The notes below the pieces were generated by a model. That model had not been told where the DNA came from. It did not search any database and was given only the letters and a program-made list of their open reading frames with translations. A program made the position numbers and the translations under genes. Shown piece by piece: positions 1 through 64,000 of a stretch of 64,000 nucleotides of DNA. Positions within the stretch are counted from its first letter, which is position 1, and each line of letters opens with the position of its first letter. The DNA lies in sequence record PQ843332.1; one strand, written 5' to 3'. This DNA comes from Escherichia phage P-GXEC-L2P5.

Positions 1-66
1 TTTAAAGATATCAAGCTAATGGAGCGAATCGCGCTTGATGAAATGGCGCAACAAAACCCCGCATAA
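1..66 (+). CDS. tail assembly chaperone, C-terminal end of the frameshifted gpT-like extension (partial; 5' end outside window)
   Basis: Frame 1 reads FKDIKLMERIALDEMAQQNPA-stop; the same peptide ends the T-frame extension after the G-like chaperone at 49363-49432. Confidence 0.5.
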   Translation, partial: FKDIKLMERIALDEMAQQNPA

Positions 67-604
67 TGAAGCGGGACAAGCGGGACGTCCCGTTTTGTCC
101 CGCCCCTCAAAAACTGCATACTTATTTACTATTATTGCATAAACTAAAAGCGGGACAAGCGGGACGTCCCGATCTGGCACCCCTCTGAAAAGCGCATACC
201 TATTCAGTTTTACTGCATAAACCAAACGGGACAAAAAGCGGGACAAACAAGGGGCGGGACAAAGCGGGACAGCACCCCCGCCCCGCCAGTGCTGCCGCGG
301 GGTTTAGCCGATCGGGACAGGCGGGACAAAGCCCAGTCTTTCAGACTAGACGGGGGTCAATGGCCCCCCTCGCGCGGTTTTTAGCCGATCGGGACAGGCG
401 GGACAAAGCCCAGTCTTTCAGACTAGACGGGGGTCAATGGCCCCCCTCGTCTGAGACTGAATAAGGTTTGTTTTAAATTCGCTGATACAATGTTTCAGAC
501 TAGACGGGGGTCAATGGCCCCCCTCGTCTGAGACTGAATAAGGTTTGTTTTAAATTCGCTGATACAATGTCAACCGGCAACTGCATAAAAAAGGGGGCTG
601 CATA
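67..604. repeat. non-coding repeat module R1: GCGGGACA(A) arrays in direct and inverted orientation, GC-rich tract, repeated strong hairpin, TGCATAAA boxes
   Basis: At least 10 GCGGGACA-type 8-mers; near-palindrome GCGGGACAAGCGGGAC/GTCCCGTTTTGTCCCGC at 70-102; no plausible ORF; paralogous modules at 31353-31610 and 49433-49893. Confidence 0.7.
411..459 (+). terminator. strong stem-loop (cagtctttcagactagacggggg...cccccctcgtctgagactg), terminator-like; also at about 334-371 and 487-535 through tandem duplication
   Basis: Long GC-rich inverted repeat seen directly; no clean U-tract, so terminator function is inferred only. Confidence 0.35.
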
Positions 605-3401
605 ATGGCAGATCAAGCAGCAGGCATCACGCTAAAGGCGGATGTCGCACAAATCAGAACGGCGAATACTGTGCTTGATTCATTCGCACAGAAATCCGAG
701 AACACAGAAAACAAGGTTAAGAAATTAAACGACACACTCGGCAAATCCAAAAAGGTTACGAGTGACGCCGCGGGTGGAATGGAGAAGCTGGCGACTGAAT
801 CGCAGCGCGCCGCAGATGGCATGACGAAACAGGAGCGACTTGCCAACAGGTTAGGCATGTCGACCAAAAACCTGGGCTTTGCCTCGCGTAACGCCGCATT
901 CCAGTTACAGGATATCGCAGTTACGCTTGAGATGGGGATGCCAGTTCACCGCGTCATGCTTCAGCAGTTACCACAGCTTACCGGGGCGTTCGGTGGATTG
1001 GGTAACACGCTGCGTTATGTTGCGGGCTTCCTCGGTCCGGTAGGGATCGGCATTGCAGCACTAACGGCAACGTTAGGCGTAGGAGTGGCGGTTACGTCCC
1101 GTGCCGAAAACCAGGTCGCAGCGCTTAACAAGACGCTGGCGCTGTCGGGTAACATTTCCGGACTCACTGCAAACCAGATCCTGGTGCTATCCGAGAACGC
1201 CGAGCGCATGGGCGGGTCGTTCCGCAAGACGCGTGACACAATCCAGGCGCTGGCGGCGGCGGGTGTGAAAGCGGGTGGTGACTTCGGCGCACTGGCGACC
1301 GCAAGACGCGTGACACAATCCAGGCGCTGGCGGCGGCGGGTGTGAAAGCGGGTGGTGACTTCGGCGCACTGGGGAAGGTAGTGAATGACTTCGCGAAGGT
1401 GTCCAGCCAGCCGATCGAGGATGTGGTCGCGGCGGTGGCGAAGCTGTCAACCGACCCGGTAGGCGGCTTACGGGCATTGGCGGATAAGTATCACGTCGTA
1501 AACGAAGCGCAGATCCAGCAGGTGCAGTCACTAGTGACGGCTGGTCGCGAAACCGAAGCGGTGGCGCTGGCTAACAAAACAGCCGCGGCGTCGTTTACCA
1601 CTATGACCAACGATATTAAGTCCAACATGGGTACGCTTGAGCGGTCGATGAACGTCGTTACATCGGCAGCTAAATCTATGTGGGACGCCATCCTGGATGT
1701 GGGCCGCGCGCAGTCCTCGAATGAGTCAGAGATGAAAGCGCGTGAATCATTGCAGCGACTGACCACGGCTTACTATGCCGAGATGAAAGCGGTCAACGCT
1801 GCCGGTGGGGTGATGACCGAAGCGCAGAAAGCACGTATTAACATGCTTTATAGCGAAATGGTCGCCCAGGAGAAAGTAGTCGCGTCGCTCACCCTGCGCA
1901 ACCGTGCAGAGCGTGACAACGCCAACGCCGCGGAACAATCAGCAAAGGCGAACGAGGAGGCAAACCGCACTGCCCGCGACCGCGCCGCGTTTGAGAAGGA
2001 GTACGCAACCAACGCTAAGCGGCGCGCCGACGAGATCGCCCGCCTCAATTTGCTTAATAAGCGCGGCGTGATTGACGAGAAAGAGCTTGCCGAGGCGGTG
2101 AAGCAGGTAAACGAGCGTTACAAAGACCCCGCCCCGAAGAAGGCCGCCGCTGTTCGAGTCGATGCCGGGCTGAAAATGCTGGAAGTCGCGCGAAGCGAAC
2201 TGGCACAGCTTCGTGAGTCTGGAAAGCAGATCGAAGCCAACTCCTCGACGCAGACCCGAACGCAACGCGCTCAAGCGGCCCTAAACAAGCTGATCGCGGA
2301 TAATGAGCAGTTAATCGCAGCAAGCAAAGAAAGAGCACTAACGGCAGCAGAAAAGCAGCAGATGGTCGAATTCGGACGCGTGAAGGAAGTACGCGAGCAG
2401 ATCGTCGAAGAAGCCAAATTGCTGGACGCGAAAGAGAAGCAGGTCAAGGCGCACGCGCAGATCGACTCCTTCGTTAAGAACCAGAACGCCGAGCTAAAAG
2501 CCACCGCGGCGGGCTATGCGCTTTCCACTCGCGAAGCGGCTAACCTGCGCGAAGAATTGCAGCTAATTGACCGCCTTAAGCGGGTGGGCGCTAGTGATAC
2601 CGATATTGATCTGGCGGTGTCTAAACTGCGCGAAGTGCAGGAAGCACAGACCGGTGCTAACGCCTCACTATGGGATGGATTCAGCCGTGGGCTTAAGGAT
2701 AGCGTGGATGAAATGGGTAACGGCTATACGCAGATGACGTCACTCACAAAATTCACGTTCGGCGCTATGCAGGACACGATGAACGAGTTTTTCGAGACTG
2801 GCAAGCTGAACGCAAAGGATATGGTTAAGTCCATCCTGAGCGAATTAATCAAGCTGGCTACCTCGCAGGCGTTCAAGTCCATCGTTAGCGCTTTCGGTGG
2901 CGACGGCGGCAAAAACGGATTGTTCGGCGCTATCTTCTCGGGCCTCACCAAGAATGCGGACGGCGGAGCGTACGTGGCGACGGCGGCAAAAACGGATTGT
3001 TCGGCGCTATCTTCTCGGGCCTCACTAAGAATGCGGACGGCGGAGCTTACGCAGGGGGCAATCTCGCGGCCTATTCTGGGAAAGTGGTAAGCCAGCCTAC
3101 CTTTTTCAGTTATGGCGTCCAGGCGTTCGCTAAGGGCGCAGGATTGATGGGCGAGGCTGGTCCCGAGGCCATCATGCCGCTGAAGCGCGGGCCGGACGGG
3201 AAACTGGGCGTTGCCGCGTCTGGCGCAGGCGGTGGTATGGTCGTGACGACTAACGTTTACACGGGGACCGGTAAAACGGATACCAGTGTCAGCGGGCCGG
3301 ATCCCCGTACCGCGCAGGCGTTCGGCAAGCAAATCACCGAGGCGGTGAAGGCCGAGATCGTGAAGGCGACGAAACCGGGTGGTGTACTTTACAAACGATG
3401 A
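605..3401 (+). CDS. tail length tape measure protein (frame broken by tandem duplications near 1218-1372 and 2894-3051)
   Basis: ORFs 605-1345, 1342-3090 and 2997-3401 are contiguous; long coiled-coil Ala/Lys/Glu-rich middle; Gly-rich C-terminus; sits upstream of gpM/L/K/I/J-like genes. Confidence 0.75.
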
Positions 3402-3435
3402 TAAAATGGCCCTCACTACAACGTGGGGGCTTTTT

Positions 3436-4112
3436 ATGTCACAAGGTACAATCACACTAACGAAAGGAAGTAAGACCGTCACGGGCGCGGGAACGGCGTT
3501 CCTTAGCGAGATCGGGAAGGTACTCGTATTCGCCCGCATCGACGGCAACGACTACACCGGCAAAATTGCGGCATTCAACTCGAACACGGTCATTACTCTG
3601 AAAGATAACTGGGCCGGTCCGACGAAATCCGGTGCGGCATATGAGCTAATCGAAGCACACGACCCGCGATCAAACGAATGGCCCTATTACTGGCACCGAC
3701 GAAATCCGGTGCGGCATATGAGCTAATCGAAGCACACGACCCACGGTCAAACGAATGGCCCTATTACTGGCACATGCAATTGCAGGGCGGCGGCGACGTG
3801 CAGTTAGCTTTCCGGTCGGAGGAATTGCAATTCGGTAATGGCTACGGACAGAACATCGCGGACGGACCGAACGCAGAAACGAAACAGTTCCCCGTGCAAT
3901 TCGTCGGACTGACTACTGATAAGTGGTGCGACCCTAAACTGGTTTATAACTTTCTGCGCGGTCACTTCGTCAAGCCGTTTGTTGTCACCGCTCCAGATGG
4001 CGAAACAGGTTTATTCGTGGTCGAGCGTTCGAGCTTGTCGTACACTGACAACGGGCACTACACGGCAACTGTGTCCGCCACCCTTAAGACAGCTATTGGA
4101 TTCGTAAGATGA
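3436..4112 (+). CDS. minor tail protein, lambda gpM-like C-terminal domain (frame broken by duplication 3619-3772)
   Basis: ORFs 3379-3726 and 3678-4112; GGAGG-like RBS before ATG 3436; position between tape measure and gpL-like gene. Confidence 0.55.
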
Positions 4113-4897
4113 ATAAACTATATCGCGAGGCGACGCGCTTTGACCCATCGGGACGCGTTCGCCTGATTCACATTGACGCGCAGGACGTGGAGCCTGGCGA
4201 CGGCGCGATCGGCGCGGGCCATCACTATTTTCACTACTGCTTTATTCCGCACACTGCCGAGGATATTGCTGCCGCGGGCGGAGACGAGGACAAGCTAAAG
4301 CCCAAATCTATCTTCTTCGGCGGGCAGGAATTCGAATTCTGGCCCTTCGATTTGTCCGGCCTTAACTTCTCCACATCAACGGCAGCAGAACCGCAGCTAA
4401 CCATCGTTGATATTGGCGGCATAATCACCCGGCTGTCGCTGAATCACGACCAGCTACTGGGCGCGAAGGTTGAAATAATCGACACGTTTGCGAAGTTCCT
4501 GGATAACGGGTCGGATCCAGACCCGACGCAAAAACGTGTCCAGGAGTATTACATCGACTCACAGGTTGGGCGCAATCCAGGCAAGCAGATCACCTTCGCA
4601 TTATCCTCACCCGCGGATATGGAGGGGCAAGTAGTTCCCCGCCGCCAGATCATGAACATGTGCGAATGGGCGCTCAATGGGAAGTACGCCAGCGGGGACG
4701 GCTGCACGTGGAACCTTGCGAAGCCTGGCATCAAGTATTACGACGAGCGAGGTAATGAAGTCATCGCGATGAACATGGACCGATGCGGCGGCTGTTTGTC
4801 CGACTGTTATCTTCGATTTGGGCAAGGGCTTGCGGACCCTAAAGCGGCGGTGCTGGACTTCGGCGGCTTTCCGGGGTCCAGATTAATTAAGGGGTAG
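4109..4897 (+). CDS. minor tail protein, lambda gpL-like
   Basis: Intact 262 aa ORF; C-terminal Cys cluster CGGCLSDC; conserved position; ATGA overlap with upstream gene. Confidence 0.75.
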   Translation: MNKLYREATRFDPSGRVRLIHIDAQDVEPGDGAIGAGHHYFHYCFIPHTAEDIAAAGGDEDKLKPKSIFFGGQEFEFWPFDLSGLNFSTSTAAEPQLTIVDIGGIITRLSLNHDQLLGAKVEIIDTFAKFLDNGSDPDPTQKRVQEYYIDSQVGRNPGKQITFALSSPADMEGQVVPRRQIMNMCEWALNGKYASGDGCTWNLAKPGIKYYDERGNEVIAMNMDRCGGCLSDCYLRFGQGLADPKAAVLDFGGFPGSRLIKG

Positions 4898-4899
4898 TC

Positions 4900-5640
4900 A
4901 TGTTAACGAAGAAGGTTAAAAGCGATATCGCCGCACACGTCGCGGCATGTCTGCCGGAAGAAGCCTGCGGCCTGGTTGTCATGGTGGGCCGCAAACAAGT
5001 TTTTATCCCGTGCGTTAACGTATTCGAAGATCCTACCGGTGCGCGCTCGCGTAAGGACGCGTTTACAATCAGTGATACGGCCTGGATGGATGCTGAGGAT
5101 ATGGGCGATGTCGTTCGCGTAGTCCACTCACACCCAGGTCAGCGCGAGTTAACCCCGTCATTGGGTGACGTCAACGGCTGCAACGGCAGCGGCGTCGTCT
5201 GGACAATTACCAATGAGTATGGCGACTTTATCGAGATCGACCCGGAAGACCCGCCACTGGTGGGTCGCCGATTTGTTCTCGGAATTACGGATTGTTATGG
5301 CCTCGTTATGGACTGGCATAAAAAGCATGGCGTAAACCTGCCAGACTTCCGCGTACCGTACAACTGGTGGGAGACAGGCGAAAACCTGTATATGGACAAT
5401 TGGTATGGAGCGGGCTTCCGGGAGTGTGCGGAGAATACGCCAGGGGCGATGGTCATCATGCAGATTAGCGCGCCAGTGCCTAACCACGCCGGAATCTACC
5501 TTCCGGGCAACCAACTACTACACCATATCTACGGCAGCCTGTCGAGCGTGATCCCCTTCCGGGCAGGATTTTTCCGCGACAATGTGGTTAAATGGGTACG
5601 TCATAAAGACTTACCGTGGGATATCACAGAATGGCAATGA
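4900..5640 (+). CDS. tail assembly protein, lambda gpK-like (JAB/MPN + NlpC/P60 domains)
   Basis: Intact 246 aa ORF; HSHPGQRELTPSLGD (JAMM-like His motif) followed by Cys/His peptidase-like region; position after gpL-like gene. Confidence 0.8.
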   Translation: MLTKKVKSDIAAHVAACLPEEACGLVVMVGRKQVFIPCVNVFEDPTGARSRKDAFTISDTAWMDAEDMGDVVRVVHSHPGQRELTPSLGDVNGCNGSGVVWTITNEYGDFIEIDPEDPPLVGRRFVLGITDCYGLVMDWHKKHGVNLPDFRVPYNWWETGENLYMDNWYGAGFRECAENTPGAMVIMQISAPVPNHAGIYLPGNQLLHHIYGSLSSVIPFRAGFFRDNVVKWVRHKDLPWDITEWQ

Positions 5641-6248
5641 CCACATTTAAATTATACGGCGTCTTAGGGCGTCGTTTTGGTAAAGTGCACAAGCTGGATT
5701 GCTTCACCCCGGGCGAAGGTATCACAGGCCTATGCGTGAAGCTGCCTGGCTTACAGGACTTTCTAATGTCGGCCCACCTGGAAAATATTATGTTCAAGGT
5801 GCGCAAAGGCAATCACACAATGACCGGATACGACGAGTTAGGAGAGTTCCACGGCGACCGCGTAGTTACCATCGCACCGGTTATGACCGGCGCAAAACGC
5901 GGACTAGGCCAATTACTGGCGGGCGTAGCCATCGTGGTGGCGTCGTTCTACACCGGCGGGCTTGCTACTGCCGCTTTCGGAGCTTCCGCCGCGACCGCTG
6001 CCGCTATCGGTACGGCAACGTTTTCGTTCGGGATGTCGATGGCGCTGGGTGGCGTTATGCAATTGCTGTCACCGCAACCGAAAGGATTGCAGACACGGCA
6101 GGACGTGGATAACAAGGCGTCTTATGCGTTCGGCGGACCGGTAAACACGACCGCGCAAGGTACGGCACTTGGTGTATTATGGGGCGAGCGTGAGATCGGC
6201 GGCGCTATTATTTCCGCCGGAATCGTAACCGAGGACTTGAACGAATGA
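5631..6248 (+). CDS. tail assembly protein, lambda gpI-like
   Basis: ORF 5616-6248; N-terminal TFKLYGVLGRRFGK ubiquitin-like region, Gly/Ala-rich hydrophobic C-terminal half; overlaps gpK-like stop. Confidence 0.65.
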   Translation: MAMTTFKLYGVLGRRFGKVHKLDCFTPGEGITGLCVKLPGLQDFLMSAHLENIMFKVRKGNHTMTGYDELGEFHGDRVVTIAPVMTGAKRGLGQLLAGVAIVVASFYTGGLATAAFGASAATAAAIGTATFSFGMSMALGGVMQLLSPQPKGLQTRQDVDNKASYAFGGPVNTTAQGTALGVLWGEREIGGAIISAGIVTEDLNE

Positions 6249-6321
6249 CGATTATCTACGACGTCACAGGCCATAAAGGCGGCGGCGGCAAAGCCGGAAT
6301 CGTAACCGAGGACTTGAACGA

Positions 6322-9300
6322 ATGACGATTATCTACGACGTCACAGGCCATAAAGGCGGCGGCGGCAAACAGCACACCCCACAGGAGACGCCGGACAGCC
6401 TGCATTCGCTGGCTAAAATCCGCATCTTGCTCGCACTGGGCGAAGGTGAGTTCGAAGGCATTACCGACCCTAACGAATTACGGCAGCGCGTATACCTGGA
6501 CGGAACACCGATCCAGAACGCCGACCTGTCAGAAAACTTCCCCGGCGCGCGCGTGGAGTTCCGCCCAGGCACACAGCACCAGGACGTGATCCACGGATTT
6601 TCAGCGGTGGAAAGTGAGCAATCCGTAGGCGTAAAACTGGAAAACGGCACGCCGTGGGTGCGCCAGATTAACGACACCAGTCTTGACGCCGTGCGCATTC
6701 GAATCGGCATTCCGGCCCTGTACACCAACGAAGACAACGGCGACCTGGTGGGCGGGCGCATCGACTACAAAATCGTTGTGTATACGGACAACGCTGATCC
6801 GCGTGAGTTTACCTTCGCTGCCGTTGGTAAAACAATGTCGCTGTACGAGCGCGACCACCGCATCGAGTTACCGCCGAACGTGAATACCGGCTGGCGCGTG
6901 GAAGTTCACCGCACAACGGCAGATTCCACATCGGCGAAAGTGGTGAACGATATTCAGGTACAGTCCATCACTGAGATTATTGACGCCCGCCTGCGTTACC
7001 CGCTAACCGCGCTGTTGTTTGTGGAGTTCGACGCCAAAGCGTTCCAGAACATCCCGCGCGTGTCCATTAAGTGCAAAGGTCGCAAAGTTCTAATACCGAA
7101 CAACTACGACCCGATCAATCATACCTATGCCGGGTACTGGGACGGCACGTTTAAACGCGCATGGACGGATAACCCTGCGTGGCACTGGTACGATATTTGT
7201 ATTACTGAGCGCTTCGGCCTCGGTCGGTTAAACGCGCATGGACGGATAACCCTGCGTGGCACTGGTATGATATTTGTATTACTGAGCGCTTCGGCCTCGG
7301 TCGCCGGATCAAGCCGCAAATGCTAAACAGATATGCGCTCTACCAGATTGCGAAGCGCTGCGATCAACTGGTCAGCGACGGCAACGGCGGGCAGGAAATC
7401 CGATTTAAGAATGATATGTACATCCAGTCGCAGACCGACGCCTGGACCGTGCTTAAGGATTTAGCCGCCATCTTTGCCGGTATGACCTGGTGGGGCAACC
7501 AGATGTTGAATATTGTAAGCGATCAGCCGGTCGCAGCGGTATCGCACACTATCACCAACGCCTCGGTCATTGATGGTCGATTCGACTACGCGTCAGGGAG
7601 CCAGAAAACTCGGTATTCCACGTTCGCTGTAGCATACGGCAACCCGAAGAACCACTATGAAGATGCCATTGCTACGGGACAGCGTGTCGAACTGGTACGC
7701 CGCCATAAGATTAACCGTCTGGATATAACGGCGATCGGCTGTACGCGTGAGTCAGAAGCGCAACGCCGCGGGCACTGGGCGCTAATCTCCAACCAGCTTG
7801 ACCAGCAAGTTAGCTTTAAGGTTGGCATGGAGGGACTTTTCTTTATTCCGGGTAGTGTAGTCGCGATCGCCGATACAAACATTTCTGGCGGCTTCGAGAC
7901 ACGCGGCGGTCGCCTGTTGTCAGATCCTGGCACGCGGACTGTGCTGAACACAGACAGCGAAATCACGTTCCGCCCTGGGGATAAATTCCTGGTACGCACC
8001 GATAGCGGTAATGTGGAGACTCGCGAGATTGCCAGCGTCAACGGCAACAAGGTTACGCTAAAAACCGCACTGGACGCCGACCCGATTCCTGATCAGCCGT
8101 TTTGCGTCGATGGCAACGATATCCAGTTGCAGAAGTTCCGCATCACCGACCTGGAATATGACGACTCTACCAGCACTTTTTCAGTGCGCGGGATCGAATA
8201 CAACGATAGCAAATATGATGCCGTTGATAATGGCGCTCGCCTTGACCCAGGCATCTTTACGCAAGTTCCTGACGGCGTAATGAAGGGGCCGGAGTCCGTG
8301 ACCATTACCCCGTCGCAGATTTCATCGCAAGGCCAGCTAATCACCAACGTGGATATTGTGTTCCCGCCGGTGAAGGATGCCGTTGTTTATGAGATCCAGT
8401 GGCGACGTACCAGCTTGCAGAATATGGCGGTACAGTGGGGAAACGACTGGGTAAACATCCCCCGCACGGCATCGAACGGCGCGCACATCCCTAACGTGTT
8501 CTCCGGTAACTACCAAGCGCGCGTCCGCGCGATCGGTATGGGCGAGATTTCATCCCCGTGGGTGTCGTCCGCTATCACGCCGGTGGAAGGTCGTCTCGGC
8601 GGTCTTAACGCGCCTATCATCACCAACGCGATTTCGGGCCTTCACCAAATTTTGTGGAAGTGGAACCACAACAACGCCGCGACGGATATTTCGTACACCG
8701 AGCTTGAAGTTCGCAAGACGGGTGAAACGGAATGGAAATTCCTAACCAACGTCCCATACCCGGGGTCGGAGTATGCGCAAACGTCGCTGGAGTTCGGCAT
8801 CTATCAGCAGTTGCGCGCCCGTGTAGCGGATAAAATCGGCAACCTGTCGGACTGGTCGGCCCCGTTTGAAGGGCAGGTGAGCAGCAGTTGCGCGCCCGTG
8901 TCGCGGATAAAATCGGCAACCTGTCGGACTGGTCGGCCCCGTTTGAAGGGCAGGTGAGTGACAATGTTGACGAGTACATGAAGGGGCTGGACGACGAGTT
9001 CTTGACTTCTGAGGACGGTAAACGCTTCCAGGAAGCGATCGACACCATGCCGCAAGGCATTTATGAGGCTATGCTCACCGACGCACAGCAATTGTTTAAC
9101 GCCCGCGCCGAGTACAAGGGGATTTATGCAGAAATCTCGGTCGCGTATAACGTGGCGGCAGATGCCCACCAGGCGGTAGCGCAACTGGAAACGTTGATCG
9201 GTACTCGCCTTGACGATGCGGAAGCGGCAATCCACACGTTGCAGACCGCGCAAAGCACGCACGAGCAAGCGTTCGCCCAGTACCAACAAACTGTTGCCGC

Positions 9301-9826
9301 TAAGTTCGGTCAGCAGTCCGCCGCGATCGAGCAGAAGATGACGTCCTCGTTTAACCACTCCGGTGGTAGCGCCACATACAGCCTTAAGGCGGGTGTGACG
9401 TATAACGGTACTTACTATGATGCGGGTATGCAGCTTTCCGTTGTAACGTCGGGCAGCGCGGTTAAATCTCGTATCGCGTTCAAAGCCGACCAGTTCTACA
9501 TCATGCACCCATCTAATGGGTCGCTTTCGTCCGCGTTCATCGTCGACGGAGGACAGGTGTACATCGACACGGCACGAATCAAGAACGCGTCCATTAACTT
9601 CGCACAGATCACGGACACGCTGCGGTCTAATAACTTCGTTGCGGGGTCGTCAGGGTGGAACCTGCCTAAATCGGGTAACGCGGAATTGAACAACGTAACG
9701 GTCCGCGGCAACCTGTACGCCACATCGGGTAACTTCGGGTTTTCTGGTGGGACCGTGACGATCGACAAGACAGGCGTAAACGTGCCGTTACCTGGCGGGG
9801 GGAGGGTGAAAGTCGGGACGTGGTAA
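6322..9826 (+). CDS. host specificity / tail tip protein, lambda gpJ-like (frame broken by duplications near 7151-7304 and 8806-8959; start codon duplicated at 6245 and 6322)
   Basis: ORFs 6322-7326, 7320-8957 and 8888-9826 are contiguous, about 1,100 aa after removing duplicates; conserved gpJ-like N-terminus MTIIYDVTGHKGGGGKQHTP; position after gpI-like gene. Confidence 0.8.
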
Positions 9827-9831
9827 ATGCG

Positions 9832-9853
9832 AAGGGGCCATCCGGCCCCTTTT
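9832..9853 (+). terminator. rho-independent terminator (aaggggccatccggcccctttt), usable on both strands
   Basis: GC stem, short loop, T-run; sits between convergent genes. Confidence 0.6.
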
Positions 9854-10818
9854 CAATACATATTCGGGATGACGAGTAGCGGGGTGGGTACGGCAATATT
9901 TTTACCTGGCATCTGGAATTGCTGCCGTGAGTAGTTGCCGATGACGCGGTTTTTAGCGACGCGCACATTATTACCCGCCATGCGTATTCCGTTCATGCGG
10001 ACGTGGTTATAGCCCCCGTTGTTCTGAATCAGCGCGCCGGTGTATGAAAGCTGGATCAGGCTGTTTCCTATATTCTGGTCGCCCGTGCCGATGTTAATCG
10101 TGCGGTCATATACGAACGGCTTGTTCACCGTCGAGAACGTGACCTGATTCTGGTTATTTGTCATAGTGATCCCGGCCCCTGGCGTGGGTGGTGTATTGTT
10201 GAATATGACAAGGTCCATGTCCACCGAAGCCGCCACATCGTCGATGCCACCATAGGCCGCGTTGCGGACGATAATACTGCCACCATCGAAGCCTACTGAT
10301 ACGTTGCCGTCATCCCAGCGGGCGAACGGGACACCGCTAACGGGCAAGGCCATACTACCGTTGACGCGTACTCGCTGTGCGTATCGGCAGGTCATTAGCT
10401 TAGACACGTTGGATATGGCGGTGAAGTCCGTCGAGTTCTCCACCAGTAAGCCCGCGTTGCGTGAACCAACCGGCAGCACTTCCATTATGACGCCAGCCCA
10501 TTGTGGTAAGCCAGAGTACGCGCCATACGCATCCTCCCCGCGCAGGGTGATACCACTATTCCCGTTGCGGGTAACAGACGTAACGTAAAACGGGTCGGGA
10601 ATTACCAGGGTCTGGTCGAATACCTCAATCACTTCTACCGGGCGAGTGAGCGCGACGACGACCTGCGACCCCTCCGTAAGCGGGGTGTTAATGGTTAGCG
10701 TCTTGTTGGACTGTGCCCGCTGGTTAAAGCTGGTGCAGTATGCTGGCGCGCGAAGCCCTGCGGTGATCTCCATGCGCGGTCTTCCGTCGTTGTAGTCGAT
10801 AAGTATTCCAGCACCCAT
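9853..10818 (-). CDS. hypothetical protein, Asn/Gly-rich with beta-helix-like repeats; co-transcribed with upstream lipoprotein
   Basis: Intact 324 aa ORF; start overlaps lipoprotein stop; repeated N-x-x-(V/I)-x-N segments; absent from second genome copy. Confidence 0.45.
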   Translation of the reverse strand: MGAGILIDYNDGRPRMEITAGLRAPAYCTSFNQRAQSNKTLTINTPLTEGSQVVVALTRPVEVIEVFDQTLVIPDPFYVTSVTRNGNSGITLRGEDAYGAYSGLPQWAGVIMEVLPVGSRNAGLLVENSTDFTAISNVSKLMTCRYAQRVRVNGSMALPVSGVPFARWDDGNVSVGFDGGSIIVRNAAYGGIDDVAASVDMDLVIFNNTPPTPGAGITMTNNQNQVTFSTVNKPFVYDRTINIGTGDQNIGNSLIQLSYTGALIQNNGGYNHVRMNGIRMAGNNVRVAKNRVIGNYSRQQFQMPGKNIAVPTPLLVIPNMY

Positions 10819-10820
10819 TA

Positions 10821-11042
10821 TTACCACTCCCGTGATTTAACTGATACTGTGCCTGAGAAATTGCCGTCGCTATCTGAAGACAGCCCAGTGAATCGCATGT
10901 CCACATCTCCTGCCGGGACTTTTTGCCCATCAACGTAGCGCAACATGCAGCTACCGTACGCAACCGTAATGCACTCGCCGTTGTTGCGTTCTACGGCGCA
11001 ACCGGATAAAAGAACCGCACAAATCATAATTAAAGTTTTCAT
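10821..11042 (-). CDS. small lipoprotein, candidate Llp/Cor-like superinfection exclusion protein
   Basis: Signal peptide MKTLIMICAVLLSGC with lipobox LSGC; AGGGGA RBS; lies between gpJ-like gene and tail fibre; mature part differs completely from paralogue at 61449-61667. Confidence 0.5.
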   Translation of the reverse strand: MKTLIMICAVLLSGCAVERNNGECITVAYGSCMLRYVDGQKVPAGDVDMRFTGLSSDSDGNFSGTVSVKSREW

Positions 11043-11122
11043 GGTATCATCCCCTATATTTGGTTGAGTTTTAGTATTACACCGCTCAACCAGGATTGCA
11101 ACCAATTTAAGAGGATTTAGCT

Positions 11123-12901
11123 ATGGCAGCGGGTACGCTATCCGTAACGAACAATAGCAAGGCTGTAGTAGGGGTCGGCACAACGTTTACCGCGTTTAAA
11201 GCGGGCGACTTCTTAACGCTGGTGGTAGGACAAGTCCCATACACCGTGGCAATCGCGTCCATTGAAAGCGCAACCGCGCTCACGCTGGTACTGCCGTTCG
11301 ACGGCCCAACGGCAACCGGCCTTGCGTGGGATGGCGTTAAGCGCGATACCATGTCGCTGGCAACGATGGGCGTTACCGTACAGGCCCAAAAAGCATTGCG
11401 CTTGATGATTGCAGATGAAAACAACTGGCGTGCAATCTTCGGCGATGCTGAAGAAATCACAGTCACGCTCCCGAACGGGCAAGTTATGCAGGGTATGTCG
11501 TGGGGCTACCTGTCGTCTTTGCTGAAGGAAGTAGACCCCGTTGAGATGCGCAACCTGCAACAACAAGCCGCCGCATCGGAAGCAGCCGCGCAAGGATTCC
11601 GTAACGAGGCGGAAGGCTTCAAGAACGACGCCAACACCATCAAGACGCAGACCAGCCAACTTAAGGCAGATACGCAGGCTATCAAGGACCAAACGAATCA
11701 GATCAAGACTGACACTGGCGTTATTCGTGATGAAGCCAATACCGCGAAGGAGGACGCGCAATCTGCCCGCACTGCCGCGCAAGGATTTCGCAATGAGGCT
11801 GAACAATTCGCTAATAGTGTTAACCCGGAAAACCTACTTGCGAAGGCCAACAACTTAAGTGATGTTGCGGATGTGGCTGTGGCGCGCGAAAACATTGGCG
11901 TAGACCGCCTAACGCAAAACATAACCAGCGGCGAAACACAAATCAGGACTGCGGCGAAGAATAAATGGATCTTCGTTAAGGAAAATGGCGACTGGGGCGG
12001 GTGGGATAATGCCAACAATAAAGCCATGCCGCTGCCGATTGCATTCGGTGGTACGGGGCGCGGCGATAACGTCGCCGAGTTCCGCCAATTCAAATCAAAC
12101 GGCGACACCCAAGATGGGTTAATCATTACGCAGAACGGGTCTGGATTTGGTGGTGTATGCTGGGGGGATTCCGCCAATAAAGTACGCTGGCGCATGGGGA
12201 TTAACGACGCCGCGGGTAATTTTAAGTTGCACTCATATGACGCGTCGGGCGCGTACCGCGATACCTTTATGGAGATCTCTGGATCGGGGATAAGCGGCAT
12301 GGTGTGTCATCGAGATATCATGGTCCGCCCAACAGAGACAGTTCCAGTGTTGTCTTTCGTCCTAAACAACGGAAAAGCTACCGTCCCGGCTGGTAACGTC
12401 CGCACGATGTGGGATACGGTTAACATCAATAGTAATATAATCTATAAATATTTTGAGAAGGGAGACGGCACTGGCTTCACAGTCAACTGGCCCTCATCTG
12501 GTGGTGTTATTGCCCTCCAGGGTACATCAGGAAGGGACTTTAAGAAAGATATTACCGACGCGGACGTTACAGAAGCGGTTGCACGCATTGAACAAATGCG
12601 CATGGTGCGCTACGTGTATAAGGACGATGTGCAGGAGCGCGTCCGCTTCGGCATCATTGCCGAGGAAGCAGAAGAGATTGCGCCTCAATACATCAAACAC
12701 CGTGAGGAGACGTACGATGTGGAGGTGGACCCCGAGACTAACGCCATCGTCGGGGGTAAGACGCGCGACCGTCCGTCGGTAGACGTTAACCCTATCGTGA
12801 TGGACTTGATGGGGTGCGCACAATATGCGATCGCTGAGTGTAAACGCCTGGCGGCGGAAGTGGAGGATTTGAAAGCCGAGATCGCGGCGTTGAAGAAATA
12901 A
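11123..12901 (+). CDS. tail fibre protein with C-terminal intramolecular chaperone (peptidase S74-like) domain
   Basis: Intact 592 aa ORF; coiled repeat region; C-terminal ...RFGIIAEEAEEIAPQYIK...DLKAEIAALKK resembles the auto-cleaving chaperone domain of endosialidase and L-shaped tail fibres. Confidence 0.7.
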   Translation: MAAGTLSVTNNSKAVVGVGTTFTAFKAGDFLTLVVGQVPYTVAIASIESATALTLVLPFDGPTATGLAWDGVKRDTMSLATMGVTVQAQKALRLMIADENNWRAIFGDAEEITVTLPNGQVMQGMSWGYLSSLLKEVDPVEMRNLQQQAAASEAAAQGFRNEAEGFKNDANTIKTQTSQLKADTQAIKDQTNQIKTDTGVIRDEANTAKEDAQSARTAAQGFRNEAEQFANSVNPENLLAKANNLSDVADVAVARENIGVDRLTQNITSGETQIRTAAKNKWIFVKENGDWGGWDNANNKAMPLPIAFGGTGRGDNVAEFRQFKSNGDTQDGLIITQNGSGFGGVCWGDSANKVRWRMGINDAAGNFKLHSYDASGAYRDTFMEISGSGISGMVCHRDIMVRPTETVPVLSFVLNNGKATVPAGNVRTMWDTVNINSNIIYKYFEKGDGTGFTVNWPSSGGVIALQGTSGRDFKKDITDADVTEAVARIEQMRMVRYVYKDDVQERVRFGIIAEEAEEIAPQYIKHREETYDVEVDPETNAIVGGKTRDRPSVDVNPIVMDLMGCAQYAIAECKRLAAEVEDLKAEIAALKK

Positions 12902-12905
12902 ATAG

Positions 12906-12930
12906 AAGGGGCCATGCGGCCCCTTTTTTA
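12906..12930 (+). terminator. rho-independent terminator (aaggggccatgcggcccctttttta), bidirectional
   Basis: Perfect GC stem plus T-run between convergent genes. Confidence 0.65.
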
Positions 12931-13580
12931 GTTTGAGTTTTCCCAGTCCATTTTGCGCCGCACCAGATGGCTTTCGTAATATTCCTTGCCCTCAACTTCC
13001 ACTAAGGGCCAATCGTTAACAATCACGTACGGTTCCGCAATATCCTCAATCACGCCGTGCGCGCTTTGCGGCCCTAACGACACGCCCACCAGGATAACAC
13101 CGGCAACACGACGGGCAAGATACTCACGAGCGCAGCGCGCCTCTACCAGTCCGCGACGGATGCCGCTGGTGGCCTTAACTTCGTAGGTCCATACGGCATC
13201 GATCACATGCTCGCGGAAGTCGGGACCGGACTTCACCTTGCGCTTGCCGACCATGATGATATCGCCGCGACGGCATCGATCACATGCTCGCGGAAGTCGG
13301 GACCGGACTTCACCTTGCGCTTGCCGACCATGATGATATCGCCGCGGTCAATGGTATTGGCGCTAAACAGGCCGGTACGCATGAGCAAGCCTTGAGGAAT
13401 ACAACTGCGCCCTCCTGCCTGCCCTTCAAGATACATGCCTGCAAACATCTCGCCCAGCACACCGACCAGTCGGCTTTGCTTGCACGCGTCAGACTTTAAG
13501 CGCCACTGGTCAAACTCGATGCTTGCTATCATTGCCGCCAGGTGGAATTGTTTACCGGATATTTCATATTCGCCGTACAT
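12928..13580 (-). CDS. hypothetical protein, possible PD-(D/E)xK-type nuclease fold (frame broken by duplication near 13195-13345)
   Basis: ORFs 13233-13580 and 12928-13254 are contiguous; GDII...YEVK resembles D...(E)xK; homologue at 63627-64000. Confidence 0.3.
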
Positions 13581-13622
13581 CGTGTGGTCCTCATTGATGC
13601 GGGCCGAAGCCCTCGATTAGAA

Positions 13623-14297
13623 TTATTTCAGTGCGCCAGTCACCAGTGTTTTTTCCATGTTGCGGAAATCTTCCGGCGTCATGAGGATTTTCGATCCGTC
13701 CTCGCCAGTGAGCACGACCATAGGCTGGACGTCCTGATCTGCGATGCCAAAATTAGCGGCTTTAACAGTCTTGCCCACAGATGAAGAAGGATGCCGCGTC
13801 CCGGCGGAGGCGATGGGCCGGCCTTTGAGGCTGTCGAATTGTGCTGCCGTTGTATCGATCTGAATCTCGTCATGTACGGTCATGTAAGACTCGCCCAGCA
13901 GGGCGGCATACCGAATTGTGCTGCCGTTGTATCGATCTGAATCTCGTCATGTACGGTCATGTAAGACTCGCCCAGCAGGGCGGCATACGCCACCAGATCC
14001 ACGATGTTATCTTCCTGGTGCTTACGGTGCTGGCGCACCAGCTTCAGGCAGATCAGGAAGGTCCAGGCTTCTTGCTCTGTAAGTTATCTTCCTGGTGCTT
14101 ACGGTGCTGGCGCACCAGCTTCAGGCAGATCAGGAAGGTCCAGGCTTCTTGCTCGGACAGGTCGCGACCGGTAATCGCGTTAAACACGGCCGCGATTTGT
14201 TTAGCGCTGCGTTCTTCTTTCGCGTTGTCATAGCCGTTTTCTTTCCCGCGCTGTTCCATAGTGGTGGCGGCGTTTTTGCAGTATTCGTATGCTTTCA
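13623..14297 (-). CDS. hypothetical protein (frame broken by duplications near 13835-13985 and 14005-14158)
   Basis: Removing the duplicated units joins ORFs 14053-14340 and 13623-13883 into one ~175 aa frame; GTG start with AAGGG RBS near 14297. Confidence 0.35.
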
Positions 14298-14348
14298 CAG
14301 TATTACCCTTTTTAGTGAAGGGGCGGTATTGCCCCGACACGTTTACTA

Positions 14349-14370
14349 TAGTGCAACCAACCTATTGGTT
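14349..14370. promoter_or_regulatory. perfect palindrome TGCAACCAA-TAGG-TTGGTTGCA (operator or intercistronic hairpin)
   Basis: 9-bp perfect inverted repeat seen directly; overlaps the stop codon of the HAD-like gene; same TTGGTTGCA core recurs in other intergenic regions. Confidence 0.5.
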
Positions 14371-14909
14371 GCAAGTGAATTTTGCAACGTTTATTGCGTA
14401 AATTTTCGGGACCAAATCACCACACGCCCGACGAATTGCCGCGATGTTCTTCTCGCAATCTTCAATGATGACCAGTTCAGACACGTCCGCGTAGCAGACC
14501 ATTTTGAACACGGCGCACGCTTTAAACTCAGGCGGCGTTCAATGATGACCAGTTCAGACACGTCCGCGTAGCAGACCATTTTGAACACGGCGCACGCCTT
14601 AAACTCTGGCGGCGGGGTGTCGTCCAGCATGTGGCGCATAAACAACCGGCCTACGGGGAAGACCTCCAATTGCTCGGCGGTGGTGTCCCAGCATTCTCGC
14701 TGCCGGTTGGTCAGATATGCGATCTCGAAGCCTTGCTCTTTATACATGCGCAGTAGCGGCAGCATATCCATGTTCAGGTCTTCGCGGACGTGCGCCTTGT
14801 GCCACTTCGCCCAAAAGGTGGATTTAGTTTTTATCCCCGGCACCAGGTCGGCGCGCGCATCGCTTGATCCATTAATAACGCCATCCAGGTCACAAATCAG
14901 TAATTTCAT
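14356..14909 (-). CDS. HAD-superfamily phosphatase (polynucleotide 3'-phosphatase / nucleotidase-like); frame broken by duplication near 14460-14615, start duplicated near 14853-15005
   Basis: N-terminal MKLLICDLDGVI (HAD motif I DxDG), downstream YLTNR and Lys motifs; GAGGAA RBS. Confidence 0.55.
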
Positions 14910-14999
14910 TTCAATTCCTCAATCAAATTTGCACGAACAATTGATCCATTAATAACGCCATCCAGATCACAAATCAGTAATTTCATTTCAATTCCTCAA

Positions 15000-15182
15000 T
15001 CAAATTTGCACGAACACTACGGGCGGAAAACGTGTCACACACACAAGATGACAGCGGGCAGTCATTACAAGCCAGCCAGTAAGGTCCATGCCCAGGATGT
15101 GTTCCGGACGTGACACACGACGCACTTTGTTCTCCCTCGGGTTTATTTGGTAGCGTTTAACAATTTCGTCCACGACGCGCAT
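15000..15182 (-). CDS. hypothetical small protein (60 aa)
   Basis: ATG at 15182 follows the Dam-like stop; ends TGA at 15000; contains a Cys/His cluster. Confidence 0.3.
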   Translation of the reverse strand: MRVVDEIVKRYQINPRENKVRRVSRPEHILGMDLTGWLVMTARCHLVCVTRFPPVVFVQI

Positions 15183-15189
15183 ACTGCGA

Positions 15190-15752
15190 TCAACGACTAA
15201 GATATTCAAGGAGTTCTCCTTCGCTCATTATTTCAATTTGTGCGCTGCCGGTGGGCGGCGCTTCGTCAAAGATTATCAATTGCTGGCACTTGTTATTGCT
15301 CGGCCCGTTTCAATTTGTGCGCTGCCGGTGGGCGGCGCTTCGTCAAAGATTATCAATTGCTGGCACTTGTTATTGCTCGGCCCGACTTCGCCGGTTACAG
15401 CATGTATGAATCGGATCCGCCAGTCCAGAAGAATTATCAGGTTTGCAGTCTTCCGGGCCAGCTTCGCCCACTTCGTCGACGTGTCCTGATTCAGTAGCAT
15501 GACGGTCCGGCGTCCGTGCGCCGCGCACTCGACCCACGGCAGCGGATCGGAATACGGCGGGTTGCACCACTTCCACCCTTTCAACTCTGACCAGTCCGCA
15601 TCGAGCGCGCTGTGCTCTGCCGTGAAGTAACGCGGTAGCAGGTGGTTGGCATCGCTCGCCGCCATGTCATAACGGAATCTGTACTTCCGGCGCAGCGGTT
15701 TAAATAAAGCTGGCGGCGTGCGCCAGCTATCTTTTTGCTCACTCTTCTGCAT
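15190..15752 (-). CDS. DNA N6-adenine methyltransferase, phage Dam-like (frame broken by duplication near 15231-15382; start duplicated 15752/15829)
   Basis: WRTPPALF N-terminus and NPPY catalytic motif typical of phage Dam family. Confidence 0.65.
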
Positions 15753-15815
15753 GATCGGTACTTCCGGCGCAGCGGTTTAAATAAAGCTGGCGGAGTGCGC
15801 CAGCTATCTTTTTGC

Positions 15816-16280
15816 TCACTCTTCTGCATGGTCTGTGTCTATCGCATAAAGTGGAGTCTTACCACCTTTATTGATGACGCGCTGCACGCGCTTTGCTTCT
15901 TCGACACTAAGCGGGCGCGCGTTATGGTAGATGCTGCCGTTTGTAGGGTTGCGCCACGCCATGAGCACAAGGTCTTTACGGTCGATCTTCGTTGTGCGAC
16001 CTTTTGGGCGCACGTACTCCTCGGCACGTTTGCAATGCTCGCGCAAACCTTCGGCAGTGATGCGGTTTAGTGCAACGCTGGTTGTGTATCCGGTGCGCTG
16101 CATAATCCCCATCAATTCGAAAAGCAGTTCGAAACGCTCCTCTAGCTCCTGGCGCACTTTCTTCTCTCCTTCATATAGCGCCTGGTTGGTGTCAGCCACC
16201 GCGTTCGCACGTTCGGCCTGTTCGCGGGCTTCGAGGCATTGCGCGGCCCAGTAATTTTTCTCTTCTTGTAAAATTTTCAT
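15816..16280 (-). CDS. hypothetical protein with N-terminal coiled coil
   Basis: 154 aa ORF; stop overlaps Dam-like start; terminator immediately upstream. Confidence 0.4.
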   Translation of the reverse strand: MKILQEEKNYWAAQCLEAREQAERANAVADTNQALYEGEKKVRQELEERFELLFELMGIMQRTGYTTSVALNRITAEGLREHCKRAEEYVRPKGRTTKIDRKDLVLMAWRNPTNGSIYHNARPLSVEEAKRVQRVINKGGKTPLYAIDTDHAEE

Positions 16281-16297
16281 CGTGTCGTCTCCGGGTA

Positions 16298-16326
16298 TTA
16301 AAAAGGGCGTCCAAACCGGACACCCT
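16298..16326 (-). terminator. rho-independent terminator on minus strand (gggtgtccggtttggacgccc + ttttta)
   Basis: Stem-loop followed by T-run when read on the minus strand. Confidence 0.5.
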
Positions 16327-16328
16327 CA

Positions 16329-16361
16329 ATATAATGCAACCAATCTAATTATGCAACCAAT
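16329..16361 (-). promoter_or_regulatory. two direct copies of ATTGGTTGCA (minus-strand orientation) upstream of gene 15816-16280
   Basis: TGCAACCAAT at 16335-16344 and 16352-16361 on plus strand; same motif in at least five other intergenic sites. Confidence 0.45.
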
Positions 16362-16685
16362 TTACGAATAAAAATTTGGGTCGCGTGCAACGTCTACCAG
16401 ATACAGATTGCTGATTCGGTTGCCGTAGTGGCCTGGTGTTCGCTGGCGGCACACAACGGCGTAGCCTGGAGGAATTGTATTGCCGGTCGCGATAATCCAC
16501 GCCACGCGTGCGCCAGACAGCGTCTTTCCGTTGCATTCGATACGTGTTCCGCCGTCGGCAGTATTGATGTTGCCAATCTTGCAGCCGGTGGACTTCAGAC
16601 GAATGACGCCGGTTTTGCTGTCGTAGGAGAATAACTGGTTAGTCATTGCGACCGAAAAGTCGATGGCTTCGAATGTCGTATTCAT
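16362..16685 (-). CDS. HNH-like homing endonuclease-related protein (possibly degenerate)
   Basis: 107 aa; DGGTRIECNGKT...ARVAWIIATGNTIPPGY...GNRISNLYLV resembles NUMOD4/HNH_3 layout but lacks a clear catalytic His. Confidence 0.4.
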   Translation of the reverse strand: MNTTFEAIDFSVAMTNQLFSYDSKTGVIRLKSTGCKIGNINTADGGTRIECNGKTLSGARVAWIIATGNTIPPGYAVVCRQRTPGHYGNRISNLYLVDVARDPNFYS

Positions 16686-17531
16686 TTTAAATTTTCCTCG
16701 TTAACCGCTATCGCGAAGCCGCGCGGAGTGAGCGACCGGATTAATTTTGTGCGGGCTGATTTGCCTCCGAGGCGACTATACTGCTTCGAGTACCCTTTTT
16801 CAACGAAAACAGGTTTCTTCTCTGGCATACGGAAGCCGTTGCCGGTCCATAAGCAGGTCAGCTTCGGATATGAATCGCGGGCGTTGATGTATTCTTCTCT
16901 GGCATACGGAAGCCGTTGCCGGTCCATAAGCAGGTCAGCTTCGGATATGAATCGCGGGCGTTGATGTATTCCGGGAAGAGCGGGTGTACGTCATCATCCG
17001 GCAGATATCCCCCATACTCCCACGGGTCGAATGAGTGATCCGGTTTGCGCCACTGTGTGGAAAGCACACTGCGCGGATTCTCAATCATATACGGCACTTC
17101 GAAGAAGTCACCCAGGTAAGCGGCGATCTTCGCGGTGCGCACCGCCTTAAGCTGAAAGGCTGGGTCTTTTGCACGCCGAAGAAGTCACCCAGGTAAGCGG
17201 CGATCTTCGCGGTGCGCACCGCCTTAAGCTGAAAGGCTGGGTCTTTTGCACGCTTGCGCGGGAAAGCTGGCGCACCGCTCACTGCCAGATCCGTGCACGG
17301 AGGAAACGCATAGATGATATCTGGCGTACCGAAATCGCCATTCATCGCACGGTCTACAAAGTCCAGATCGATAAACTCATTGCGATAGCGGATTCCGCGA
17401 CCATAAATCCGGTAGTCAAGGTACGACCCGTGATCGGCTTCGGAGTAGTTGAAGCAATAACACTTATGCCCCATCTCGGCAGCACGCTCAATCATCAAGC
17501 CGCTGCCGTCAAACAATGACCAGATTATCAT
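16682..17531 (-). CDS. DNA (cytosine-5)-methyltransferase-like protein (frame broken by duplications near 16816-16971 and 17098-17253; start duplicated near 17456-17608)
   Basis: Motif I LFDGSG, motif IV PPCTD (Pro-Cys), ENP motif; ORFs 17085-17531, 16858-17142 and 16682-16927 are contiguous. Confidence 0.55.
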
Positions 17532-17604
17532 TTATAACACTTATGCCCCATCTCGGCAGCACGCTCAATCATCAAGCCGCTGCCGTCAAACAATGACCAG
17601 ATTA

Positions 17605-19329
17605 TCATTTGCGCGCCTTTTTAGCTTTCATGTATTCCATCAAGTCGTCCTGTATATCTCGCTTACTGTCGCGACGCTCGGCGACCAGTTCGTCTAGTGT
17701 TCCGCGCGCCTGGATAATGTAGACGAATACCGGTCGAGGGTGTCCGGCCTGCATCTGGCGAACCGGCCCGATACGTTCAACGATCTGCGAAAAGTGCTCA
17801 AAGTTCCAGGTATCGGAGAAGATTGCCAGGTGATGACCGCCGTCCTGCAAGTTAAGGCCGTGGCCCGCCGATGCCGGGTGTGCAAACATGATGGGGATCT
17901 CGCCCCTGTTCCACGCTTCCATATCCTTATTGCCCTGCTTACCCTTACCCAACGCGACGCCGTGCGGAAATTTCTTCTTAAGACGTGCCAGGTCATGCTT
18001 ATACTGATACGCAACGAGCAACGGCGCGCCGTTCAACTCCTCCACGATACTTTCCAGTGCGTCCAGCTTCGCGTCGTGAATCTTCACCCACTCGTCGGTC
18101 CGTTCGCCGTCTTCGTCCACCTTATACACAGCGCCGGAAGCAAGCTGAAGGCACTTAATTGTCTTCGATGCCGCGTTCGCCGCTTCCACTGTTCCGCTTT
18201 CCAGTTCGGCAAATAGCTCGCTTTCAAACTGGTCGTAAATCTTGCGGGCTTTCTTCGGCAGGTCCACAACAACCGGCGTATAGATTGGCTTGTCGCACCC
18301 GAAGTATTCAGCCGCGTCAACGGTGAGGGATACATCTGACAGACGTTGTTGTATCTCTTTCTCGGAGTTCTTTAGCGGAGCGTGCTGCATAGTGAAGCTG
18401 CCAGGCTTAACAGGCTTGCTAATGAACCAGCGGTCGGTGAATGCCTTATAGCTACTACCGAGGCGTTCACCACCGTCGACGAACCACGTCTGACCCCATA
18501 AGTCTTTCAAGCCGTTTGGTGCGGGTGTGCCGGTCAAGTTAATCCAGCGCTTGACGTGCTTATGTGCAATCGCCGCCAGTGCGCGTGCGCGCTTACTGCC
18601 CTGCTTGCTTCGATAGCCTTTCAGCTTAGTCGATTCATCGGCAACAACGACCGTAAAGGGCCACGCATCGCCGTAATAGTCGACCAGCCACTCAACCACA
18701 TCGTAGTTAACACAAACCACGTTAGCGTCGCTCTCAAGCGCCGCAATACGGTCCTTCTCCGGCCCGGTGCCGTCTACAACCAGCAGGGATGAGAACCGCC
18801 ATTTCTCCTGCTCCGGGGGCCATGTACCTGACGCAACACGCAGCGGGGCCAGCACCAGTACGCGGTCCTCATGATGGGACAGGACGCCAGTCTGGAACAT
18901 TTTATTCAGCGCCCACATTGTCGCGCCGGTTTTACCCGATCCCATTGTCGCCCAGATATTACATCGCTTATGCTTGAGGATGAACGCGGTTATCAACTTC
19001 TGATATTCGCGGCGTCGGAATCGTGCCATATCTTTATTCCGCCTTTTTCCAGACTTCGGTTTCACTGTTCCAGTTCCTTTTTGTAGCGTCGTAGTTGGTG
19101 GCGTGTCCGATGTGGACGCCTTTTTCCAGACTTCGGTTTCACTGTTCCAGTTCCTTTTTGTGGCGTCGTAGTTGGTGGCGTGTCCGATGTGGACACCAGT
19201 AGCCCGGAAGCTCTTAAATTTTTGCCAGCACACCGTCAACGGCAGCGGGTCATTCATGCCAGCAATAAACCACACGCGATCGCCCGGTTTGCATTCGCCC
19301 AGCTTGGTGAGTCGGTAATGTTCTTTCAT
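17605..19329 (-). CDS. superfamily 2 DNA helicase (DEAD/DEAH-like N domain + helicase C domain); N-terminal region carries duplication near 19070-19160
   Basis: Walker A ATMGSGKTGA, DEST box (VVADESTKL), helicase C motifs (HPASAGHGLNLQ); start choice from GGGAGA RBS. Confidence 0.75.
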   Translation of the reverse strand: MKEHYRLTKLGECKPGDRVWFIAGMNDPLPLTVCWQKFKSFRATGVHIGHATNYDATKRNWNSETEVWKKASTSDTPPTTTLQKGTGTVKPKSGKRRNKDMARFRRREYQKLITAFILKHKRCNIWATMGSGKTGATMWALNKMFQTGVLSHHEDRVLVLAPLRVASGTWPPEQEKWRFSSLLVVDGTGPEKDRIAALESDANVVCVNYDVVEWLVDYYGDAWPFTVVVADESTKLKGYRSKQGSKRARALAAIAHKHVKRWINLTGTPAPNGLKDLWGQTWFVDGGERLGSSYKAFTDRWFISKPVKPGSFTMQHAPLKNSEKEIQQRLSDVSLTVDAAEYFGCDKPIYTPVVVDLPKKARKIYDQFESELFAELESGTVEAANAASKTIKCLQLASGAVYKVDEDGERTDEWVKIHDAKLDALESIVEELNGAPLLVAYQYKHDLARLKKKFPHGVALGKGKQGNKDMEAWNRGEIPIMFAHPASAGHGLNLQDGGHHLAIFSDTWNFEHFSQIVERIGPVRQMQAGHPRPVFVYIIQARGTLDELVAERRDSKRDIQDDLMEYMKAKKARK

Positions 19330-19355
19330 CGTCATGTCTCCCAAAAATGGCGGGA

Positions 19356-19372
19356 CAAGCCCGCCGTATTAA
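19356..19372 (-). terminator. hairpin ggcgggacaagcccgcc followed by T-run on minus strand (duplicated at 19425-19441)
   Basis: Perfect 6-bp GC stem; lies just upstream of helicase RBS. Confidence 0.35.
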
Positions 19373-19449
19373 TTATTTTTGCTCTGCGCCGGTAATGTTC
19401 TTTCATCGTCATGTCTCCCAAAAATGGCGGGACAAGCCCGCCGTATTAA

Positions 19450-19623
19450 TTATTTTTGTTCTGCACGGTAGCGGCGCTGCCGTTCGCGCTCTTTCTTATT
19501 GCGGCACGATTTGCACTCTGCCCGATACCCGTCTGGACTGCGCGCAGTCTTACCGGTGTATTTGTGGAACTGGGATAGCGGCTTTACACAGCCGCAATTA
19601 CTACAACGTTTTTCTTCAATCAT
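19450..19623 (-). CDS. small zinc-ribbon protein (CxxC...CxxC), hypothetical
   Basis: MIEEKRCSNCG...ECKSCRNKKERERQRR; GAGGA RBS before ATG 19623. Confidence 0.4.
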   Translation of the reverse strand: MIEEKRCSNCGCVKPLSQFHKYTGKTARSPDGYRAECKSCRNKKERERQRRYRAEQK

Positions 19624-19663
19624 CTCTAAAATCCTCGATATGGCTAACCGGCACACTATACCG

Positions 19664-19942
19664 CTATGCGACCAATTCAGCAACCAATAAATCGCAGTCG
19701 GATATGTTGTCGATAACGCGAACGTCAGCACCGCGGCGGGCCATTCGCTCATGTTCACGTACCTGGTGCGGCTTCGGTTTTCCTCCGGGGCGCTTCACTT
19801 CGACGAACACTATTTTGCCGTTGATGATAATAATCAGGTCGGGCGCACCCGCGCGCCCCTCCCATGCCAGTTTTCGGCAGAAGCCGCCAACCTCTTTCAC
19901 CCGTCGCATCAGGTGGCTTTGAATCTTGCCTTCTGGTGTCAT
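19664..19942 (-). CDS. VRR-NUC domain nuclease
   Basis: GAPDLIIIINGKIVFVEVKRPGGKPKPHQ matches VRR-NUC signature (PD...E-V-K). Confidence 0.6.
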   Translation of the reverse strand: MTPEGKIQSHLMRRVKEVGGFCRKLAWEGRAGAPDLIIIINGKIVFVEVKRPGGKPKPHQVREHERMARRGADVRVIDNISDCDLLVAELVA

Positions 19943-20541
19943 TGTCGGCTTTTCCTTACGGCCGCGATGGCCGGTCCGATAAACTTCTTCATTTCGTCCG
20001 GGGTAAACCGGTCCCCGCGGGCTATGTTGCACTCTACGCAGCACGGCACGCAGTTATCTTTCGTATGGCCTACTGCGTTGTCGAGTCGGTCCGCGCCATT
20101 GTCGCCGGTGAATCCGCAGTATGCGCATGGTTGAGAAGTAAGGCGTAGCACGTCCTCGGTGGTTAGGTCGGTGGTTAGCCCCTTCCTTTCGTCCGCCTTA
20201 CGGTACTGAAAGAGCTTATAGTAAGCTCGGATCTCTGGTGTCCGGTGGTTGTACTCACGGCGGGACTTATTAGAGCACGACCTGCATTCTTTACGAATGT
20301 GTGACTGGCTTGCCCGGTTTCCGGGCCGGAAGTTTTCCGGCGTAAGCGGCTTGCGTTCCCCGCACTGACGGCACGTTACGATCTCCCCGGTATACTCTCG
20401 CCATACTTCGCGCGGCGGCGCTCCTCTTTCCTTATCACGTCTCTCTTTCTTATACGCCGCCATGCATTTGGCACACCACGACTGACCCTTGTTGAAAGCG
20501 GACTCATCTTTATCCGTATTACAACGCCCACAATGTTTCAT
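19939..20541 (-). CDS. HNH endonuclease with N-terminal zinc-ribbon repeats
   Basis: Repeated CxxC pairs; C-terminal CAYCG...DRLDN...H...CCVECN resembles HNH core; ATGA overlap with VRR-NUC gene. Confidence 0.5.
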   Translation of the reverse strand: MKHCGRCNTDKDESAFNKGQSWCAKCMAAYKKERRDKERGAPPREVWREYTGEIVTCRQCGERKPLTPENFRPGNRASQSHIRKECRSCSNKSRREYNHRTPEIRAYYKLFQYRKADERKGLTTDLTTEDVLRLTSQPCAYCGFTGDNGADRLDNAVGHTKDNCVPCCVECNIARGDRFTPDEMKKFIGPAIAAVRKSRQ

Positions 20542-20607
20542 ATACCCCCCGAAAAAGAAAACGCCAGACAATATTGCCTGACGTTTCCGCTAAAAGCAAC
20601 ATTTCCG

Positions 20608-23600
20608 CTACTTGCGGTATCGATACATACAATCGCCCTCTGCGGCAAGTGGGAAGCCTTTCGCCCAAATCGGCAGGTCGCACATCAGCGCGCAAAGTTC
20701 CTCGGTCGTGTAGTCGTCAGTGTCCGGCACTTCGGTGATCAATTCATCGTGCACTGACAGGACGATTTCATAGCCCGCAGCTTCAACGCCAGGCATGGAC
20801 CACGCGAGAATATCGCGACACAACGCTTGCACGATGTTCTCCGTAAGTTTGCCGCCGTAGGTGTACTGGAATCCCCACTGGCGCGTCGTCTGATTCTCGC
20901 CCTGATATTTGATGCGGGTACTGGTGCGCTTCTTGCCGGTGTCTTCGTCGATCTCGGTCGTGACAGACAGTGCGATGCCGGGGTAGCTCATGATGCGCCC
21001 CGACGGCAACTCAATTTTTAACCACCACCCCGCGGCGTTCGGGTCGTCGCGCTCCTCGTCAAAGGTTGGGTCGTGCTTCGCCTTCGTACGGACAATCTTG
21101 AGCGCTTTTCTACCGTCCGGGCGAACGTTCGCACCAGCCCAGTATGCTTTGCCCGGATTGCGGATTGCACACAACACCGCGTCCTCAAGCTCGGCCCAAA
21201 AGGCTACCGTCTTCGGGTGAGCCTCACGCCACATACGTTTGATCGCGTCACAAGTAAGCCATACGTTTTTCGGCAGTATGTAAGTCGGGCGCTCGTCCTT
21301 CTTGCCCGGCTTCGGTGGGCGTTTCGCTTCGTTAATGCGGGCGTACTCATAACCGCGCTTCGCCGCCGCCCAAATGTGATCCGGGAACGTGCCTTTCATC
21401 ACGTCCGCCATAGTGTAAAGGTCGAGTCCCAGGTTTTTAGCGAACTGCAAGAACGCCGCGACGCCGCCACCATAGCCCAGGCCAAGCTCGCAGTTATGCG
21501 CCACCAGAAAACCAGACTTAGACGCAATAAGGAACCGGTTTCCGTCTTCCACATCAATCAGGTCGTAAACCGGCTCGCAATAGGTTAACTTCCCGTTCCA
21601 GTTCAGCAATGCGGGTAAGGGCTTCATCGTACTTTCTCTGAAGCTCGGGCACGCTGCGCCGGTTACGGCAGTTTTCCGAACGGCTGACAAACCGAAGGTT
21701 TCCAGGCTCATAGTTGCCGTCTGTATCGATCCGGTCCATTTCGAAGTCGGGATTATCCCAGCCGTCCAGCGTTTGAACGTAGAGAAGAAACGACCTTTTA
21801 TCTCTCTTCCATTCGTCACATACGGCAATCCCACGACTGCCGTAGTTTTTATACCCTTTGGCGCGGGGGTTTGTCGTTCGTGATATTGCCGCTGACAGCC
21901 GGTTGAGCAGCCGCGTTCTGTGCGCATCGTCTGGCATTGCGTCATCGTAGCAAAAATACTGTTTACGATACCGCTTTGTCGCTTCAATTGCGCAGAGGTT
22001 GCATTGGGATGTTTTACCCCTTCGGACGTTGTCATACCCGACGCGTCCTGGCATCGCTCCGCAATCACATTGGGCCAGCAGTTGTCTGTGCCCCTGTCGT
22101 TTTGGTAATTCGCGCAGGATAACCAGGCGTCCATACCTCTCGCCAGGGCGCGGGCCATCGTGCACCTGTCTGAAACGAGTTGCCTTGCCTCCTTCCATGA
22201 ATGCGTCAAGATTTTGTGGTCTTCTGTCATCAAGACCCCGTCCACGTCTATCACTGGTTTCCACCCCATAAGGTGCGCGCCTTGTGTACTCACCCATTTT
22301 TCGCCGTTCCATACTTTATCCGTTGATGTTACGGCCATAATATCCTTGAACCCGCCATTGGTCAATACTTGGGTATGGCGGTGCAAGCAAGCCTTACCGA
22401 TCTGGCGTAAGTCCTTGCGGTTAGCTTTAATGTAATCCGGGTCCAGGCCGAACATTTTACCGGCAGTCTCGCAATAAATATCGCGACCGGCCTTAAACAC
22501 CATTAACGCGGTTTTCTCGCCAGCGACCCAGGCAAGGCCGCGCCCTTCCACGTTGGAGTAGTCCGCGACGACAAACTTCTTGCCCTTAGCCGGAATGATG
22601 CACCCGCGAACGGTCGAGGCGGTTAGCTTCGATATGTCATACGCCCAGTGCGCTGTCCCGCGTAACAGGGAGTTGATGCCGTTGGTGAGCATGTGCGACC
22701 GAACCCAAAACGAGACGTCGCTTTCACCCTCGCGGCGTTTAATCTTCCCTTCGTGGTCGTCGCTGTACTCGCCACGCGCCAGGTTTTGAGGTTGAAAGCC
22801 TTTACCGGCCCAGCGTAGCGTGCGCTTTGCCCCACCATACTGAAGACACCCACGGCGGCGACCATCTGCGGATAAGCCGTTAACTAGCGGATTGTACTTA
22901 GTCGATGCCGTTGATGACGCTCCGAGGCGCATTTCTATAAGCGCTTTGCCTTCGTCGGGGAAGTCCGGGTCTTCAAGCAGGTCGTTAAGTGTGGATTTCT
23001 GCGCGTTGTGGATTGTGAACGCCGGGGCGATATCACGCAGGATTGGCAGGAAGTCATTGCCTGTCAGTTTACCACCAAATCGCTCCCAGGCTTCTTCCTT
23101 CAATTCTTCCTTATGCGCCTGCACCGCTTTGATCGCGGCGTTCGCCAGGTCAACGTCGACGTAGAAGCCGCGGTCGTTAATCAACTGGTCGATGAGCAGG
23201 ATTTCATCTTCCTTAGGCGAGTTTCCCCAGTCCGGTATGCGCCAGTAGACTTCACGCATTGCGATAATATCCAGCGCGGCATAGCGCAGAAATTTGGCCC
23301 ATTCTTCCGGGTGAGTCTCGCGAGTGTAGCGGCGGATTTTGTAGGTCTTAGGGGTAGGCTTACAGAATCGGTTAATCAGCGCCTTGCCTGCCTTATCCTT
23401 CGCGTGCTCTGCGTCAACGCCCAGAACCTGGCACTGCATATCGAGGCTACCGGGCAGCGCGTGGCGAAAGGCCATAATCATAGTGTCTTCGATCTGGCTT
23501 ACCGGCAGGTCAATACCCCACTTCTCGCGGATAACCAGGCGGTCAAACAGGAGGCCGTTAGCCATCACTATTTTAGCCTTCTTGCGGGATACCCGGCGGA

Positions 23601-23796
23601 GCGCCTTGCGCAGTTCACGCGGCATTGTGGGGGATTCAGTGGCATCCCATGTCTGCACGCGGCCCTCGTCTATGGCGTAGGTGCAAATCATAATCTCTGT
23701 GGTTGGGTGCTCCGCGTAGGCGTACGCCCCAACTTTCTTCAGGTCCACCCCGCTAAATGTCTCGGTGTCGAGAAACAGGCGTTCGAAGTCTTTCAT
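20608..23796 (-). CDS. family A DNA polymerase with 3'-5' exonuclease domain, interrupted by an in-frame intein
   Basis: Intact 1062 aa ORF; exo motif FLDTETFSG; motif A VVADYSNVEGRG; motif B split as RQIGKA/intein/CELGLGYGG; motif C VHDEL. Confidence 0.85.
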   Translation of the reverse strand: MKDFERLFLDTETFSGVDLKKVGAYAYAEHPTTEIMICTYAIDEGRVQTWDATESPTMPRELRKALRRVSRKKAKIVMANGLLFDRLVIREKWGIDLPVSQIEDTMIMAFRHALPGSLDMQCQVLGVDAEHAKDKAGKALINRFCKPTPKTYKIRRYTRETHPEEWAKFLRYAALDIIAMREVYWRIPDWGNSPKEDEILLIDQLINDRGFYVDVDLANAAIKAVQAHKEELKEEAWERFGGKLTGNDFLPILRDIAPAFTIHNAQKSTLNDLLEDPDFPDEGKALIEMRLGASSTASTKYNPLVNGLSADGRRRGCLQYGGAKRTLRWAGKGFQPQNLARGEYSDDHEGKIKRREGESDVSFWVRSHMLTNGINSLLRGTAHWAYDISKLTASTVRGCIIPAKGKKFVVADYSNVEGRGLAWVAGEKTALMVFKAGRDIYCETAGKMFGLDPDYIKANRKDLRQIGKACLHRHTQVLTNGGFKDIMAVTSTDKVWNGEKWVSTQGAHLMGWKPVIDVDGVLMTEDHKILTHSWKEARQLVSDRCTMARALARGMDAWLSCANYQNDRGTDNCWPNVIAERCQDASGMTTSEGVKHPNATSAQLKRQSGIVNSIFATMTQCQTMRTERGCSTGCQRQYHERQTPAPKGIKTTAVVGLPYVTNGREIKGRFFSTFKRWTAGIIPTSKWTGSIQTATMSLETFGLSAVRKTAVTGAACPSFRESTMKPLPALLNWNGKLTYCEPVYDLIDVEDGNRFLIASKSGFLVAHNCELGLGYGGGVAAFLQFAKNLGLDLYTMADVMKGTFPDHIWAAAKRGYEYARINEAKRPPKPGKKDERPTYILPKNVWLTCDAIKRMWREAHPKTVAFWAELEDAVLCAIRNPGKAYWAGANVRPDGRKALKIVRTKAKHDPTFDEERDDPNAAGWWLKIELPSGRIMSYPGIALSVTTEIDEDTGKKRTSTRIKYQGENQTTRQWGFQYTYGGKLTENIVQALCRDILAWSMPGVEAAGYEIVLSVHDELITEVPDTDDYTTEELCALMCDLPIWAKGFPLAAEGDCMYRYRK
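21493..22389 (-). mobile_element. intein (299 codons) inserted in polymerase motif B
   Basis: Block A CLHRHTQVLTNGG, block B DGVLMTEDHKILT, block F/G VYDLIDVEDGNRFLIASKSGFLVAHN followed by +1 Cys; removal restores RQIGKACELGLGYGG. Confidence 0.7.
21554..22198 (-). CDS. HNH homing endonuclease encoded in an alternate frame inside the intein
   Basis: ORF 21554-22312 in a different frame from the polymerase; GERYGRLVIL...QCDCG...GKTSQCNLC and GYKNYGSRGIAVCDEW...DRIDTDGNYEPGNLRFVSRSENCRNRR match the common phage HNH family; ATG at 22198. Confidence 0.6.
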   Translation of the reverse strand: MEGGKATRFRQVHDGPRPGERYGRLVILRELPKRQGHRQLLAQCDCGAMPGRVGYDNVRRGKTSQCNLCAIEATKRYRKQYFCYDDAMPDDAHRTRLLNRLSAAISRTTNPRAKGYKNYGSRGIAVCDEWKRDKRSFLLYVQTLDGWDNPDFEMDRIDTDGNYEPGNLRFVSRSENCRNRRSVPELQRKYDEALTRIAELEREVNLLRAGLRPD

Positions 23797-23963
23797 TGCT
23801 TTATCCTCACTACGGCGTCAGCGCTGCCGATCATGGAGAAGATGCCGTCGGACAGGGCGATCTCTTCGCCGTTGTTGCGAATCTCGGCAACTGTGAAATA
23901 TTCCCCCAGTAGCTTGGACCATACTTGCATTCCGACTTTTACTTCGCTGGCTTTAATACGCAT
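23793..23963 (-). CDS. hypothetical small protein (56 aa)
   Basis: ORF MRIKASEVKVGMQVW...; stop overlaps polymerase start (ATGA). Confidence 0.3.
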   Translation of the reverse strand: MRIKASEVKVGMQVWSKLLGEYFTVAEIRNNGEEIALSDGIFSMIGSADAVVRIKQ

Positions 23964-23978
23964 TTTTCATTGTCCTGT

Positions 23979-24002
23979 TAAAAAGCCCGCATTAAGCGGG
24001 CT
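23979..24002 (-). terminator. rho-independent terminator on minus strand (aagcccgc-ttaat-gcgggctt + ttttta); the unit is triplicated to about 24215
   Basis: Perfect 8-bp stem seen directly; T-run on minus strand. Confidence 0.55.
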
Positions 24003-24175
24003 TGAATAGTGGGCTTTGCCCTTAACGGCGGCGACGGTTACGTGGTGCTTCGTCTTAAAAAGCCCGCATTAAGCGGGCTTGAATAGTGGGCTTTGCCCTT
24101 AACGGCGGCGACGTTTACGTGGTGCTTCGTCTTCGTCGTCGTCCATTAAGCGGGCTTGAATAGTGGGCTTTGCCC

Positions 24176-24850
24176 TTAACGGCGGCGACGTTTACGTGGC
24201 GCTTCGTCTTCGTCGTCGTCTTCGTCATCGTCATCACGACGTTTTGACTTTTTGGACTTACGCGGGCTTTCATCTTCGTCATCGTCGCCCAGGTCTTCGT
24301 CGGAACATGAAGACCCGCCACCGCCGAAGGCTTCGCCGTCATCACGGAAGCGCATACCCAGCAGACCACAGCCTAAGCCTTTGCCGTTGGTATTGTTCCA
24401 GGCCCAAATATCTAAGGAAACGTTGCAATAGCAACCGGAATAGATTTCCTTCCCTTCGATTTCGTCGCCGTCGATGGTCAGACCCTGCTCCGTCTGCTTC
24501 TCGCCTTCGGAAGTCTGGATGATCGGCTGTTTGAACGATTTGGCGTTGATGTACAACATGCCTTCGAATTCTTCGGTTACTTCGTCGCGCTCGTCACCGT
24601 CGCGAACTGCGCATTCCTTAGAATCCTGGGCGTAGTGGCGGTCCATCCACTTATCGGCATTCTTCTCGGATTTCAGCTTGTCGGTGAGCACTGCGCGCGC
24701 TGCCGCTTCCACTTTGTCCACCTGCGGATCTTCTTTATCAAGAAGAATCACGGCGCGGTATGCCGGTTTTTGTCCATCCTGTTTAGGGGTATCACGTTCC
24801 CAAATTTTAAGGAAACATACACGCACATTTTTCAGGTTGACTTTAGCCAT
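24176..24850 (-). CDS. single-stranded DNA-binding protein candidate, DUF2815-like with acidic C-terminal tail
   Basis: MAKVNLKNVRVCFLKIWE...IYSGCYCNVSLDIWAWN...GKGLGCGLLGMRFRDDGEAFGG followed by D/E-rich tail; GAGGAA RBS; C-terminus affected by the triplicated unit. Confidence 0.5.
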   Translation of the reverse strand: MAKVNLKNVRVCFLKIWERDTPKQDGQKPAYRAVILLDKEDPQVDKVEAAARAVLTDKLKSEKNADKWMDRHYAQDSKECAVRDGDERDEVTEEFEGMLYINAKSFKQPIIQTSEGEKQTEQGLTIDGDEIEGKEIYSGCYCNVSLDIWAWNNTNGKGLGCGLLGMRFRDDGEAFGGGGSSCSDEDLGDDDEDESPRKSKKSKRRDDDDEDDDEDEAPRKRRRR

Positions 24851-25017
24851 TTTCCAATTCCTCATTTTCACATGTATCGGGGTTATTGGAAGCCACCCCG
24901 TTCGGCTTGGTTGCTAATTTACTCCATTTTCCAATTCCTCATTTTCACATGTATCGGGGTTATTGGAAGCCACCCCGTTCGGCTTGGTTGCTAATTTACT
25001 TGGTTGCGCCTGAGCGG

Positions 25018-25260
25018 TCAAGCATTTTCATTAAAAAGATTTCGGGTAACGTAGTTGGTCGCGTTCTCGATCCAGCTTAACGGCGGGCGGTTGATGTTCT
25101 TCTCCACCCAATCGACGGCAGCTTCGCTATAGCCGTCATCCAGCCAGCGGGTCGGATGTCTAATCATCCATGCCACCATTAACACGCCTTGCACACAATG
25201 CAGGATAAAGCCCAGCGCGCCGATAACAAACATCAATAAGATTGCGAATACTTTATTCAT
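25018..25260 (-). CDS. small membrane protein, hypothetical
   Basis: 80 aa with one clear transmembrane helix (AILLMFVIGALGFIL). Confidence 0.4.
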   Translation of the reverse strand: MNKVFAILLMFVIGALGFILHCVQGVLMVAWMIRHPTRWLDDGYSEAAVDWVEKNINRPPLSWIENATNYVTRNLFNENA

Positions 25261-26760
25261 TGCTTAAGTCCTCGTCAGTAGCTACAGACCACGCAGGGCG
25301 CGGGTCGTCGATGGGTGCTAATACCGGTTTAGCTGGTGCGCGCGTGATTTTATCACACAGCTTCGCCCATACTTTCGGCTTCTCGTCCTTCAATACCTTC
25401 TCGGCATCAGTAGGGCTGAGTAATGTTTCTTTGTACATCACATCGCGCTTGATCCGGGCCTTCGTGAAGATTTCAATCACTTCGCTTTCGTCCGCCCACT
25501 TGCGAATCCCTTCCTTACCTGCAACCATCTTGAGGCCCAGCGATTCGCCGTCGCCCGCCATCACAGCCTTGAATACCGCGGACTCGATAGCCTTGATGTG
25601 CTGGCGCATTGCGTCCAGGCCTTCATAAGCCTTGCGCAGTTCCGCGGCGGTCATAGCGCCGGGGGCCGCTTCTTTCTTGCCACGCTTCGCACGTCGTGCC
25701 GCTTTGCGGGCTTCGCGGGCCATATTGCGGTCGTGATTGGCGCATTCTTCCTCTGTCGCAATACTCACGTCGTCGCCCAGGTCTTCGTCTGTTGCCGTTG
25801 GTGGGGTCATCGTGCCGATTGCAGCCTTAGCGCGGGCGCTACACTGATCCGCAAATCTGCACCACTGACACGCATCAACGCTCGGTCGGAAGTCGGCGCG
25901 GGTGAGTCCCTTTTTTCCGCGGGAGTACGCTTCCAGGGCGGCGATAGCACGCTTGGACGCAAACTTAGCGAATATCTCCAGGGCTTCTACCGAAATATCC
26001 CACTCCGACGCCCCGCCGCAATACGGCTGGAAGATAACAAGGCGCACGGTTGTAATGTCGTACATAGTTTTCAGCTTGCGCAGCAAGCCCAGCGCATACA
26101 ACATAAGCTGTTTGTTTTCTTTCGCCTCGACCTTATGCCGCCCCGTCTTCAGGTCGCCAACAATCAGCATGTACGTGCCGTCGGTCTTCTTCATGACCAT
26201 GACCATATCGGCAGTACCGAACGTCTTAACCCGGTTGCCGTCGATCTCGAAGCCTGAGTGAAGGACGCGGGTCAGATCGGCGCGCATCTCAAGCTGAACA
26301 AACTCCGCCACTTCGAGGAGCGGTCGCCAGTGGTCGATGTACGCGTCGCACTGTTTCACCATGTCGTCGTTGACCAATACGCCGCCTTTCGGTGCTTTAG
26401 GGTGTGCCTTTCGATGTACGCGTCGCACTGTTTCACCATGTCGTCGTTGACCAGTACGCCGCCTTTCGGTGCTTTCGGGTGGGCCTTTACCGGCCCCTTA
26501 CCTTCGTTCTCTACGTAGCACCCTTTGTACGTCTTAGCGGTTATCAGCTTCTCCCCGGCAATGATGCGGTTTAGCACCACTTCAGATACGGTGTGCATAC
26601 TCGTACCGTTAATCGCCGCTTGCCCGGATTCGTTCGGGATATCTTTTTCCACCACCAGGGCGGCGGGACACCCCATCCATTTTTTAGCACCGGATGGGCC
26701 AAGTAATGAGTGTTCTGTATTGCTACCGGATTGCGTTTTACGTTTTGGTTTAATCGCCAT
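25253..26760 (-). CDS. PD-(D/E)xK exonuclease, DUF2800/Cas4-like (frame broken by duplication near 26340-26480)
   Basis: N-terminal HSLLGPSGAKKWMGCPAAL; Cys cluster C-x-W-C-R-F...C; ORFs 26356-26760 and 25253-26428 are contiguous. Confidence 0.6.
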
Positions 26761-26845
26761 TATTCCACCCGTGTAAACTGGACAATTACATATTTCACAT
26801 TACCGGATTGCGTTTTACGTTTTGGTTTAATCGCCATTATTCCAC

Positions 26846-27022
26846 CCGTGTAAACTGGACAATTACATATTTCACATTCGCCAAGCCCGCTTTTTCGACA
26901 CGGCTGCGCACTTCATGCTGCGCATCGGTCCAGCACATCGAGGCGTCCTTGTTAACAACAAGAAAAGAGAAATGGTCGTTTAATTCGTGGCAAGTTGCCA
27001 GCACGAAAAATTTCATTATTTT
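26846..27022 (-). CDS. hypothetical small protein
   Basis: 58 aa ORF; stop overlaps the DUF2800-like start. Confidence 0.3.
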
Positions 27023-27267
27023 GTCTCCCAGCGGTCAATTGTTTTTGCTTCGGATGCAACGGCGAAGCGAACATATTCCAGATTGGAGTCAGCCCAAATA
27101 TAAAAATCGGGGTTAGTAAAGGTGGTGCGCTTAATTTGCGCGGGGGTGTTGCGGCGTTTATCTATTACGGCAACGCGGGATTGAAAGCTGCCGATGCGTT
27201 CGAATAGCCAATAGTACGGGCGCTGGTCGCGGGAATCCACCGCCTCGATTAGCGTGAATCGTGCCAT
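27016..27267 (-). CDS. hypothetical protein
   Basis: 83 aa ORF in operon context; no recognised motif. Confidence 0.35.
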   Translation of the reverse strand: MARFTLIEAVDSRDQRPYYWLFERIGSFQSRVAVIDKRRNTPAQIKRTTFTNPDFYIWADSNLEYVRFAVASEAKTIDRWETK

Positions 27268-27276
27268 TGTCTCGTC

Positions 27277-27306
27277 CTCTAAAAAGAGGCCCGCTAATAT
27301 GCGGGC
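27277..27306 (-). terminator. hairpin ggcccgc-atatta-gcgggcc followed by T-rich run on minus strand
   Basis: Perfect 7-bp stem seen directly. Confidence 0.45.
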
Positions 27307-27445
27307 CGGATAATATTAATCTTCACCGCCGAGTTGTTTATAAACCTCGTCCGGGTCGTCGCCTCTTTCTTCGCAGAAGGCGGTGAATGCCGCCCAATTT
27401 TCTGCTATGAAATCGAGCATGATTCTCATTTCATAGTCCATGATA

Positions 27446-28040
27446 TTAATCTTCCAGTTCGAAATAAGTTTCGACGATTTCTTTTAGCTCTTTGTGGAAG
27501 TCTTCGACGTCGTCATCTTCCAGCTTAGCGATTGATTTGATCTCGAACGATTCCAGAAGGTCGTCGAATTCGTCGTTCGCATCGTCGTCATCGCCACCGG
27601 CGATAATCGCGGCATACTGTTTGATTTCGTCGCGCATCTCCGCCAGCGGATCGGCATCTTTCTTACCTTTGCCTTTCGCCGGTGCTTTCTTAGACTTAGC
27701 CGGTTTTTCGTCTTCGGCATCGGCATCGTCGTCGTCATCTTCTACGACTTCTTTTTTGGCCTTACCTTTCGCCGGTGCTTTTTTGGTTTTCGCCGGTGCT
27801 TCGTCTTCAGCGTCGTCATCTTCTACGACTTCTTTTTTTTACCTTTCGCCGGTGCTTTTTTGGTTTTCGCCGGGGCTTCGTCTTCAGCGTCGTCATCTTC
27901 TACGACTTCTTTTTTGGCCTTAGACGGCTTCTTGTCTTCCTGTTTACCAACGGCAGCGCCAACGGTTTCATAATGCTTAGCGATGATTTCCAGTGCTACT
28001 ACGCCGCGAGTGATCAGGTTTACGATTTGCTCAAACATGG
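27446..28040 (-). CDS. highly acidic protein with Lys-rich repeats (frame broken by duplication near 27740-27880)
   Basis: MFEQIVNLITRGVVALEIIAKHYE... then repeated AKKEVVEDDD / PAKTKKAPAKGKK blocks and a D/E-rich C-terminus; GGAGA RBS; first gene of the minus-strand operon. Confidence 0.45.
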
Positions 28041-28065
28041 TATATCTCCGATTGGTTAAGTTTAG

Positions 28066-28516
28066 GTGTCGACCATTAACTTCGTCGGTGGCCTTAACAT
28101 AGTGCCAGGTTACGCGTTCTCCCTTTCGGGTAGTGGACCTGGTTATATAATCACGGTTGGGAATCCTGACACTTCGATCCGGCCCCTGCGTTGCCCCTCT
28201 CCAGTTTGCGTCCTGCATCCTGTCGACGAGGTGAATATTAGATTGGTTGCAGAAGGGAGTCAACAACTAATTTCAAAAAAAAAGCGCCGAAGCAAAATGC
28301 GACGGCGCTAACCAATAAGAGACAATGAGACGGGAGTATTATTACACGCGTGCGCGCCCGTTTCAATATTCCAAAGGAGTTGACACCACCAATAAGAGAC
28401 AATGAGACGGGAGTATTATTACACGCGTGCGCGCCCGTTTCAATATCCCAAAGGAGTTGACACCCTGCGGTTTTAGGTGTAGTTTCATTGGTCATTAACC
28501 AACCGGAGACAGAATA
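28066..28516. promoter_or_regulatory. divergent intergenic control region between minus-strand replication operon and plus-strand regulator/primase operon
   Basis: About 450 bp without a convincing ORF; TTGACA (28453-28458), 17-bp spacer, TAGTTT upstream of ATG 28517; AGATTGGTTGCA at 28240-28251; minus-strand hairpin plus T9 at about 28272-28305; internal 77-bp duplication. Confidence 0.5.
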
Positions 28517-28846
28517 ATGAATATCAACGACGCAATCGAAATGCTAACGAAGACTGTCTGCAGTGAGACTAGCCGGTCCTGGGCGTATACCGATGCCGTG
28601 GGGGCGGTGCTATTTGAAATCGAACGTCTGCGACTTACCGAAAAAGAATTGCGCGCCAGGCTGGAATTACTCAACGGTACGGCAGCCAGCAAGCTGCAAA
28701 AGCACAATGAAGAAATGGAAGAATACAAAAAACAGGTTATCCGTCTACGTGAGGAAGGTAAATCCTGGGCTATGATCGCCGAGCTAACCGGAATCAACCA
28801 GAGCACCGTGCGCTCCTGGGTACGCAATAATAAAACTTCGAAGTAA
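28517..28846 (+). CDS. HTH DNA-binding protein, putative transcriptional regulator
   Basis: 109 aa; C-terminal GKSWAMIAELTGINQSTVRSWVRNN helix-turn-helix; coiled-coil middle. Confidence 0.5.
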   Translation: MNINDAIEMLTKTVCSETSRSWAYTDAVGAVLFEIERLRLTEKELRARLELLNGTAASKLQKHNEEMEEYKKQVIRLREEGKSWAMIAELTGINQSTVRSWVRNNKTSK

Positions 28847-28856
28847 GGCAACGGCA

Positions 28857-31352
28857 ATGAGCTTAATTAAATTCGCTGTAACACGACCCGCTAAAAAAGG
28901 CGAAAAAGCCAGGGCGGAAAACTTCCAGATGACCACCGATGAATTTTTCGAATTTATCAATGATGCGAAAGAAATCGCGAAAAAGCCAGGGCGGAAAACT
29001 TCCAGATGACCACCGATGAATTTTTCGAATTTATCAATGACGCGAAAGAAATATCATCGGTGCATATCAACAAGACCGAGGATAAAGCGGAGTATGCGCG
29101 CCGCAAGCGTAAGGCCGATGGCATCGTAGCGTATACCAGTGACGGCTTACGCCGCAAGACCAGCGCGGTGGACCGCTCGATCCTGTTCTTTGATATTGAC
29201 CGCACCGACACTCGCACCTTACGCCGCTGCCGTAAGGCGTTCATTGACGCGGGTCTGGAACACGTATTCCACACAACCACCGGCGACCGCCACCCGCTTA
29301 AAGGCGGCACGCGTTGCGCTCGCTTCCTGGTACTCACTGATAAGCCGGTCCCGGCTGAAGACCTGGGCCGTGTCCAGTATGCGCTATTACATCAACTTGG
29401 TCTGTCGGATGTGGACTTCGACGATTGCACGAAAGACACAAACCGCCTGATGTACCTGCCGCACCAGCAATCGGTTATTAAGTGCCACTACGGCAAACGT
29501 GCCCGCGTCCGTCGTCTGCTTCGCCTGGCGGATACGCTTGGCGTGGAGAAGGAAGAAGTACGCCGCGAGCTTACCCAGGGCGACGACGCAGTGGCGGACG
29601 GGATTCTGGACTGGTGCTTCCAGGCAGGATTCGAGGAGTTATCTTCCGGTCGCGGTTATGAAGTGCCGTGCCCGAACGAACATCTGCACAGCGGCGAAGG
29701 GTCGACGGCTATCATGGTCAAGGATGGCGAGATCCGTTTCAAGTGTATGCACACCGGCAACGAGTGTTGCTCTGAGCTGAACAGACACCAGCACCTGGCG
29801 CTACGTCTTATCGGGATACCGGACCACCTGAACGTCGAGCCGCACAACATGTCACGTAAGCAAATCGCCGCCATCCTCCCAGGGCTGGACGACGAGGAAG
29901 TCGAATCCTTATATGAACATATTGTTGATGCGGTTGGCGACGGCGAAGAATACGGCGTGTGCACCGATGCGGATCTGGATAACGAGCCGGTCGCACTGTT
30001 GTTGATGCAGTTGGCGACGGCGAAGAATACGGCGTGTGCACCGATGCGGATCTGGATAACGAGCCGGTCGCACTATTCAGTAAGCACGACCCGATCATCG
30101 AAGGCCTGGTCAACTTCAAATCGACCTGGTACATGGCTGGCGAGTCGAACATCGGTAAATCGTTCTACGTGCTGGGCCAAATGGGCGCGGTTGCCGCGGG
30201 GATTCCGTTCGGCGGTGCGAAGGTCGTCCAGTCTCATTGCTTCTATTTCGACGCGGAAGGTGGCGAAGCCTCCAACCAGCGTAAGGAAGCATTGCAGATC
30301 AAATATGAGCACGACCTGGACAAGCTGCACATTATTGACCTGCAATCACGCGGCTGGGATATCACCAGCAAATCAGGCTTGCGTGAAGTTATCAGCTTCA
30401 TCAACCGCACCGCTAACGGCGAGCCGGTTGGCCTGGTGGCGTTCGACTCACTCAACCAGACTGTTGCGCTGCGGTCCGCCGATGCAAAACCGTTCGACGA
30501 GAACAACGCCAGCGATATGGGCGAAGTGGTCAAAGCGCTGAAGGCCATTGCGGAAAATACAGGCGGCAGTGCGGGCGTCATCCACCACCCGGCGAAAGGT
30601 GCAAACGGCCGCAGATCTCCCCGTGGGTCCGGCGCGCTGCATGGTGCTGTCGATTCTGCGTTCTTCCTGGAGCAACCGGACGACAACCAGCCAGGTCAAT
30701 TGAACCTGTATCACGAAAAGGCACGTAACGGCATCAAGCAAGCGCCGCGCGGCTTCGTCCTGCTCAAGTGCAAGGTTAAGGTGGATCTCCGCAAGTCCGA
30801 AGCGTTCGAAGCCCACCAGTCCACCAGCACCGGGCCAGACTTCGGCGATGTGGTTGCCGGTTGGGACGTCAAACCAATTGCGTCCACCCCGCGCGACGAG
30901 ACTCTATACCTCGTACCGGTAGCCCTGGCACCGTTCGCGATAGAACAGGCGAAGGCGGCGGGCAAAGCCGCAGTTAAGGAAGAGAACACCGCCGGTCCGC
31001 GCAACGAAAAAGAGAAAGTGCTTTATGCGGCCCTGGAAAAACTGATGGCAGATAACCCTGACCATACTGGATTCAGTAAATCGGCAATTGTACGCCAGGC
31101 GGGACTCGCTAAGGGTGGCACTTCGACGAAGGCAATAGACGATATGGTCGAGCGCGGCGTGATTGGTTTCTATACAGATCCGCACACCGGGGCCATATAT
31201 GGGTCGTCGAATTTAGTCATCAAATCTGATATCCCCTGATTGGTTTCTATACAGACCCGCACACCGGGGCCATATATGGGTCGTCGAATTTAGTCATCAA
31301 ATCGGAGATCCCCATAACGCTTTCGGCGACCGATGACGACCTGAAAGACTAA
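28857..31352 (+). CDS. primase-helicase: primase-polymerase-like N domain, zinc-binding region, RecA-like C domain (frame broken by duplications near 28910-29050, 29940-30070 and 31170-31290)
   Basis: ILFFDIDR and VFHTTTGDRH primase-like motifs; Cys/His cluster; Walker A GESNIGKS and Walker B VAFDSLN. Confidence 0.7.
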
Positions 31353-31610
31353 ATCCTATTTTGAGTGTTTTTAGCTGGTCGCATTGGTTGCCGTGCAGTA
31401 TAAATATAGTGAATAGTTATGCAATAAAACTGCATAAAGTAAGCGGGACAAAAAGCGGGACAAACTTGGGGCGGGACAAAGCGGGACAGCACCCCCGTCC
31501 CGCCCCGGATGACGCGGCCTGGAGAGGAGCGGGACAGGCGGGACAACTCCCAGTCTTTCAGACTAGACGGGGGTCAGCGGCCCCCCTCGTCTGAGACTGC
31601 ATAAAATCCG
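31353..31610. repeat. non-coding repeat module R2, paralogue of R1
   Basis: aagcgggacaaaaagcgggacaaacttggggcgggacaaagcgggacagcacccccgtcccgcc is nearly identical to R1 226-290; same hairpin at about 31553-31607. Confidence 0.7.
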
Positions 31611-31753
31611 GGATTGCAAAATACACGGCAGCACATTGGAAATCGCGGTCGTCGATGAACTGGGCAACCAATGCGAGTTGCAGAATGTGGTGTGAAAAAT
31701 GCAGTTTGCAGTCACAGCTGATAGCGATCAACTTTTTCATGCGCATGATTAAT

Positions 31754-31794
31754 ATTGGTTGCATTCATGCCAGCACCCTGCTAGATTGGTTGCA
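31754..31794 (+). promoter_or_regulatory. two copies of ATTGGTTGCA upstream of gene 31816
   Basis: ATTGGTTGCA at 31754-31763 and AGATTGGTTGCACACCAACA at 31783-31802; identical extended 17-mer upstream of minus-strand gene start 43131. Confidence 0.45.
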
Positions 31795-31815
31795 CACCAA
31801 CATGAGGGCTGAACA

Positions 31816-32142
31816 ATGAAAGCGATTATCTGGAATTACGCAATGGCTATGGCGAAGGCACAAGAAGCGGCGGAGTTCGCCGGGGAGGGGGCGGAAGCAG
31901 TAGAGAGACTATCGGCAGCGTGGTCCGTTGTTCGCGTCACGCAGCAGGCCATCGCCTGTATGCTTGAGCGCCGCTTCGACACGATGGCGGAGATCCAGCC
32001 GTTGGCGAACGCTATCCAGGACTACGCGCTTGCATTTGCCCGTGAACGCCTGGCGTATCGCTTCGGGATCGGAGAGACGGCAGTGACAAACGTTGCCCGG
32101 ATTAAAGCCCAGCGTGAGCTATTCGCCCAGCTTGCGAAATAA
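31816..32142 (+). CDS. hypothetical protein (early region)
   Basis: 108 aa intact ORF directly downstream of motif pair. Confidence 0.4.
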   Translation: MKAIIWNYAMAMAKAQEAAEFAGEGAEAVERLSAAWSVVRVTQQAIACMLERRFDTMAEIQPLANAIQDYALAFARERLAYRFGIGETAVTNVARIKAQRELFAQLAK

Positions 32143-32151
32143 GAGGCCAAA

Positions 32152-32421
32152 ATGACCCGTAGACGCGCAAAACAGCTTTCGTGGCATATCCCCCTGCATT
32201 GCATACGAATATGGGCTAAGAATGCGAATGCGGGGGACTCTGTGTACTGGTGCTATCGCGACGACGTTAAGCCGTTGACGCAGACTCGCTACTTGCACCA
32301 GTTCGCCGCGCAACATGATTTCTATGTGCGGACCTCCTTGCAACCAATGGGGATCCGTATTACATTACGCCGGAAGCCCGCAGTCGAGCGGGTAGGCAAA
32401 CACTGGAGACTGAGCAAATGA
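32152..32421 (+). CDS. hypothetical protein
   Basis: 89 aa intact ORF, tightly spaced. Confidence 0.35.
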   Translation: MTRRRAKQLSWHIPLHCIRIWAKNANAGDSVYWCYRDDVKPLTQTRYLHQFAAQHDFYVRTSLQPMGIRITLRRKPAVERVGKHWRLSK

Positions 32422-32960
32422 AATTACTATTCCGCCGAAAATCAGATGGCCGCATTCTTAAGCCAATACAGACCCTTGACACCCATGTGCGACTTCACCA
32501 CGCCGCAAGCGATCGTGTCTGGTGGGCGAATAAGGCAAAGCTGCCGGAGAAATACGAAATCCTCACGCATGATATTGAGCGCGGCGATGTGCTGCGTGAT
32601 ATTCGCGACGGGCAATTGTGGGTCGTTGAGCACACCAGCCAGCACGGCTTGCGTATGCAAACCCGCAAGGGCGGAGTAGTGGGTAACATACAGAGGGTTA
32701 TGACGTACTTCGGGCTAATCCACTACGAGCGCGTGGGGCGCAAATACTGCCTGCGCAACCGCCAGCCTCATGAGCGCGCAACCTACGACTCCCACCAGGT
32801 GCAAGCGAAGATGGGCCGCGCCGTACACCAAATCGTCAATCGCTTTGATGCCGTGACGAACGCACAACGCCATGCGCAGGAATACGGTGTTGGATTCATC
32901 CAGGTGGAACGAGACGGCAGCATGAAAGCCATCGACCCGCGCTCGGTGATTCTGAAATGA
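32418..32960 (+). CDS. hypothetical protein
   Basis: 180 aa intact ORF; ATGA overlap with upstream gene. Confidence 0.4.
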   Translation: MKLLFRRKSDGRILKPIQTLDTHVRLHHAASDRVWWANKAKLPEKYEILTHDIERGDVLRDIRDGQLWVVEHTSQHGLRMQTRKGGVVGNIQRVMTYFGLIHYERVGRKYCLRNRQPHERATYDSHQVQAKMGRAVHQIVNRFDAVTNAQRHAQEYGVGFIQVERDGSMKAIDPRSVILK

Positions 32961-33167
32961 GTGCGACGATCCGTGATATGCTTCAGCACAACCGCTTTGA
33001 GATAGGCGGTCGGGTGTTTCGCAATTACTTCGTGGCGCGTGCATGGGCGCGCCATATTGGCAAACCGGAAGGGGCAATTCGATGCTATACGTCTTCGCGG
33101 TAGTATGTGGCGGTAGTCTGGCGGCCCTGGTGCTGTTGGCGTCGGTTATTAGTCTGGTTAAATACCT

Positions 33168-33467
33168 ATGGGGCAGATTATGATTCATGATGTGATTTAT
33201 TGGTTTGGTATGGCCAGCATGTTATGCCTGGTTACGGGAGTGCTGGGCGCAATATGGGTATTCCTGGTATGGCCTGCGGTGGAAGCTGCCAGCATTACCC
33301 GGATGACATTCGAGATCTACAAGCGCCGTGGAATAACGGAGCACCCGACCAGGCTTCGGATGTGGTGGCTGTGGTATCGGGATATGATAGGCGGTCGAAC
33401 ATTCGAAGCCGTCCGCTCATCCGGGTGGGAGTGGAAAGGCGTCGGCAAGTTGTCCGTTTTCGATTAA
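33168..33467 (+). CDS. membrane protein, hypothetical (C-terminal region duplicated near 33420-33560)
   Basis: Hydrophobic N-terminal segment MASMLCLVTGVLGAIWVFLVW. Confidence 0.35.
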   Translation: MGQIMIHDVIYWFGMASMLCLVTGVLGAIWVFLVWPAVEAASITRMTFEIYKRRGITEHPTRLRMWWLWYRDMIGGRTFEAVRSSGWEWKGVGKLSVFD

Positions 33468-33566
33468 TTATGCAAGCGTGATATAGTCCCAGTGAGCTCG
33501 GGTGGGAGTGGAAAGGCGTCGGCAAGTGGTCCGTTTTCGATTAATTATGCAAGCGTGATATAGTCC

Positions 33567-33597
33567 CAGTGAGCTAAAACTTACTGGGACTTTTTTA
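33567..33597 (+). terminator. rho-independent terminator (agtcccagt...actgggact + tttttt)
   Basis: 9-bp perfect stem plus T-run immediately before the holin-like start. Confidence 0.6.
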
Positions 33598-33887
33598 TGG
33601 ATAAGCTAAACGAGTGGCTATTCGCCCTGGCATGTCTGGCGGGTGGCTTCGTAGGCGCACGCATTCATGGTGAGGCTACGAAGGGGCCGCTAAACTTCGT
33701 TTTGTATGTTGTAGTTGGCTTCCTGTGTGCCATATTTGGCGCACCGGCTATTGCCGAGTGGGCTGGTTTGTCGGGTGAGCGCACTGTCGCCGGTTTGGGC
33801 TTCGTAACTGCGATCTTCTGGATGCCAATCGCCGACCGGATCAGGGAGACTATTGCGTCGTTCCGACTTCCGGGGGGCGCAAAATGA
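33597..33887 (+). CDS. holin-like membrane protein
   Basis: 96 aa with three hydrophobic segments; immediately upstream of second membrane protein and lysozyme. Confidence 0.5.
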   Translation: MDKLNEWLFALACLAGGFVGARIHGEATKGPLNFVLYVVVGFLCAIFGAPAIAEWAGLSGERTVAGLGFVTAIFWMPIADRIRETIASFRLPGGAK

Positions 33888-34129
33888 TTATCTCCGTCCT
33901 GTTGTTTGTTATCATCGGGGCTTCGTCCCTGTTTAACGTGTATGCGCCGTCCGTCCGGGATGGCATTTTCGGTCGGGTGCTGTATCTGTTAACGGCAATG
34001 GTCTGTATTATCGGATTGTTGCAAACAGGAGACGTATCGGATACCACCTGGACCGCGTTAATCTGGCTGTTTGCATTGCGCACCCTGCGTAATGCTGTTT
34101 TAAATGGGGTAAAACATGCGATTCAGTGA
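33884..34129 (+). CDS. membrane protein, holin/antiholin candidate
   Basis: 81 aa, 2-3 hydrophobic segments; stop overlaps endolysin start. Confidence 0.4.
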   Translation: MIISVLLFVIIGASSLFNVYAPSVRDGIFGRVLYLLTAMVCIIGLLQTGDVSDTTWTALIWLFALRTLRNAVLNGVKHAIQ

Positions 34130-34192
34130 TAACGGTCTTCTGGCTGTTTGCATTGCGCACCCTGCGTAATGCTGTTTTGAATGGGGTAAAAC

Positions 34193-34838
34193 ATGCGATT
34201 CAGTGATAACGGTCTACGATTTACGGCAGCCTGGGAGGCTTTCAGCCCGGTGCCGTATTTCGCGACCAAGAAAGAGCAGGCCCGCGGCCTGTACACCTGG
34301 GGCTATGGTCACAGGCTTTCAGCCCGGTGCCGTATTTCGCGACCAAGAAAGAGCAGGCCCGCGGCCTGTACACCTGGGGTTATGGTCATACCGGCACTAA
34401 TCCGCCTCGAAGCATTACCCGCGAGGAAGCGCTGGCACTGCTCAAGCGCGATGTGGCGTATGCTGAGGACTGGGTTAACAAATACGCACATCCGAGCATT
34501 AACCAGGCGCAATTCGACGCGCTGGTGGACCTGGTAATCAACGCCGGTCCGGGTCCGATCGTACCGGATGACGTCGCGAATGATTTCGATGATGCGGTGT
34601 GGTGGACCTGGTAATCAACGCCGGTCCTGGTCCGATCGTACCGGATGACGTCGCGAATGATTTCGATGATGCGGTACGGTTGGGCGACTGGGCGAAGGTC
34701 CGTGCTACGCTGCCGCAGTTCCGCAAGCAAGGCGGCGAAGTGCTTAAGGGTCTGGTACGCCGTGCAATCGGCAGACAGGCGTTGTTTGATGGTAAGCAGT
34801 GGGACGTTGCCGAACGAATCGGTCGTAACGCTGCATAA
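34193..34838 (+). CDS. endolysin, lysozyme-like (frame broken by duplications near 34270-34360 and 34540-34640; start duplicated at 34112 and 34193)
   Basis: WEAFSPVPYFATKKEQARGLYTWGYGHTG resembles the lysozyme E...Y...G-x-GHT signature. Confidence 0.65.
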
Positions 34839-34854
34839 TACGAGGTAACACAGT

Positions 34855-35022
34855 ATGTTAAAAAGTATTCTTGATCATAATGCGGACGCGCTTGCTGCAC
34901 TGGCTAAAACCGAAGATCCGGGCGCTCGCGCTATCATCGCGGACTCTATAAACCACGCTGGGGTCTTCGATGCGAAGCTGCCTAGCCCACCACCGCAGGA
35001 GGAATCTGGTCCTGCAGCGTAA
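34855..35022 (+). CDS. hypothetical small protein
   Basis: 55 aa ORF with GAGGT RBS, followed by a duplication and terminator. Confidence 0.3.
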   Translation: MLKSILDHNADALAALAKTEDPGARAIIADSINHAGVFDAKLPSPPPQEESGPAA

Positions 35023-35105
35023 ACAATCAAGCCCGGGGGGTCTTCGATGCGAAGCTGCCAAGCCCACCACCGCAGGAGGAATCTGGTCCTGCAGCGTAAA
35101 CAATC

Positions 35106-35133
35106 AAGCCCGGAATTAACCGGGCTTTTTATT
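35106..35133 (+). terminator. rho-independent terminator (aagcccgg-aattaa-ccgggctt + tttta)
   Basis: Perfect 8-bp stem plus T-run. Confidence 0.65.
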
Positions 35134-35136
35134 GCT

Positions 35137-35172
35137 TGACTTGCAACCAACATAGACTCTATACTGCGACCA
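35137..35172 (+). promoter_or_regulatory. sigma70-like promoter TTGACT - 18 bp - TATACT; spacer contains TGCAACCAA
   Basis: Hexamers read directly from sequence; located after terminator. Confidence 0.45.
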
Positions 35173-35336
35173 ATCAACGAGAGGAGTAATCAAGATGGCA
35201 CGTAAAGATATTTGGGTATTAGCGATCTGGACCACCACGGCTTTTATCGACATGGTTATTTGCGAATTGATATAGCCCGCCGCCATACGGACCGTGGTAT
35301 ATTGTCCGCGGTCCACTAATCAGGAATTAATTAAAT

Positions 35337-36556
35337 ATGCACCCGCAAACTAAAATTACCGATGAGCAATTGATCGCAGAAATTCAGGAAGGGACTACAG
35401 TTAAAGAGATTGCGAAGAAGTACGGCATCGCACTTCGAAATGTCTATATGCGCAAAGCCCGCCTGTCTAAAAAGGGGATTGGTCACGGCAATGATGCAGT
35501 GATCCGTAAGCGCGTTGCCGATGGTTTTGGTGTTAAGCGCGTATCGGCCCTGGTACGCGGCAATGGCGAAGAGGTCATGTCGTGGGTCATCACTGAGCAG
35601 GACAAAGAGCGCCAACTCGAAGCCATGCGCGCTGTTGCAATGGCGAAGAGGTCATGTCGTGGGTCATCACTGAGCAGGACAAGGAGCGCCAACTCGAAGC
35701 CATGCGCGCTGTTGTCGAGGGTATGAACAGCGAAATCACACCGGCAGCGCCCGTAAACGCCACGCCAGTCCCGATTCAGGCGCTCGACTTGCTCAACCTG
35801 TACACAGTGTCCGACTTCCACCTGGGTATGCTGGCGTGGGGCGAGGAGACTGGCGAAGACTGGGATATGGCGATTGCTGAAGACCTGTTCTACCGCTGGT
35901 TTGTCGAAGCCTTCGCCCGCGCACCGGACGCAGGAACTGCCGTTATCAATATCCTCGGGGATATGGCCCACTTTGATAGCCTTGATGCCGTCACACCGGC
36001 AAGCGGTCACGTACTGGACGCCGACACACGATACCAGAAGTTGGTCCGCTATATGATTCGCATGGTGCGCAACGTGGTTGACCTGGCGCTGCAAAAACAC
36101 CACAAAGTAAAACTGCTAATCGTCCAGGGTAATCATGACGAGTCGGGCATGATTTGGCTTGCTGAGATGTTCAATACCCTGTATGAGAACGAGCCGCGCG
36201 TCGATGTGGACACGTCCCCGGACGTCTACAAAATGGTGCAGCACGGTAAGACCACGCTATTTTTCCACCACGGGCACAAAGCGCGATTCGATGTTATCGA
36301 GCAGGTTATGATCGCTAAATTCAGACAGGCGTTCGGGGCGAGCGAATACAGCTACGCGCACGTAGGCCATTTGCACCACCAGAAGATTGTTGAATCCCGC
36401 AACATGATTGTCGAACAGCACAGGACGCTCGCAGCGAAAGACGCCTACGCCAGTCGTGGCGGCTGGATGAGCGGTCGCAGCGCAAACGTCATCACCTATA
36501 GCGCCAACTACGGAGAAGTAGCGCGCTTAACCATTAGCCCGGAAATGTTGAAGTAA
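35337..36556 (+). CDS. metallophosphoesterase (calcineurin-like) with N-terminal HTH domain (frame broken by duplication near 35560-35710)
   Basis: N-terminal TVKEIAKKYGIALRNVYMRKARL; phosphoesterase motifs ILGDMAHFDS, VQGNHDE, FFHHGHK, HVGHLHH. Confidence 0.55.
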
Positions 36557-36570
36557 CGGCGACCCGTAAC

Positions 36571-36603
36571 CAGCCCAGCCTGCCGATTTGGTGGGCTTTT
36601 TTG
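36571..36603 (+). terminator. rho-independent terminator (cagcccagc...gtgggct + tttttt)
   Basis: Stem-loop plus T6 after the phosphoesterase gene. Confidence 0.5.
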
Positions 36604-36605
36604 TG

Positions 36606-36620
36606 CCTGTTATAATCCCC
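36606..36620 (+). promoter_or_regulatory. extended -10 promoter element TGT-TATAAT upstream of the terminase operon (duplicated near 36690)
   Basis: Consensus TATAAT with upstream TG read directly; no good -35. Confidence 0.4.
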
Positions 36621-36763
36621 GTTAGATGGCAGGGCCGTCTCCTATGTTGCCGATGGCTGCCGATTTGGTGGGCTTTTTTGTGCCTGTTATAATCCCCCTT
36701 AGATGGCAGGGCCGTCTCCTATGTTGCCGATGGTCGGCGCATATGAACAAAAGGGCATATATC

Positions 36764-37315
36764 ATGGCAGAAATCAAAGTTAAGGGCCGACGCGCCAAAC
36801 TGGACGGACGAGTAGCAGTTACCCCGCGCCGTAAACCAGGCGAGCAAACCGAGCATACCAATCTCGGACCTGAAATCGAGTACGGAAAGCGCCGTAAAGG
36901 CGGCAAATGTGGACGCCCTACGGACTACCGATCCGTTTACTGCGACCAGCTTCGCCGCTATTTTGCCGACGCCGACGCCTGGCAGGTCAACTACTCCGAT
37001 AAAGGCGCTGCGCAAGTAATCCCCCGCAACAAAATGCCAACCTTTGGTCGATTTGCCGCGGAAATCGGTGTGGGCGTAGCTTGCCTGTATCGCTGGGCGC
37101 GCGCACATGAGGAGTTCGCCGAGGCGATGGCGGATGCTATGGAGTTGCAGAAAACTTTCCTGATGGAAGCTGGTGGCGTAACCATCGCGGCGGGCTTCGC
37201 TACGTTCCTGCTTAAAGCAAACCACGGCGTCCGCGACGATGTACCGCTGGACGACGACGAAGATGATAACGGCGACGTCGTTGTGGAACCTACCGGCAAA
37301 GGTCAGGGTGATTAA
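36764..37315 (+). CDS. terminase small subunit candidate
   Basis: 183 aa immediately upstream of and overlapping terminase large subunit; basic N-terminus, acidic C-terminus; AAGGG RBS. Confidence 0.5.
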   Translation: MAEIKVKGRRAKLDGRVAVTPRRKPGEQTEHTNLGPEIEYGKRRKGGKCGRPTDYRSVYCDQLRRYFADADAWQVNYSDKGAAQVIPRNKMPTFGRFAAEIGVGVACLYRWARAHEEFAEAMADAMELQKTFLMEAGGVTIAAGFATFLLKANHGVRDDVPLDDDEDDNGDVVVEPTGKGQGD

Positions 37316-38777
37316 TGCGTAACTATGCGGCAGAACACCGCGCACTGGAACGCGCGATCGCAAAGCGCAACCGACCACCACGCCCCACACGCGTTGCGCA
37401 GGCTGTGCGTCTTTACCAGCCAGATTGCCTTCCTCACCAGGTTGAACTACTGCGCGACACGAAGACTAAAATCCTCGGCCTGTGTTCCGGCTTCGGCGGT
37501 GGCAAGTCATGGGTTGCCGCACGTAAGGTCATCCAGCTTCTGACACTTAACCCTGGTTATGACGGCATCGTGACCGAACCGACTATTCCACTCCTGGTCA
37601 AAATCATGTACCCGGAACTGGAGAAGGCATTCGACGAGGCTGGCTTACGGTGGAAGTTCAATAAGCAGGACAAGATCTACAACGTGCTGGTGAAAGGCAA
37701 ATGGACTCGCGTTATCTGTGAGTCAATGGAGAACTATACCCGCCTGATCGGGGTCAACGCCGCGTGGATTGTTGCCGACGAGTTCGACACCACGAAACAA
37801 GACGTCGCAATGGCGGCATACCACAAATTGCTCGGTCGTCTGCGTGCGGGCTTCGTCCGCCAGTTTGTCATCGTGTCCACGCCGGAAGGCTACCGGGCGA
37901 TGTATCAAATATTCGAGGTGGAGAAGGGTAGCCAGAAGCGCCTGATCCGGGCGAAGACCACGGACAACCACCATTTACCGGCAGACTTTATCGACACGCT
38001 GCGCAGTCAGTACCCGGCTAACCTGATTGATGCGTACCTGAACGGCCTGTTTGTTAACCTTACGTCGGGCGCGGTGTACAAGATGTTCAACCGCGAGGAG
38101 AACGCCAGCACCGAAGAAGTGCAGCCGGACGACACGCTGATTATCGGTATGGACTTTAACGTCACGAAAATGGCGGCGGTTGTGTATGTCAGACGGCAGC
38201 GCATCACCGAGAACAAGGAGTTCCGCGACGAGATCCACGCAGTGGATGAATTTGTGGACCTGTTTGACACCCCGGCTATGATTGAGGCGATCGAGGAGCG
38301 CTACCCGGAACATTGTGCCGCCGGTAGGGTCGTCGTTTACCCGGATAGCAGCGGCAAATCCCGCAAGACGGTCAACGCGTCGTCGTCCGATATCGCACAA
38401 CTGGAAGACGCGGGCTTCGAGGTGGAGTATGACAGCGTTAACCCGCCTGTGAAAGACCGATTGATCGCGATGAATACGATGATGTGCAACTCGAAGGGCG
38501 TGCGCCAGTATTTGTTAACCCGCCTGTGAAAGACCGATTGATTGCGATGAATACGATGATGTGCAACTCGAAGGGCGTGCGCCAGTATTTTGTCAACCTG
38601 GATAAATGCCCTACACTAGCGAAATGTCTGGAACAGCAGGTTTACGACCTGAAGAAAGGCGAGCCGGATAAAACCGCCGGGGTGGACCACATGAACGATG
38701 CCGCGGGCTACCCTATTGCGCACTTGTTCCCTGTGATTCGTCCGATCGCCGTTGTTCCAACTGTAGACTTCTACTAA
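37315..38777 (+). CDS. terminase large subunit (frame broken by duplication near 38450-38570)
   Basis: Walker A GLCSGFGGGKS, Walker B-like IVADEFD; nuclease-like C-terminal half; ORFs 37315-38529 and 38484-38777 are contiguous. Confidence 0.75.
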
Positions 38778-38788
38778 GGAAACCGACC

Positions 38789-40691
38789 ATGACCGTTAAC
38801 GTTGACAACCAGCACCCGCTCTATGCGCGCATAGCGCCAGAGTGGAAAATGATCCGTGACTGCGTAGCAGGGGAGCGCGCCGTGAAGGCGTGCGGGCCAT
38901 TGTACCTGCCACACCCCGCAAGCGGGGACACCACCGACCCGAAATCACGGGCACGCTATAAGGCATATAAGCAACGCGCTGTCTTCCTGAACGCCACCGC
39001 CCGCACACTGAATGCGCTGTTAGGTGTCGCCTTCGCCAAACCGGTGAGTATGGACCTTTCCGGGGCAATGGCTGACCTGATTGATGACGTAGACGGCAGC
39101 GGGATGCCACTGGCGCAACTACTGCGCGGCGCTATGTCGGAAGTGCTGCAATCAGGCCGTGCCGGTTTTATGGTGGACTACGACCGCCAGGCGCATTTTG
39201 ACGAACTGGGTAACGTAGTGCCGCAGACCGCCGCTGAAATGGCGGCACACCGCCCGCTTATCCGCCTGTATACGGCTGAACAGATCATCAACTGGCGGCG
39301 CAGACCGCCGCTGAAATGGCAGCACACCGCCCGCTTATCCGCCTGTATACGGCTGAACAGATCATCAACTGGCGGCAGACCCACGGGGTAGACACGCTAA
39401 TCGTGCTGAAGGAGACGGACGAAATCAGCACCGAAGACCCGGACGACTTCGCAAACCACGAAGTTACGATCTGGACCGAGTGCTGAAGGAGACGGACGAA
39501 ATCAGCACCGAAGACCCGGACGACTTCGCAAACCACGAAGTAACGATCTGGACCGAGCTTCGCATGATTGCAGGTGCGGCACATGCCCGCCGCTGGTTTT
39601 ACAACGCGGACACGTCCGAGGTGCAAATGGACTTGCCGCGGGGATTCACCCGCACCGATCTTGTACCGCTGGTGGATGCCTCCGGTAATGCGCTTACTCA
39701 ACTGCCATTTTGCTGGTGTGGTGCGGTGGACAACAACGCGACACCGGACGCCGCACCGCTGGCGGATATTGCGTCCATCAACATTAAGCACTACAACGCC
39801 GAGTGGACAACAACGCGACGCCGGACGCCGCACCGCTGGCGGATATTGCGTCCATCAACATTAAGCACTACAACGCCGAAGCAGACGTCGCCGAGATTGC
39901 GCACATTGTGGGCCAACCTACACTCATTGCGACCGGTCTGACCCAATCATGGGCCGATAAAAACCTGAAGGGAGGCATCGCGCTCGGTGCAACTAAGGGC
40001 GTTATCTTGGGCCAGAACATGGACGCTAAACTGCTTCAAGCTGAGGAGAGAAACCTGTCAGTTGCGCTGTGTGAGCGACGCGAATTGCAAATGGCTAAAC
40101 TGGGCGCGGCCCTGGTCGAGAAGGGGGAAACCTGTCAGTTGCGCTGTGTGAGCGACGCGAGTTGCAAATGGCTAAACTGGGCGCGGCCCTGGTCGAGAAG
40201 GGGACCGCACCTAAGACGGCAACTGAAGCGGCCTACGATGCGCAGACTGATAACAGTATCCTGTCACTGATTGCCGGTAACGTTGAGAAGGCTTTCAACC
40301 GTGCGCTGCAGATCGTCAAGCTGTTCACGGGGGACACCGCAGATCAACGTGTAACGCTGAATAAGTTCTACACCGAGATCACGGTGGATGCACAGCTTAT
40401 GACCGCAATGATGGCGGGTGTGCAGACCGGTACGGTCCGTCTGGCGGACTTTATCAAGTGGATGATGCACAGCTTATGACCGCGATGATGGCGGGTGTGC
40501 AGACCGGTACGGTCCGTCTGGCGGACTTTATCAAGTGGATGATGGCCCAGGGCGTTATTGATGACTCGCAAACCGTCGAGCAGGTGGAAGACGAACTGCG
40601 AAATCAGAATCCATTGCCTCAAATGTCCCCGGATGCGGTAGAATCTACCGAAGAAGACCAGGACAAGGTAGCGGACAATGGCGAAGACAAT
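38789..40691 (+). CDS. portal protein (frame broken by five duplications between about 39260 and 40500)
   Basis: About 560 aa after removing duplicates; position directly after terminase large subunit; acidic C-terminus. Confidence 0.55.
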
Positions 40692-42012
40692 TAATCAATA
40701 TATGGCGGATCGAATGATCCGCCGTCACATCTTCACCCAGCGCCTTAGCAATGACCAGGCGCGAAGGGTGCTGTCCATGTGGGAGAAGTTCCGGCCCACA
40801 TTACTGGGAAAGCTGACCGAGTTGCTTGATGGCAAATCGTCAATGAATAACAGGGCACTTTCCACCCTGCTAACGCAAATCGACAAGACCGTTAAATCAG
40901 AATTGCGCACCGAGTTTAAGGCGTTGGCTGAAAGCCTTCAGGAGTTCGCCGACACGGAGGCTGATTATCTCACCGACACATTAACGGCAGCGATCCAGCC
41001 GGTGGTGAAAGCCTTCAGGAGTTTGCCGACACGGAGGCTGATTATCTCACCGACACATTAACGGCAGCGATCCAGCCGGTGGTCGCTGTACCTGCGGTCG
41101 AGGTGGTTGGCGTAGTGACCGGTGCGCAGATCGCAGCGACGGCAATGAAAAACCCGTTTCAGGGCAATACCCTGATGCAATGGCCCGATTCACTTTCAGA
41201 ATGGACCAGGACGCAGATCGGCAATCAGGTGCGCGCGGGATTCATCCAGGGTAAGCCGACTTTGGAAATTATAGCGGACGTGAGGCGCGCGCTCGGCGGT
41301 CGTAGTGCGCAAGCTCTCTCAAGCGTTGTTAAGTCCGCAGTCAACCACTATGCGGCGACCGCCCGCGAACTAATGGTAAAAGCAAATGACGATATTCTCG
41401 AAGGTCGCCAACAGCAGTCAACCACTATGCGGCGACCGCCCGCGAACTAATGGTAAAAGCAAATGACGATATTCTCGAAGGTCGCCAATGGTTATCTACA
41501 TTGGACACGCATACTTCTCCCATGTGCCAGCTACGCGATCGCCTGTTTTATCCGGTTGATGTTACTCCCGACACCAAAGGAAAGCGCGGCGGGAAAATGG
41601 TGGCTGGGTCACAATATGGCGCTGGTCCGGGCAAGTTGCATTATTGCTGCCGGTCTACGGAGACGTGGAAGGTTAAAGGCATGGAAGATTGGCCCAGTGG
41701 TAAGCGGGCAAGTTGCATTATTGTTGCCGGTCTACGGAGACGTGGAAGGTTAAAGGCATGGAAGATTGGCCCAGTGGTAAGCGTCCGGCACTGAAGGCTG
41801 ACGCTGGTCGATTGCTGAGTGAGCAGGTCGACGCGCAGACTGATTTCTTCTCATGGGTGCAGCGCCAGCCGCGCCATATCCTGGAAGAATTATACGGAGT
41901 GCAACGCGCCGACCAGATTATGCGCGGCGTGAAAGTGCCGAAGATGTTCACCGATTCAGGCGAACTAATGACTATCGCACAGCTTAAAAACCGGGGGTTA
42001 TGGCGTGATTAA
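40678..42012 (+). CDS. head morphogenesis protein, Mu F / SPP1 gp7-like (frame broken by duplications near 40960-41080, 41340-41460 and 41640-41760)
   Basis: WLSTLDTHTSPMCQLRDRLFY signature region; position after portal. Confidence 0.6.
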
Positions 42013-42334
42013 ATATGCAGCGATTGGACTGATTATCGGTCTGGCGGTAGGATTCTGGCTAGGTGACTCCTATCGCACTGGCGTAGTGGCGGAGGCGGCG
42101 CAAGAAGCGCAAGCCCAAGCCCAACGGCAGCAAACTAAAGTTGTTGAGCGCTCCGTGCAGGCCGAACAAGCCCGCGACGTAGAATACCGGACTATCACGA
42201 AAGAGGTTGTTAAATATGTTACGCGCCCTAACCGCCCTGATTGTAGTTTTGATGCTGAGCGCGTGCGGATCAAGCAACGCGCCGTTGATGCCGCTAACGG
42301 AGTCGGCACTGCGACCGCCGTGCAAGTTCGATAA
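42005..42334 (+). CDS. Rz-like inner-membrane spanin candidate
   Basis: N-terminal TM helix IKYAAIGLIIGLAVGFWLG then Gln/Ala-rich coiled coil; embedded lipoprotein ORF in +1 frame. Confidence 0.45.
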   Translation: MIKYAAIGLIIGLAVGFWLGDSYRTGVVAEAAQEAQAQAQRQQTKVVERSVQAEQARDVEYRTITKEVVKYVTRPNRPDCSFDAERVRIKQRAVDAANGVGTATAVQVR

Positions 42335-42440
42335 CCCGTCTGCGGACCCCGACGAAGATTTGATGATTGATGTTAAAAATATGGAATGCGGGGGCCGTGC
42401 AAGTTCGATAGCCCGTCTGCGGACCCCGACGAAGATTTGA
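42207..42440 (+). CDS. Rz1-like outer-membrane lipoprotein spanin candidate, embedded in and extending past Rz-like gene (C-terminus affected by duplication near 42300-42440)
   Basis: Signal peptide MLNMLRALTALIVVLMLSACGSS with lipobox LSAC; Pro-rich mature part. Confidence 0.45.
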   Translation: MLNMLRALTALIVVLMLSACGSSNAPLMPLTESALRPPCKFDNPSADPDEDLMIDVKNMECGGRASSIARLRTPTKI

Positions 42441-42475
42441 TGATTGATGTTAAAAATATGGAATGCGGGGCGAAG

Positions 42476-42700
42476 CTAAGGGCGCAGGTGCTGGAGTTGC
42501 AGCAAATAATTAAGGGGCCGTAATGGCCCCTTTTTCGTTAGCGCGGCGAATGTGCGAATGCCGTCCGGCATACAGTCCAGCGTGATTGCGTACGCCAGAT
42601 CGCGTGAGTCCATCATGATTTGTTTGGCTTCGGTTGCGATTTCGTGGTCGCGCAGGATGTTAGCCAGGATCTGATGTTTAATATCTTTCGTCAGTCTCAT
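42476..42700 (-). CDS. hypothetical small protein on minus strand within head module
   Basis: 74 aa ORF; 3' end runs into the terminator hairpin, so true stop is uncertain. Confidence 0.3.
   Translation of the reverse strand: MRLTKDIKHQILANILRDHEIATEAKQIMMDSRDLAYAITLDCMPDGIRTFAALTKKGPLRPLNYLLQLQHLRP
42512..42537 (+). terminator. bidirectional rho-independent terminator (aaggggccgtaatggcccc + ttttt)
   Basis: Perfect GC stem with A-run before and T-run after. Confidence 0.6.
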
Positions 42701-42771
42701 TTTTGTGTCCTCATTATTGGGGCTTTCGCCCCGATTGGTTTAGTTAAATTTGATGTTGCCGCTGGTTGAGG

Positions 42772-43131
42772 TTAAGCGAGCACATACAGCTTCAACGGCA
42801 TCGACGCACATGAAATCGTTAAAGGCTTCGACCAGCCACCGGTGGAAGTTAAGCGGGCACATACAGCTTCAACGGCATCGACGCACATGAAATCGTTAAA
42901 GGCTTCGACCAGGGCGTTTATGAAAGATGCCGGAACCAGGCCGCAAGCCGGATTATCGAATATCGCGGAGTTGATCGCCGCTTTTGCCGCTTCAGAAGCA
43001 TTCATGCTCTGGCACAGATTCAGCGCTTCCGCGTTACGCATTGCGTGAAAGGTAAAGGTATTCGCTACGGTAGCTTTATTGAAACGGGCCATTGCGGCGT
43101 CTACTGGAGTTGCTACGGTCATGTTAGTCAT
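42772..43131 (-). CDS. hypothetical protein on minus strand (frame affected by diverged duplication near 42768-42912)
   Basis: Start ATG 43131 with AGGAAG RBS; ATTGGTTGCACACCAACA about 28 nt upstream. Confidence 0.35.
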   Translation of the reverse strand: MTNMTVATPVDAAMARFNKATVANTFTFHAMRNAEALNLCQSMNASEAAKAAINSAIFDNPACGLVPASFINALVEAFNDFMCVDAVEAVCARLTSTGGWSKPLTISCASMPLKLYVLA

Positions 43132-43348
43132 TTTGTCTTCCTTCATATCTCTGTTGGTGTGCAACCAATTCCAGCAGCGCAAGCGAATTTTGCGATTATT
43201 TTTATCACTGATAATATTAAGGCGTGAAGTCAAGCGGGTGGCCCGCTTTGCCACAATCAGCGAATTTTGCGATTATTTTTATCGCTGATAATATTAAGGC
43301 GTGAAGTCAAGCGGGTGGCCCGCTTTGCCACAATCCCAGGGGGATAGC

Positions 43349-44050
43349 ATGAAACTTACTAAAGCAGAATATGACGCGTTGCCAGAAGGCATGAAGGCTT
43401 TATTTGTTGCCGATGGCGATGGGTATAAATCCACGTTCATGACCGCCGAAGAAGTACAGGCGGAGATCAAGGGTCTGAAAGACAACAACGCGAAGCTGGT
43501 TAGCGAGAAGAAAGCAGAAGCCGAACGTCGCGCCGAAGCCGAGCGCCTTGCGAAAGAGAAAGAGGAAGCCGCCGCGCGCAAAAATGGCGACCTCGAAGCG
43601 ATCGATAAGTCCTGGAAAGATAAGTTCGCAAAACATGAAGCGGACACATCGGGGAAGATCGAAGCCTACCGCAAGCAGATCCACGACCTAACCATCGGCA
43701 GCGCTGCCAAAGATTTGGCCTCGAAGCTGTTCGGTAAGAATGCCGGCATCATGCAACGCCACGTTATGGACCGCCTCACGCTGGAAGACGGCGAGGACGG
43801 CAGCTTGAAGGTGCGGGTACTGAAGGACGGCAAACCCTCCGCGCTGACTATGGAAGAGCTAGAAAAAGAGTTCCGTAGTAACGCCGATTTTGCATCCGTC
43901 CTGGCTGGCACGCCAGCCGGTGGTGCTCCGAGCAAACCGACGCAGGTCGTCGAAGATGTGAAGTCGAAAATCACTATGGGACACAGCTTCGGTATCACTG
44001 ACTTGACGAAACAGGCCGGGGATATCATTGCTAAAATGGGCGACGAGTAA
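43349..44050 (+). CDS. scaffolding-like protein (coiled coil, upstream of major capsid gene)
   Basis: MKLTKAEYDALPEGMKALF then Lys/Glu/Ala-rich helix; GGGGGA RBS; position before capsid gene. Confidence 0.45.
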   Translation: MKLTKAEYDALPEGMKALFVADGDGYKSTFMTAEEVQAEIKGLKDNNAKLVSEKKAEAERRAEAERLAKEKEEAAARKNGDLEAIDKSWKDKFAKHEADTSGKIEAYRKQIHDLTIGSAAKDLASKLFGKNAGIMQRHVMDRLTLEDGEDGSLKVRVLKDGKPSALTMEELEKEFRSNADFASVLAGTPAGGAPSKPTQVVEDVKSKITMGHSFGITDLTKQAGDIIAKMGDE

Positions 44051-44147
44051 GCAGGCCGCCCGCGAAAGCGGGCGATTTTGCGAGCGCGTAAATCTAAGGT
44101 AACATTAACGGCACTGGGCGAATGCTCACAACTCAAAGGATTCTAAT

Positions 44148-45325
44148 ATGTCTTTAACAGTGTTCCAGCGTAAACTCGTCACCGCGGTTACGCAAATGAT
44201 TCCCGATAACCTGAACGTGTTCAACGCTGCCGCTAACGGCGCTGTTGTTCTCGGTACGGGTGAAGTGCTTAAGGACGTTGTAGAAAAAATGTCCGTAGGC
44301 TTGATCGCCAACCTCGTTACCGACCGTAACGCCTATGCCCCTGTCGGTACACCGGCAACCGCAAAAGTGCTGGCGCGTATGCTGACCAACTCGGTTAACC
44401 TTTCCGCGAAAGTGGGTCCGGTTGCGATCACGAAGGCCATGATGGCTAAAATCGAAACCAACGTTAACAGCGTTGCGGCTGAGATTGCGGCACAGGCAAC
44501 TCAAGCGATTATGCTGCACTATCTGAAAGCTGGTATCGGCGCGGGTAAAGCGGCTATCGAAAGCAACACAGCGGCAAACTACACCCAACCGGCTCGCGTT
44601 GACGGCGTTGGCGGTCGTACATTCCCGACCCTGGCAGACTTCCCGCTGGCGGCTTCTAAGTTCGGCGATCAGGCGTCTTTGATTAAGTCCTGGTTTATGG
44701 ATGGCGTTACCTGGGCAAACTTCATCGCTTACCAGGCGCTTCCATCTGCCGAGCAGGTATTCGCGATCGGCGATCTGCAGGTAATGGGCGATGGTCTGGG
44801 CCGCCGTTTCATTATCTCCGATGCCGCTGCCGATGCAATGGGCGCGGGTAAAATGCTGGGTCTGGTCCCTGGCGCGGTTGCAGTTACCACCAACGGCCTT
44901 GATATGCTGGCGCAGGAGGCGCGGGTAAAATGCTGGGCCTGGTCCCTGGCGCGGTTGCAGTTACCACCAACGGCCTTGATATGCTGGCGCAGGAAAAAGG
45001 CGGTAACGAGAACATTGAGCGCTGGTGGCAGGGCGAGTTCGACTTCAACGTGGCTGTTAAAGGCTATCGTCTGAAGGCGTCCGCTCGTACTCCGATCGAA
45101 GGGGTACGCTCGTTCACGCTGTCCGATATCACCACTAAGGACAACTGGGAGCTGGATCAGGGCCAGGTAGACAACGCACCGGCAACCGTTCAGGACGTTG
45201 GTGCGGTGGGTGATGGCGATACTAAAGTCCGTCGTAAGACCCAGGCCGCACAGGCAGTGCCTACCCGTCACATCAAGGAAACGGCGGGCGTACTGGTTAC
45301 GCTGACTGCGACCACAGCGTCCTAA
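44148..45325 (+). CDS. major capsid protein candidate (frame broken by duplication near 44860-44995)
   Basis: About 365 aa after removing duplicate; position after scaffold, followed by strong terminator. Confidence 0.5.
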
Positions 45326-45339
45326 CAGGCGCACATCCC

Positions 45340-45370
45340 AAAGGGGCGGGCTTATGCCCGCCTTTTTTAT
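45340..45370 (+). terminator. rho-independent terminator (aaaggggcgggcttatgcccgcc + tttttt); duplicated copy near 45418-45448
   Basis: Stem-loop plus T-run after capsid gene. Confidence 0.6.
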
Positions 45371-45460
45371 AGGAGTGAATACAATGTATGGCGACCCGCA
45401 AACATTTGTCGATTACAAATGGGCGGGCTTATGCCCGCCTTTTTTATAGGAGTGAATGAA

Positions 45461-45961
45461 ATGTATGGCGACCCGCAAACATTTGTCGATTATGCCGCGG
45501 CGCGAGGCGTTGAAGTCACGCTGAGCGATGCAACGCGACACCTTACCGTAGTTAATGACTTCCTTAACGGCATCAACTGGATCGGAGAACCCGCAGACCA
45601 GACCGGAATCGACGCATGGCCTCGCATCAATTACCAATCGGACGGTAAGCCGGTGCGCGACACGCTCACTGACGTCGTGGCAGTAGTGCCCGCAGGGCAG
45701 ATCGTAGATTTTGCATCAATCCCCATTGCCGTCGAGCAAGCCGTTTACAGGTTGGCGATGTTGGTGGCGGACGAGGTCGATATTTCTCCTGTTGGCAGTG
45801 GTAAGGAGACTATCCGCGAAACTGTCGGCCCGATCACGATGGAATATGACCCTGCGACGATTGGTAGCGGTGTCTCGTTCCCGTGGTGGGATGGCTTGCT
45901 GGGCCACTGGATTGACTCAGACGGCAACGCAGCGGGTAATTTTGATGTATTCCGGGGGTAA
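45461..45961 (+). CDS. hypothetical head-tail joining region protein
   Basis: 166 aa ORF (MYGDPQTF...) between capsid and tail genes. Confidence 0.35.
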   Translation: MYGDPQTFVDYAAARGVEVTLSDATRHLTVVNDFLNGINWIGEPADQTGIDAWPRINYQSDGKPVRDTLTDVVAVVPAGQIVDFASIPIAVEQAVYRLAMLVADEVDISPVGSGKETIRETVGPITMEYDPATIGSGVSFPWWDGLLGHWIDSDGNAAGNFDVFRG

Positions 45962-46136
45962 TATGAATCCTGCATTACTGGCGGCTATTATCGCCGCAAA
46001 TACTAAACGCCAACCAGAACCGGGTATTCCGGGGGTGATATGAATCCTGCATTACTGGCGGCTATTATCGCCGCAAATACTAAACGCCAACCAGAACCGG
46101 AACCAGCGCCAGAACCGGAACCACCGGTACAGGAGG

Positions 46137-46496
46137 ATGATAATGGCGGGCTTTAATTACGCTGGGTTAAAGCGGAAAGTCAATCCGCTGATTAAAAAGT
46201 TCGGCATGACGGCTACGGTGACGCGTCCGGGGTCGGTTGACCGCGTAGACGGCGACGAAGTGATAATCCCGCCAACGTCGTTCGACGTCATCGGTCTTCG
46301 AGAGGAGTACAAGCCAAGCGAGATCGACGGGACGCGTATCGTTGCCGGTGATGTGAAGTTTTTGTGTCAGGCCGTCAAGCAGGTAAAGGTCGGGGATTTG
46401 GTTAGCCTGAACAATACAGACTACCGGGTTATCAATCCAAACCCCCTGCAACCGGCGGGCCAGACCATGCTGTTTCAACTACAGCTAAGGGGCTAA
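46137..46496 (+). CDS. hypothetical structural protein (head-tail connector region)
   Basis: 119 aa intact ORF in morphogenesis operon. Confidence 0.35.
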   Translation: MIMAGFNYAGLKRKVNPLIKKFGMTATVTRPGSVDRVDGDEVIIPPTSFDVIGLREEYKPSEIDGTRIVAGDVKFLCQAVKQVKVGDLVSLNNTDYRVINPNPLQPAGQTMLFQLQLRG

Positions 46497-46497
46497 C

Positions 46498-47243
46498 GTG
46501 GCTGAAGTCTACTCATTCGCCGCCACTATTGCTACATGGGTGGATAAGACGAAGGAGAACAACGATAAGATAACGTGGCTGAAGTCTACTCATTCGCCGC
46601 CACTATTGCTACGTGGGTGGATAAGACGAAGGAGAACAACGATAAGGCGGTGCGGGCGTACGGAATGCAAATACTCGGACGCCTTATTGAGATCTCCCCG
46701 GTGGGCGACCCTCGCCGGTGGAAAATTAACAAGGCTTATGCAATGGCCCGCCAGCACGCGAACAAGGTGAACGCCGCACAGCGCCGCAAGAATGGCGGCA
46801 AACTGAAGCGCGGGCAGAAGAAGCACGCCAGTGTGCTGGTATCATTCAAGACTAAAAACGGCAATGTGACATTCCGCCAGCGCGGCTGGGCCGCGAAGAA
46901 CTACACCGGGGGGCGCTTCCGGGGGAACTGGCAGGTGACATTTGATCGCCCGGCTGTCGGTGCTATTGACCGCGTTGACAAGGCCGGAACGGCAACATTA
47001 GCCGCGGGGCGTGAAGTGCTGGCGCATTACGATTCGAGTGAATACGGGTCGATCTGGTTTACTAACAACGTGCCATACGCGCAGCGACTTGAGTATGGCT
47101 GGAGTAAACAACCGGTGAATACGGGTCGATCTGGTTTACTAACAACGTGCCATACGCGCAGCGACTTGAGTATGGCTGGAGTAAACAAGCGCCCGCGGGG
47201 ATTGTTCGCGTCGTAGCGGCAGAAATTAATTCGAAGGTGAAAT
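46498..47243 (+). CDS. hypothetical neck / tail completion protein (frame broken by duplications near 46500-46640 and 47060-47180)
   Basis: GTG start at 46498 immediately after upstream stop; stop TAA 47241-47243 abuts next ATG. Confidence 0.35.
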
Positions 47244-47244
47244 A

Positions 47245-47744
47245 ATGAGCAATACCGCAATCCGCAAAGCGCTTAACAGCGTGGTAGAAGAGTTATCGGT
47301 AAGCCTGAGCACTAGCCAGCGCCCGATCCAGGTTAACTGGGAGAACGTGAGCGGCGACCACGCAAACGGCAGCGGTGTCTACCTGGAGCCGTACCTGCTA
47401 CCGGCAGGGTTAACTGGGAGAACGTGAGCGGCGACCACGCAAACGGCAGCGGTGTCTACCTGGAGCCGTACCTGCTACCGGCCCCGACCCAGTTTGTGGG
47501 CTTACAGCAGAAGGGCCGGATCTATGCTGGCGTATATCAGGTTGCCGTAGTGTTTCCCGCGGGCACTGGTACACAGTATGCGAGCGAACTGGCGGACGCC
47601 ATCGCGACGTCGGATAAATGGCAGGCCGTAAGGATTTCCGGAGCGGCCTTCCAGCTTCAGGACTCGCCTTATACCAGTTCGGTGGTCGAGGACGTTGATC
47701 GCGCCCGCATCGTGGTTACAGTCCCCTACACCTGTTGCGCCTGA
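47245..47744 (+). CDS. hypothetical tail terminator-like protein (frame broken by duplication near 47330-47460)
   Basis: ORF directly upstream of major tail protein gene. Confidence 0.35.
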
Positions 47745-47805
47745 TTTGGCGCAATTATGCGCGTGCTGTATCATTAAACCGTATATCTAAACAGGAGCGT
47801 TCATT

Positions 47806-48531
47806 ATGGGTTATCAACTTCCTAACGGGTCCAGCGTGCAGATCGGGTCCGTATTGGGTGCAGGCATCGCAGTTACGGCAGCGACCAACGCCGCGGCGTC
47901 AATCTCCGATCTTACGCAAGGCTGCGTTATCACCTGCGCGGAGTCGCATGGTCTTGCTGTGGGAGACGTGGTTATGTTCACTAAAACCCCGTGGGTACGT
48001 GCGCTTAACCGCGCGTTCATCGTGGGTAAAGTGGATGCTAACGACGTGACGCTGGCGCGCTTCGATACTCAAGACGTAACCAAATACCCGACCGGTGCTT
48101 TCGGCGTAGGCACACCGGGTGAGGTGGTGAAGGTGTCGAGCTTTATCGACTTCCCGTTTATCACTAACGTTGGTGTGTCGGGTGGCGACCAGCAGACCAC
48201 CACCTTCCAGCCGTTGCAGGTGAATACCGCGATCAGTCTGAACACCACGAAAAACCCGTTGGTCCAGACCTACACTTTCACCCACGACGAAGAAGACCCG
48301 ATCCGCCCGATTCTGGAAGACCTGGACGACACACAGAAAACCACTGTGATTAAGTTCACCAACCCGGCAGCGGCAAGCGGCAAAGGTGAGATCCGCATTT
48401 ACCCGGCTAAGGTGTCTTTCCAGAAGATTCCATCTGCTGAAGTAAACAACGTGGAGACGGTGGAGTCCACCCTCACTATGCAGTCCGATATGGTTATTTA
48501 CCGTAAGGACTTGGTCGAGGCGCTGTCGTAA
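47806..48531 (+). CDS. major tail protein candidate
   Basis: Intact 241 aa ORF; position directly upstream of G/GT chaperone genes; followed by terminator. Confidence 0.5.
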   Translation: MGYQLPNGSSVQIGSVLGAGIAVTAATNAAASISDLTQGCVITCAESHGLAVGDVVMFTKTPWVRALNRAFIVGKVDANDVTLARFDTQDVTKYPTGAFGVGTPGEVVKVSSFIDFPFITNVGVSGGDQQTTTFQPLQVNTAISLNTTKNPLVQTYTFTHDEEDPIRPILEDLDDTQKTTVIKFTNPAAASGKGEIRIYPAKVSFQKIPSAEVNNVETVESTLTMQSDMVIYRKDLVEALS

Positions 48532-48561
48532 TTTGGTCGCTTAAATAGCGGGTGTTAATAT

Positions 48562-48587
48562 GGGGCCAGTACGGCCCCTTTTTTATT
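48562..48587 (+). terminator. rho-independent terminator (ggggccagtacggcccc + tttttt)
   Basis: Perfect stem plus T-run. Confidence 0.6.
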
Positions 48588-48600
48588 GGAGAATTACATA

Positions 48601-48963
48601 ATGGCTAAATCACCACTCTTCACACTTGACCCTAAGCCGACCTTTAAGCTACCGATTGAGATCCCGCGCCCCGGAGAAAACGAACCTGGCAAAATGACGT
48701 TTACCGTGCGCCACCGTCCGATCGACGAGTTTTCGCAGACCATGCAGGATACTGAGCGCAAGTTGTCAGAATATGACGACAATGACCCGGACGGCTTTAA
48801 TGTTATGGTCGAGGCCATCATGCACGTCGCAGAAGGCTGGAATCTGCCGGACGAATTTAACGCGGAGAACGTCCGCCGCCTGGTGGTCAACTACCCGCGC
48901 GCGTTCGGCGTGTTCCATACGTCGTACTACCTCGAATTGATGGGGTTGCGTGAAAAAAACTAA
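48601..48963 (+). CDS. tail assembly chaperone, lambda gpG-like
   Basis: 120 aa ORF (MAKSPLFTLDPKPTF...) with GGAGA RBS; ends with slippery A-AAA-AAC then TAA. Confidence 0.6.
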   Translation: MAKSPLFTLDPKPTFKLPIEIPRPGENEPGKMTFTVRHRPIDEFSQTMQDTERKLSEYDDNDPDGFNVMVEAIMHVAEGWNLPDEFNAENVRRLVVNYPRAFGVFHTSYYLELMGLREKN

Positions 48964-49432
48964 TTGAGGCGGCGCGGCGCTTTTATGGCCCGCCCACTTC
49001 GTACTATCTCGAACTGATGGGATTGCGTGAAAAAAACTAATTGAGGCGGCGCGACGCTTTTATGGCCCGCCGCCACCCTCCGAAGATTTAGCCGCGAGTT
49101 TATGGGGCGCGGCCCCTGAAGATGTTTGCCCACCAGTTGCGCTATGGCCCGACAACGCGAAGGTAGTCGCCGTCTTCACGGATTGCTCCACGCAATGGCG
49201 CACCGGATTCGGCGGCGCATACGGCATCGACTACGGCGTACTGGAATGGCTTTTTAAGATGCACGGCATCGAAAACGCGCCGGATTCGGTGGCGCATACG
49301 GCATCGACTACGGCGTACTGGAATGGCTATTTAAGATGCACGGCATCGAAAACGCGCAACGTGCGTTTAAAGATATCAAGCTAATGGAACGCGTTGCGCT
49401 GGATGAAATGGCGCGGCAGAACCCCGCATAAC
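48954..49432 (+). CDS. gpT-like extension reached by -1 frameshift from the G-like gene (region contains duplications near 48937-49080 and 49180-49330)
   Basis: The -1 frame after AAAAAAC reads KKLIEAARRFYGPPPPSEDLAASLWGAAPEDV... and ends ...KLMERVALDEMARQNPA-stop at 49432. Confidence 0.5.
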
Positions 49433-49893
49433 GGAGCGGGACAGGCGGGACGTCCCGTTTTGTCCCGCCACCACTAAACCGCATATATACTCACTTTCAT
49501 TGCATAAATTAAAAGCGGGACAGGGGTGCTGTCCCGCTTTGTCCCGCCCCCAAAATGTGAATATCTATTCGATTTTCGTGCATAAAACAAACGGGACAAA
49601 AAGCGGGACAGAATTGGGCGGGACAAAGCGGGACAGCACCCCTGTCCCCGCCAGTGCTGCCGCGGGTTTTAGCCGATCGGGACAGGCGGGACAAAGCCCA
49701 GTCTTTCAGACTAGACGGGGGGTCTGTCACCCCCCTCGTCTGAGACTGAATAAGGTTTGTTTTAAATTCGCTGATACAATGACCGACGGCAACTGCATAA
49801 AAAGGGCCCCCCTCGTCTGAGACTGAATAAGGTTTGTTTTAAATTCGCTGATACAATGACCGACGGCAACTGCATAAAAAGGGGGACTGCATA
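49433..49893. repeat. non-coding repeat module R3, second-copy counterpart of R1
   Basis: Same GCGGGACA arrays, inverted pair GCGGGACAGGGGTGCTGTCCCGC, hairpin and TGCATAAA boxes; ORFs called here are spurious. Confidence 0.7.
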
Positions 49894-52800
49894 ATGGCAG
49901 ATCAGGCAGCGGGCATCACGCTCAAGGCGGACGTCGCGCAAATTAAAACGGCGAATACTGTGCTGGACACATTTGCGCAGAAATCCGAGAACACAGAACA
50001 GAAAGTCAAAAAATTAAACGACACCCTCGGCAAGTCGAAAAAGGTCACTGGCGACGCCGCGGGCGGAATGGAAAAGTTAGCGACTGAATCGCAGCGCGCC
50101 GCCGACGGCATGACGAAACAGGAGCGACTAGCCAGCCGATTAGGCATGTCGACCAAGAACCTGGGATTCGCATCGCCGCCGACGGCATGACGAAACAGGA
50201 GCGACTCGCCAGCCGATTAGGCATGTCGACCAAAAACCTGGGATTCGCATCGCGGAACGCCGCATTCCAGTTACAGGATATCGCGGTTACGCTTGAGATG
50301 GGTATGCCGGTGCACCGCGTCATGCTTCAGCAGCTACCGCAGCTTACTGGGGCGTTTGGCGGACTGGGAAACACGCTGCATTATGTCGTCGGCACACTCG
50401 GCCCGTTAGGGATTGGCATCGCTGCATTAACGGCAACGCTCGGCGTAGGGGTGGCAATTACGACCCGCGCAGAGAACCAGGTGGCGGCGCTTAATAAGAC
50501 GCTGGCGCTGTCCGGTAATATTTCAGGCCTGACAGCTAACCAGATCCTTGTGCTGTCCGAGAACGCCGAGCGCATGGGCGGGTCATTTCGCAAGACGCGT
50601 GACACAATCCAGGCGCTGGCGGCGGCGGGTGTGAAAGCGGGTGGTGACTTTGGCGCATTGGCTAAGGTAGTGAATGACTTTGCGAAGGTGTCCAGCCAGC
50701 CGATCGAGGATGTGGTGGCGGCGGTGGCGAAGCTGTCAAGAAGGTAGTGAATGACTTCGCGAAGGTGTCCAGCCAGCCGATCGAGGATGTGGTAGCGGCG
50801 GTGGCGAAGCTGTCAACCGACCCCGTTGGCGGACTGCGTGCGCTGGCGGATAAGTATCACGTCGTAAACGAAGCGCAGATCCAGCAGGTACAGTCGCTCG
50901 TTGATGCGGGTCGTGAGACAGACGCAGTTGCGTTGGCTAACAAAACAGCCGCTGCGTCGTTCACCAGCATGACCAATGAGATCAAGGCGAACATGGGTAC
51001 GCTTGAGCGATCTATGAACGTCGTCACATCGGCAGCCAAATCAATGTGGGACGCTATCCTGGATGTGGGTCGCGCGCAGTCCTCCAATGAGTCCGAGATG
51101 AAAGCGCGCGAATCACTCCAGCGCATGACCACGGCTTACTATGCCGAGATGAAAGCGGTAAACGCTGCCGGTGGGGTAATGACTGAAGCGCACTGCAGCG
51201 GCTGACCACGGCTTACTATGCCGAGATGAAAGCGGTAAACGCTGCCGGTGGGGTAATGACTGAAGCGCAGAAAGCACGTATTAACATGCTTTACAGCGAA
51301 CTGGTCGCCCAGGAAAAAGTGGTGGCGTCGCTCACCCTGCGTAACCGTGCGGAGCGAGACAACGCCCGCGCCGCAGATGAATCCGCAAAGGCGAACGAGG
51401 AGGCCAACCGCACCGCCCGCGACCGCGCCGCGTTTGAAAAGGAGTACGCAACTAACGCGAAGAAGCGCGCCGACGAGATCGCCCGCCTCAATTTGCTGAA
51501 TAAGCGCGGCGTTATTGATGAGAAAGAGCTTGCCGAGGCGGTTAAGCAGGTAAACGAGCGTTACAAAGACCCGGCCCCGAAGAAGGCCGCGGCTGTTCGC
51601 GTGGATGCCGGTATGAAAATGCTGGAAGTCGCACGGAGCGAACTGGCCCAGCTCCGAAAAAGGCCGCGGCTGTTCGCGTGGATGCCGGTATGAAAATGCT
51701 GGAAGTCGCACGGAGCGAACTGGCCCAGCTTCGAGAATCCGGCAAGCAGATCGAAGCCAACGCGTCTACGCAGACCCGCACGCAACGCGCGCAAGCGGCC
51801 TTAAACAAGCTGATCGCCGACAATGAGCAGTTAATCGCCGCAAGCAAAGAAAGAGCGCTAACGGCAGCCGAAAAGCAGCAATTAGTCGAGTTCGGGCGCG
51901 TGAAGGAAGTCCGCGAGCAGATCGTCGAAGAAGCCAAATTGCTGGACGCGAAAGAGAAGCAGGTTAAGGCGCACGCGCAGATCGATGCCTTCGTTAAGAA
52001 CCAGAACGCCGAACTATGCTGGATGCGAAAGAGCAGCAGGTTAAGGCGCACGCGCAGATCGATGCCTTCGTTAAGAACCAGAACGCCGAACTAAAAGCCA
52101 CCGCCGCGGGGTATGCGCTTTCCACTCGCGAAGCGGCAAACCTGCGCGAAGAATTGCAGCTAATCGACCGCCTGAAGCGTGTAGGCGCTAACGATACCGA
52201 TATTGACAAGGCGGTGTCTAAGCTGCGAGAATGCAGCTAATTGACCGCCTGAAGCGGGTTGGCGCTAACGATACCGATATTGATAAGGCGGTGTCTAAGC
52301 TGCGAGAAGTGCAGGAAGCACAGACCGGCGCTAACGCCTCGTTATGGGATGGATTCAGTCGCGGGCTTAAGGATAGCGTGGATGAAATGGGTAACGGATA
52401 TACGCAGATGGCGTCTCTCACGAAATTCACATTCAGCGCTATGCAGGACACGATGAACGAGTTTTTCGAGACTGGCAAGCTGAACGCAAAGGATATGGTT
52501 AAGTCCATCCTGAGCGAATTAATCAAGCTGGCTACCTCGCAGGCGTTCAAGTCCATCGTTAGCGCTTTCGGTGGCGACGGCGGCAAAAACGGATTGTTCG
52601 GCGCTATCTTCTCGGGCCTCACCAAGAATGCGGACGGCGGAGCGTACGTGGCGACGGCGGCAAAAACGGATTGTTCGGCGCTATCTTCTCGGGCCTCACT
52701 AAGAATGCGGACGGCGGAGCGTACACCGGAGGCAATCTCGCGGCCTATTCGGGGCAAGTGGTGAGCCAGCCTACCTTTTTCAGTTATGGCGTCCAGGCGT

Positions 52801-53152
52801 TCGCTAAGGGCGCTGGGTTGATGGGTGAGGCTGGACCCGAGGCCATCATGCCGCTGAAGCGCGGGCCGGACGGGAAACTGGGCGTTGCCGCGTCTGGCGC
52901 AGGCGGTGGTATGGTCGTGACGACTAACGTTTACACGGGGACCGGTAAAACGGATACCAGTGTGCCGCGTCTGGCGCAGGCGGTGGTATGGTCGTGACGA
53001 CTAACGTTTACACGGGGACCGGTAAGACGGATACCAGTGTCAGCGGGCCGGATCCCCGTACCGCGCAGGCGTTCGGCAAGCAAATCACCGAGGCGGTGAA
53101 GGCCGAGATCGTGAAGGCGACGAAACCGGGTGGTGTACTTTACAAACGATGA
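49894..53152 (+). CDS. tail length tape measure protein, second copy (fragmented by tandem duplications)
   Basis: ORFs 49894-50190 through 52671-52997 are collinear with 605-3401 at about 95% aa identity. Confidence 0.7.
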
Positions 53153-53186
53153 TAAAATGGCCCTCACTACAACGTGGGGGCTTTTT

Positions 53187-54017
53187 ATGTCACAAGGTAC
53201 AATCACACTAACGAAAGGAAGTAAGACCGTCACGGGCGCGGGAACGGCGTTCCTTAGCGAGATCGGGAAGGTACTCGTATTCGCCCGCATCGACGGCAAC
53301 GACTACACCGGCAAAATTGCGGCATTCAACTCGAACACGGTCATTACTCTGAAAGATAACTGGGCCGGGACGGCAACGACTACACCGGCAAAATTGCGGC
53401 ATTCAACTCGAACACGGTCATTACTCTGAAAGATAACTGGGCTGGGCCGACGAAATCCGGTGCGGCATATGAGCTAATCGAAGCACACGACCCGCGATCA
53501 AACGAATGGCCCTATTACTGGCACATGCAATTGCAAGGCGGCGGAGTGAGCTAATCGAAGCACACGACCCGCGATCAAACGAATGGCCATATTACTGGCA
53601 CATGCAATTGCAGGGCGGTGGCGACGTGCAGTTAGCTTTCCGGTCGGAGGAATTGCAATTCGGTAACGGTTACGGACAGAACATCGCGGACGGCCCGAAC
53701 GCCGAAACGAAACAGTTCCCCGTGCAATTCGTCGGGCTGACTACGGACAAATGGTGCGCATCGCGGACGGCCCGAACGCCGAAACGAAACAGTTCCCCGT
53801 GCAATTCGTCGGGCTGACTACGGACAAATGGTGCAATCCTAAACTGGTTTACAACTTCCTTCGCGGTCACTTCGTAAAACCGTTTGTCGTCACAGCACCA
53901 GATGGCGAAACAGGTTTATTCGTGGTCGAGCGTTCGAGCTTGTCGTACACGGACAACGGGCACTACACGGCAACGGTATCCGCCACCCTTAAGACTGCTA
54001 TTGGATTCGTAAGATGA
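53187..54017 (+). CDS. minor tail protein, gpM-like, second copy (frame broken by duplications near 53330-53430, 53470-53620 and 53690-53840)
   Basis: Collinear with 3436-4112. Confidence 0.5.
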
Positions 54018-54879
54018 ATAAACTTTATCGCGAGGCGACGCGCTTTGACCCATCGGGCCGCGTTCGCCTGATTCACATTGACGCGCAGGACGTGGAACCA
54101 GGCGACGGCGCGATCGGAGCGGGCCATCACTATTTTCATTACTGCTTCATTCCGCTGACGCGCAGGACGTGGAACCCGGAGACGGCGCGATCGGCGCGGG
54201 CCACCACTATTTTCATTACTGCTTTATCCCACACACTGCGGAGGATATCGCTGCCGCGGGTGGTGACGAGGATAAGCTAAAACCTAAATCAATCTTCTTC
54301 GGCGGGCAGGAGTTCGAATTTTGGCCCTTCGATTTGTCCGGCCTTAACTTTTCCACATCGACGGCAGCAGAACCGCAACTAACAATCGTCGATATTGGCG
54401 GCATAATAACCCGGCTGTCACTGAATCACGACCAGCTACTGGGCGCGAAGGTTGAAATAATCGACACATTCGCGAAGTTCCTGGATAACGGGTCGGACCC
54501 AGACCCGACGCAGAAACGAGTGCAGGAGTATTACATCGACTCGCAGGTCGGGCGCAATCCAGGCAAGCAAATCACCTTCGCACTATCCTCCCCCGCGGAT
54601 ATGGAAGGGCAGGTCGTTCCCCGTCGCCAGATCATGAACATGTGCGAATGGGCGCTCAACGGGAAGTACGCCAGCGGGGACGGTTGCACATGGAACCTTG
54701 CACAGCCTGGAATAAAGTATTACGACGAGCGAGGTAATGAAGTCATCGCAATGAATATGGACCGATGCGGCGGCTGTTTGTCCGACTGCTATCTTCGTTT
54801 TGGGCAAGGGCTTGCGGATCCTAAAGCTGCGGTGCTGGACTTCGGTGGTTTTCCTGGGTCCAAATTAATCAAGGGGTAG
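54014..54879 (+). CDS. minor tail protein, gpL-like, second copy (frame broken by duplication near 54090-54200)
   Basis: Collinear with 4109-4897. Confidence 0.7.
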
Positions 54880-54881
54880 CC

Positions 54882-55622
54882 ATGTTAACGAAAAAGGTTA
54901 AAAGCGATATCGCCGCGCACGTTGCGGCATGTCTGCCTGAAGAAGCCTGTGGCCTTGTTGTCATGGTGGGCCGCAAACAAGTATTTGTCCCGTGCATGAA
55001 CGTATTCGAAGACCCGACCGGCGTGCGCTCACGCAGAGACGCATTCACGATTAGTGATATGGCCTGGATGGATGCCGAGGATATGGGCGACGTCGTGCGA
55101 GTAGTCCACTCGCATCCAGGCCAGCGAGAGCTTACACCCTCACTTGGCGACGTTAACGGATGCAACGGCAGCGGCGTAGTCTGGACCATCACTAACGAAT
55201 ATGGCGACTTTATCGAGATCGACCCTGAAGACCCGCCGCTGGTAGGCCGCCGATTTGTTCTCGGAATTACAGATTGTTATGGCCTCGTCATGGACTGGCA
55301 CAAAAAGCAGGGTGTAAACCTGCCAGACTTCCGCGTGCCGTATAACTGGTGGGAGACAGGCGAAAATCTGTATATGGATAATTGGTACGGTGCTGGCTTC
55401 AGGGAATGCGAGGAGAATACGCCGGGGGCAATGGTCATCATGCAGATTAGCGCGCCTGTGCCTAACCACGCTGGGATATTCCTTCCGGGCAACCAACTAC
55501 TACACCATATCTACGGCAGCCTGTCGAGCGTGATTCCCTTCCGGTCAGGATTTTTCCGGGACAATGTGGTTAAATGGGTACGTCATAAAGACCTACCGGG
55601 GAATATAACAGAATGGCAATGA
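54882..55622 (+). CDS. tail assembly protein, gpK-like, second copy
   Basis: Intact 246 aa ORF; about 11 substitutions relative to 4900-5640. Confidence 0.8.
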   Translation: MLTKKVKSDIAAHVAACLPEEACGLVVMVGRKQVFVPCMNVFEDPTGVRSRRDAFTISDMAWMDAEDMGDVVRVVHSHPGQRELTPSLGDVNGCNGSGVVWTITNEYGDFIEIDPEDPPLVGRRFVLGITDCYGLVMDWHKKQGVNLPDFRVPYNWWETGENLYMDNWYGAGFRECEENTPGAMVIMQISAPVPNHAGIFLPGNQLLHHIYGSLSSVIPFRSGFFRDNVVKWVRHKDLPGNITEWQ

Positions 55623-56384
55623 CCACATTTAAATTATACGGCGTTTTAGGACGTCGATTCGGTAAAGTGCATAAGCTGGACTGCTTCACTCCGGGCGAGG
55701 GTATCACCGGCCTGTGCGTGAAGTTACCCGGCTTACAGGACTTTCTAATGTCGGCCCACCTGGACAATATGATGTTCAAGGTGCGCAAAGGCGACCACAC
55801 GATGACCGGCTATGATGAGCTGGGCGAGTTCCACGGCAACCGCGTATGATGTTCAAGGTGCGCAAAGGCGACCACACGATGACCGGCTATGATGAGCTGG
55901 GTGAGTTCCACGGCAACCGCGTCGTTACCATCGCGCCGGTTATGACGGGCGCAAAAAGAGGGTTGGGACAATTGCTGGCGGGTGTCGCGATCGTAGTGGC
56001 GTCGTTCTATACGGGCGGACTTGCTACTGCCGCTTTCGGGGCTTCGGCTGCAACCGCTGCCGCTATCGGGACGGCGACGTTTTCGTTCGGGATGTCGATG
56101 GCGCTGGGTGGCGTTATGCAATTGCTGTCGCCACAACCGAAAGGATTGCAGACAAGGCAGGACGTGGATAACAAAGCGTCGTACGCGTTCGGCGGGCCTT
56201 GCTGTCGCCACAACCGAAAGGATTGCAGACAAGGCAGGACGTGGATAACAAAGCGTCGTATGCGTTCGGAGGCCCAGTAAACACTACCGCGCAAGGCACG
56301 GCGCTTGGTGTATTATGGGGCGAGCGTGAGATCGGCGGCGCTATTATTTCAGCCGGAATCGTAACCGAGGACTTGAACGAATGA
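55613..56384 (+). CDS. tail assembly protein, gpI-like, second copy (frame broken by duplications near 55790-55880 and 56150-56260)
   Basis: Collinear with 5631-6248. Confidence 0.6.
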
Positions 56385-59300
56385 CGATTATCTACGACGT
56401 CACAGGGCATAAAGGCGGCGGCGGCAAACAGCACACCCCGCAGGAGACGCCCGATAGCCTGCATTCGCTGGCTAAAATCCGCATCTTGCTTGCGCTGGGG
56501 GAAGGGGAATTCGAAAGTATTACCAGCGCCAGCGAATTGCGGCAGCGTGTATATCTGGACGGAACACCGATCCAGAACGCGGACTTGTCCGAAAACTTCC
56601 CCGGCGCGCGTGTGGAGTTCCGCCCCGGAACACAGCACCAGGATGTGATCCACGGATTTTCAGCGGTGGAAAGTGAGCAATCTGTCGGCGTAAAACTGGA
56701 AAACGGCACGCCGTGGGTGCGCCAGATTAACGACACCAGCTTGGACGCCGTGCGCATTCGCATCGGCATTCCGGCACTGTACACAAACGAAGATAATGGC
56801 GACCTGGTGGGCGGGCGCATCGACTATAAGATCGTTGTGTATACGGATAACGCCGACCCGCGTGAGTTCAGATTCGCCGCCGTTGGTAAAACAATGTCGA
56901 CTATAAGATCGTTGTGTATACGGATAACGCCGACCCGCGTGAGTTCAGATTCGCCGCCGTTGGTAAAACAATGTCGCTGTATGAGCGCGACCACCGCATA
57001 GAATTACCTCCGAACGTTAACACCGGCTGGCGCGTGGAGGTGCACCGCATAACGGCAGACTCCACATCGGCGAAAGTGGTTAATGATATCCGGGTGCAGT
57101 CCATCACTGAGATTATTGACGCCCGCCTGCGTTACCCGCTAACCGCGCTGTTGTTTGTGGAGTTCGACGCCAAAGCGTTCCAGAACATCCCGCGCGTGCC
57201 CGCCTGCGTTACCCGCTAACCGCGCTGTTGTTTGTGGAGTTCGACGCCAAAGCGTTCCAGAACATCCCGCGCGTGTCCATCAAGTGCAAAGGCCGCAAAG
57301 TTCTAATACCGAACAACTACGACCCGATCAATCATACCTATGCCGGGTACTGGGACGGCACGTTTAAACGCGCATGGACGGATAACCCTGCGTGGCACTG
57401 GTACGATATTTGTATTACTGAGCGCTTCGGCCTCGGTCGGCGTATCAAACCGCAAATGCTAAACCGATACGCGCTCTGTACGATATTTGTATTACTGAGC
57501 GCTTCGGCCTCGGTCGGCGTATCAAACCGCAAATGTTAAACCGGTACGCGCTCTACCAGATTGCGCAGCGCTGCGATCAGTTGGTCAGCGACGGCAACGG
57601 TGGTCGAGAAATCCGCTTTAAGAATGATATGTACATTCAGTCACAGACGGATGCCTGGACCGTGCTTAAGGATTTAGCCGCCATCTTCGCTGGGATGACC
57701 TGGTGGGGAAACCAAATGTTGAATATCGTCAGTGACCAACCGGTCGCAGCAGTGTCGCACACTATCACCAACGCCTCGGTTATTGATGGCCGATTCGACT
57801 ACGCATCAGTGACCAACCGGTCGCAGCAGTGTCGCACACTATCACCAACGCCTCGGTTATTGATGGTCGATTCGACTACGCGTCCGGTAGCCAGAAAACT
57901 CGGTATTCCACATTCGCGGTAGCATACGGCAACCCGAAGAACCACTATGAAGATGCCATCGCAACGGGGCAACGTGTCGAACTGGTACGCCGCCATAAGA
58001 TTAACCGTCTTGATATAACGGCGATCGGCTGTACGCGTGAGTCAGAAGCGCAACGACGTGGGCACTGGGCGCTAATCTCCAACCAGCTTGACCAGCAAGT
58101 TAGCTTTAAGGTGGGCATGGAGGGACTTTTCTTTATTCCTGGTAGCGTAGTCGCGATCGCCGATACAAACATTTCTGGCGGCTTCGAGACACGCGGCGGT
58201 CGCCTGTTGTCGGACCCTGGCACGCGTACCGTGCTTAACACGGACAGCGAAATCACATTCCGCCCAGGTGATAAATTCCTGGTACGCACCGATAGTGGTA
58301 ATGTAGAGACTCGCGAGATCGCCAGCGTCAACGGCAACAAGGTTACGCTAAAAACCGCACTGGACGCCGACCCGATTCCTGATCAGCCGTTTTGCGTCGA
58401 TGGCAACGATATCCAGTTGCAGAAGTTCCGCATCACCGACCTGGAATATGACGACTCTACGAGCACTTTCTCGGTGCGCGGGATTGAATACAACGATAGC
58501 AAGTATGATGCCGTTGATAATGGCGCTCGCCTTGATCCTGGTATCTTCACGCAAGTGCCCGACGGGGTAATGAAGGGGCCGGAATCCGTGACCATCACCC
58601 CGTCGCAGATTTCATCGCAAGGACAGCTAATCACCAACGTGGATATTGTTTTCGGCCGGAATCCGTGACCATCACCCCGTCGCAGATTTCATCGCAAGGA
58701 CAGCTAATCACCAACGTGGATATTGTATTCCCTCCGGTGAAGGATGCCGTGGTGTATGAAATCCAGTGGAGGCGTACCAGCCTTCAGAATATGGAAATCC
58801 AGTGGGGTAACGACTGGGTGAATATCCCACGCACGGCGTCGAACGGCGCGCACATCCCTAACGTGTTCTCCGGTAACTACCAGGCACGCGTCCGCGCGAT
58901 CGGTATGGGCGAGATTTCATCTCCGTGGGTGTCGTCCGCCATCACGCCGGTGGAAGGTCGTCTCGGTGGGCTTAACGCACCAATCATCACCAACGCTATT
59001 TCGGGCCTTCACCAGATCTTGTGGAAGTGGAACCACAACAACGCCGCTACTGATATCTCGTACACCGAGCTTGAAGTGCGCAAGACCGGTGAGACTGAAT
59101 GGAAATTCCTTACCAACGTCCCATATCCGGGGGCGGAGTATGCGCAAACATCGCTGGAGTTCGGAATTTACCAGCAGTTGCGCGCCCGTGTAGCGGATAA
59201 AATCGGCAACCTGTCGGACTGGTCGGCCCCGTTTGAAGGGCAGGTGAGTGACAAAGTTGACGAGTACATGAAGGGGCTTGATGACGAGTTCTTGACTTCC

Positions 59301-60339
59301 GAGGATGGTAAACGCTTCCAGGAAGCAATCAAGTTGACGAGTACATGAAGGGGCTTGATGACGAGTTCTTGACTTCCGAGGATGGTAAACACTTCCAGGA
59401 AGCTATTAACACGATCCCGCAAGGCATTTATGAGTCAATGCTCACCGACGCCCAGCAGCTATTCAACGCCCGCGCCGAGTACAAAGGGATTTATGCGGAA
59501 ATCAAGGTCGCGTATAACGTGGCGGCGGACGCCCACAAGGCGGTCGCTCAACTGGAGACGTTGATCGGCACGCGACTTGATGACGCGGAAGCTGCGATCC
59601 ACACGTTGCAGACGGCGCAGACGCTCAACTGGAGACGTTGATCGGCACGCGACTTGATGACGCGGAAGCTGCGATCCGCACGTTGCAGACCGCGCAGAGC
59701 ACACAGGAACAAGCGTTCGCCCAGTACCAGCAAACTGTTGCCGCTAAGTTCGGGGAACAGGAAGCCGCCATCCAGCAGGTACAAACGGCAACCGCAGACG
59801 TGGCGGGAGCGCTGGCGGAATATAAGACCCAGGTCGCTACACAGTTCGGTCAGCAGTCCGCCGCTATCGAGCAGAAGATGACGTCCTCGTTTAACCACTC
59901 TGGTGGTAGCGCCACGTATAGCCTTAAGGCTGGCGTGACATATAACGGGACTTATTATGATGCGGGTATGCAGCTCTCCGTCGTGACGTCTGGCAACGCG
60001 GTTAAATCGCGTATTGCGTTCAAGGCGGACCAGTTCTACATCATGCATCCGTCCAATGGGACGCTGTCGTCTGCGTTTATTGTGGACGGTGGCGCGGTGT
60101 ATATCGACACGGCACGCATCAAGAACGCGTCCATCAACTTCGCGCAGATAACAGACACGCTGCAATCGAATAACTACGACGGCAGCACGCGCGGCTGGCG
60201 CTTAGGGAAAGATGGAACGTTTATCAACCTGGGCACCGGTAGCGGCGGCGGGATGAAACAGACGAACACAAGAATCAGCGTGAAGGACGGAAACGGCGTT
60301 CTCCGCGTGCAGATTGGTGAGCTTACTGGTAGCTGGTAG
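56381..60339 (+). CDS. host specificity protein, gpJ-like, second copy with divergent C-terminal domain (fragmented by at least seven duplications)
   Basis: N-terminal about 1,000 aa collinear with 6322-9826; extra repeat block and a different last ~60 aa. Confidence 0.75.
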
Positions 60340-60375
60340 TATAGGGGCTTCGGCCCCTTTTTAACGAGGTTATTT

Positions 60376-60678
60376 ATGGCATTCGGTATCGCAACGTGGG
60401 ACGCGCAAGGACGCCCAAACAACTACGGCATTAAACCGGTAAGCGTGATCGGAAGGATTCATCTTGCGGAAGGACAAAAATCAGGCGCATGGTCATTCCC
60501 TGTACCGGCGGGGATGAAGGTCGGATACGTGGTCGCACTGGATAAAGGCGCGGTCGGGCCAGGACGCAGAATATCTGCCAGCGGGAACACTATCACGGTT
60601 TCCGCGGCAAGTGCAGTAGGTGGCGGGGTTTACTCCGCATCTGAATGTGACGTTATTGTTTTTGTGGAGCGAGCATAA
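60376..60678 (+). CDS. hypothetical protein specific to second copy
   Basis: Intact 100 aa ORF replacing the minus-strand cassette found after gpJ in copy 1. Confidence 0.4.
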   Translation: MAFGIATWDAQGRPNNYGIKPVSVIGRIHLAEGQKSGAWSFPVPAGMKVGYVVALDKGAVGPGRRISASGNTITVSAASAVGGGVYSASECDVIVFVERA

Positions 60679-61429
60679 TGGCTAATTACGGCGCGTTGAT
60701 TGACTTACCAAACGGCAACCCGTTTATCACGCCAGAATCGACGCCGTTTTGTCTCTTCCGCCGTGTGGTTGTTGGGTCTTCGGCTAACGGCACTGCGCAG
60801 TCGGCGGCTGCCGATATTAATTTGGGTGGTGACTACCCTGCAATAGCGTTTGTTAAAACTACGCACACCGCCCAGCCGACCGTCGTAGGGTCTTCTCGCG
60901 TTGGTAATGTGGTGAAGGTGAGCGCCAGCAATCCATTCGGGCAGGGCTTCACGATGACGGCTTACATCTTTGCTATATTCCCACAGACCCTTCCGCGGTG
61001 GGGCTTCGCTATTTGGGATAAGACGGGGAAGCTAGTGCTTACTAATGAGAGTCGCGTACTAAGTCCCTTCCGCGGTGGGGCTTCGCTATTTGGGATAAGA
61101 CGGGGAAGCTAGTGCTTACTAATGAGAGTCGCGTACTGAGCGATTTAGTTACCGTCGGGTCGCCTGGCGCTAACGGGGGGATTAACATTGATCAGACGCT
61201 AAACGGCAGCTACGCCGTCGCACCGGGAATATTGGGGTCTACGCTGATCCGGTTTTTTGTGCAGGGCCAGCCGCAGGTAATATCGGTAACGGCGTACACG
61301 GGGGCCAGATTTGATGGGTCGCGAACTCGTATATCGGCAGCGTCGTCGGGGAACGCCACGGGGGATGTGGTGGGGTATACTAACAACGGCAACGCGATTA
61401 TGGCGATTAACACTGCCAATTATGATTGA
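60678..61429 (+). CDS. hypothetical protein specific to second copy (duplication near 61030-61130)
   Basis: ORFs 60678-61112 and 61112-61429; ATGA-type overlap with upstream gene. Confidence 0.4.
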
Positions 61430-61430
61430 A

Positions 61431-61456
61431 GAAAGCCCCGAAAGGGGCTTATTTGC
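61431..61456 (+). terminator. bidirectional rho-independent terminator (aaagccccgaaaggggctt)
   Basis: Perfect stem between convergent genes. Confidence 0.55.
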
Positions 61457-61667
61457 AGGTTGTGCTTTTGAAATGGTCTACAGACACGTACTGGAAGCTA
61501 AACGGATAACCCGCCCTTAGCATTTTATGCCCGGAGAAGTCCGCAACACCATACACAGGTACCGCATAATCCATGCCGCTATTCTGGTATGTGGCGTCGC
61601 AGACTTTAGCGGGCATGTTGGCACAACCGGACAAAAGAACCGCACAAATCATAATTAAAGTTTTCAT
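61449..61667 (-). CDS. small lipoprotein, second-copy variant with unrelated mature domain
   Basis: Same signal peptide MKTLIMICAVLLSGC as 10821-11042; mature part ANMPAKVCDATYQNSG... is unrelated. Confidence 0.5.
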   Translation of the reverse strand: MKTLIMICAVLLSGCANMPAKVCDATYQNSGMDYAVPVYGVADFSGHKMLRAGYPFSFQYVSVDHFKSTTCK

Positions 61668-61747
61668 GGTATCATCTCCTATATTTGGTCGAGTTTCAGT
61701 ATTACACCGCTCAACCAGGATTGCAACCAATTTATGAGGATTTAGCT

Positions 61748-63526
61748 ATGGCAGCGGGCACACTATCCGTAACGAATAACAGCAAGGCGGTTGTAGGGGT
61801 CGGCACAACGTTTACCTCGTTTAACGCTGGCGACTTCTTAACGCTGGTGGTAGGACAAGTCCCCTACACCGTAGCAATCGCGTCCATTGAAAGCGAAACC
61901 GCGCTTACGCTGGTGTTGCCGTTCGACGGCCCAACGGCAACCGGCCTCGCGTGGGATGGCGTTAAGCGCGATACCATGTCACTGGCGACGATGGGTGTAA
62001 CCGTACAGGCACAGAAAGCATTGCGCTTGATGATTGCAGATGAAAACAACTGGCGTGCAATCTTCGGCGACGCTGAAGAAATCACCGTGACGCTGCCTAA
62101 CGGGCAGGTAATGCAGGGTATGTCATGGGGCTACCTGTCGCAGTTGATGAAACAGATCGACCCCGTTGAGATGCTAAACCTGCAACAACAAGCCGCCGCA
62201 TCGGAAGCAGCCGCGCAAGGATACCGCGACCAGGCCGAAGGCATTAAAACCGAGACGGCAGGCATCCGCGACGACACCAGGTTGATTAATGCTGATACGC
62301 TGGCGATCCGCAACGACACCGATGCCATCAGGACGAATACCAACCAGATTAAATCAGATACGCAGGCCATTAAGGACCAGACGAACCAGATCAAGACGGA
62401 CACCGGCGTTATTCGCGACGAAGCCAATACCGCGAAGACGGACGCGCAATCCGCCCGCGATGCTGCGCTGGGATACCGGAACGAGGCCGAACAGTTCAAG
62501 AATGAGATCGACCCGTCGAAACTTCTGGCAAAGGCCAACAACCTTAGCGACGTTGCCGACCCCGCGGCAGCGCGCGACCACTTAGGCATCGGGCCTGACG
62601 ACACCCTTAACCTTGGTGGCCTGGTAACGTCCGGCAGTATCTCCGCGGGCCGCAACACATGGGATGGGTCTAACTGGGGGAGCCAGGGACTTCTCGCCTC
62701 ATTAGTGGTCCTATACCCGGACGGAAGCTCAGCCCCAGGCTTATACGTGCGAAAATCCAACGGCGACAGCGGATATGCGGCGGGATGGTTGTATAACGAG
62801 AACAGTATCAGTTGGGCTACTAACGCGCGTATTGCGGGCTTTCAGTTCCGGTCCCCTAAAGGCGCGATGGGGTATAACCAGCTATGGTCAGAGGCTGTGG
62901 TGCGTGCGGACGACTTCATGGCACAGAATGGCGCGGAAAACTATAAGTCGTTAATCGCGGGGGCCGCTACAACGCAAGGTCACGGATACTCGGGCGGTGT
63001 CTCGTTCGGGATAATGACAACTGGCATAAACAACTGGCCCCGGGCGCAGATCTCGATCGGCACAGCAGACCGTGACGCCGCTGGGAATATGGCTTCGCAG
63101 ATGCACTTCCGCTTTAATGAATATGGGCAGATTTCTTACACAGGGCCACTGGGGACGGGGTCGTTCCAGCAAGTACCTGCGTCGGATCGCAACCTGAAGC
63201 ATGACATTGCCGATGACGCAAGCAGCACCGCCTACGACAATATCAAGGCTTTGCGGTTCCGCACGTTCGTATTCAACAACGATGAACAGGAACGGCAGCG
63301 TCGCGGTATTATTGCGCAGGAAGCGGAAGAAATCGACCCGCTGTATGTGAAGCACCGCGTGTATAACAATCACGAATTAAATGGGCCTCTGGTGCACCAG
63401 CTTGAACTGGATACGACACCGCTGTTACTCGACACTATGCGAGCGTTGCAGGATACGATTAAGCAGGTGGAGGATTTGAAGGCGGAGATCGCAGCGATGA
63501 AGCAGGCGGAAGAGTTGAAGAAATAA
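61748..63526 (+). CDS. tail fibre protein, second copy, with different distal domain and same type of C-terminal chaperone
   Basis: N-terminal about 300 aa collinear with 11123-12901; distal domain non-homologous; C-terminal ...RRGIIAQEAEEIDPLYVK...DLKAEIAAMKQAEELKK. Confidence 0.7.
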   Translation: MAAGTLSVTNNSKAVVGVGTTFTSFNAGDFLTLVVGQVPYTVAIASIESETALTLVLPFDGPTATGLAWDGVKRDTMSLATMGVTVQAQKALRLMIADENNWRAIFGDAEEITVTLPNGQVMQGMSWGYLSQLMKQIDPVEMLNLQQQAAASEAAAQGYRDQAEGIKTETAGIRDDTRLINADTLAIRNDTDAIRTNTNQIKSDTQAIKDQTNQIKTDTGVIRDEANTAKTDAQSARDAALGYRNEAEQFKNEIDPSKLLAKANNLSDVADPAAARDHLGIGPDDTLNLGGLVTSGSISAGRNTWDGSNWGSQGLLASLVVLYPDGSSAPGLYVRKSNGDSGYAAGWLYNENSISWATNARIAGFQFRSPKGAMGYNQLWSEAVVRADDFMAQNGAENYKSLIAGAATTQGHGYSGGVSFGIMTTGINNWPRAQISIGTADRDAAGNMASQMHFRFNEYGQISYTGPLGTGSFQQVPASDRNLKHDIADDASSTAYDNIKALRFRTFVFNNDEQERQRRGIIAQEAEEIDPLYVKHRVYNNHELNGPLVHQLELDTTPLLLDTMRALQDTIKQVEDLKAEIAAMKQAEELKK

Positions 63527-63528
63527 GA

Positions 63529-63555
63529 GAGGGGCCATACAGCCCCTTTTTAGTT
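63529..63555 (+). terminator. rho-independent terminator (gagaggggccatacagcccc + ttttt)
   Basis: Stem-loop plus T-run after tail fibre gene. Confidence 0.55.
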
Positions 63556-63626
63556 TGAGTTTTCCCAGTCCATTTTGCGCCGCACCAGCGGGCTTTCGTA
63601 ATATTCCTTCCCCTCCACTTCCATTT

Positions 63627-64000
63627 TTAGTTTGAGTTTTCCCAGTCCATTTTGCGCCGCACCAGCGGGCTTTCGTAATATTCCTTTCCTTCCACTTCCA
63701 CCAAAGGCCAGTCGTTCACAATCACGTATGGCTCCGCGATATCCTCAATCACGCCGTGCGCGCTTTGCGGCCCTAACGACACACCAACCAGGATAACACC
63801 GGCAACGCGACGGGTCAGATATTCGCGAGCGCAACGTGCCTCAACCAGCCCACGACGGATGCCGCTGGTGGCCTTAACCTCGTAGGCCCATACGGCATCA
63901 ATCATGTGTTCTTTGTAGTCAGGGCCGGACTTAACCTTGCGCTTGCCGACCATGATAATATCGCCGCGGTCGATAGTGTTAGCGCTAAACAGGCCAGTAC
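63627..64000 (-). CDS. hypothetical protein, homologue of 12928-13580 (partial; 5' end beyond window; duplication near 63550-63680)
   Basis: ORF 63627-63953 closely matches 12928-13254. Confidence 0.3.
   Translation of the reverse strand, partial: TGLFSANTIDRGDIIMVGKRKVKSGPDYKEHMIDAVWAYEVKATSGIRRGLVEARCAREYLTRRVAGVILVGVSLGPQSAHGVIEDIAEPYVIVNDWPLVEVEGKEYYESPLVRRKMDWENSN

What the first reader, a model, noticed from the sequence alone, without database searches (positions are those of the whole stretch)
9853..11042. Lipoprotein plus 324-aa beta-helix-like protein cassette between gpJ and the tail fibre: candidate receptor-linked superinfection exclusion module
A small lipoprotein (lipobox LSGC) and an overlapping Asn/Gly-rich 324-aa protein form a minus-strand two-gene operon between the gpJ-like gene and the tail fibre, bracketed by bidirectional terminators. 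Small lipoproteins next to receptor-binding genes are known to block the phage's own receptor (the Llp and Cor paradigm). The 324-aa partner has no such precedent and could be an envelope-modifying enzyme.
Basis: partly seen in the sequence, partly recalled or inferred. Interest (0 to 1): 0.65.

Follow-up and report, generated by a model that had tools for sequence, protein, structure and literature searches.

The report
Phage LptD receptor-binding protein plus exclusion lipoprotein
The two genes are the already characterised host-recognition cassette of a Dhillonvirus coliphage: a tail-tip protein that binds the bacterial LptD outer-membrane channel, and a small lipoprotein that blocks that same channel in infected cells, so the finding is real but ordinary.

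Summary

- **The 324-aa ORF.** It more likely starts at ATG 10818, giving 321 aa. It is Pfam DUF6453 and 97% identical over its full length to Oekolampad bas18_0025. That protein is RBPOeko, whose cryo-EM structure bound to the LptDE lipopolysaccharide translocon is solved (PDB 9RPT/9RPW/9RQI). It is therefore the phage's terminal receptor-binding protein, a virion tail-tip component. It is not an envelope-modifying enzyme, and published models show two lectin-like beta-sandwiches, not a beta-helix.
- **The 73-aa lipoprotein.** It is Pfam PF24052 and 99% identical to Oekolampad bas18_0026 (SEOeko). It is homologous to Rtp45, which is solved bound to the periplasmic face of LptDE (PDB 9RPS) and displaces LptD loop 4 so the receptor-binding protein cannot dock.

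Its idea for the partner fails by its own refutation criterion.

A second, diverged pass of the same genome later in the window carries a FhuA/Cor-type module at the same locus. The swap boundaries lie inside J and inside the lipoprotein signal peptide.

Verdict: already known, low interest.

The parts
9639..9826 (+). [quoted passage not shown] This is the allele-specific part that co-varies with the receptor-binding protein and is the presumed docking site for it.
   Evidence: ORF 8888-9826 hits Pfam Phage_Tail_Tip (E 5e-40) and phrog_31 central tail fiber J. Homology between the two genome passes in the window stops at 9638. The J gene is one 1148-aa CDS in Oekolampad. Here it is split into three ORFs by 77-bp assembly duplications.
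9831..9852 (.). GC-rich hairpin (9-bp stem, 4-nt loop) between the convergent stop codons of J and the receptor-binding-protein gene. It is a plausible bidirectional transcription terminator.
   Evidence: Fold of 9815-9870 on both strands: -20.5 and -19.1 kcal/mol, z about -1.8. It is followed by TTTTCAAT on the + strand. It was not reported by the strict consensus scan.
9853..10818 (-). Receptor-binding protein (RBP) of the central tail fibre, specific for the LptD/LptDE outer-membrane LPS translocon. It is 321 aa from ATG 10818; the mechanical ORF from GTG 10827 is 324 aa.
   Evidence: Pfam DUF6453 E 2.4e-121, 405 bits. phrog_1265 E 2e-122. PDB 9RPT_C/9RPW/9RQI 'Tail fiber protein' E 8.6e-208 over residues 1-321. 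312/321 identical to Oekolampad bas18_0025. Cryo-EM and LptD-mutant data are in PMC12685063.
10821..11042 (-). Superinfection-exclusion lipoprotein (73-aa precursor; lipobox LSGC, lipidated Cys15, Ala16 at +2; Cys24/Cys32 pair). It is predicted to bind the periplasmic side of LptDE.
   Evidence: Pfam PF24052 Phage_lipoprotein E 1.5e-21, 76.6 bits. phrog_4281 E 4e-33. 72/73 identical to Oekolampad bas18_0026 = SEOeko. PDB 9RPS_D (Rtp45) E 1.5e-8, with Cys30/Cys38 aligned to Cys24/Cys32. Mechanism in PMC12685063.
11043..11122 (.). 80-nt divergent intergenic region between the lipoprotein start and the lateral tail-fibre start. It is promoter/5'-UTR sequence, conserved between the two alleles, and not a terminator.
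   Evidence: Both flanking genes start here. It is 95% or more identical between the LptD-type and FhuA-type alleles, together with the first 16 codons of the lipoprotein. Only a weak promoter-like match was found and no terminator. It contains an 8-bp stem with a large loop.
60376..61667 (.). Alternative allele of the same locus in the second, diverged pass through the genome. It is a FhuA-type module: two + strand genes (phrog_557 at 60376-60678; phrog_425 at 60678-61429, split by a 77-bp duplication) and a - strand Cor lipoprotein (61449-61667).
   Evidence: phrog_1119 Cor superinfection exclusion protein E 2.7e-27; phrog_557 E 5e-32; phrog_425 E 5e-42 and 1.5e-27. 99.2% DNA identity to phages Gluttony/Pride and 97.6% to the FhuA-dependent JLBYU37.

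Best explanation
The cassette is the terminal-receptor recognition locus of a Dhillonvirus, in its LptD-specific allele.

**The 321-aa protein.** It is the dedicated receptor-binding protein (RBP).
- The loops at its tip insert deep into the lumen of an open state of the LptD barrel of the LptDE LPS translocon. This gives irreversible adsorption and triggers DNA ejection. The binding is shown for the 97%-identical Oekolampad protein.

**The 73-aa protein.** It is encoded just upstream in the same transcription unit.
- It is exported, lipidated at Cys15 and, with Ala at +2, sorted to the inner leaflet of the outer membrane (inferred from the lipobox and the +2 rule).
- There it binds the periplasmic rim of LptDE and pushes a beta-hairpin up the lumen. 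This displaces extracellular loop 4, so LptD can no longer accept the RBP. The mechanism is shown for the 35%-identical Rtp45 and inferred here.
- The result is protection of the infected cell from superinfection, and protection of progeny virions from wasting themselves on receptor in lysed-cell debris.

**The exchangeable unit.** The last ~63 codons of J, the RBP gene and the mature part of the lipoprotein (9639-10994) form one exchangeable unit. The same window contains the FhuA/Cor allele of that unit in a second strain.
For: - **Family membership.** DUF6453 at 405 bits and PF24052 at 76.6 bits, both far above the curated cut-offs.
- **RBP identity.** 97% full-length identity to PDB 9RPT chain C = Oekolampad RBP.
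- **Lipoprotein identity.** 99% identity to SEOeko, and homology to Rtp45 in PDB 9RPS with the disulfide cysteines and a PAG(D/E)VD motif conserved.
- **Gene order.** The order J(+) / RBP(-) / lipoprotein(-) / lateral fibre(+) is identical to Oekolampad.
- **Published genetics.** Oekolampad resistance maps to lptD, and all phages with this module are blocked by lptD loop deletions (PMC8594841).
- **Published structure and biochemistry.** RBPOeko binds LptDE with a 1,700 A^2 interface, LptD point mutants abolish both binding and infection, and Rtp45 binds LptDE and displaces EL4 (PMC12685063).
- **Distribution.** 428 phage records carry RBP homologues and 329 carry lipoprotein homologues, mostly small siphophages of Escherichia, Shigella, Klebsiella and Salmonella.
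- **Modularity within the window.** Homology between the two genome passes breaks at 9638 and resumes at 10995. The intervening DNA is replaced by a FhuA/Cor module.
Against: - Nothing in the data contradicts this explanation.
- No virion proteomics or in-situ tail-tip structure was found showing the RBP attached to J in a Dhillonvirus. The attachment mode is inferred from analogy with T5 pb5 and from co-variation of the J C-terminus.
- The Oekolampad-type lipoprotein itself has never been expressed or tested; expression failed in PMC12685063. Its exclusion function rests on 35% identity to Rtp45 and on context.
- Rtp45's in-vivo exclusion phenotype could not be checked, because the 2006 Rtp paper is not held.
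- The window is a flawed assembly (77-bp duplications, two strains concatenated). The exact linkage of this allele to the rest of the genome is therefore not guaranteed, although slur05 has the same 1.7-kb arrangement at 97.8% identity.
Confidence: 0.93

Rival explanations
1. Both genes form a superinfection-exclusion or 'moron' module expressed for the benefit of the infected cell. The 324-aa protein would be a membrane or envelope-modifying enzyme that alters the receptor or LPS.
For: PHROGs labels phrog_1265 'membrane protein' in the category 'moron, auxiliary metabolic gene and host takeover'. RefSeq records carry the same label. The gene is transcribed opposite to the tail genes and co-oriented with the lipoprotein.
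Against: - No signal peptide or enzyme family hit in Pfam or NCBIfam.
- LptD mutants that abolish infection also abolish binding of that protein in vitro.
- The 'membrane protein' label is an unverified annotation.
Confidence: 0.02
2. Same molecular mechanism, but a different biological purpose for the lipoprotein. Its selected role would be to stop newly released virions being inactivated by LptD in lysed-cell debris, as proposed for T5 Llp, and not to exclude incoming superinfecting phages.
For: - The phage is virulent; no E. coli genome out of 5,426 holds this DNA as a prophage. Long-term immunity of a lysogen is therefore not at stake.
- The lipoprotein is co-transcribed just upstream of a late structural gene.
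- The PNAS paper lists both roles for SE factors.
Against: The two roles are not mutually exclusive and depend on the same receptor blockade. No expression-timing data are available here.
Confidence: 0.4
3. The cassette in this window is an assembly chimera, and the gene pair is not really linked to this J gene and tail fibre.
For: The window carries about 85 tandem duplications of exactly 77 bp. It is 1.4 genome lengths long, made of two diverged strains joined end to end.
Against: - No duplication lies within 8959-13192.
- The whole stretch 9600-11300 is colinear at 97.8% with slur05/slur06. It is colinear at 93-96% with StarDew, SO-1 and Oekolampad, which have the same flanking genes.
Confidence: 0.03

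Closest known systems
Escherichia phage Oekolampad (Bas18, Dhillonvirus) bas18_0025 / bas18_0026 = RBPOeko / SEOeko (PDB 9RPT, 9RPW, 9RQI)
   Same: Same genus, same gene order and orientation. The receptor-binding protein is 97% identical over 321 aa and the lipoprotein 99% identical over 73 aa. The receptor LptD is established genetically and structurally.
   Different: There are nine conservative substitutions in the receptor-binding protein and one (E23D) in the lipoprotein. The upstream part of J is more diverged: the megablast match to Oekolampad starts only at 9680.
Phage Rtp (Drexlerviridae) Rtp44 / Rtp45 (PDB 9RPS for Rtp45-LptDEM)
   Same: Same two-gene module downstream of the J homologue, same families (DUF6453 and PF24052) and same receptor. 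Rtp45 Cys30-Cys38 aligns with Cys24-Cys32 here.
   Different: Only about 33-35% identity. It belongs to a different phage family. The module has moved horizontally between families.
Phage T5 pb5 (oad) / Llp
   Same: Same logic: a dedicated monomeric receptor-binding protein at the tip of the central fibre. Its gene sits next to that of a small outer-membrane lipoprotein, which binds the periplasmic face of the same receptor and prevents RBP binding.
   Different: - The receptor is FhuA, a TonB-dependent transporter.
- Llp acts by long-range allostery, whereas Rtp45 physically displaces LptD loop 4.
- No sequence similarity to pb5 or Llp was detected.
Cor lipoprotein of phi80/N15/T1 and FhuA-dependent Dhillonviruses (phrog_1119)
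   Same: A small SE lipoprotein encoded at the same locus. The Cor allele in the second genome pass of this window shares an identical 16-residue signal peptide and 5' region with the LptD-type lipoprotein.
   Different: The mature parts are unrelated. The first-allele lipoprotein matches the Cor profile only over its signal peptide (residues 1-30, E 1e-3). It targets a different receptor (FhuA).

Membership tests
Pfam PF20051 (DUF6453) / LptD-targeting RBPs of small siphophages | Profile match above the curated gathering score over the full domain | tested here: met
   405 bits against a cut-off of 25; residues 7-300 cover profile positions 1-290 of 291. phrog_1265 E 2e-122.
Pfam PF20051 (DUF6453) / LptD-targeting RBPs of small siphophages | Close sequence relationship to an RBP with an experimentally shown LptDE complex | tested here: met
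   E 8.6e-208 to PDB 9RPT_C. 312/321 identical to Oekolampad bas18_0025, with no gaps.
Pfam PF20051 (DUF6453) / LptD-targeting RBPs of small siphophages | Position directly downstream of the gpJ homologue, ORF of about 930-960 bp, paired with a small lipoprotein gene (criteria used by Maffei et al. and Black et al.) | tested here: met
   The gene lies 26 nt after the J stop on the opposite strand. It is 963 coding nt, and the lipoprotein gene is 2 nt upstream.
Pfam PF20051 (DUF6453) / LptD-targeting RBPs of small siphophages | Physical binding to LptD and dependence of infection on LptD | not testable with these tools
   Shown for the 97%-identical Oekolampad protein only.
Pfam PF24052 (Phage_lipoprotein) / Rtp45-type SE lipoproteins | Profile match above the gathering score | tested here: met
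   76.6 bits against a cut-off of 27; residues 3-73 cover profile positions 8-80 of 80.
Pfam PF24052 (Phage_lipoprotein) / Rtp45-type SE lipoproteins | Lipoprotein signal peptide with a lipobox and an outer-membrane sorting residue at +2 | tested here: met
   MKTLIMICAVLLSG|C with Ala16 at +2. Outer-membrane sorting is inferred from the +2 rule.
Pfam PF24052 (Phage_lipoprotein) / Rtp45-type SE lipoproteins | Conserved disulfide cysteine pair and beta-strand segment that pairs with LptD in Rtp45 (Cys30-Cys38, residues 30-35) | tested here: met
   The phmmer alignment to 9RPS_D places Cys24 and Cys32 opposite Cys30 and Cys38. VPAGDVDMRF aligns with VPAGEVDVRY.
Pfam PF24052 (Phage_lipoprotein) / Rtp45-type SE lipoproteins | Expression blocks adsorption or plating of the cognate phage | not testable with these tools
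   Not shown even for SEOeko, whose expression failed. Only structural evidence for Rtp45 is available.
Cor superinfection-exclusion family (phrog_1119) | Profile match over the mature protein | tested here: not met
   E 1.1e-3, residues 1-30 only, which is the signal peptide. By contrast, the second-allele lipoprotein at 61449-61667 matches full length at E 2.7e-27.
   - No enzyme or beta-helix family appears in Pfam or NCBIfam.
- My own AF2 single-sequence model was uninformative (pLDDT 28.7).
[quoted passage not shown]

The most novel reading that the evidence does not exclude
The most novel reading left open concerns the Oekolampad-type lipoprotein. It has never been produced or tested and is only about 35% identical to Rtp45, so it might block LptD by a different contact mode, or have an additional effect on LPS export. 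Separately, the precise swap joints seen here may be conserved recombination 'sockets' that small siphophages use to exchange receptor specificity. These joints lie inside the lipoprotein signal peptide, right after Cys15-Ala16, and about 63 codons before the end of J. Such sockets could be exploited directly for engineering designer phages.
Probability: 0.12. Interest if true: 0.35.

Novelty: already known. Interest (0 to 1): 0.08.

Why it matters
As a discovery it matters little. The locus type was defined in 2021 (BASEL collection), and both protein families were structurally explained in 2025.

It has practical value for annotation.
- The window's phage can be assigned LptD as its terminal receptor in silico.
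- The widespread database labels 'membrane protein / moron' (PHROG 1265, RefSeq) and 'DUF6453' for this family are misleading and should read 'LptD-binding receptor-binding protein'.

The co-occurrence in one assembly of two Dhillonvirus strains that differ at this locus (LptD versus FhuA allele) illustrates modular receptor switching. The breakpoints are clean.

Tried and rejected
1. **Single-sequence AlphaFold2 of the receptor-binding protein.** I ran it to test 'beta-helix-like'. The model was useless (pLDDT 28.7, pTM 0.17), so no fold search was run.
2. **Consensus promoter/terminator scan of 9500-11400.** It found no terminators and only chance-level promoter matches. The 9831-9852 hairpin was found only by folding.
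3. **E. coli complete genomes.** No match to the cassette. It is therefore not a prophage moron.
4. **NCBIfam.** No family for either protein.
5. **The 2006 Rtp paper (PMC1367250).** I wanted it to check an in-vivo exclusion phenotype of Rtp45, but it is not held.
6. **Rejected readings.**
   - Envelope-modifying enzyme: no enzyme signature, and a solved receptor complex exists.
   - Cor or Llp membership for the first lipoprotein: only a signal-peptide match.
   - Assembly artefact: the stretch is colinear with many complete phage genomes.

Full report
**What is there**

ORF listing of 5000-16000 and direct reading of the minus strand confirm two co-oriented minus-strand genes. They lie between the end of a J-like tail-tip gene (stop at 9824-9826) and the start of a 592-aa lateral tail-fibre gene (11123-12901; phrog_1980 and a Peptidase_S74 chaperone domain).

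- **Upstream gene (10821-11042).** It encodes a 73-aa precursor, MKTLIMICAVLLSG|CA..., with a canonical lipobox and Ala at +2.
- **Downstream gene.** It runs to 9853. The mechanical ORF starts at GTG 10827 (324 aa, overlapping the lipoprotein stop by 7 nt). The ATG at 10818 has a GGGAG Shine-Dalgarno about 10 nt upstream and matches the annotated start of all characterised homologues. That start gives 321 aa and a 2-nt spacer.
- **Composition.** The protein has 10.3% Gly, 9.7% Asn and 10.3% Val.
- **3' hairpin.** A 9-bp GC-rich hairpin (9831-9852) fills the gap between the convergent stop codons. It is a plausible two-way terminator, although the consensus scan reported none.
- **5' side.** The region 11043-11122 lies between two divergent start codons. 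It is a control region, not a terminator.

**Where the window comes from**

The 1.7-kb stretch is 97.8% identical to Escherichia phages slur05/slur06. It is 93-96% identical to StarDew, SO-1 and Oekolampad, all Dhillonvirus (HK578/SO-1-like virulent siphophages of about 44-45 kb). It has no match in 5,426 complete E. coli genomes, so it is not a prophage moron.

In Oekolampad the gene order is identical: J-like tail tip protein (+), two minus-strand 'hypothetical proteins' of 321 and 73 aa, then the lateral tail fibre (+).

**What the proteins are**

*The large protein*
- It is Pfam DUF6453 (405 bits; gathering score 25) and phrog_1265.
- Against the PDB it matches one sequence, chain C of 9RPT/9RPW/9RQI, at E 8.6e-208 over its whole length.
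- It is 312/321 identical to Oekolampad bas18_0025.
- That protein is RBPOeko. Dunbar et al. (PNAS 2025, PMC12685063) solved it by cryo-EM bound to the extracellular side of the Shigella/E. coli LptDE translocon.
  - It is inserted deep into the lumen of an open LptD barrel, with an interface of about 1,700 A^2.
  - LptD point mutants that confer resistance to the phage abolish binding in vitro.
- Maffei et al. (PLoS Biol 2021, PMC8594841) had already mapped Oekolampad resistance to lptD. [quoted passage not shown]
- Black et al. [quoted passage not shown] Receptor-contacting loops sit at the tip, and a conserved N-terminal base is thought to attach to the tail. The fold is not a beta-helix.
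- My own single-sequence AlphaFold run failed (pLDDT 28.7).

*The small protein*
- It is Pfam PF24052 'Phage lipoprotein family' (76.6 bits; gathering score 27) and phrog_4281.
- It is 72/73 identical to Oekolampad bas18_0026, named SEOeko.
- It matches PDB 9RPS chain D, Rtp45 of phage Rtp, at E 1.5e-8. Rtp45 Cys30 and Cys38 align with Cys24 and Cys32 here, and a VPAG(D/E)VD motif is conserved.
- In the Rtp45-LptDE-LptM structure, the lipoprotein sits at the periplasmic rim between LptE and LptM. It sends a hairpin up the lumen and displaces extracellular loop 4 by up to 20 A, which is incompatible with docking of the receptor-binding protein.
- SEOeko itself could not be expressed. Its function is therefore inferred from homology and context.
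- The match to the Cor profile (phrog_1119, E 1e-3) covers only the signal peptide. It is not a Cor protein.

**Evidence from inside the window**

- **Assembly flaws.** The window is a flawed assembly. About 85 exact tandem duplications of 77 bp are scattered through it. They look like untrimmed k=77 overlaps. They split J into three ORFs, but none lies between 8959 and 13192.
- **Second genome pass.** Positions 49366-64000 are a second pass over the same genome region as 1-14000, at 85-95% identity. This is a second strain.
- **The FhuA-type allele.** At the equivalent locus the second strain carries a different module. There are two plus-strand genes (phrog_557; phrog_425) and a minus-strand Cor lipoprotein (phrog_1119, E 2.7e-27). 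This module is 99.2% identical to phages Gluttony/Pride and 97.6% identical to JLBYU37, an experimentally FhuA-dependent Dhillonvirus.
- **Breakpoints.** Homology between the two passes stops at 9638, about 63 codons before the end of J. It resumes at 10995, inside the lipoprotein gene. The two lipoproteins share an identical promoter region, 5' UTR and first 16 residues (signal peptide, lipobox, Cys-Ala), and are unrelated thereafter.
- **The exchangeable unit.** It is therefore the J C-terminus, the receptor-binding protein(s) and the mature SE lipoprotein. This is what one expects if the J tip docks the RBP and the lipoprotein is matched to the RBP's receptor.

**Distribution**

tblastn finds homologues of the receptor-binding protein in 428 phage records and of the lipoprotein in 329. 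Most are small siphophages of Escherichia, Shigella, Klebsiella and Salmonella, with identities down to about 30%. This agrees with the reported horizontal spread of the module.

**Mechanism, with shown and inferred steps**

*Shown for near-identical or homologous proteins*
- The receptor-binding protein binds an open state of LptDE through its tip loops.
- lptD loop mutations block both binding and infection.
- An Rtp45-type lipoprotein binds periplasmic LptDE and displaces EL4.

*Inferred here*
- The same holds for this 97%/99%-identical pair.
- The RBP docks on the allele-specific C-terminus of J.
- The lipoprotein is lipidated at Cys15 and sorted to the outer membrane (Ala at +2).
- The lipoprotein serves to prevent superinfection and/or loss of progeny on debris.

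**Comparison and verdict**

The lipoprotein is a receptor-linked exclusion factor in the Llp/Cor sense. It is a member of neither family; it belongs to the Rtp45 family. The pairing has direct precedents (T5 pb5/Llp; Rtp44/Rtp45; Oekolampad).

Nothing here is new. The cassette is an already characterised, structurally solved system, so interest is low. The residual open points are the untested Oekolampad-type lipoprotein, how the RBP attaches to J, and whether the swap joints are conserved.

Noticed in passing
whole window, e.g. 6216-6369, 7151-7303, 8805-8958, 13193-13346, 60988-61137: About 85 tandem duplications of exactly 77 bp (2.0 copies, 94-100% identical) occur every few hundred bases. 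They look like untrimmed k=77 unitig overlaps from an assembler. They frameshift many genes: J is split into 6322-7326 / 7320-8957 / 8888-9826, and the phrog_425 gene is split at 61112.
   Followed up: partly
1-14000 versus 49366-64000: The window (64 kb) is longer than a Dhillonvirus genome (about 44-45 kb). Its last 14.6 kb is a second pass over the same genes as the first 14 kb, at 85-95% identity. Two co-occurring strains appear to have been concatenated into one sequence.
   Followed up: partly
60376-61667: The second strain carries a FhuA-type receptor module at the same locus: phrog_557, phrog_425 and a Cor lipoprotein. It is 99% identical to phages Gluttony/Envy and 97.6% identical to FhuA-dependent JLBYU37. 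The sample therefore held LptD- and FhuA-targeting variants of one phage backbone.
   Followed up: yes
10995-11122 and 61620-61747: The LptD-type and Cor-type lipoproteins share an identical 16-residue signal peptide and lipobox, plus a nearly identical 5' UTR and promoter region. They diverge completely immediately after Cys15-Ala16. The recombination joint sits inside the signal-peptide coding sequence.
   Followed up: yes
11890-12860 versus 62577-63467: The lateral tail-fibre genes of the two strains share only the N-terminal ~170 codons at 91%, then a stretch at 77%. The distal receptor-binding part has no detectable similarity until the C-terminal chaperone region. This is the second hypervariable host-range locus described for Dhillonvirus.
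   Followed up: no
phage records phiEco32 EU330206, AnnaHegner_Bas87 PQ850594, KarlSchell_Bas89 PQ850613: phiEco32-like podoviruses (Kuravirus/Gordonclarkvirinae) hold weak homologues of two proteins, at separate genome positions. One matches the C-terminal ~60% of the receptor-binding protein (24-26% identity). The other matches the lipoprotein (32-43% identity). This may hint at LptD use or exclusion in that group.
   Followed up: no
phage records KX534336 (Gluttony) and LR597646 (Gluttony_ev152); Two records with the same phage name carry different alleles of this locus. 'Gluttony' has the FhuA/Cor type and 'Gluttony_ev152' has the LptD type. This suggests a documented or laboratory-evolved module swap.
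   Followed up: no
phage records GQ502199 (Sodalis phage SO-1), OQ221563 (Acinetobacter phage NJ01), MG065669 (Campylobacter phage A123); Records attributed to non-Escherichia hosts carry this coliphage cassette at 85-96% DNA identity, and the SO-1 lipoprotein is 100% identical. The host labels look doubtful, or the phages were propagated on contaminating E. coli.
   Followed up: no
12928-13254 (-) and 13233-13580 (-): A phrog_10558 gene of unknown function (191-aa profile) lies downstream of the tail fibre. It is split by a 77-bp duplication at 13193-13346.
   Followed up: no

Follow-up and report, generated by a model that had tools for sequence, protein, structure and literature searches.

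The question raised by this locus is how two open reading frames (ORFs) that share their 5′ part and their last codons can be unrelated in between while lying in one and the same piece of DNA. Both ORFs, at 11123..12901 and 61748..63526 on the plus strand, are 1779 nt long and encode 592 aa, and both are found in the window, i.e. the whole stretch of 64,000 nt that was analysed here (Escherichia phage P-GXEC-L2P5, PQ843332.1). The original prediction treated them as copy 1 and copy 2 of a tail fibre, which needs correcting: they are alleles of one gene from two Dhillonvirus phages rather than paralogues. There is little doubt that this gene is the single lateral (side) tail-fibre gene of these siphophages, and that the two alleles differ by an exchanged cassette comprising the tip of the fibre and its chaperone.

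The reason both ORFs are present in one window is that the window is an artefactual assembly walk round a ~45-kb genome in which the tail region is met two times, first in an SO-1-like and then in a Gluttony-like variant. Positions 1-13378 are colinear with 49366-64000 (79-96% nt identity), and the window covers a Dhillonvirus genome 1.28 times. As many as 81 untrimmed tandem overlaps of 77 bp were counted in it; when these are taken out, the ORFs for the tape measure (894 aa) and J (1133/1156 aa) are intact again and the spacing of the two fibre copies becomes exactly 45,000 bp. The segments of the window tile SO-1 and Gluttony, with the same 77-bp overlaps in reference coordinates. The fibre ORFs are themselves free of overlap junctions, copy 1 lying within the segment 8958-13269 and copy 2 within 61062-63623, and 10827-13268 is 100% identical to SO-1. 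One or two mismatches are common in the overlaps (range 0-2), which is not what a plain de Bruijn-graph walk predicts, and the making of the window is thus only partly explained. A 42-mer spanning one of the artefact junctions had no match among the viral contigs of IMG/VR or the metagenome contigs of JGI. Since the window is artefactual, any result that rests on two copies in one genome has to be discounted.

The identity of the gene is clear from its relatives and its surroundings. Allele 1, of the SO-1/Oekolampad type, is 100% identical at the nucleotide level to gp25 of Sodalis phage SO-1 and 97.8% identical to the gene for the Oekolampad 'lateral tail fiber protein', while allele 2, of the Gluttony/Bas84 type and with an annotated ATG at 61748, is 100% identical to its counterparts in the phages Gluttony (gp60), Lust and Pride and 92.5% identical to that in Bas84. 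Full-length matches to the phrog_1980 tail fiber profile (E=1.5e-137 for allele 1 and E=1.9e-142 for allele 2) and a near-identical N-terminal anchor place both among the Dhillonvirus lateral fibres, such as SO-1 gp25, Oekolampad/Bas18 gp27, Gluttony gp60 and those of Bas83-85, with which they share an architecture in which anchor and coiled coil are followed by a tip and an intramolecular chaperone. They also share the locus, between a lipoprotein gene and a gp26-like gene. SO-1, Gluttony and nine other genomes have one gene order in common, with the fibre gene downstream of J and of a receptor cassette, divergent from the lipoprotein gene and convergent with the gp26-like gene. Only one fibre gene was found at this position in each of the 11 sequenced relatives examined.

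That the N-terminal part is common to the two alleles is real, but its extent had been put at ~300 aa and is nearer 260 (~258 aa for copy 1, ~279 aa for copy 2), with an indel of 21 aa, or three heptads, in the shaft. Over the first 506 nt the identity is 90%, and between nt 502-767 of copy 1 and nt 565-830 of copy 2 it is 77%. Three elements can be distinguished in this shared part. The tail-attachment or anchor domain (aa 1-135; 11123..11527, and 61748-62152 in allele 2) shows 96.3% aa identity between the alleles and is near-invariant across 11 aligned Dhillonvirus fibres. A profile of it built from relatives matched, in a PDB search, the N-termini of Klebsiella-phage depolymerases (7VZ3/7VYV/7LZJ) and the side fibre of the F2-pyocin. 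The shaft that follows (aa 136-233; 11528..11821, and 62153-62509 in allele 2, where it is 21 aa longer) is a heptad-repeat coiled coil with 63% aa identity between the alleles and a perfect 7-residue register over ~14 heptads, and it resembles the shaft of T7 gp17 (7BOZ, E=2e-4). Its length differs between phages by whole heptads (7, 14 or 21 aa among 11 Dhillonvirus fibres), and it is absent altogether in jat, bob and PaulFeyerabend. The heptads are seen in the protein alone, no tandem repeats having been found at the DNA level in the coiled-coil region. The third element is a junction motif, NPENLLAKANNLSDVADVAVARENIGV (aa 234-260; 11822..11902, and 62510-62590 in allele 2), with 63-68% nt identity despite 68% aa identity. 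The motif, which can be written NLSDVAD..AR..G, is also found in DT57C LtfA and in the short tail fibre gp92 (PDB 9ZD7).

Beyond the junction motif the two alleles part company. The receptor-binding tip of allele 1 (aa 261-468, 11903..12526, plus strand) is without homology to allele 2, whose own tip (aa 282-478, 62591..63181, plus strand) belongs to a distal part that matches Bas83-85. BLASTP detected no homology between the ~200-aa middles (E=0.7). A profile-profile comparison of the untrimmed alignments was dominated by anchor and chaperone and uninformative on the middle; rerun with hhalign on trimmed middle columns, it gave a probability of 0.2%, i.e. no homology. With 18.8% aa identity in a global alignment, the non-homology of the region between the termini, as first proposed, is borne out. 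The breakpoints that were said to be visible are a more nuanced matter. On the 3′ side the break is sharp, at 12859/12860, and 89% nt identity returns abruptly at 12860/63467. On the 5′ side the descent is stepped, nt identity falling from 91% to 85% and then 66% before background is reached within a few bases at 11889/11890; the last matching bases there are GCGCGCGA (11882-11889). Alignment, which had been proposed as the means of telling a sharp breakpoint from gradual divergence, shows a sharp break on the 3′ side and a stepwise one, instead of a single clean break, on the 5′ side. Such a stepped boundary calls for more than one recombination event, or else for selection acting on the junction motif.

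What lies beyond the 3′ break is short. The conserved arm (12860..12927, plus strand; from 63467 in allele 2) consists of the last 12 codons (VEDLKAEIAALKK) and a bidirectional terminator hairpin (12904-12927). The last 36 nt (12860-12895 and 63467-63502) are 89% identical, 10 of 11 Dhillonvirus fibres retain the C-terminal peptide VEDLKAEIAA, and the hairpin, which resembles a terminator (GGGGCC-ATGC-GGCCCC with a T run), was detected on both strands. A promoter scan of the intergenic region between the fibre and lipoprotein genes returned one weak minus-strand match, no better than in shuffled sequence.

The position of the 3′ break has a bearing on the chaperone, which had been counted, as a C-terminal tail shared by the two copies, among the conserved parts. 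A Peptidase_S74 domain (PF13884) is indeed present in both alleles, at aa 470-523 in allele 1 (43.6 bits, profile positions 2-56) and aa 479-534 in allele 2 (44.9 bits, positions 1-57), well above the Pfam gathering cut-off of 22 bits. The two chaperones (aa 469-592, 12527..12898, and aa 479-592, 63182..63523, both on the plus strand) are, however, only 39% identical in aa and have no nt similarity save for a bump of 67% at 12615-12700. Except for the last ~12 codons and the terminator, which alone are conserved, this region is part of what was swapped: the chaperone travels with the tip and not with the conserved frame. The exchanged unit is therefore the tip plus its own chaperone, aa ~259-579 of allele 1 (~11897-12859 in the window). 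A Ser-Lys dyad, with the Lys five residues downstream of the cleavage Ser, is known from endosialidase and T5 pb1. The same Ser-x4-Lys motif occurs as S469-GRDF-K474 in allele 1 and S479-DRNL-K484 in allele 2, and the Ser aligns to position 1 of the PF13884 profile, in a column conserved in 11 Dhillonvirus fibres. The alleles are also like these chaperones in their C-terminal place and in their terminal helix, and self-cleavage, with Ser469 and Lys474 or Ser479 and Lys484 as the predicted residues, may be expected from the motif. T5 pb1 itself was absent from the matches in four PDB sequence/profile searches. The allele 1 chaperone strongly matches the C-terminus of DT57C LtfA (8HQZ chain d, E=2e-45).

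Relatives of the two cassettes are found on other fibres. The distal part of allele 1 (tip plus chaperone, ~330 aa) is 84% identical in aa to the fibre of the Tunavirus ADB-2, and this high identity starts at GVDR (aa 259-261) and ends at ~aa 579. T1-like (Drexlerviridae, Tunavirus) fibres have the same layout as the Dhillonvirus fibre, in which a coiled-coil shaft leads to a tip and an S74 chaperone; ADB-2 B508_00320 carries the allele 1 cassette, and Shfl1-type fibres a relative of that of allele 2. They nevertheless differ in having unrelated anchors (the N-terminus of the ADB-2 fibre is unrelated to that of the Dhillonvirus fibre), other last ~12 residues and another neighbourhood, the ADB-2 fibre gene sitting between primase and recombination genes. 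A further relative of allele 1 is LtfB of the T5-like phages DT57C and DT571/2, whose tip and chaperone are homologous to it (aa 333-591 of allele 1 and aa 534-785 of DT57C LtfB, 78% identity, E=3e-137) and which has the NLSD..A junction motif in common with the Dhillonvirus fibre; aa 261-332 of allele 1 have no match in LtfB, and allele 2 matches it in the chaperone only (36%). LtfB is likewise a lateral fibre that recognizes O-antigen and can be dispensed with on rough hosts, but it has another N-terminus and attaches via LtfA in a branched, L-shaped fibre, whereas the Dhillonvirus fibre attaches directly by its own anchor. The distal 310 aa of allele 2 are 89.9%, 82.9% and 81.3% identical to Bas84, Bas85 and Bas83, respectively, and its distal part is ~62% identical in aa to the T1-like Shfl1, JMPW2 and SH2. 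Dhillonvirus, T1-like (Drexlerviridae) and T5-like (Demerecviridae) phages draw on a common set of such cassettes.

A second cassette has been swapped immediately upstream. It comprises the C-terminus of J, a DUF6453 gene (9853-10827, minus strand, E=2e-121) and the mature part of a lipoprotein (9639..10994), and has no nt similarity to its counterpart at copy 2 (60179-61619), which consists of two small plus-strand ORFs plus Cor. The lipoprotein gene adjoining allele 1 (10821..11042, minus strand) belongs to the PF24052 family (E=2e-21) and its product is 98.6% identical in aa to Oekolampad gp26; that adjoining allele 2 (61449..61667, minus strand) encodes a Cor superinfection-exclusion lipoprotein (phrog_1119, E=5.5e-27; annotated Cor in Gluttony). 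The signal peptide is common to both, the first 16 aa being identical, and the point at which homology between the copies sets in, 10995, lies one codon past the lipobox Cys. The receptor cassette of copy 1 type is found in Oekolampad, Bas84 and Bas85 and that of copy 2 type in JLBYU60, jat and GeorgBuechner; assignments of these types to LptD and FhuA have been published (PMC8594841, PMC11990801, PMC12309495). All four combinations of fibre type and receptor-cassette type occur, e.g. SECphi18 has an allele 1 fibre with a Cor module and Bas84/85 have an allele 2 fibre with a DUF6453 module. Fibre and receptor cassettes thus assort independently.

That the receptor-binding part has been exchanged as a module, on an anchor that stays conserved, holds true here, because the flanks are 90% identical at the nucleotide level, the middle is without homology and each tip is nearer to fibres of other families than to the other copy. 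An alternative in which the middle diverged in place by rapid diversifying selection, without cassette exchange, would fit the stepwise fall of identity on the 5′ side, and there are indeed PHROG tail-fibre profiles (e.g. phrog_6921 and phrog_5481) to which both tips have a match. It is nevertheless very improbable in view of the abruptness with which background is reached at 11889/11890 and left at 12860, zero residual protein similarity set against a genome backbone that is ~90% identical, tips that are 62-90% identical in aa to fibres with unrelated anchors in other families, and the four combinations of fibre and receptor-cassette types. Targeted mutagenesis, by a diversity-generating retroelement or similar, was rejected on indirect grounds: the tips differ by a lack of homology, not by point mutations, and each has close relatives in other phages.

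Hardly more credible, and if anything a little less so, is a single genome with two paralogous lateral fibre genes and two specificities, i.e. a dual-fibre phage in the manner of DT57C with its LtfA and LtfB, even though both ORFs do lie in one 64-kb sequence and their common anchor would fit the same tail site. The copies are embedded in 13-14 kb of colinear DNA (tape measure, J, receptor cassette, fibre and downstream gene), their artefact-free spacing equals one Dhillonvirus genome length, all 11 relatives have a single fibre gene, and the two copies are identical to the genes of two separate isolates, SO-1 and Gluttony each having just one allele. An assembly that holds 81 duplicated overlaps and switches between variants might also be suspected of having created the mosaic itself, by stitching the fibre ORFs together from different strains. 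This can practically be dismissed, as no overlap junction falls within either ORF and both agree in every base with genes of isolates that were sequenced independently. The reading as two natural alleles with an exchanged cassette is the one retained in what follows.

What the exchange means for the host depends on what the tips bind. In Dhillonvirus, O-antigen is what the lateral fibre binds, and the fibre can be dispensed with on rough strains; it is the upstream cassette, from the J C-terminus to the lipoprotein, that sets the terminal receptor (PMC8594841, PMC11990801). The swap had been put forward as one of host range, and this has to be qualified accordingly: a receptor-binding part has been exchanged, but it is not the part that sets the terminal receptor. 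LtfB has been linked to recognition of the O81 O-antigen (PMC4728585), and the lateral fibres of Bas83-85 target the O16 O-antigen (PMC11990801). By similarity to these fibres, the specificity of allele 1 is probably O81-like and that of allele 2 probably O16-like, assignments that rest on 78-90% aa similarity to characterized fibres, in which small differences are able to alter specificity. Bas85 Gp29, a relative of allele 2, has been modelled with a coiled coil, a T5-like tip and an intramolecular chaperone (PMC11990801), and a fold like that of T5 pb1 may accordingly be proposed, from the literature, for the tips of allele 2 relatives only. AlphaFold2 monomer models of the distal halves were poor, with a mean pLDDT of 46 and 36 (alignments of 16 and 11 relatives). 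Low pLDDT is expected for monomers of an intertwined trimer.

A probable scenario can be outlined for how these parts work together. The fibre would be a homotrimer, fixed to the tail tip by the genus-specific anchor (aa 1-135), with a coiled-coil shaft whose length changes in steps of whole heptads, the junction motif and a distal domain that would bind O-antigen polysaccharide. The chaperone, by homology, would nucleate folding of the trimer and then cut itself off at Ser469 or Ser479 using the Lys at +5. Homologous recombination probably moves the tip-plus-chaperone cassette, with the junction and shaft serving as the 5′ arm and a 3′ arm made up of the final ~12 codons together with terminator and downstream gene. 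A change of cassette would then let the phage cross a different O-antigen barrier, while its terminal porin receptor is set by the independent, likewise swapped, cassette directly upstream.

In its broad lines this pattern is ordinary. It has already been described for Dhillonvirus in the BASEL papers (PMC8594841, PMC11990801), where the far 5′ end alone of the fibre gene is conserved in the genus, and both alleles were already in GenBank. Dhillonvirus genomes show two dips in similarity, one at the locus of the receptor-binding protein and one within the lateral-fibre gene, directly past its far 5′ end (PMC8594841, S2A Fig legend, section 10). There is no substantial difference from the published fibres, to which the present analysis adds the boundaries at 11889/11890 and 12859/12860 and the fact that the chaperone moves with the tip. 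A bolder and so far tentative idea, which we consider possible but somewhat less than an even bet, is that the arms are fixed and reusable, NLSDVAD..AR..G on the 5′ side of the tip-plus-chaperone cassette and, on its 3′ side, the codons for VEDLKAEIAA with the terminator, and that a second pair bounds the receptor cassette (a conserved stretch of J that stops near 9638, and the signal peptide of the lipoprotein as far as the lipobox). The adsorption apparatus would then amount to two plug-in slots whose contents are exchanged among three phage families, and the window, if this were true, could be read as a record of two variants co-occurring in one sample. In practical terms, the limits of the cassette (aa ~259-579, chaperone included) are sensible cut points for fibre swaps between these phages. 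More generally, exchange of tail-fibre tips is a main route by which phages change the surface sugars that they can pass, and it is one that is used deliberately in phage engineering.

The two lateral tail-fibre ORFs lie at 11123-12901 and 61748-63526 on the plus strand, where they had been placed, each spanning 1779 nt and encoding 592 aa. They align end to end in BLASTP with 50% identity that is very unevenly spread. The N-terminal anchor (aa 1-135) is 96.3% identical, the heptad-repeat shaft 63% (a 21-aa gap included), a junction motif of 25-27 aa (..LLAKANNLSDVAD..AR..G.) 68%, the following ~200 aa 18.8% when forced into a global alignment, and the C-terminal ~120 aa 39%. No homology was detectable in the middle by BLASTP (E=0.7) or by hhalign on trimmed profiles of relatives (probability 0.2%). 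The modular swap put forward by the original prediction thus stands in outline, with a shared N-terminal part, a non-homologous middle and relatives of the tips in other phages, although the shared stretch is ~260-280 aa long rather than ~300. For the two distal halves, AlphaFold2 monomer modelling gave a pLDDT of 46 and 36, too poor to use.

The two ORFs had been described as copy 1 and copy 2, but are alleles from two Dhillonvirus phages. Positions 49366-64000 are colinear with 1-13378 at 79-96% nucleotide identity in a self-comparison, which also revealed immediate tandem duplications with a period of exactly 77 bp in all cases (68 or 81, depending on whether the threshold was strict or looser), spaced every 0.3-4 kb across the whole window (e.g. 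1222-1375, 8805-8958, 13193-13346, 60984-61140 and 63547-63700). Since successive window segments correspond to tiles of reference genomes overlapping by 77 bp in reference coordinates, these duplications are overlaps left untrimmed where assembly segments were joined, and each duplication breaks a reading frame, 77 not being divisible by 3. Mismatches (1-2) are common within the overlaps, which is not expected of a plain k=77 graph walk, and a junction 42-mer had no match in viral and metagenome contig collections. Once the second copy of each duplication is removed, a tape-measure ORF (894 aa) and, in both passes, J-like ORFs (1133 and 1156 aa) are recovered, and the fibre-to-fibre distance becomes exactly 45,000 bp; Dhillonvirus genomes measure 43-46 kb (PMC8594841). 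Together, the colinear passes, restored ORFs and spacing indicate that the window is a ~1.28-turn walk round one phage genome, in which the second pass takes different variants from the first.

The first pass resembles Sodalis phage SO-1, its segments being 97-100% identical where compared, and the second resembles Gluttony (96-99.8%). The fibre ORF at 11123-12901 (allele 1) is base-for-base gp25 of SO-1, that at 61748-63526 (allele 2) is base-for-base the fibre gene of E. coli phages Gluttony, Lust and Pride, and neither contains a 77-bp junction. Both alleles were already in GenBank, and paralogy within one genome was rejected, given the ~1.28 passes and the identity of each ORF to an isolate gene. 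Findings that treat 1-13378 and 49366-64000 as repeats within one genome are affected. The first-pass phage is not SO-1 itself: 10827-13268 (lipoprotein, fibre and downstream gene) is 100% identical to it, but on the same assembly segment the neighbouring DUF6453 gene and J C-terminus (9303-10826) are just 87-94% identical.

The breakpoints, originally expected to be sharp, were located by a 60-nt sliding comparison combined with a codon-level view. The 3' boundary is indeed sharp: from 12860 and 63467 (GTGGAGGATTTGAA, encoding V-E-D-L-K-A-E-I-A-A) the alleles are 89% identical, and this stretch continues across a bidirectional terminator hairpin (12904-12927) into the downstream gene. On the 5' side, however, identity declines in steps, from 91% at 10995-11628, the level of the genome backbone, through a 63-nt indel equal to three heptads, to 82-88% at 11646-11765, 63-68% at 11766-11889 and background beyond GCGCGCGA (last base 11889), with a later bump of 67% at 12615-12700 over the Peptidase_S74 core GIIAEEAEEI.P.Y.KH. 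In the 63-68% zone synonymous sites differ and the protein motif is preserved, suggesting that the junction motifs came with their respective cassettes and that more than one exchange shaped the shaft. The shaft comprises ~14 heptads in perfect seven-residue register, and across 11 aligned Dhillonvirus fibres its length changes solely by whole heptads or by total shaft loss. At its terminus (63497-63523), allele 2 carries an extra QAEELKK past ..AEIAAMK, resembling a short duplication of the bases that encode the terminal LKK and also present in Bas84, Bas85 and jat. In profile searches, the anchor (11123-11527) matches the N-terminal parts of depolymerases from Klebsiella phages (PDB 7VZ3, 7VYV and 7LZJ; E~1e-22), as well as a side fibre of F2 pyocin (25VE) and a 'distal tail protein gp20' (23GD), which suggests a widely shared tail-attachment adaptor.

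Pfam Peptidase_S74, the intramolecular chaperone found in endosialidases and phage fibres, scores above threshold at both C-termini. The common chaperone is thus real as a family, but not as a conserved segment (39% identity), and it is swapped with the tip: at least four tip classes occur among 11 Dhillonvirus members, each with its own chaperone subtype, so the chaperone belongs to the exchanged part. A serine at profile position 1 and a lysine at +5 (S469/K474 in allele 1, S479/K484 in allele 2) would fit the self-cleaving mechanism of this family, known from endosialidase and T5 pb1. T5 pb1 itself was not among the hits when the PDB was searched by sequence and by profile. Over its distal 331 aa, allele 1 is 84% identical to the fibre of T1-like phage ADB-2, with high pairwise identity from G-V-D-R (aa 259-261) to near aa 579; the two fibres have unrelated anchors and differ in the last 12 residues. 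The same limits were seen between the two alleles. LtfB of T5-like DT57C is 78% identical to aa 333-591 of allele 1, and allele 2 shares, over its distal 310 aa, 81-90% identity with Bas83-85 and about 62% with many T1-like phages. Judged from these alignments, the cassette is mobile, chaperone included.

A second cassette lies upstream, with no nucleotide similarity between 9639-10994 and 60179-61619 in the self-comparison. The former encodes a different J C-terminus, a DUF6453 protein (minus strand) and a PF24052 lipoprotein, and matches Oekolampad, Bas84 and Bas85, which target LptD or are predicted to, while the latter encodes a J C-terminus, two small plus-strand ORFs and the Cor lipoprotein, and matches JLBYU60, whose receptor is FhuA, jat and GeorgBuechner (receptors: PMC8594841; PMC11990801; PMC12309495). 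The signal peptides of the two unrelated lipoproteins, 16 aa long (MKTLIMICAVLLSGCA; 10995-11042 and 61620-61667, minus strand), are identical in 11/11 genomes checked, and the recombination boundary falls one codon past the lipobox Cys. In SECphi18 the Cor module accompanies the allele 1 fibre, and in Bas84/85 the DUF6453 module occurs alongside the allele 2 fibre, so fibre and receptor cassettes assort independently.

Two similarity dips in Dhillonvirus genomes, one at the receptor-binding-protein locus and one within the lateral-fibre gene beyond its extreme 5' end, are described in a figure legend of the BASEL paper (S2A; PMC8594841), and this is exactly the pattern in the window. The original prediction had correctly recognized ordinary, already known phage mosaicism, erring in three details (chaperone conservation, breakpoint sharpness, and copies instead of alleles). 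The Dhillonvirus lateral fibre has been proposed to bind O-antigen as a first, dispensable receptor (PMC8594841, section 10; PMC11990801), the terminal porin receptor being set by a separate locus after gpJ (PMC8594841; PMC11990801). The lateral fibres of Bas83-85, which are close to allele 2, target O16 and are blocked when GtrABS glucosylates the O-antigen, and Bas85 Gp29 was modelled as a coiled coil with a T5-like tip and an intramolecular chaperone (PMC11990801). LtfB of DT57C/DT571-2, close to the allele 1 tip, is required for growth on the O81 strain HS3-104 (PMC4728585; PMC10713586). From these similarities of 78-90%, we infer that the sugar recognized by allele 1 may be O81-like and that recognized by allele 2 O16-like.

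Follow-up and report, generated by a model that had tools for sequence, protein, structure and literature searches.

The stretch of DNA analysed here, referred to as the window, comprises 64,000 nucleotides of Escherichia phage P-GXEC-L2P5 (sequence record PQ843332.1), and at 14352-14373 it carries a perfect 9+9 bp inverted repeat with a 4-nt gap. The element reads TGCAACCAA-TAGG-TTGGTTGCA on the minus strand and TGCAACCAA CCTA TTGGTTGCA on the + strand. An initial annotation of the window had correctly described the perfect 9-bp palindrome and its TAGG loop but had placed them at 14349-14370, 3 nt off the true position. Its statement that the element overlaps the stop codon of a HAD-like phosphatase gene agrees with what we find, as the TAG of the loop is that stop and the minus-strand translation of 14362-14538, which ends ...NVAKFTCNQ*, is an exact match to the C-terminus of gp28 of Sodalis phage SO-1. 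Against Pfam, the phosphatase gives a sub-threshold HAD IIIB match of 23.6 bits (cut-off 27). Its frame is broken in the window by a 77-bp duplication (14461-14537 / 14538-14614), and because this duplication shifts the frame, the program-made list of open reading frames ends the phosphatase at 14391. The next gene, which encodes a DUF6378 protein homologous to SO-1 gp27, begins with a GTG 53 nt downstream, close to the ~50 nt given earlier; a ribosome-binding site (RBS) and conservation support this start, with relatives carrying ATG or GTG there followed by the same codons. The SO-1 annotation starts gp27 at a later ATG (window 14259) rather than at GTG 14298.

Between 12000 and 17000 the window is 99.3% identical to SO-1 (genus Dhillonvirus, HK578-like siphophages) and 80-95% identical to ~165 further Dhillonvirus records, and by sequence it is a Dhillonvirus (HK578/SO-1-like coliphage). 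Dhillonviruses are common coliphages; the BASEL collection includes them, and they serve in work on anti-phage defence and phage engineering. At 64 kb the window is larger than a single genome (~45 kb): 1-13378 and 49366-64000 are the same region twice, in versions that are ~90% identical. Alignment to SO-1 divides the window into consecutive blocks whose SO-1 coordinates overlap by ~77 bp at the ends, and the window therefore contains dozens of imperfect 77-bp tandem duplications, which look like overlaps left in by mixed-strain assembly. These duplications break many reading frames in the window and affect the gene calls near the palindrome. The Dhillonvirus genomes are all closely related (~80-99% identity), so that conservation of the palindrome alone is weak evidence. 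The features discussed below are collected in Table 1.

Table 1. Features at the palindrome, further copies of its 9-bp word and genes for candidate binding proteins, in window coordinates.
Feature	Position	Strand	Remarks
Motif copy 1, TGCAACCAA	14365..14373	-	Last phosphatase codons (C-N-Q); the preceding T plus copy 1 forms the -35 hexamer
4-nt spacer TAGG	14361..14364	-	TAG at 14362-14364 is the phosphatase stop codon (SO-1 gp28 homologue)
Motif copy 2, TGCAACCAA on +, TTGGTTGCA on minus	14352..14360	+	1 nt from the -10 hexamer
HAD-type phosphatase gene (SO-1 gp28 homologue)	14362..14909	-	Interrupted by artefact-like 77-bp duplication 14538-14614
-35-like hexamer TTGCAA	14369..14374	-	From promoter scan
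-10-like hexamer TATAGT, 18-bp spacer	14345..14350	-	Relatives: TATATT, TACATT or TATCTT
Leader hairpin GGGGC-AATACC-GCCCC	14320..14335	-	Conserved; stem lengthened by matched insertions in relatives
RBS AAGGG (14306-14310) and GTG start (14298-14296), DUF6378 gene (SO-1 gp27 homologue)	14296..14310	-	
One copy	11097..11105	+	17 nt upstream of tail-fibre gene start
Two direct copies, 17 bp apart	16335..16360	+	On minus-strand promoter TTGCAT-17-TATATT, gp31/gp30 junction
Variant copies TGCGACCAA, AGCAACCAA	19667..19687	+	On minus-strand TTGCTG-17-TATAGT, upstream of gp35 homologue
Copies CGCAACCAA, AGCAACCAA	24984..25008	-	TTGACC-17-TAAATT: one in spacer, one just past -10; upstream of SSB-like gene
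One copy	28243..28251	-	In spacer of strong leftward early promoter TTGACT-17-TAATAT
Copies at 31384(-), 31663(+), 31755(-), 31786(-)	31384..31794		Region after primase-helicase gene (SO-1 'region B')
One copy inside small gene (SO-1 gp51 homologue)	32339..32347	+	
Two copies	35142..35173	+	TTGACT-18-TATACT: one right after -35, one overlapping last -10 base
TTGGTGTGCAACCAA, copy plus partial inverted partner	43154..43168	+	RusA/scaffold intergenic region
Candidate binder 1, 57-aa CxxC...CxxC zinc-ribbon protein with basic C-terminal helix (SO-1 gp35 homologue)	19450..19623	-	
Candidate binder 2, 109-aa protein with C-terminal HTH (SO-1 gp47 homologue)	28517..28846	+	

The window contains 55 short-range inverted pairs of at least 9 nt, and a 9-bp inverted repeat alone is thus not unusual. 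The non-random part of the element is the word TGCAACCAA, not the inverted repeat as such. The word occurs in 12 exact copies in the window where 0.62 are expected, a count reached in 0 of 100 shuffles, and exact copies number 10-14 in each of 8 complete Dhillonvirus genomes. It ranks among the most frequent 9-mers of SO-1, where 9 of the 12 exact copies fall in the intergenic 6.5% of the genome (P = 4e-9). The core of the word can be written (T/G)GCAACCAA(T/C), and in seven intergenic alignments of five to eight genomes each, 88% of the motif columns are invariant compared with 76% of the other intergenic columns (P = 0.007). The copies have the properties of a regulon-type family of sites: they are over-represented, are concentrated in non-coding DNA near promoters, and are kept at orthologous junctions. 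The palindrome had been singled out as the only perfect inverted form of a recurrent motif, and in the window exact copies of the 9-mer do face each other here only; partial core dyads of the form TTGGT-N5-ACCAA occur at 28488, 31786 and 43154 (3 against 0.05 expected). Neither the word nor the promoters of Dhillonvirus or eiAU are described in the searchable literature.

A scan of the minus strand for promoters returned TTGCAA-18-TATAGT at 14374..14345 with 9/12 matches, a position at which one arm of the palindrome supplies the -35 hexamer and the other abuts the -10 hexamer with 1 nt between them. Between them, the two copies thus take up the -35 hexamer and almost all of the 18-bp spacer of a predicted internal minus-strand promoter. 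The layout is that of a sigma70-type promoter, with a -35/-10-like pair spaced within the 16-18 bp range, facing the gene, and the RBS and GTG ~40-50 nt downstream. With a -35 that matches at only 4/6 positions and an 18-bp spacer, the promoter may be weak. Between it and the RBS lies a leader hairpin, in which we detected no formal covariation. The operon is otherwise tightly packed, and its long intergenic gaps coincide with units of motif, promoter and hairpin. A + strand antisense promoter at the palindromic ACTATAGT was considered and rejected, as it has no usable -35 by inspection and is absent from the promoter scan.

Elsewhere in these genomes the word is likewise found on promoter-like sequence. 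In SO-1, 17 of 21 GCAACCAA sites overlap promoter-like hexamer pairs, which cover 5% of the genome, although the -35-like TTGCA within the word makes this statistic partly circular. The copies lie on the -35, within the spacer, abutting the -10 or just past the -10, and in both orientations. The strong leftward early promoter has the near-consensus form TTGACA-N7-TGCAACCAA-TC-TATCAT, the promoter upstream of the SSB-like gene the form TTGACC-N7-CGCAACCAA-G-TAAATT-GGCAACCAA, a promoter that follows a terminator the form TTGACT-TGCAACCAA-N9-TATACT-GCGACCAAT, and one inside the leftward operon the form TTGGTTGCA-N8-TTGGTTGCA-T-TATATT. In the window, the copy at 24907-24915 is a duplicate created by the 77-bp stitching, and that at 11097 has a counterpart at 61722-61730 in the second, diverged genome copy.

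Conservation in relatives had been proposed as a check on the palindrome. With a 48-nt probe covered over at least 80% of its length, we found the inverted form in 144 of ~152 Dhillonvirus records. A probe for an alternative form reached at least 80% coverage in 12 records, but at least one of these, Kenya-K19 (81% identity), in fact has a variant of the inverted repeat. In Bas84, TH13, slur05 and JLBYU60 the locus reads TGCAACCAA-TAA-TGCAACCAA followed by the -10, the second arm being reversed to give a direct repeat with a period of 12. LM40P1 has a different upstream gene, yet carries TTGGTTGCA-N8-TTGGTTGCA-C-TATATT, a direct repeat with a 17-bp period. ST-T-K and Kenya-K19 have a 3-nt gap and TTGGTCGCA, an uncompensated change, and the reverse complement of TTGGTCGCA, TGCGACCAA, serves at other window sites (19667, 35165). 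Zar3M has TGCAGCCAA-TAAA-TTGGTTGCA, and in Gluttony the 4-nt gap is inverted, with loss of the stop codon. Every alternative arrangement that we compared retains two copies of the word beside the -10.

Judged from these sequences, the stem, the loop and even the stop codon are dispensable in relatives. That the exceptions keep two copies but break the hairpin argues for selection on the DNA word and not on an RNA stem or a DNA hairpin. Because relatives vary both the gap (4 or 3 nt) and the period of the direct repeats (12 or 17 bp), the copies are better described as two separately maintained sites than as an obligate dyad, and the constant inverted spacing of a fixed-dyad dimeric operator is not seen among relatives at the locus. 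Of the dimeric operator suggested in the initial annotation, the operator is the best supported part, its arms being the promoter-associated word on the -35 and the spacer; the obligate dyad for a rigid dimer is not borne out.

The word extends beyond Dhillonvirus. Edwardsiella phage eiAU-183 (genus Eiauvirus), whose proteins are ~35-70% identical to those of SO-1, contains TGCAACCAA 14 times and GCAACCAA 23 times; these are its top 9-mers and its top non-coding word. The eiAU-183 copies occupy orthologous junctions: they precede the SSB-like gene and the scaffold gene, lie at the gp36/gp35 junction, and form clusters behind the primase-helicase gene and ahead of the tape-measure gene. In four lineages of intermediate relatedness found through their gp47/gp35 homologues (L167, L169, L171 and L185; primase-helicase 66-68% identical), GCAACCAA is a top 8-mer, and in L169 and L171 it is the single top 8-mer. 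Two copies fill the spacer of an early promoter in these four, TTGAC-GCAACCAA-C-GCAACCAAT-C-TAGTAT. More remote relatives that share the gene order and whose primase-helicase is 37-45% identical do not have the word, and one such motif-less relative carries a related repeat, ACAGCCAACA, after its primase-helicase gene. A scan of IMG/VR for two nearby copies returned mostly unrelated tandem or coding repeats, and L126 was the only informative case. In this far relative (65% GC), TTGGTTGCAc forms 10-bp tandems around an A-rich stretch with no promoter around, directly following a primase-VapE gene whose product shares its N-terminal primase domain with gp48 (E = 4e-7). The presence of the word without a promoter in L126 favours a protein-binding site over a promoter element.

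We consider it somewhat better than an even chance (about 55%) that the two copies at the palindrome are operators for a putative phage DNA-binding protein that would occlude an internal promoter of the gp27-gp26 genes, within a regulon of ~20 sites that times early/middle transcription. What the sequences show is a motif that is enriched, lies on promoter-like sequence, is conserved and is free in its orientation; that the promoter is active, that the copies are bound by a protein, that such binding is repressive and that the protein is the gp35-like or the gp47-like candidate, we infer. The predicted minus-strand promoter overlaps the 3' end of the phosphatase gene and would drive the DUF6378 gene and the gp26 homologue, its transcript passing through the conserved leader hairpin and the RBS into the DUF6378 gene. 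Occupation of the copies by a phage-encoded sequence-specific protein would block RNA polymerase, and such blocking could provide timed shut-off or feedback at the palindrome promoter and at the other marked promoters. Since the copies vary in where they lie and which way they face relative to the hexamers, steric repression is a better fit than activation.

An unlikely alternative is that the word is a lineage-specific core-promoter or spacer element for host RNA polymerase, acting alone or with a phage co-factor in the manner of the T4 MotA box, in which case the palindrome would be one copy at the -35 and another flanking the -10. The TTGCA of the word does supply a -35-like hexamer at several promoters (TTGCAA, TTGCAT, TTGCTG), TTGGTTGCA-N-TATAnT recurs at at least 4 junctions, and the 17-bp spacing of pairs matches the distance from -35 to -10. 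However, the word also lies in the spacer or past the -10 of promoters that have a near-consensus TTGACA, TTGACC or TTGACT of their own, it can flip in place, and its distance to the -10 varies, unlike that of an activator box. Nor would such an element be expected in the promoter-less tandems of the distant phage or in the clusters after the primase-helicase gene.

In a second, quite unlikely alternative, the copies are iteron-like sites for a replication initiator (the primase-helicase or a partner) and the locus is a secondary initiator-loading or replication-coupled site. In SO-1, eiAU and L126 the word does form clusters just behind the primase-helicase or primase gene, in the arrangement of origin iterons; SO-1 has 5 such copies, which flank GCGGGACA repeats, and eiAU ~12. 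The C-terminal segment of gp48 also resembles a winged helix. At 14352-14373, by contrast, there is neither an AT-rich unwinding region nor a repeat cluster, just two copies on a promoter, and most Dhillonvirus copies are at promoters spread through the early region. SO-1 and eiAU have the word in common but not the presumed recognition segment of gp48, and as the winged-helix-like C-terminus does not track the word we rejected it as the binder. Relatives whose primase-helicase is 43-45% identical to that of SO-1, close to the 47% of eiAU, also lack the word.

An intercistronic RNA hairpin affecting transcript stability or translational coupling had been proposed from the sequence. Such a hairpin, which would act in a read-through operon transcript on mRNA stability, on processing or on translation termination or coupling at the phosphatase stop, now appears very improbable. 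The stem of 9 bp is perfect, has a stop codon in its loop, would be present on the transcribed strand and is retained in ~144/152 records. Its predicted fold of -11.7 kcal/mol is nevertheless of moderate and unexceptional stability (z = -1.8; 13/200 shuffles fold equally well), and relatives that keep two copies show a direct repeat in place of the stem, an altered loop length or a loop whose inversion eliminates the stop; where the arms are not invariant they change without compensation, which is not the pattern of a structured RNA. A scan of 13800-14900 against Rfam gave no match up to E = 1. An intrinsic terminator is ruled out, as no U-tract follows the stem on the gene (minus) strand, where CTATAGTAAACG is found instead; a terminator scan flags the stem only on the antisense + strand, with 4 GC pairs. 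Elsewhere the word occurs singly or as a direct repeat, in both orientations relative to transcription.

It is very unlikely that a phage nuclease or methyltransferase targets the palindrome (the phage encodes HNH endonucleases, Dam and Dcm) or that the palindrome arose by chance: the genome does have HNH genes, the zinc-ribbon module of gp35 is fused to HNH nucleases in other proteins and gene insertions adjoin the element in TH13 and LM40P1, but the word contains neither GATC nor CCWGG, shows no strand bias and is concentrated on promoters rather than at insertion borders, and chance is excluded by the 20-fold enrichment and the conservation across genera.

If the copies are operators for a phage protein, two small proteins are the candidates. 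Among the small non-structural proteins of the sampled regions, the zinc-ribbon protein gp35 alone occurs in every motif-bearing lineage and in none of the motif-less ones, a pattern that reflects one clade and so gives the link between gp35 and the motif no statistical weight. Its own promoter bears two copies of the motif. An exhaustive profile search identified the gp35 module as a widespread zinc ribbon (Pfam Stc1-like) that is often found in tandem and is sometimes fused to HNH nucleases, an occurrence compatible with nucleic-acid binding. A structure model of gp35 (pLDDT 76) gave only non-significant zinc-finger matches when compared with the PDB. As a putative binder, gp35 is only a lead. 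No small proteins common to L126 and either SO-1 or eiAU were found.

The second candidate, gp47, has a C-terminal HTH that Pfam matches to HTH_23, HTH_28 and a sigma70-region-4-like HTH, and no other small protein that we scanned has an HTH that Pfam recognises above its curated cut-off. Its gene is positioned at the divergent early promoter hub, with a motif copy in its leader in L167, L169, L171 and L185 and a related dyad, TTGGT-N5-ACCAA, in SO-1 and the window. Homologues of gp47 are confined to motif-bearing phages. Against this candidate, eiAU has the motif but no gp47, its slot being occupied by a Cro/C1-type HTH protein, and that Cro-type protein is also found in motif-less relatives. 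A third protein, gp46, was rejected, as it is conserved in relatives without the word and gives no PDB or Pfam signal. On the host side, we know of no site among those for CytR, PdhR/GntR-type regulators, sigma54, IHF, DnaA, Ter and the MerR family that fits the word.

The most far-reaching version of the operator reading, which we regard as unlikely, would make a gp35-family protein, whose module is otherwise known from tandem arrays and from fusions with HNH homing endonucleases, the global reader of (T/G)GCAACCAA in Dhillonvirus, Eiauvirus and sister lineages. Such a protein would bind as a monomer in any orientation and use the word both at the presumed replication origin beside the primase-helicase gene and at early/middle promoters, coupling replication to transcriptional shut-off.

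The proposed operators resemble those of lambda OR/OL (CI, Cro) and of P22 Arc/Mnt in that short repeated sites lie on the -35, the spacer and the -10 and in that several promoters share one word. The candidate regulator genes also bear copies on their own promoters, as would be expected for autoregulation. In contrast to the lambda and P22 cases, the phage is virulent, no CI/Cro pair can be recognised in Dhillonvirus, and the 9-10 bp units occur singly or as direct or inverted repeats with varying gaps rather than as a fixed 17-bp dyad. Direct repeats by the primase-helicase gene, combined with a promoter-borne inverted repeat, bring to mind the iteron/operator duality of P1 RepA, F RepE and pPS10 RepA, of P4 alpha with ori/crr and of SaPI Rep with its iterons 3' of rep. 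Here, however, most copies are on the promoters of unrelated early genes, and the main repeat of the presumed SO-1 origin is a different word, GCGGGACA. MerR-type operators likewise have a dyad between the -35 and the -10, but the spacer here is 18 bp (19-20 bp for MerR) and the dyad is off-centre, overlaps the -35 and has a symmetry that is dispensable in relatives; no MerR-family protein was found among the scanned phage proteins.

The element is an ordinary kind of control element, and the word itself appears undescribed. By sequence the element belongs neither with the known promoter-overlapping phage operators nor with the iteron systems. To our knowledge the Dhillonvirus transcription programme is uncharted, and the searchable literature yielded no data on transcription starts, binding or expression for any Dhillonvirus. 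The analysis yields a defined word, a map of ~20 marked promoters per genome and two named candidate regulators, which offer a direct handle to anyone wishing to map transcription start sites, construct phage-responsive reporters or give inserted genes the native timing. It also cautions against annotating such palindromes as terminators or RNA elements.

The arrangement also has a likeness to the PeSL (promoter-early stem-loop) cassettes reportedly described in T4-type phages by Arbiol et al. in 2010, which are likewise repeated units of a promoter and a downstream stem-loop at gene boundaries. The two have no sequence relation, and the conserved unit here is a 9-mer at variable promoter positions and not a whole cassette. 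In TH13, copies of the leader hairpin lie on both sides of an additional gene, and this one insertion suggests, but only suggests, recombination at promoter-hairpin cassettes.

The core of the recurrent 9-mer motif has a second, head-to-head arrangement, TTGGT-N5-ACCAA, and three such dyads are found in the window against 0.05 expected. One of them lies within the leader of the gene for gp47, the 109-aa HTH protein that is a candidate binder of the motif, and shows full conservation across eight genomes. In the palindrome of phage Gluttony (KX534336.1, 939-1065), the central 4 nt are inverted and read CCTA in the gene direction, with the result that the phosphatase stop codon is lost; the annotated phosphatase ORF of this phage continues into the next gene region.

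The 'region A' and 'region B' annotated in Sodalis phage SO-1, a Dhillonvirus, are made up of GCGGGACA repeats, some direct and some inverted. In region B these repeats are flanked on both sides by inverted copies of GGCAACCAATGCG, and the repeat region bracketed in this way may be the replication origin. Positions 6250-6700 of a distant phage of 65% GC (L126) hold 10-bp tandems of TTGGTTGCAc that surround an A-rich stretch, and the array is placed between a primase-VapE gene and a gene for an SNF2-type helicase. This locus has the textbook look of an iteron origin, one built on the same 9-mer as the motif of the window.

The leader hairpin GGGGC-AATACC-GCCCC (window 14320-14335) is conserved, with a stem that in relatives has grown longer through matched insertions; formal covariation was not found. 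Phage TH13 (L005, 24918-25470) carries an extra gene, inserted downstream of the promoter, with one copy of the leader hairpin and ribosome-binding site on each side, an arrangement suggestive of cassette-mediated gene shuffling. At the motif-bearing promoter TTGCAT-17-TATATT, a hairpin that resembles a terminator and carries a T-run, GGGTGTCC-GGTT-TGGACGCCC-TTTTT, begins only a few nucleotides past the -10 element. RNA initiated at this promoter would not include the hairpin's 5' arm, whereas read-through transcripts would be terminated at the hairpin.

The other candidate binder of the motif, gp35, goes under the annotation 'Lar-like' or 'kilA anti-repressor' in some records. It comprises one copy of a zinc-ribbon module, named Stc1 in Pfam. 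At E <= 0.001 the module is present in 2,422 proteins; tandem arrays of 2-9 copies are common, and an HNH nuclease domain sometimes accompanies it.

Mapping of the whole window on SO-1 resolves it into chained blocks, the ends of which overlap by ~77 bp in SO-1 coordinates and leave imperfect 77-bp tandem duplications in the window. Many ORFs, among them those of the phosphatase, gp27, gp26 and the primase-helicase, are disrupted by these duplications, which look like unremoved assembly-graph overlaps and not biology. Because the window is longer than one genome length, carries the tail-gene region twice (1-13378 and 49366-64000, ~90% identity between copies) and falls from ~99% identity to SO-1 at 493-24900 to ~85-94% elsewhere, the sequence indicates that several Dhillonvirus strains were joined in a chimeric or concatenated assembly.

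Coordinates of repeats, dyads, hairpin and gp35 gene
Feature	Genome	Coordinates	Strand or orientation	Proteins
77-bp tandem duplication	window	14461-14537 / 14538-14614		
77-bp duplication, further example regions	window	13835-14154, 23978-24220, 27657-27915, 34062-34388, 39222-39557		
GCGGGACA repeats	window	71-171, 31468-31506, 49446-49540	both	
GCGGGACA repeats	SO-1 (L001)	40282-40396	both	
TTGGT-N5-ACCAA dyads	window	28488-28502, 31786-31800, 43154-43168		
Terminator-like hairpin	window	~16300-16334	minus	
gp35, 57 aa	window	19450-19623	minus	P0028-P0176
TGCAAGC(A/G)-N-TTT-N-AAAATATTTT	distant relative L033	9336-10001		
TGCAAGC(A/G)-N-TTT-N-AAAATATTTT	distant relative L038	9517-10001		
TGCAAGC(A/G)-N-TTT-N-AAAATATTTT	distant relative L042	5635-5760		

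The octamer ACGGCA[AG]C is present in 53 copies in the SO-1 genome, where a uniform model gives an expectation of ~3. Of these copies, 39 lie on gene sense strands and 11 are antisense, and all three reading frames are represented. Its octamers also rank first or nearly so among the 8-mers listed for distant relatives (L033-L042), and it is a polar word, co-oriented with transcription or replication. Distant relatives have a conserved stretch, TGCAAGC(A/G)-N-TTT-N-AAAATATTTT, within their divergent early promoter region, and a stretch resembling it is seen in SO-1 upstream of the scaffold gene (~5655-5700).

Follow-up and report, generated by a model that had tools for sequence, protein, structure and literature searches.

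The window, by which we mean the whole 64,000-nt stretch of Escherichia phage P-GXEC-L2P5 (PQ843332.1) that was analysed, carries at 15190–17531 a gene for a phage-type adenine methyltransferase and a gene for a small C5-cytosine methyltransferase, both on the minus strand, with two further minus-strand genes lying between them and tandem duplications of 77 nt cutting into the region (Table 1). The genes are named here after their counterparts gp29 to gp32 in Sodalis phage SO-1 (NC_013600, Dhillonvirus SO1), and "collapsed" means that one copy of each 77-nt duplicate was removed before ORFs and proteins were compared. Once collapsed, the region agrees with SO-1 gp29–gp32 at 99.5% identity over 2200 nt, and 80% or more of it is covered in 143 phage records. 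The collapsed proteins gp29 and gp32 match their counterparts in SO-1 at 100% identity, and the SO-1 annotation agrees gene for gene, with the same order and overlaps, the sole difference from the window being the duplications together with a segment-wise variation in identity. In all likelihood, we are looking at gp29–gp32 of the minus-strand replication-module operon of what is essentially Sodalis phage SO-1 (Dhillonvirus).

Table 1. Genes and 77-nt tandem duplications of the methyltransferase region, in window positions
Feature	Position	Strand	Remarks
gp29, phage-type N6-adenine DNA methyltransferase (Dam)	15190–15752	-	161 aa collapsed; duplicate start codon at 15829
77-nt tandem duplication	15231–15384		2 x 77, 100% identical; in 3' part of gp29; frameshift
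77-nt tandem duplication	15677–15830		97% identical; spans gp29 start and gp30 end
gp30, function unknown, coiled-coil-like N-terminal half	15816–16280	-	154 aa; ORF intact in raw window
gp31, degenerate HNH_3/NUMOD-like	16362–16685	-	107 aa; start overlaps gp32 stop codon (ATGA)
gp32, mini C5-cytosine DNA methyltransferase ("phage Dcm" family)	16682–17531	-	231 aa collapsed; duplicate start codon at 17608
77-nt tandem duplication	16815–16968		100% identical; within gp32
77-nt tandem duplication	17094–17253		within gp32; register 17094–17247 (97%) or 17100–17253 (100%)
77-nt tandem duplication	17457–17610		100% identical; spans gp32 start and end of gp33 helicase gene

Duplications of 77 nt and the gene content of the region

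Scanning the window revealed 80 tandem-duplication loci with a period of exactly 77 nt and none at the other periods between 70 and 90 nt. Every one of them marks the point where one blastn segment gives way to the next, the two sharing 77 nt in SO-1 coordinates; genes throughout the genome are struck without preference. The duplications are absent from SO-1 and from the approximately 150 other Dhillonvirus genomes compared. The largest default k-mer of SPAdes is 77, and the duplications fit an artefact of a k=77 assembly graph. Moreover, identity to SO-1 is uneven between the blastn segments (98.7–100%), which suggests that the path taken through the assembly graph mixes strains. All this points to the window sequence being a corrupted, mixed-strain path. 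It is hardly conceivable that the duplications are real and that both methyltransferase genes of this genome are frameshifted pseudogenes; they are present in the raw window and both ORFs are indeed disrupted there, yet the single period with its empty neighbours, its coincidence with the assembler's k-mer, the segment junctions with their differing identities, the indiscriminate damage to genes and the absence from related genomes all stand against it.

Five of the 80 duplications fall in 15190–17531, and both methyltransferase genes are frameshifted. The 563 nt spanned by gp29 are 486 nt plus one artefactual copy of 77 nt, and the 850 nt spanned by gp32 are 696 nt plus two such copies, while the start codons of both genes are doubled by the duplications at 15677–15830 and 17457–17610. 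In the raw window, the C5-like gene falls apart into ORFs of 148, 94 and 81 aa and the Dam gene lacks its true C-terminus. A search for the broken 148-aa ORF found no record of it. Thus, the two genes do lie where the first-pass annotation had placed them, but the 77-nt duplications leave neither as an intact ORF; likewise they are set apart as it had said, but by 852 nt in the real genome rather than by about 1 kb. The frameshifts of both methyltransferase genes are assembly artefacts and not biology, and any ORF-level reading of the window requires that the duplications be collapsed first.

The methyltransferase gene pair itself is already known. The SO-1 record lists the two as N6-adenine and C5-cytosine methyltransferases and places a "putative HNH endonuclease" in the gap. 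The same pair is annotated in more than 100 Dhillonvirus genomes in addition to SO-1, such as KarlBarth (Bas17) with its "Dam-like" and "Dcm-like" genes. The two enzyme families count about 1500–1750 phage records each, and the pair, being ordinary for Dhillonvirus, is of little weight as a discovery. The genes from gp26 to gp38 encode replication, repair or unknown-function proteins, and both methyltransferases are surrounded by replication genes (SNF2 helicase, DNA polymerase). The only nuclease-like genes in this stretch are the degenerate gp31, the VRR-NUC gene gp36 and the HNH gene gp37; no cognate restriction endonuclease stands beside either methyltransferase among gp26–gp38, and both are therefore taken as orphan enzymes. 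The label "Lar-like restriction alleviation" given to SO-1 gp35 was set aside, Pfam giving it no backing. A promoter and terminator scan of 14900–17700 gave counts no higher than in shuffled sequence, and no operon boundaries could be called from it.

The phage Dam gp29 and the two intervening genes

gp29 matches the phage Dam family PF05869 over residues 3–138 with 124.2 bits (cut-off 28.1) and PHROG 111 with 5.5e-56, and scores 88.2 bits against the NCBIfam phage Dam equivalog (TIGR01712), under its cut-off of 97.05. Dam genes from T1-like and Stx phages share 30–37% identity with it, those from Stx phages 37%; a sequence search of the PDB gave no matches. The protein carries a DMAAS motif (15654–15668) and an NPPY motif at residues 64–67 (15552–15563), through which it would transfer the methyl group to the N6 of adenine. 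For M.EcoVT2Dam of the Stx2 prophage VT2-Sa, a GATC target was reported (PMC6602927), and GATC is by analogy the most probable target of gp29.

Between the two methyltransferases, the first-pass annotation had seen a single degenerate HNH-like ORF. Such an ORF is present and it is degenerate, but it is not alone, as both gp30 and gp31 lie there. gp30 has no match in Pfam or NCBIfam, and the name "DNA ligase", which it bears in the RefSeq/SO-1 record and which PHROG 10530 shares, is without support. gp31 reaches 13.1 bits against Pfam HNH_3 (PF13392; cut-off 24.8), covering only profile positions 5–21 of 46, and matches PHROG 99 with 1.5e-16. Where histidines would be expected from the HNH_3 consensus, gp31 has A59 (GARVAW) and C79-R80 (VVCRQ), which would then be the catalytic positions. 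Conservation of gp31 is 80–100% across some 157 records of Dhillonvirus and about 40% in Edwardsiella phages; no homologue turned up in any other group.

gp32, a mini C5-cytosine methyltransferase

Motif I of gp32 is FDGSG (residues 7–11; 17499–17513), motif IV is FPPCT with PPC at 17295–17303, and motif VI is IENP, so that the motifs quoted from the raw sequence, like NPPY in gp29, are indeed there on the minus strand. In C5 enzymes, motif I (FxGxG) binds SAM, the Pro-Cys of motif IV bears the catalytic cysteine and the Glu of motif VI (ENV) protonates cytosine N3. In the 36 homologues that were aligned, whose lengths all run from 225 to about 250 aa, residues F7, G9, S10 and G11 of motif I, P77, P78 and C79 of motif IV and E125, N126 and P127 of motif VI are invariant, and so are K172 and the segments LGGK and RSLTPRG. 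The motif VIII position holds no QxRxR and is occupied by a strand, YPK(K/L)TCLW, whose Y170, K172, T174 and W177 are invariant. Only about 30–40 residues (~183–213), made of loops and two short helices, separate this strand from the motif IX-like RSLTPRGF, which confirms the earlier remark that an ordinary target-recognition domain is missing. gp32 is most probably a pared-down C5 catalytic domain, in which FDGSG binds SAM, Cys79 of PPC is the catalytic residue, Glu125 belongs to ENP and a loop of 30–40 residues with a conserved LGGKSxxTK replaces the target-recognition domain.

The structure model was made with a 99% identical protein, P0001, as stand-in for gp32 (AlphaFold pLDDT 91.7). When it was compared with the PDB by Foldseek, 31 of the 33 best matches, including the top 31, were DNMT3A, DNMT3B or MET1, with E values down to 2e-7. 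The predicted fold of the catalytic domain is that of a C5-cytosine DNA methyltransferase. Two methyltransferases of different classes are accordingly encoded, as had been proposed from the motifs, one by its 124 bits on PF05869 and the other by its C5 fold and motifs.

gp32 matches PHROG 757 (E 3.8e-82), its homologues fall into 2669 clusters at E <= 1e-3, and 1511 phage records have one. Of the Pfam families matched by its relatives, PF00145 alone recurs, with weak matches in 33 of 60 (best E 1.3e-6), and gp32 itself stays below Pfam detection, with no PF00145 match at E <= 0.1. Neither single-sequence nor profile searches of Pfam, NCBIfam and PDB gave anything significant for gp32, the best being motifs I–IV of M.HaeIII at E 0.93. 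Orthology to E. coli Dcm was considered and rejected: hhalign of the family profile against K-12 Dcm aligned only 26 columns at motif IV (E 0.16, probability 0.4%), and "Dcm-like" is therefore to be read as a functional label. This mini-Dcm family is thus widespread and, as a retron trigger, consequential, yet missed by such searches.

Evidence on activity comes from a relative. gp32 shares 53% identity from end to end (E 8e-86) with the Dcm of phage KarlJaspers (Bas06, Drexlerviridae; bas06_0055, 236 aa), which is itself nearly identical to the Dcm of phage K42, the enzyme with which experiments were done. K42 Dcm places 5mC on msDNA, as detected by LC-MS, and the quadruple mutant in C82, E128, K175 and K176 yields no 5mC; the authors of the retron paper regarded K175 and K176 as residues that bind the substrate. 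C79, E125 and K172 of gp32 align with C82, E128 and K175, whereas the second lysine of the pair, K176, is Leu173 in gp32. gp32 probably makes 5-methylcytosine, to judge by this family, and the first-pass annotation, which had left both activity and specificity open, is largely answered on the former and only partly on the latter. It is very improbable that gp32 is no DNA methyltransferase at all, being instead a generic Rossmann-fold protein or a C5-like enzyme with another cofactor (carboxy-SAM) or substrate (RNA). The missing Pfam, NCBIfam and PDB sequence matches would suit such a protein, but motifs I, IV and VI show no variation, the leading fold matches belong without exception to DNA C5 methyltransferases and the homologue family just described gave 5mC on DNA.

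As for its target, gp32 probably acts within CCWGG, by analogy with two other phages. K42 Dcm triggers the retron Ec86/Eco1, for which it is sufficient alone in vivo, and the Ec86 response requires a CCTGG site. Virion DNA of Pantoea phage AAS23, which has a PF05869 Dam and a C5 methyltransferase without recognised domain (gp52, a possible member of the gp32 family), resists MboI and EcoRII, and the EcoRII resistance fits CCWGG methylation. A minority possibility that we take seriously is an active C5 enzyme whose specificity is not simply that of the host Dcm, being relaxed, directed at the other or at both cytosines of CCWGG, or biased towards hairpin or single-stranded DNA. Several observations lean that way: the small domain is replaced by just 30–40 residues or so, the best structural matches, DNMT3A and DNMT3B, recognise only CpG via short loops, similarity to E. 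coli Dcm is undetectable beyond motif IV, and changing either C of CCTGG abolishes the defence. Furthermore, the retron experiments were carried out in dcm+ MG1655, where the empty-vector control showed little 5mC on msDNA before the phage enzyme was expressed, which indicates that the phage enzyme does something that the host Dcm does not. Against these weigh the AAS23 result and the need for a CCTGG site, and the difference between host and phage enzymes could also stem from enzyme level or from access to the retron complex.

Perhaps, and here we are speculating on what is rather improbable, the whole family of phage "Dcm" proteins of about 230 aa reads DNA via the LGGKSxxTK loop and an insertion of 35 residues that lies between motif VI and motif VIII, conceivably as a DNMT3-like dimer, with a specificity or substrate preference different from that of the host Dcm, and gp31 of Dhillonvirus and Eiauvirus would be a catalytically dead, domesticated DNA-binding partner. 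If true, a specificity of the mini-Dcm that differs from that of Dcm would explain why the retron Ec86 responds to the phage enzyme and not to the host Dcm. The idea that mini-Dcm enzymes as a rule require gp31 for their specificity, as a subunit, was discarded, as homologues of gp31 occur in only 161 phage records against the 1511 of the mini-Dcm and K42 Dcm acts without help in vivo.

Role of the two methyltransferases and comparison with known systems

The proposal that the methyltransferases serve against restriction dates back to 2011 for related phages, and this role is plausible for both enzymes here, by analogy with those phages. gp29 and gp32 would be expressed with the replication genes, so that newly made phage DNA would be methylated independently of the host Dam and Dcm and might be guarded against restriction enzymes cutting unmethylated GATC or CCWGG. 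The cost of gp32 would be that retron Ec86/Eco1 senses the mini-Dcm family as its trigger. Overall, we consider it likely that gp29 and gp32 are two orphan mini methyltransferases of Dam and Dcm type that self-methylate the phage genome to an anti-restriction benefit, whose targets, timing and benefit we infer. The SO-1 genome holds 172 GATC sites (observed/expected 0.80) and 154 CCWGG sites (0.96), and neither is avoided; this is compatible with self-methylation and does not discriminate. Our literature search found no methylome data for SO-1 or any Dhillonvirus.

It is unlikely, though by no means far-fetched, that the two enzymes serve mainly another end, Dam blocking MutH nicking or timing replication and packaging, and 5mC acting in regulation or in some other form of counter-defence. 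The E. coli strains that usually serve as hosts are dam+ dcm+ themselves, so that phage enzymes of the same specificity would add little protection there, and both genes are placed in the replication module. In the BASEL study, moreover, Dhillonviruses were comparatively sensitive to the restriction-modification systems tested, and methyltransferase genes showed no simple link to the restriction phenotype in related Drexlerviridae. However, GATC and CCWGG are not targets of the systems tested in that study. Further against such a role, the adenine and cytosine module is retained across genera even where the C5 enzyme is of unrelated type. In Edwardsiella phage eiAU-183 (Eiauvirus), a helicase, a gp31-like protein, a C5 methyltransferase and a PF05869 Dam form a block syntenic with that of Dhillonvirus, but the C5 enzyme there is of the canonical PF00145 type, has 330 aa and is located after the gp31-like gene, whereas the mini-Dcm of Dhillonvirus precedes gp31. 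The eiAU-183 enzyme is thus a non-orthologous replacement of gp32, and the persistence of the module despite this swap argues for selection on modification itself.

Compared with known systems, gp29 shares NPPY, small size and orphan status with the phage Dam family PF05869 (T1 Dam, Stx M.EcoVT2Dam), and with 161 aa it is shorter than the Dam of KarlJaspers (233 aa). gp32 is about 100–240 residues shorter than the canonical PF00145 enzymes (M.HhaI, M.HaeIII, E. coli Dcm/M.EcoRII) and DNMT3A/3B. The canonical C5 methyltransferases possess a separate target-recognition or small domain that gp32 does without, and show PCQ in motif IV and QxRxR in motif VIII where gp32 has PPCT and YPK(K)TxxW. The K42/KarlJaspers Dcm is of similar size to gp32 and likewise devoid of a target-recognition domain, but its genomic context differs in that it has no gp31-like neighbour.

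Duplications and identity of the region

Tandem duplications of 77 nt run throughout the window; repeat searches returned two copies per locus, 94-100% identical, and a scan of the whole window found 80 period-77 loci (median spacing ~500 nt) and no tandem duplications at periods of 70, 73, 75, 76, 78, 79, 81, 85 or 90. As 77 is not divisible by 3, the reading frame shifts at each duplication, and the duplications explain the repeated peptide stretches shared by neighbouring ORFs in 12-21 kb (ORF listing). In the raw window, a frameshift is seen in every gene struck by one. The five within the methyltransferase region broke the C5-like gene into three pieces (148, 94 and 81 aa) and removed the true C-terminus of the Dam-like gene (ORF listing); the spans of 563 and 850 nt in the first-pass annotation equal the true gene lengths of 486 nt plus one 77-nt copy and 696 nt plus two.

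Features of the methyltransferase region and its surroundings
Feature	Window position (strand)	Length	SO-1 annotation
gp29	15190-15752 (-)	161 aa	N6-adenine methyltransferase
gp30	15816-16280 (-)	154 aa	'DNA ligase'
gp31	16362-16685 (-)	107 aa	'putative HNH endonuclease'
gp32	16682-17531 (-)	231 aa	'putative DNA cytosine-C5-methyltransferase'
gp33			SNF2-type helicase
gp35 equivalent	~19450-19623 (-)	57 aa	'Lar-like restriction alleviation protein'
DNA polymerase ORF	20608-23796 (-)	1062 aa	
77-nt duplication in region	15231-15384		
77-nt duplication in region	15677-15830		
77-nt duplication in region	16815-16968		
77-nt duplication in region	17094-17247		
77-nt duplication in region	17457-17610		
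77-nt duplications elsewhere (examples)	296-449, 13193-13346, 24847-25000, 56820-56976		

Removing one copy per duplicated locus restored a tightly packed minus-strand operon in which stop and start codons overlap, agreeing gene for gene with the annotation of Sodalis phage SO-1 (NC_013600, Dhillonvirus SO1). Over 2200 nt of collapsed sequence, identity is 99.5% with SO-1 and ~91% with many coliphage Dhillonviruses; 143 records cover 80% or more of this stretch. The proteins encoded by gp29 and gp32 match their SO-1 counterparts at 100% identity, and in phage KarlBarth (Bas17) both genes go by the names 'Dam-like' and 'Dcm-like'. The first-pass reading of two methyltransferase genes of different classes is broadly correct, yet the pair, although real, is already known, since the SO-1 and KarlBarth records name both genes. 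Where a single intervening ORF had been proposed, there are two, gp30 and gp31.

By blastn, the raw window aligned to SO-1 as a chain of ~85 segments, each starting, in SO-1 coordinates, 77 nt ahead of the end of the preceding one, with identity differing between successive segments; the duplications are each located at a junction with this 77-nt overlap. Identity to SO-1 is 97-100% at 1-24056 and only 82-94% at 24056-64000. The window spans SO-1 from 11148 through the record end/start to 23930 (~1.28 genome lengths), and the shared part, the tail-gene region, is present twice (1-14800 vs 49000-64000) in copies only ~90% identical. Because of these differing segment identities and dissimilar tail-gene copies, at least two Dhillonvirus strains are mixed in the window. 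The duplications are an artefact, as arises if k=77 assembly-graph edges of a mixed-strain sample are joined with their overlaps untrimmed; 77 is a standard SPAdes k-mer. The one new result on the window is negative, its sequence being a corrupted, chimeric assembly path.

The two methyltransferases

Gp29 matches PF05869 (phage Dam) with 124.2 bits (cut-off 28.1), PHROG 111 at 5.5e-56 and NCBIfam TIGR01712 with 88 bits, slightly under the equivalog cut-off of 97, and carries NPPY at residues 64-67. It is 37% identical to Stx-phage Dam genes and 30% to the Dam of T1-like phage KarlJaspers. GATC is the reported target of M.EcoVT2Dam from an Stx2 prophage (PMC6602927) and, given the PF05869 match and the Stx-phage homology, is likely that of gp29 as well.

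Sequence searches of gp32 against Pfam, NCBIfam and PDB gave no match, PHROG 757 'DNA methyltransferase' (3.8e-82) being its sole library match. A homologue search returned 2669 clusters; the 120 matches listed were all at most 252 aa, the full-length ones 225-252 aa. Invariant in the alignment are FDGSG (motif I), PPC with Cys79 (motif IV), ENP with Glu125 (motif VI), Y170-x-K172-x-T174-x-x-W177, LGGK and RSLTPRG. PF00145 was matched weakly by 33 of 60 relatives (best E 1.3e-6), and no second family recurs. The AlphaFold model of a protein 99% identical to gp32 was confident (pLDDT 91.7, pTM 0.90), and its best 31 Foldseek matches were DNMT3A, DNMT3B or MET1. Between the motif VIII-like strand and the motif IX-like segment there are only ~30-40 residues, which bears out the earlier view that the protein lacks an ordinary target-recognition domain.

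Orthology to E. coli Dcm was considered and rejected: the gp32-family profile aligned with it at motif IV alone (E 0.16), and 'Dcm-like' is therefore a functional label, not a statement of orthology.

Intervening and neighbouring genes

The name 'DNA ligase' for gp30, given in RefSeq and in PHROG 10530, looks like an unsupported annotation; gp30 had no match in Pfam or NCBIfam, and no ligase motifs were seen. Gp31, a degenerate HNH-like protein, matches PHROG 99 'HNH endonuclease' (1.5e-16) and Pfam HNH_3 only as a sub-threshold fragment, with Ala and Cys-Arg at the positions expected to hold the catalytic histidines. It occurs in essentially every Dhillonvirus (80-100% identity, ~157 genomes) and, outside this genus, was found only in Edwardsiella phages (~40% identity). 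Such a distribution marks a fixed core gene, unlike a mobile homing endonuclease, and suggests a domesticated, non-nuclease role.

The polymerase ORF is continuous at 1062 aa, compared with 763 aa for the KarlBarth polymerase, and its family A domain (DNA_pol_A) was recognised by Pfam in part only. Its extra ~300 aa open with CLHRH and close on VAHN before a C, ends which look like intein boundaries; in the SO-1 record this stretch is described as a 'type I self-splicing intron' that contains an HNH gene. The Cys-rich gp35 equivalent lies ~2 kb upstream of the methyltransferases; a Pfam search did not support its Lar-like label.

Probable role of the pair and known systems

No restriction enzyme was found beside gp29 or gp32, which are therefore orphan methyltransferases; both lie in the replication module. 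In the SO-1 genome, neither GATC (172 sites) nor CCWGG (154 sites) is avoided. That genome does strongly avoid CTGCAG, the PstI site (1 observed vs 11.9 expected), and GGCC is moderately depleted (observed/expected 0.67). The pair most probably serves to methylate the phage's own DNA during replication, with gp29 and gp32 acting independently of host Dam/Dcm; this would shield the DNA from GATC- and CCWGG-specific restriction, at the price that the C5 enzyme would be sensed by retron Eco1. In the BASEL study, Dhillonviruses were comparatively sensitive to the type I-III systems tested, and methyltransferase genes of Drexlerviridae were not simply linked to restriction phenotype (PMC8594841).

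A preprint on retron Ec86 examined the 711-bp 'Dcm' of phage K42, whose genome is 95.4% identical to KarlJaspers (Bas06); escape mutants had this gene disrupted, LC-MS detected high 5mC on msDNA when it was expressed but not with a C82A/E128A/K175A/K176A mutant, and mutating the msDNA CCTGG site abolished defence (10.1101/2023.08.16.553469). Gp32 is 53% identical over its full length (E 8e-86) to the product of the 711-bp Bas06 gene, with C79, E125 and K172 aligned with C82, E128 and K175. Thus, activity of the phage Dcm family, to which gp32 belongs by full-length homology, is demonstrated. Evidence for CCTGG/CCWGG specificity of the family is indirect; a dcm+ host was used, in which control msDNA carried little 5mC (10.1101/2023.08.16.553469).

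Pantoea phage AAS23 encodes a PF05869 Dam and a C5 methyltransferase without recognised domain, and its virion DNA resists MboI and EcoRII (PMC8004638). In Edwardsiella phage eiAU-183, for which the authors of the eiAU genome paper proposed restriction avoidance by these genes in 2011 (PMC3025963), the syntenic block holds a helicase, then a gp31-like gene, a canonical 330-aa PF00145 methyltransferase and a PF05869 Dam, these last three at L007:2860-4882 (a stretch of this phage). The pairing of adenine with cytosine methylation is conserved while the C5 enzyme has been swapped, a non-orthologous replacement within a conserved module.

Follow-up and report, generated by a model that had tools for sequence, protein, structure and literature searches.

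The window analysed here, a stretch of 64,000 nucleotides from Escherichia phage P-GXEC-L2P5 (PQ843332.1), carried two minus-strand copies of a short word at 16328-16361, at the junction of an HNH gene and a ligase-like gene, upstream of gene 15816-16280. Copy 1 (16352-16361) provided, with its TTGCA and the adjoining T (16356-16351), a -35 hexamer TTGCAT, which was located 17 nt upstream of the -10 hexamer TATATT (16333-16328). Copy 2 (16335-16344) occupied the proximal part of the spacer and ended 1 nt before the -10 box. The two hexamers and the 17-nt spacing constituted a predicted sigma-70-type promoter ahead of the gene start at 16280, which was omitted by the consensus scan because its -35 hexamer scored only 3/6.

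Conservation of this site was analysed in an alignment of 18 distinct sequences. The core of copy 2, TTGGTTGCA, was exact in 16 of them, the two exceptions each having one substitution (TTGGCTGCA in HK578 and TTGGTTGCC in L138), and copy 1 was conserved in 17, L133 having TTGGTTGCG. The start-to-start distance of the two copies was constant at 17 bp in all 18 sequences, and the -10 box was TATATT in 16 and TATCTT in two. The copies were joined by a 7-nt linker that varied freely (TAATTAG, TAATCAT, TAACCGT, TAAGCCT, GTACGGG, TTGCAAG, and others), so that the copy located in the spacer was kept while the spacer bases adjacent to it were free to change. Since ten fixed bases are superfluous for a promoter spacer, this footprint is as expected of a protein-binding site.

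Megablast assigned the window to the genus Dhillonvirus, of the E. coli siphophage type; identity to Escherichia phage AV129 was about 92%, and there were some 150 related records. The assembly of the window was flawed: the segments 1-13.4 kb and 49.4-64 kb were two laps of one genome, and 81 adjacent near-exact 77-bp tandem duplications were present, with many genes split into overlapping pieces. A circular wrap of a single genome was ruled out by the inexact ends, the laps being only about 90% identical. The complete genomes of AV129 (L001), Sodalis phage SO-1 (L002), HK578 (L003), and the more divergent Ioannina (L004) served as clean references. The 77-bp duplications were also ruled out as the origin of the motif copies, as only the variant at 24907 was a duplicate (of 24984) and none of the exact copies reported here was generated by this artefact.

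The word ATTGGTTGCA had 10 matches on both strands of the window compared with 0.22 expected, and none of 100 shuffled sequences reached 10, which bore out the earlier note that chance would give far less than one. The match at 61722-61731 (minus) was the second-lap copy, from another strain variant, of the site at 11097, so the 10 matches represented nine distinct genome sites. The earlier list of recurrences was mostly right in its coordinates, with exact copies at 16335-16344 and 16352-16361 (minus), 28242-28251, 31754-31763 and 31785-31794 (plus), and 43160-43169 (minus), and it had overlooked those at 11097, 32339, and 61722 (all minus). The copy listed as exact at 35141-35150 was actually GTTGGTTGCA, with one mismatch, at 35142-35151 (minus). 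Further one-mismatch copies were found at 19667/19679, 24984/25000, 31384, 31663, and 35165. As had been noticed, an extended word was shared by two sites, the 18-mer ATTGGTTGCACACCAACA being identical at 31785 and 43160.

The related word ATTGGTTGC was the commonest 9-mer in AV129 (15 copies) and in Ioannina, and the second commonest in SO-1. The intergenic location proposed before held in the complete genome of AV129, where 12 of the 15 copies were wholly intergenic although only 6.8% of the genome is intergenic (binomial p = 4e-12). The proposal that almost every copy is directed at the gene downstream was overstated: about 12-13 of the 20 TTGGTTGC copies in AV129 were co-oriented with the flanking genes, which was not significant, and about 7 of the 20 were antisense, mainly within the spacers of promoters on the opposite strand. 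The position matrix of 20 SO-1 sites gave an asymmetric site, YnnATTGGTTGC(A/C), with extra information at positions -1 and -4. Most sites were paired, with variable spacing and orientation, and the start distances between Dhillonvirus copies (12, 13, 16, 17, 23, 31, 35, and 54 bp) were not in helical phase. Every motif site was retained at the homologous position in AV129, SO-1, HK578, and Ioannina; alignment of eleven motif regions showed invariant motif columns within diverging flanks, most clearly in Ioannina. An RNA element was rejected because the whole window had no Rfam match at the gathering threshold and the motif occurred in both orientations, mostly upstream of the predicted transcription starts.

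The copies overlapped the -35 hexamer, the spacer, or the +1 position of predicted sigma-70-type promoters in both orientations. All promoters described here are predictions, and the consensus scan gave a total of promoter-like sites no higher than in shuffled sequence. Two classes were distinguished. In class I, the motif read with transcription and its TTGCAn formed a weak -35 hexamer 16-18 nt before a good -10 box; a second copy usually filled the spacer up to the -10 box or came after it. Besides the promoter at 16335 and 16352, class I contained the promoter of the lipoprotein gene, in which the motif at 11097-11106 (minus) was the -35 element of TTGCAA-16-TAATAC and to which a second copy, abutting a TATATT box, had been added in Ioannina. 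At the gp28/gp27 junction, the inverted pair TGCAACCAA-CCTA-TTGGTTGCA at 14352-14373 lay inside the minus-strand promoter TTGCAA-18-TATAGT (14374-14345). This pair had been described as a perfect palindrome at 14349-14370; the inverted arrangement was real and the coordinates were displaced. A terminator reading of the pair was rejected in favour of the promoter overlap, as the scan flagged the antisense strand and the T-run was weak. The degenerate pair TTGGTTGCT / TTGGTCGCA at 19667-19687 (minus), between gp36 and gp35, was associated with TTGCTG-17-TATAGT upstream of the gp35 homologue. At the start of the small-gene cluster, the copy at 31754-31763 (plus) provided the -35 element of the promoter of gene 31816 (TTGCAT-17-TAGATT), and the second copy at 31785-31802 (plus) overlapped the end of the -10 box and the start region, forming a dyad (TTGGT-TGCAC-ACCAA) just before the ribosome-binding site. 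The class I site of the moron, a copy with the CACCAACA extension at 43160-43169 (minus), ended 28 nt before the ATG of the minus-strand gene at 43131, as first reported. AV129, SO-1, HK578, and Ioannina have two copies flanking a TATATT box at this site; the window has one copy, and inspection found no clear -10 box there.

In class II, a near-consensus -35 hexamer (TTGACT or TTGACC) was followed by a reversed motif in the spacer, and two of the three promoters had a further copy at +1. The leftward early promoter TTGACT-17-TAATAT (28263-28235, minus) had the motif at 28242-28251 (plus), reversed in its spacer, and the homologous promoter of HK578 was annotated in GenBank by the depositors. 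The promoter of the ssDNA-binding-protein gene, TTGACC-17-TAAATT (25021-24993, minus), contained the reversed pair TTGGTTGCT / TTGGTTGCG at 24984-25008 (plus), one copy in the spacer and one after the -10 box. In the promoter of the exonuclease gene, TTGACT-18-TATACT (35136-35165, plus), one copy of the reversed pair TTGGTTGCA / TTGGTCGCA at 35142-35173 (minus) abutted the -35 hexamer and the other started at the end of the -10 box. The three class II promoters and the promoter at 14374-14345 were independently recovered by the consensus scan in both the window and HK578. Inspection of the class II copies read forward revealed no usable -10 box, which implied that the motif was not simply a -35 module.

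The motif could in principle be an extended or alternative -35 module recognized by the host RNA polymerase with a phage co-factor, which would define a temporal promoter class by analogy with the sigma appropriation of T4 MotA/AsiA or with lambda CII. In six promoters TTGCAn was followed, at a distance of exactly 16-18 nt, by a good -10 box, the natural -35 being weak; the majority of copies were co-oriented with genes; and gp47, a small early protein considered below, scored on Sigma70_r4_2. Such a module is nevertheless quite unlikely, since three promoters carry the motif reversed behind a near-consensus TTGAC -35 hexamer with no usable forward -10, second copies abut or follow the -10 box, where an activator would clash with the polymerase, and the copies in the origin-like region B as well as one copy inside a gene have no -10 box. 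The T4 MotA box resembles class I in being a 9-bp asymmetric word that replaces a good -35 element while a normal -10 box is kept, but it is centred at -30 and always co-oriented, whereas the Dhillonvirus word is reversed in three promoter spacers. Neither MotA nor AsiA had a homologue in the Pfam scans of the non-structural proteins. A promoter for a phage RNA polymerase was not supported, because the motif occurred in both orientations, was accompanied in promoters by ordinary -10 hexamers, never standing alone, and was reversed in three spacers. No phage RNA polymerase gene was annotated in AV129, SO-1, or HK578, and all large genes of the window mapped to known AV129 genes. Of the two possibilities raised in the earlier note, a phage-specific promoter or an operator, the operator was thus favoured by the promoter overlap, the conservation beyond what a promoter needs, and the occurrence in both orientations, and the phage-specific promoter was not supported.

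Some copies lay outside promoters, and some promoter-like sites had no exact copy. An antisense copy inside the gp51 homologue (32339-32348, minus) was conserved in all five genomes compared, without promoter context. Behind the helicase-primase gene, the origin-like region B had one-mismatch copies (TTGGTTGCC) at 31384-31392 (plus) and, on the opposite strand, at 31663-31671 (minus). The strongest early promoter, the rightward P_R (TTGACA-17-TAGTTT, 28457-28485), contained no exact copy; a related palindrome, TTGGT-CATTA-ACCAA, was found at 28488-28502, just after its -10 box. The predicted structural-gene promoter ahead of the terminase genes, with the extended -10 element TGTTATAAT, and the promoter-like site of a short leftward unit that has a terminator of its own had no exact copy either.

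From the overlap with predicted promoters and the conservation footprint, we infer that (A)TTGGTTGCA is an operator, that is, the binding site of a sequence-specific and most likely phage-encoded protein within host sigma-70-type promoters, with a probability of about 0.62. When occupied, the sites would control whether E. coli RNA polymerase can reach most of the non-structural transcription units, namely the genes for replication and recombination, the small early genes, those of the lysis region, the moron, and the lipoprotein gene. A protein bound at such core-promoter sites should at least repress transcription, and it might also act both ways, activating class I promoters and repressing those of class II. 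The five-copy cluster after the helicase-primase gene suggests that the same protein may also act at the origin-like region.

The putative operators were compared with known systems. P1 C1 operators are likewise asymmetric, occur at many places in the genome, overlap promoters in either orientation, and are in part paired; however, P1 is temperate and its 17-bp consensus is of unrelated sequence, whereas the Dhillonvirus core comprises 9-13 bp and the phage has no integrase and no recognisable immunity repressor. The ‘stoperators’ bound by mycobacteriophage L5 gp71 are similar as about 20-30 short asymmetric sites, mostly intergenic and tending to lie along transcription, but they are located mostly in transcribed intergenic DNA and block elongation, while the Dhillonvirus sites are located in predicted promoter cores and their orientation bias is not significant. 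Cro/C1-type operators of sister Guernseyvirinae phages are also similar: in a Kagunavirus, the palindrome GTGAATAGTTCAC lies in the spacer of TTGACA..TATAGT early promoters, and a small helix-turn-helix gene occupies the same position as gp47, so that operators inside promoter spacers look like a general design of this group. The Kagunavirus sites are palindromes for XRE-type dimers, however, while the Dhillonvirus site is asymmetric and gp47 belongs to another helix-turn-helix family.

A host (Enterobacterales) DNA-binding protein exploited by the phage could also occupy the sites, as the identical 9-mer was found in E. coli and Serratia phages that do not share gp47, and the motif partly resembles the half-sites of CytR (GTTGCATT) and NtrC (TGGTGCA). 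TTGG, the best-conserved part of the motif, falls outside the CytR octamer, and the drift of orthologous sites to TTGGCTGT in phiEap-2 and TS6 suggests co-evolution with a phage protein, which makes a host site very improbable. We know of no E. coli factor whose consensus fits all nine conserved positions. The consensus sequences of sigma-54, DnaA, CytR, NtrC, ExuR/UxuR, and the P2 Cox box were compared, and none fitted all conserved positions.

Among the candidates for the protein that would bind the putative operator, gp47 comes first, at somewhat less than an even chance. This 109-residue protein (28517-28846, plus), with a coiled coil and a C-terminal helix-turn-helix, is encoded by the gene that opens the rightward early operon, directly behind the motif-less P_R. 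It was annotated as ‘resolvase/transposase’, matched HTH_23 and Sigma70_r4_2 in Pfam, and was the sole protein with a Pfam-recognisable helix-turn-helix among the 29 non-structural AV129 proteins scanned. The gp47 family was confined to Dhillonvirus-like contigs. Its N-terminal region of about 45 residues varied widely and was replaced outright in HK578; the coiled coil and helix-turn-helix were almost invariant across the genus, which parallels the invariance of the motif. An AlphaFold (AF2) model (pLDDT 85) contained a 59-residue helix followed by the helix-turn-helix, which superposed at about 0.4-1.6 Å on resolvase, DeoR, LuxR/GerE, IstA, and sigma region 4 domains, all with non-significant E-values. 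A coiled-coil dimer of gp47 with monomeric helix-turn-helix domains would be well suited to asymmetric sites that are paired at variable spacing and in variable orientation. Also in favour of gp47, Cro/C1-type helix-turn-helix genes occupied its position in sister phages, the Kagunavirus had its palindrome in promoter spacers, and TTGGT-N5-ACCAA came after P_R. The CGGGACA iterons of the origin-like regions could equally be the target of gp47.

The helicase-primase gp48, or another conserved replication protein, is a possible binder of lower rank. In a separate Pfam scan, gp48 matched only AAA_25; the protein contains an AEP-primase domain and conserved Cys/His residues, and its C-terminus is weakly helix-turn-helix-like. 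PDB sequence searches with gp48 and gp46 returned nothing useful, and homologue searches with the gp48 C-terminus gave alignments too shallow for a reliable structure. Another small phage protein is doubtful as the binder, small conserved proteins such as gp45 or gp35 being also candidates, and a host factor is the least probable of the four. The annotated ‘transcriptional regulator’ gp58 was rejected as a metallophosphoesterase/SbcD-like exonuclease, and gp46 was rejected as acidic (pI 4.4) and of low complexity.

Outside Dhillonvirus, the motif was associated with replication genes. Serratia phage Smarc3 had eight exact TTGGTTGCA copies, of which about one or two were intergenic and several lay inside genes. 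Its helicase-primase shared 45% identity with the AV129 protein, and four motif copies, one exact and three with one mismatch, lay at the 3' end of the gene; neither a gp47 homologue nor a gp47-like helix-turn-helix was detectable in this phage, an XRE gene taking the place of gp47. No enrichment was found in phiEap-2 and TS6, which had no exact copy and one exact copy, respectively, and in which the variant ATGTTGGCTGT was clustered at or just after the helicase-primase 3' end, a position homologous to region B. The distant metagenomic relative L101, with a syntenic replication module of about 33% identity, contained eight exact copies, or nine when one variant is counted, arranged as 10-bp tandem repeats beside an AT-rich stretch and following a VapE-type primase-helicase gene. 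This primase-helicase and gp48 had only the AEP-primase domain in common, the helicase being of a different family. Region B itself held six motif copies in AV129 and five in the window, and relatives had clusters at the same place. A tandem-copy pattern scan of IMG/VR, which by construction selects iteron clusters with the motif word, gave 120 loci, 114 of them not Dhillonvirus; among about ten inspected, most had simple tandem repeats and three had motif clusters beside primase/helicase genes; L101, L067, and L079 were informative. The occurrence of the motif in relatives without gp47 indicated that the motif family is older than gp47, and the patterns in Smarc3, L101, and phiEap-2/TS6 favoured a conserved replication protein over gp47 and allowed an origin-centred primary role. 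The motif is tied to the helicase-primase neighbourhood, and its spread to promoters appears to have taken place in the Dhillonvirus lineage.

The motif might accordingly be read as primarily a replication iteron, bound at region B by an initiator (gp48 or a partner), with the promoter copies secondary; these might couple origin firing or fork passage to the transcription units. The clusters in region B, Smarc3, phiEap-2, TS6, and L101, which lie directly after the primase/helicase gene or within its 3' end, the tandem copies beside the AT-rich stretch in L101, the persistence of the motif family through replacement of the small helix-turn-helix gene at the gp47 position, and the domain features of gp48 are all consistent with this. 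We consider an iteron as the primary role unlikely, because the Dhillonvirus copies are mostly far from region B and precisely in promoter cores, the 12 to 54 bp spacings are out of helical phase, the L101 helicase differs in family, and the IMG/VR scan picks iteron clusters by design. Moreover, region A/B has iterons of its own: CGGGACA, seen in the SO-1 record, is a second, dense Dhillonvirus repeat family that is absent from Smarc3 and L101. DnaA boxes and the initiator iterons of plasmids and phages that double as operators are similar in that asymmetric 9-mers cluster beside a replication gene and have copies in promoters, but the Dhillonvirus word misfits TTATCCACA and its origin-like regions have the separate CGGGACA family. 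Lagging-strand priming sites were rejected, since the strand distribution around region B misfits a bidirectional fork model.

The operator and the origin could also be served by one replication-module protein that uses an ancient 9-bp word at the origin and as a genome-wide operator, which we regard as doubtful. Under this reading, the primase-helicase, or a partner made from the motif-less strong early promoter, would be that protein, and from the origin the word would have reached almost all non-structural promoters of the Dhillonvirus lineage. If true, virulent siphophages would have their switch from early to late transcription tied to origin activity. The persistence of the motif through replacement of the helix-turn-helix gene and its clustering by the helicase-primase gene make such a link between replication and transcription control testable.

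Dhillonviruses are among the most frequently isolated E. coli phages and are used in phage-defence and phage-therapy studies, and about 150 Dhillonvirus genomes were present in the phage collection searched. Gene regulation in the genus appears not to have been described previously: the GenBank annotations inspected contained no description of the motif, and the literature searched contained none of the motif or of Dhillonvirus promoters. As a conserved putative operator, the motif marks most of the non-structural predicted promoters and separates two promoter classes, and thereby gives a concrete regulatory map consisting of predicted promoters, a candidate regulator, and a putatively autoregulated early operon. 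Such a map would aid the engineering of Dhillonvirus phages.

At the promoter of gene 15816-16280, a hairpin, GGGTGTCC-GGTT-TGGACGCCC, followed by a run of five T residues was also present at 16300-16325 (minus), between the -10 box and the ribosome-binding site. It could either terminate read-through from upstream or be a hairpin of the 5' leader. The pairing of the hairpin was preserved by compensatory changes in Ioannina, L142, and L143.

The window carried 81 tandem duplications of 77 bp each, adjacent and near-exact, which were spread over its whole length (for example at 416-569, 24847-25000, and 28311-28464) and look like untrimmed assembly-graph overlaps (k = 77). Many genes were frameshifted by these duplications, and the genome period of about 45 kb was lengthened to about 50 kb. 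Positions 1-13400 and 49366-64000 were ~90% identical copies of one tail-gene region. The window is more than one turn around one genome, passing through two strain variants, and its assembly is therefore probably a chimeric metagenomic path.

The leader of the leftward early operon, ~190 nt (window 28056-28202), was 73-86% identical to unannotated DNA in the T1-like phages JK16, JLBYU16, WaterSpirit, and Klebsiella KMI8. No Rfam match was found for 28056-28202, and its predicted fold was not better than those of shuffled sequences (z = -0.9). On the minus strand within 28276-28443, a good predicted promoter, TTGAAA-17-(TG)AATAAT, had a strong terminator hairpin about 50 nt downstream. This unit may yield a short RNA, transcribed leftward in the interval that separates the two divergent early promoters. 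The same minus-strand unit contained UUAUUGGUUAGC, which resembles the motif, the recurrent 9-10-bp word read as an operator, with one base inserted.

At the moron slot, the motif-bearing upstream DNA was kept despite a different gene in the window. The gene of the window (42775-43131, minus strand) encodes 119 aa, had no Pfam match, and was unrelated to the DnaN-like moron of the Dhillonvirus relatives AV129 and SO-1; the moron cassette appears to have been swapped downstream of the putative operator. A perfect extended -10, TGTTATAAT, was located at 36608-36616, with a duplicated copy at 36685-36693, directly downstream of a terminator and upstream of the terminase genes. This element, which had neither a -35 nor the motif, is likely the predicted promoter of the structural genes, and its control seems to differ from that of the motif-bearing promoters. 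The gene at 35337-36556, labeled "transcriptional regulator" in relatives, was wrongly named, as its product belongs to the calcineurin-like metallophosphoesterases and has the PHROG label "DNA repair exonuclease".

A second repeat family, the (A/G)CGGGACA(A) iterons, was densely packed in two related non-coding regions (window 72-400, 31444-31540, and 49437-49690), which are "region A" and "region B" in the SO-1 GenBank record. Region A lies ahead of the tape-measure gene and region B after the helicase-primase gene, and the pair looks like an origin accompanied by a second cis site. The equivalent position of the sister phage phiEap-2 contained CGGACAA.

In the Kagunavirus fEg-Eco19, a palindrome, GTGAATAGTTCAC, recurred in or near TTGACA..TATAGT promoters, either whole or as the half-site GTGAATAGTACC (40971, 41392, 41015, 41436, 21035, and 44720), and the palindrome is probably the operator for the Cro-like protein of this phage. 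A related block, GTGAATAGTTATGCA, was common to region B of Dhillonvirus, of phiEap-2, and of TS6. Serratia phage Smarc3 carried two inverted repeats based on TTCCGCACA at 39646-39687, immediately downstream of its helicase-primase gene, arranged as TGTGCGGAA-C-TTCCGCACA and, after 9 nt, CTGTGCGGAA. These repeats are a candidate site for the Smarc3 XRE protein, either as an operator or as part of an origin.
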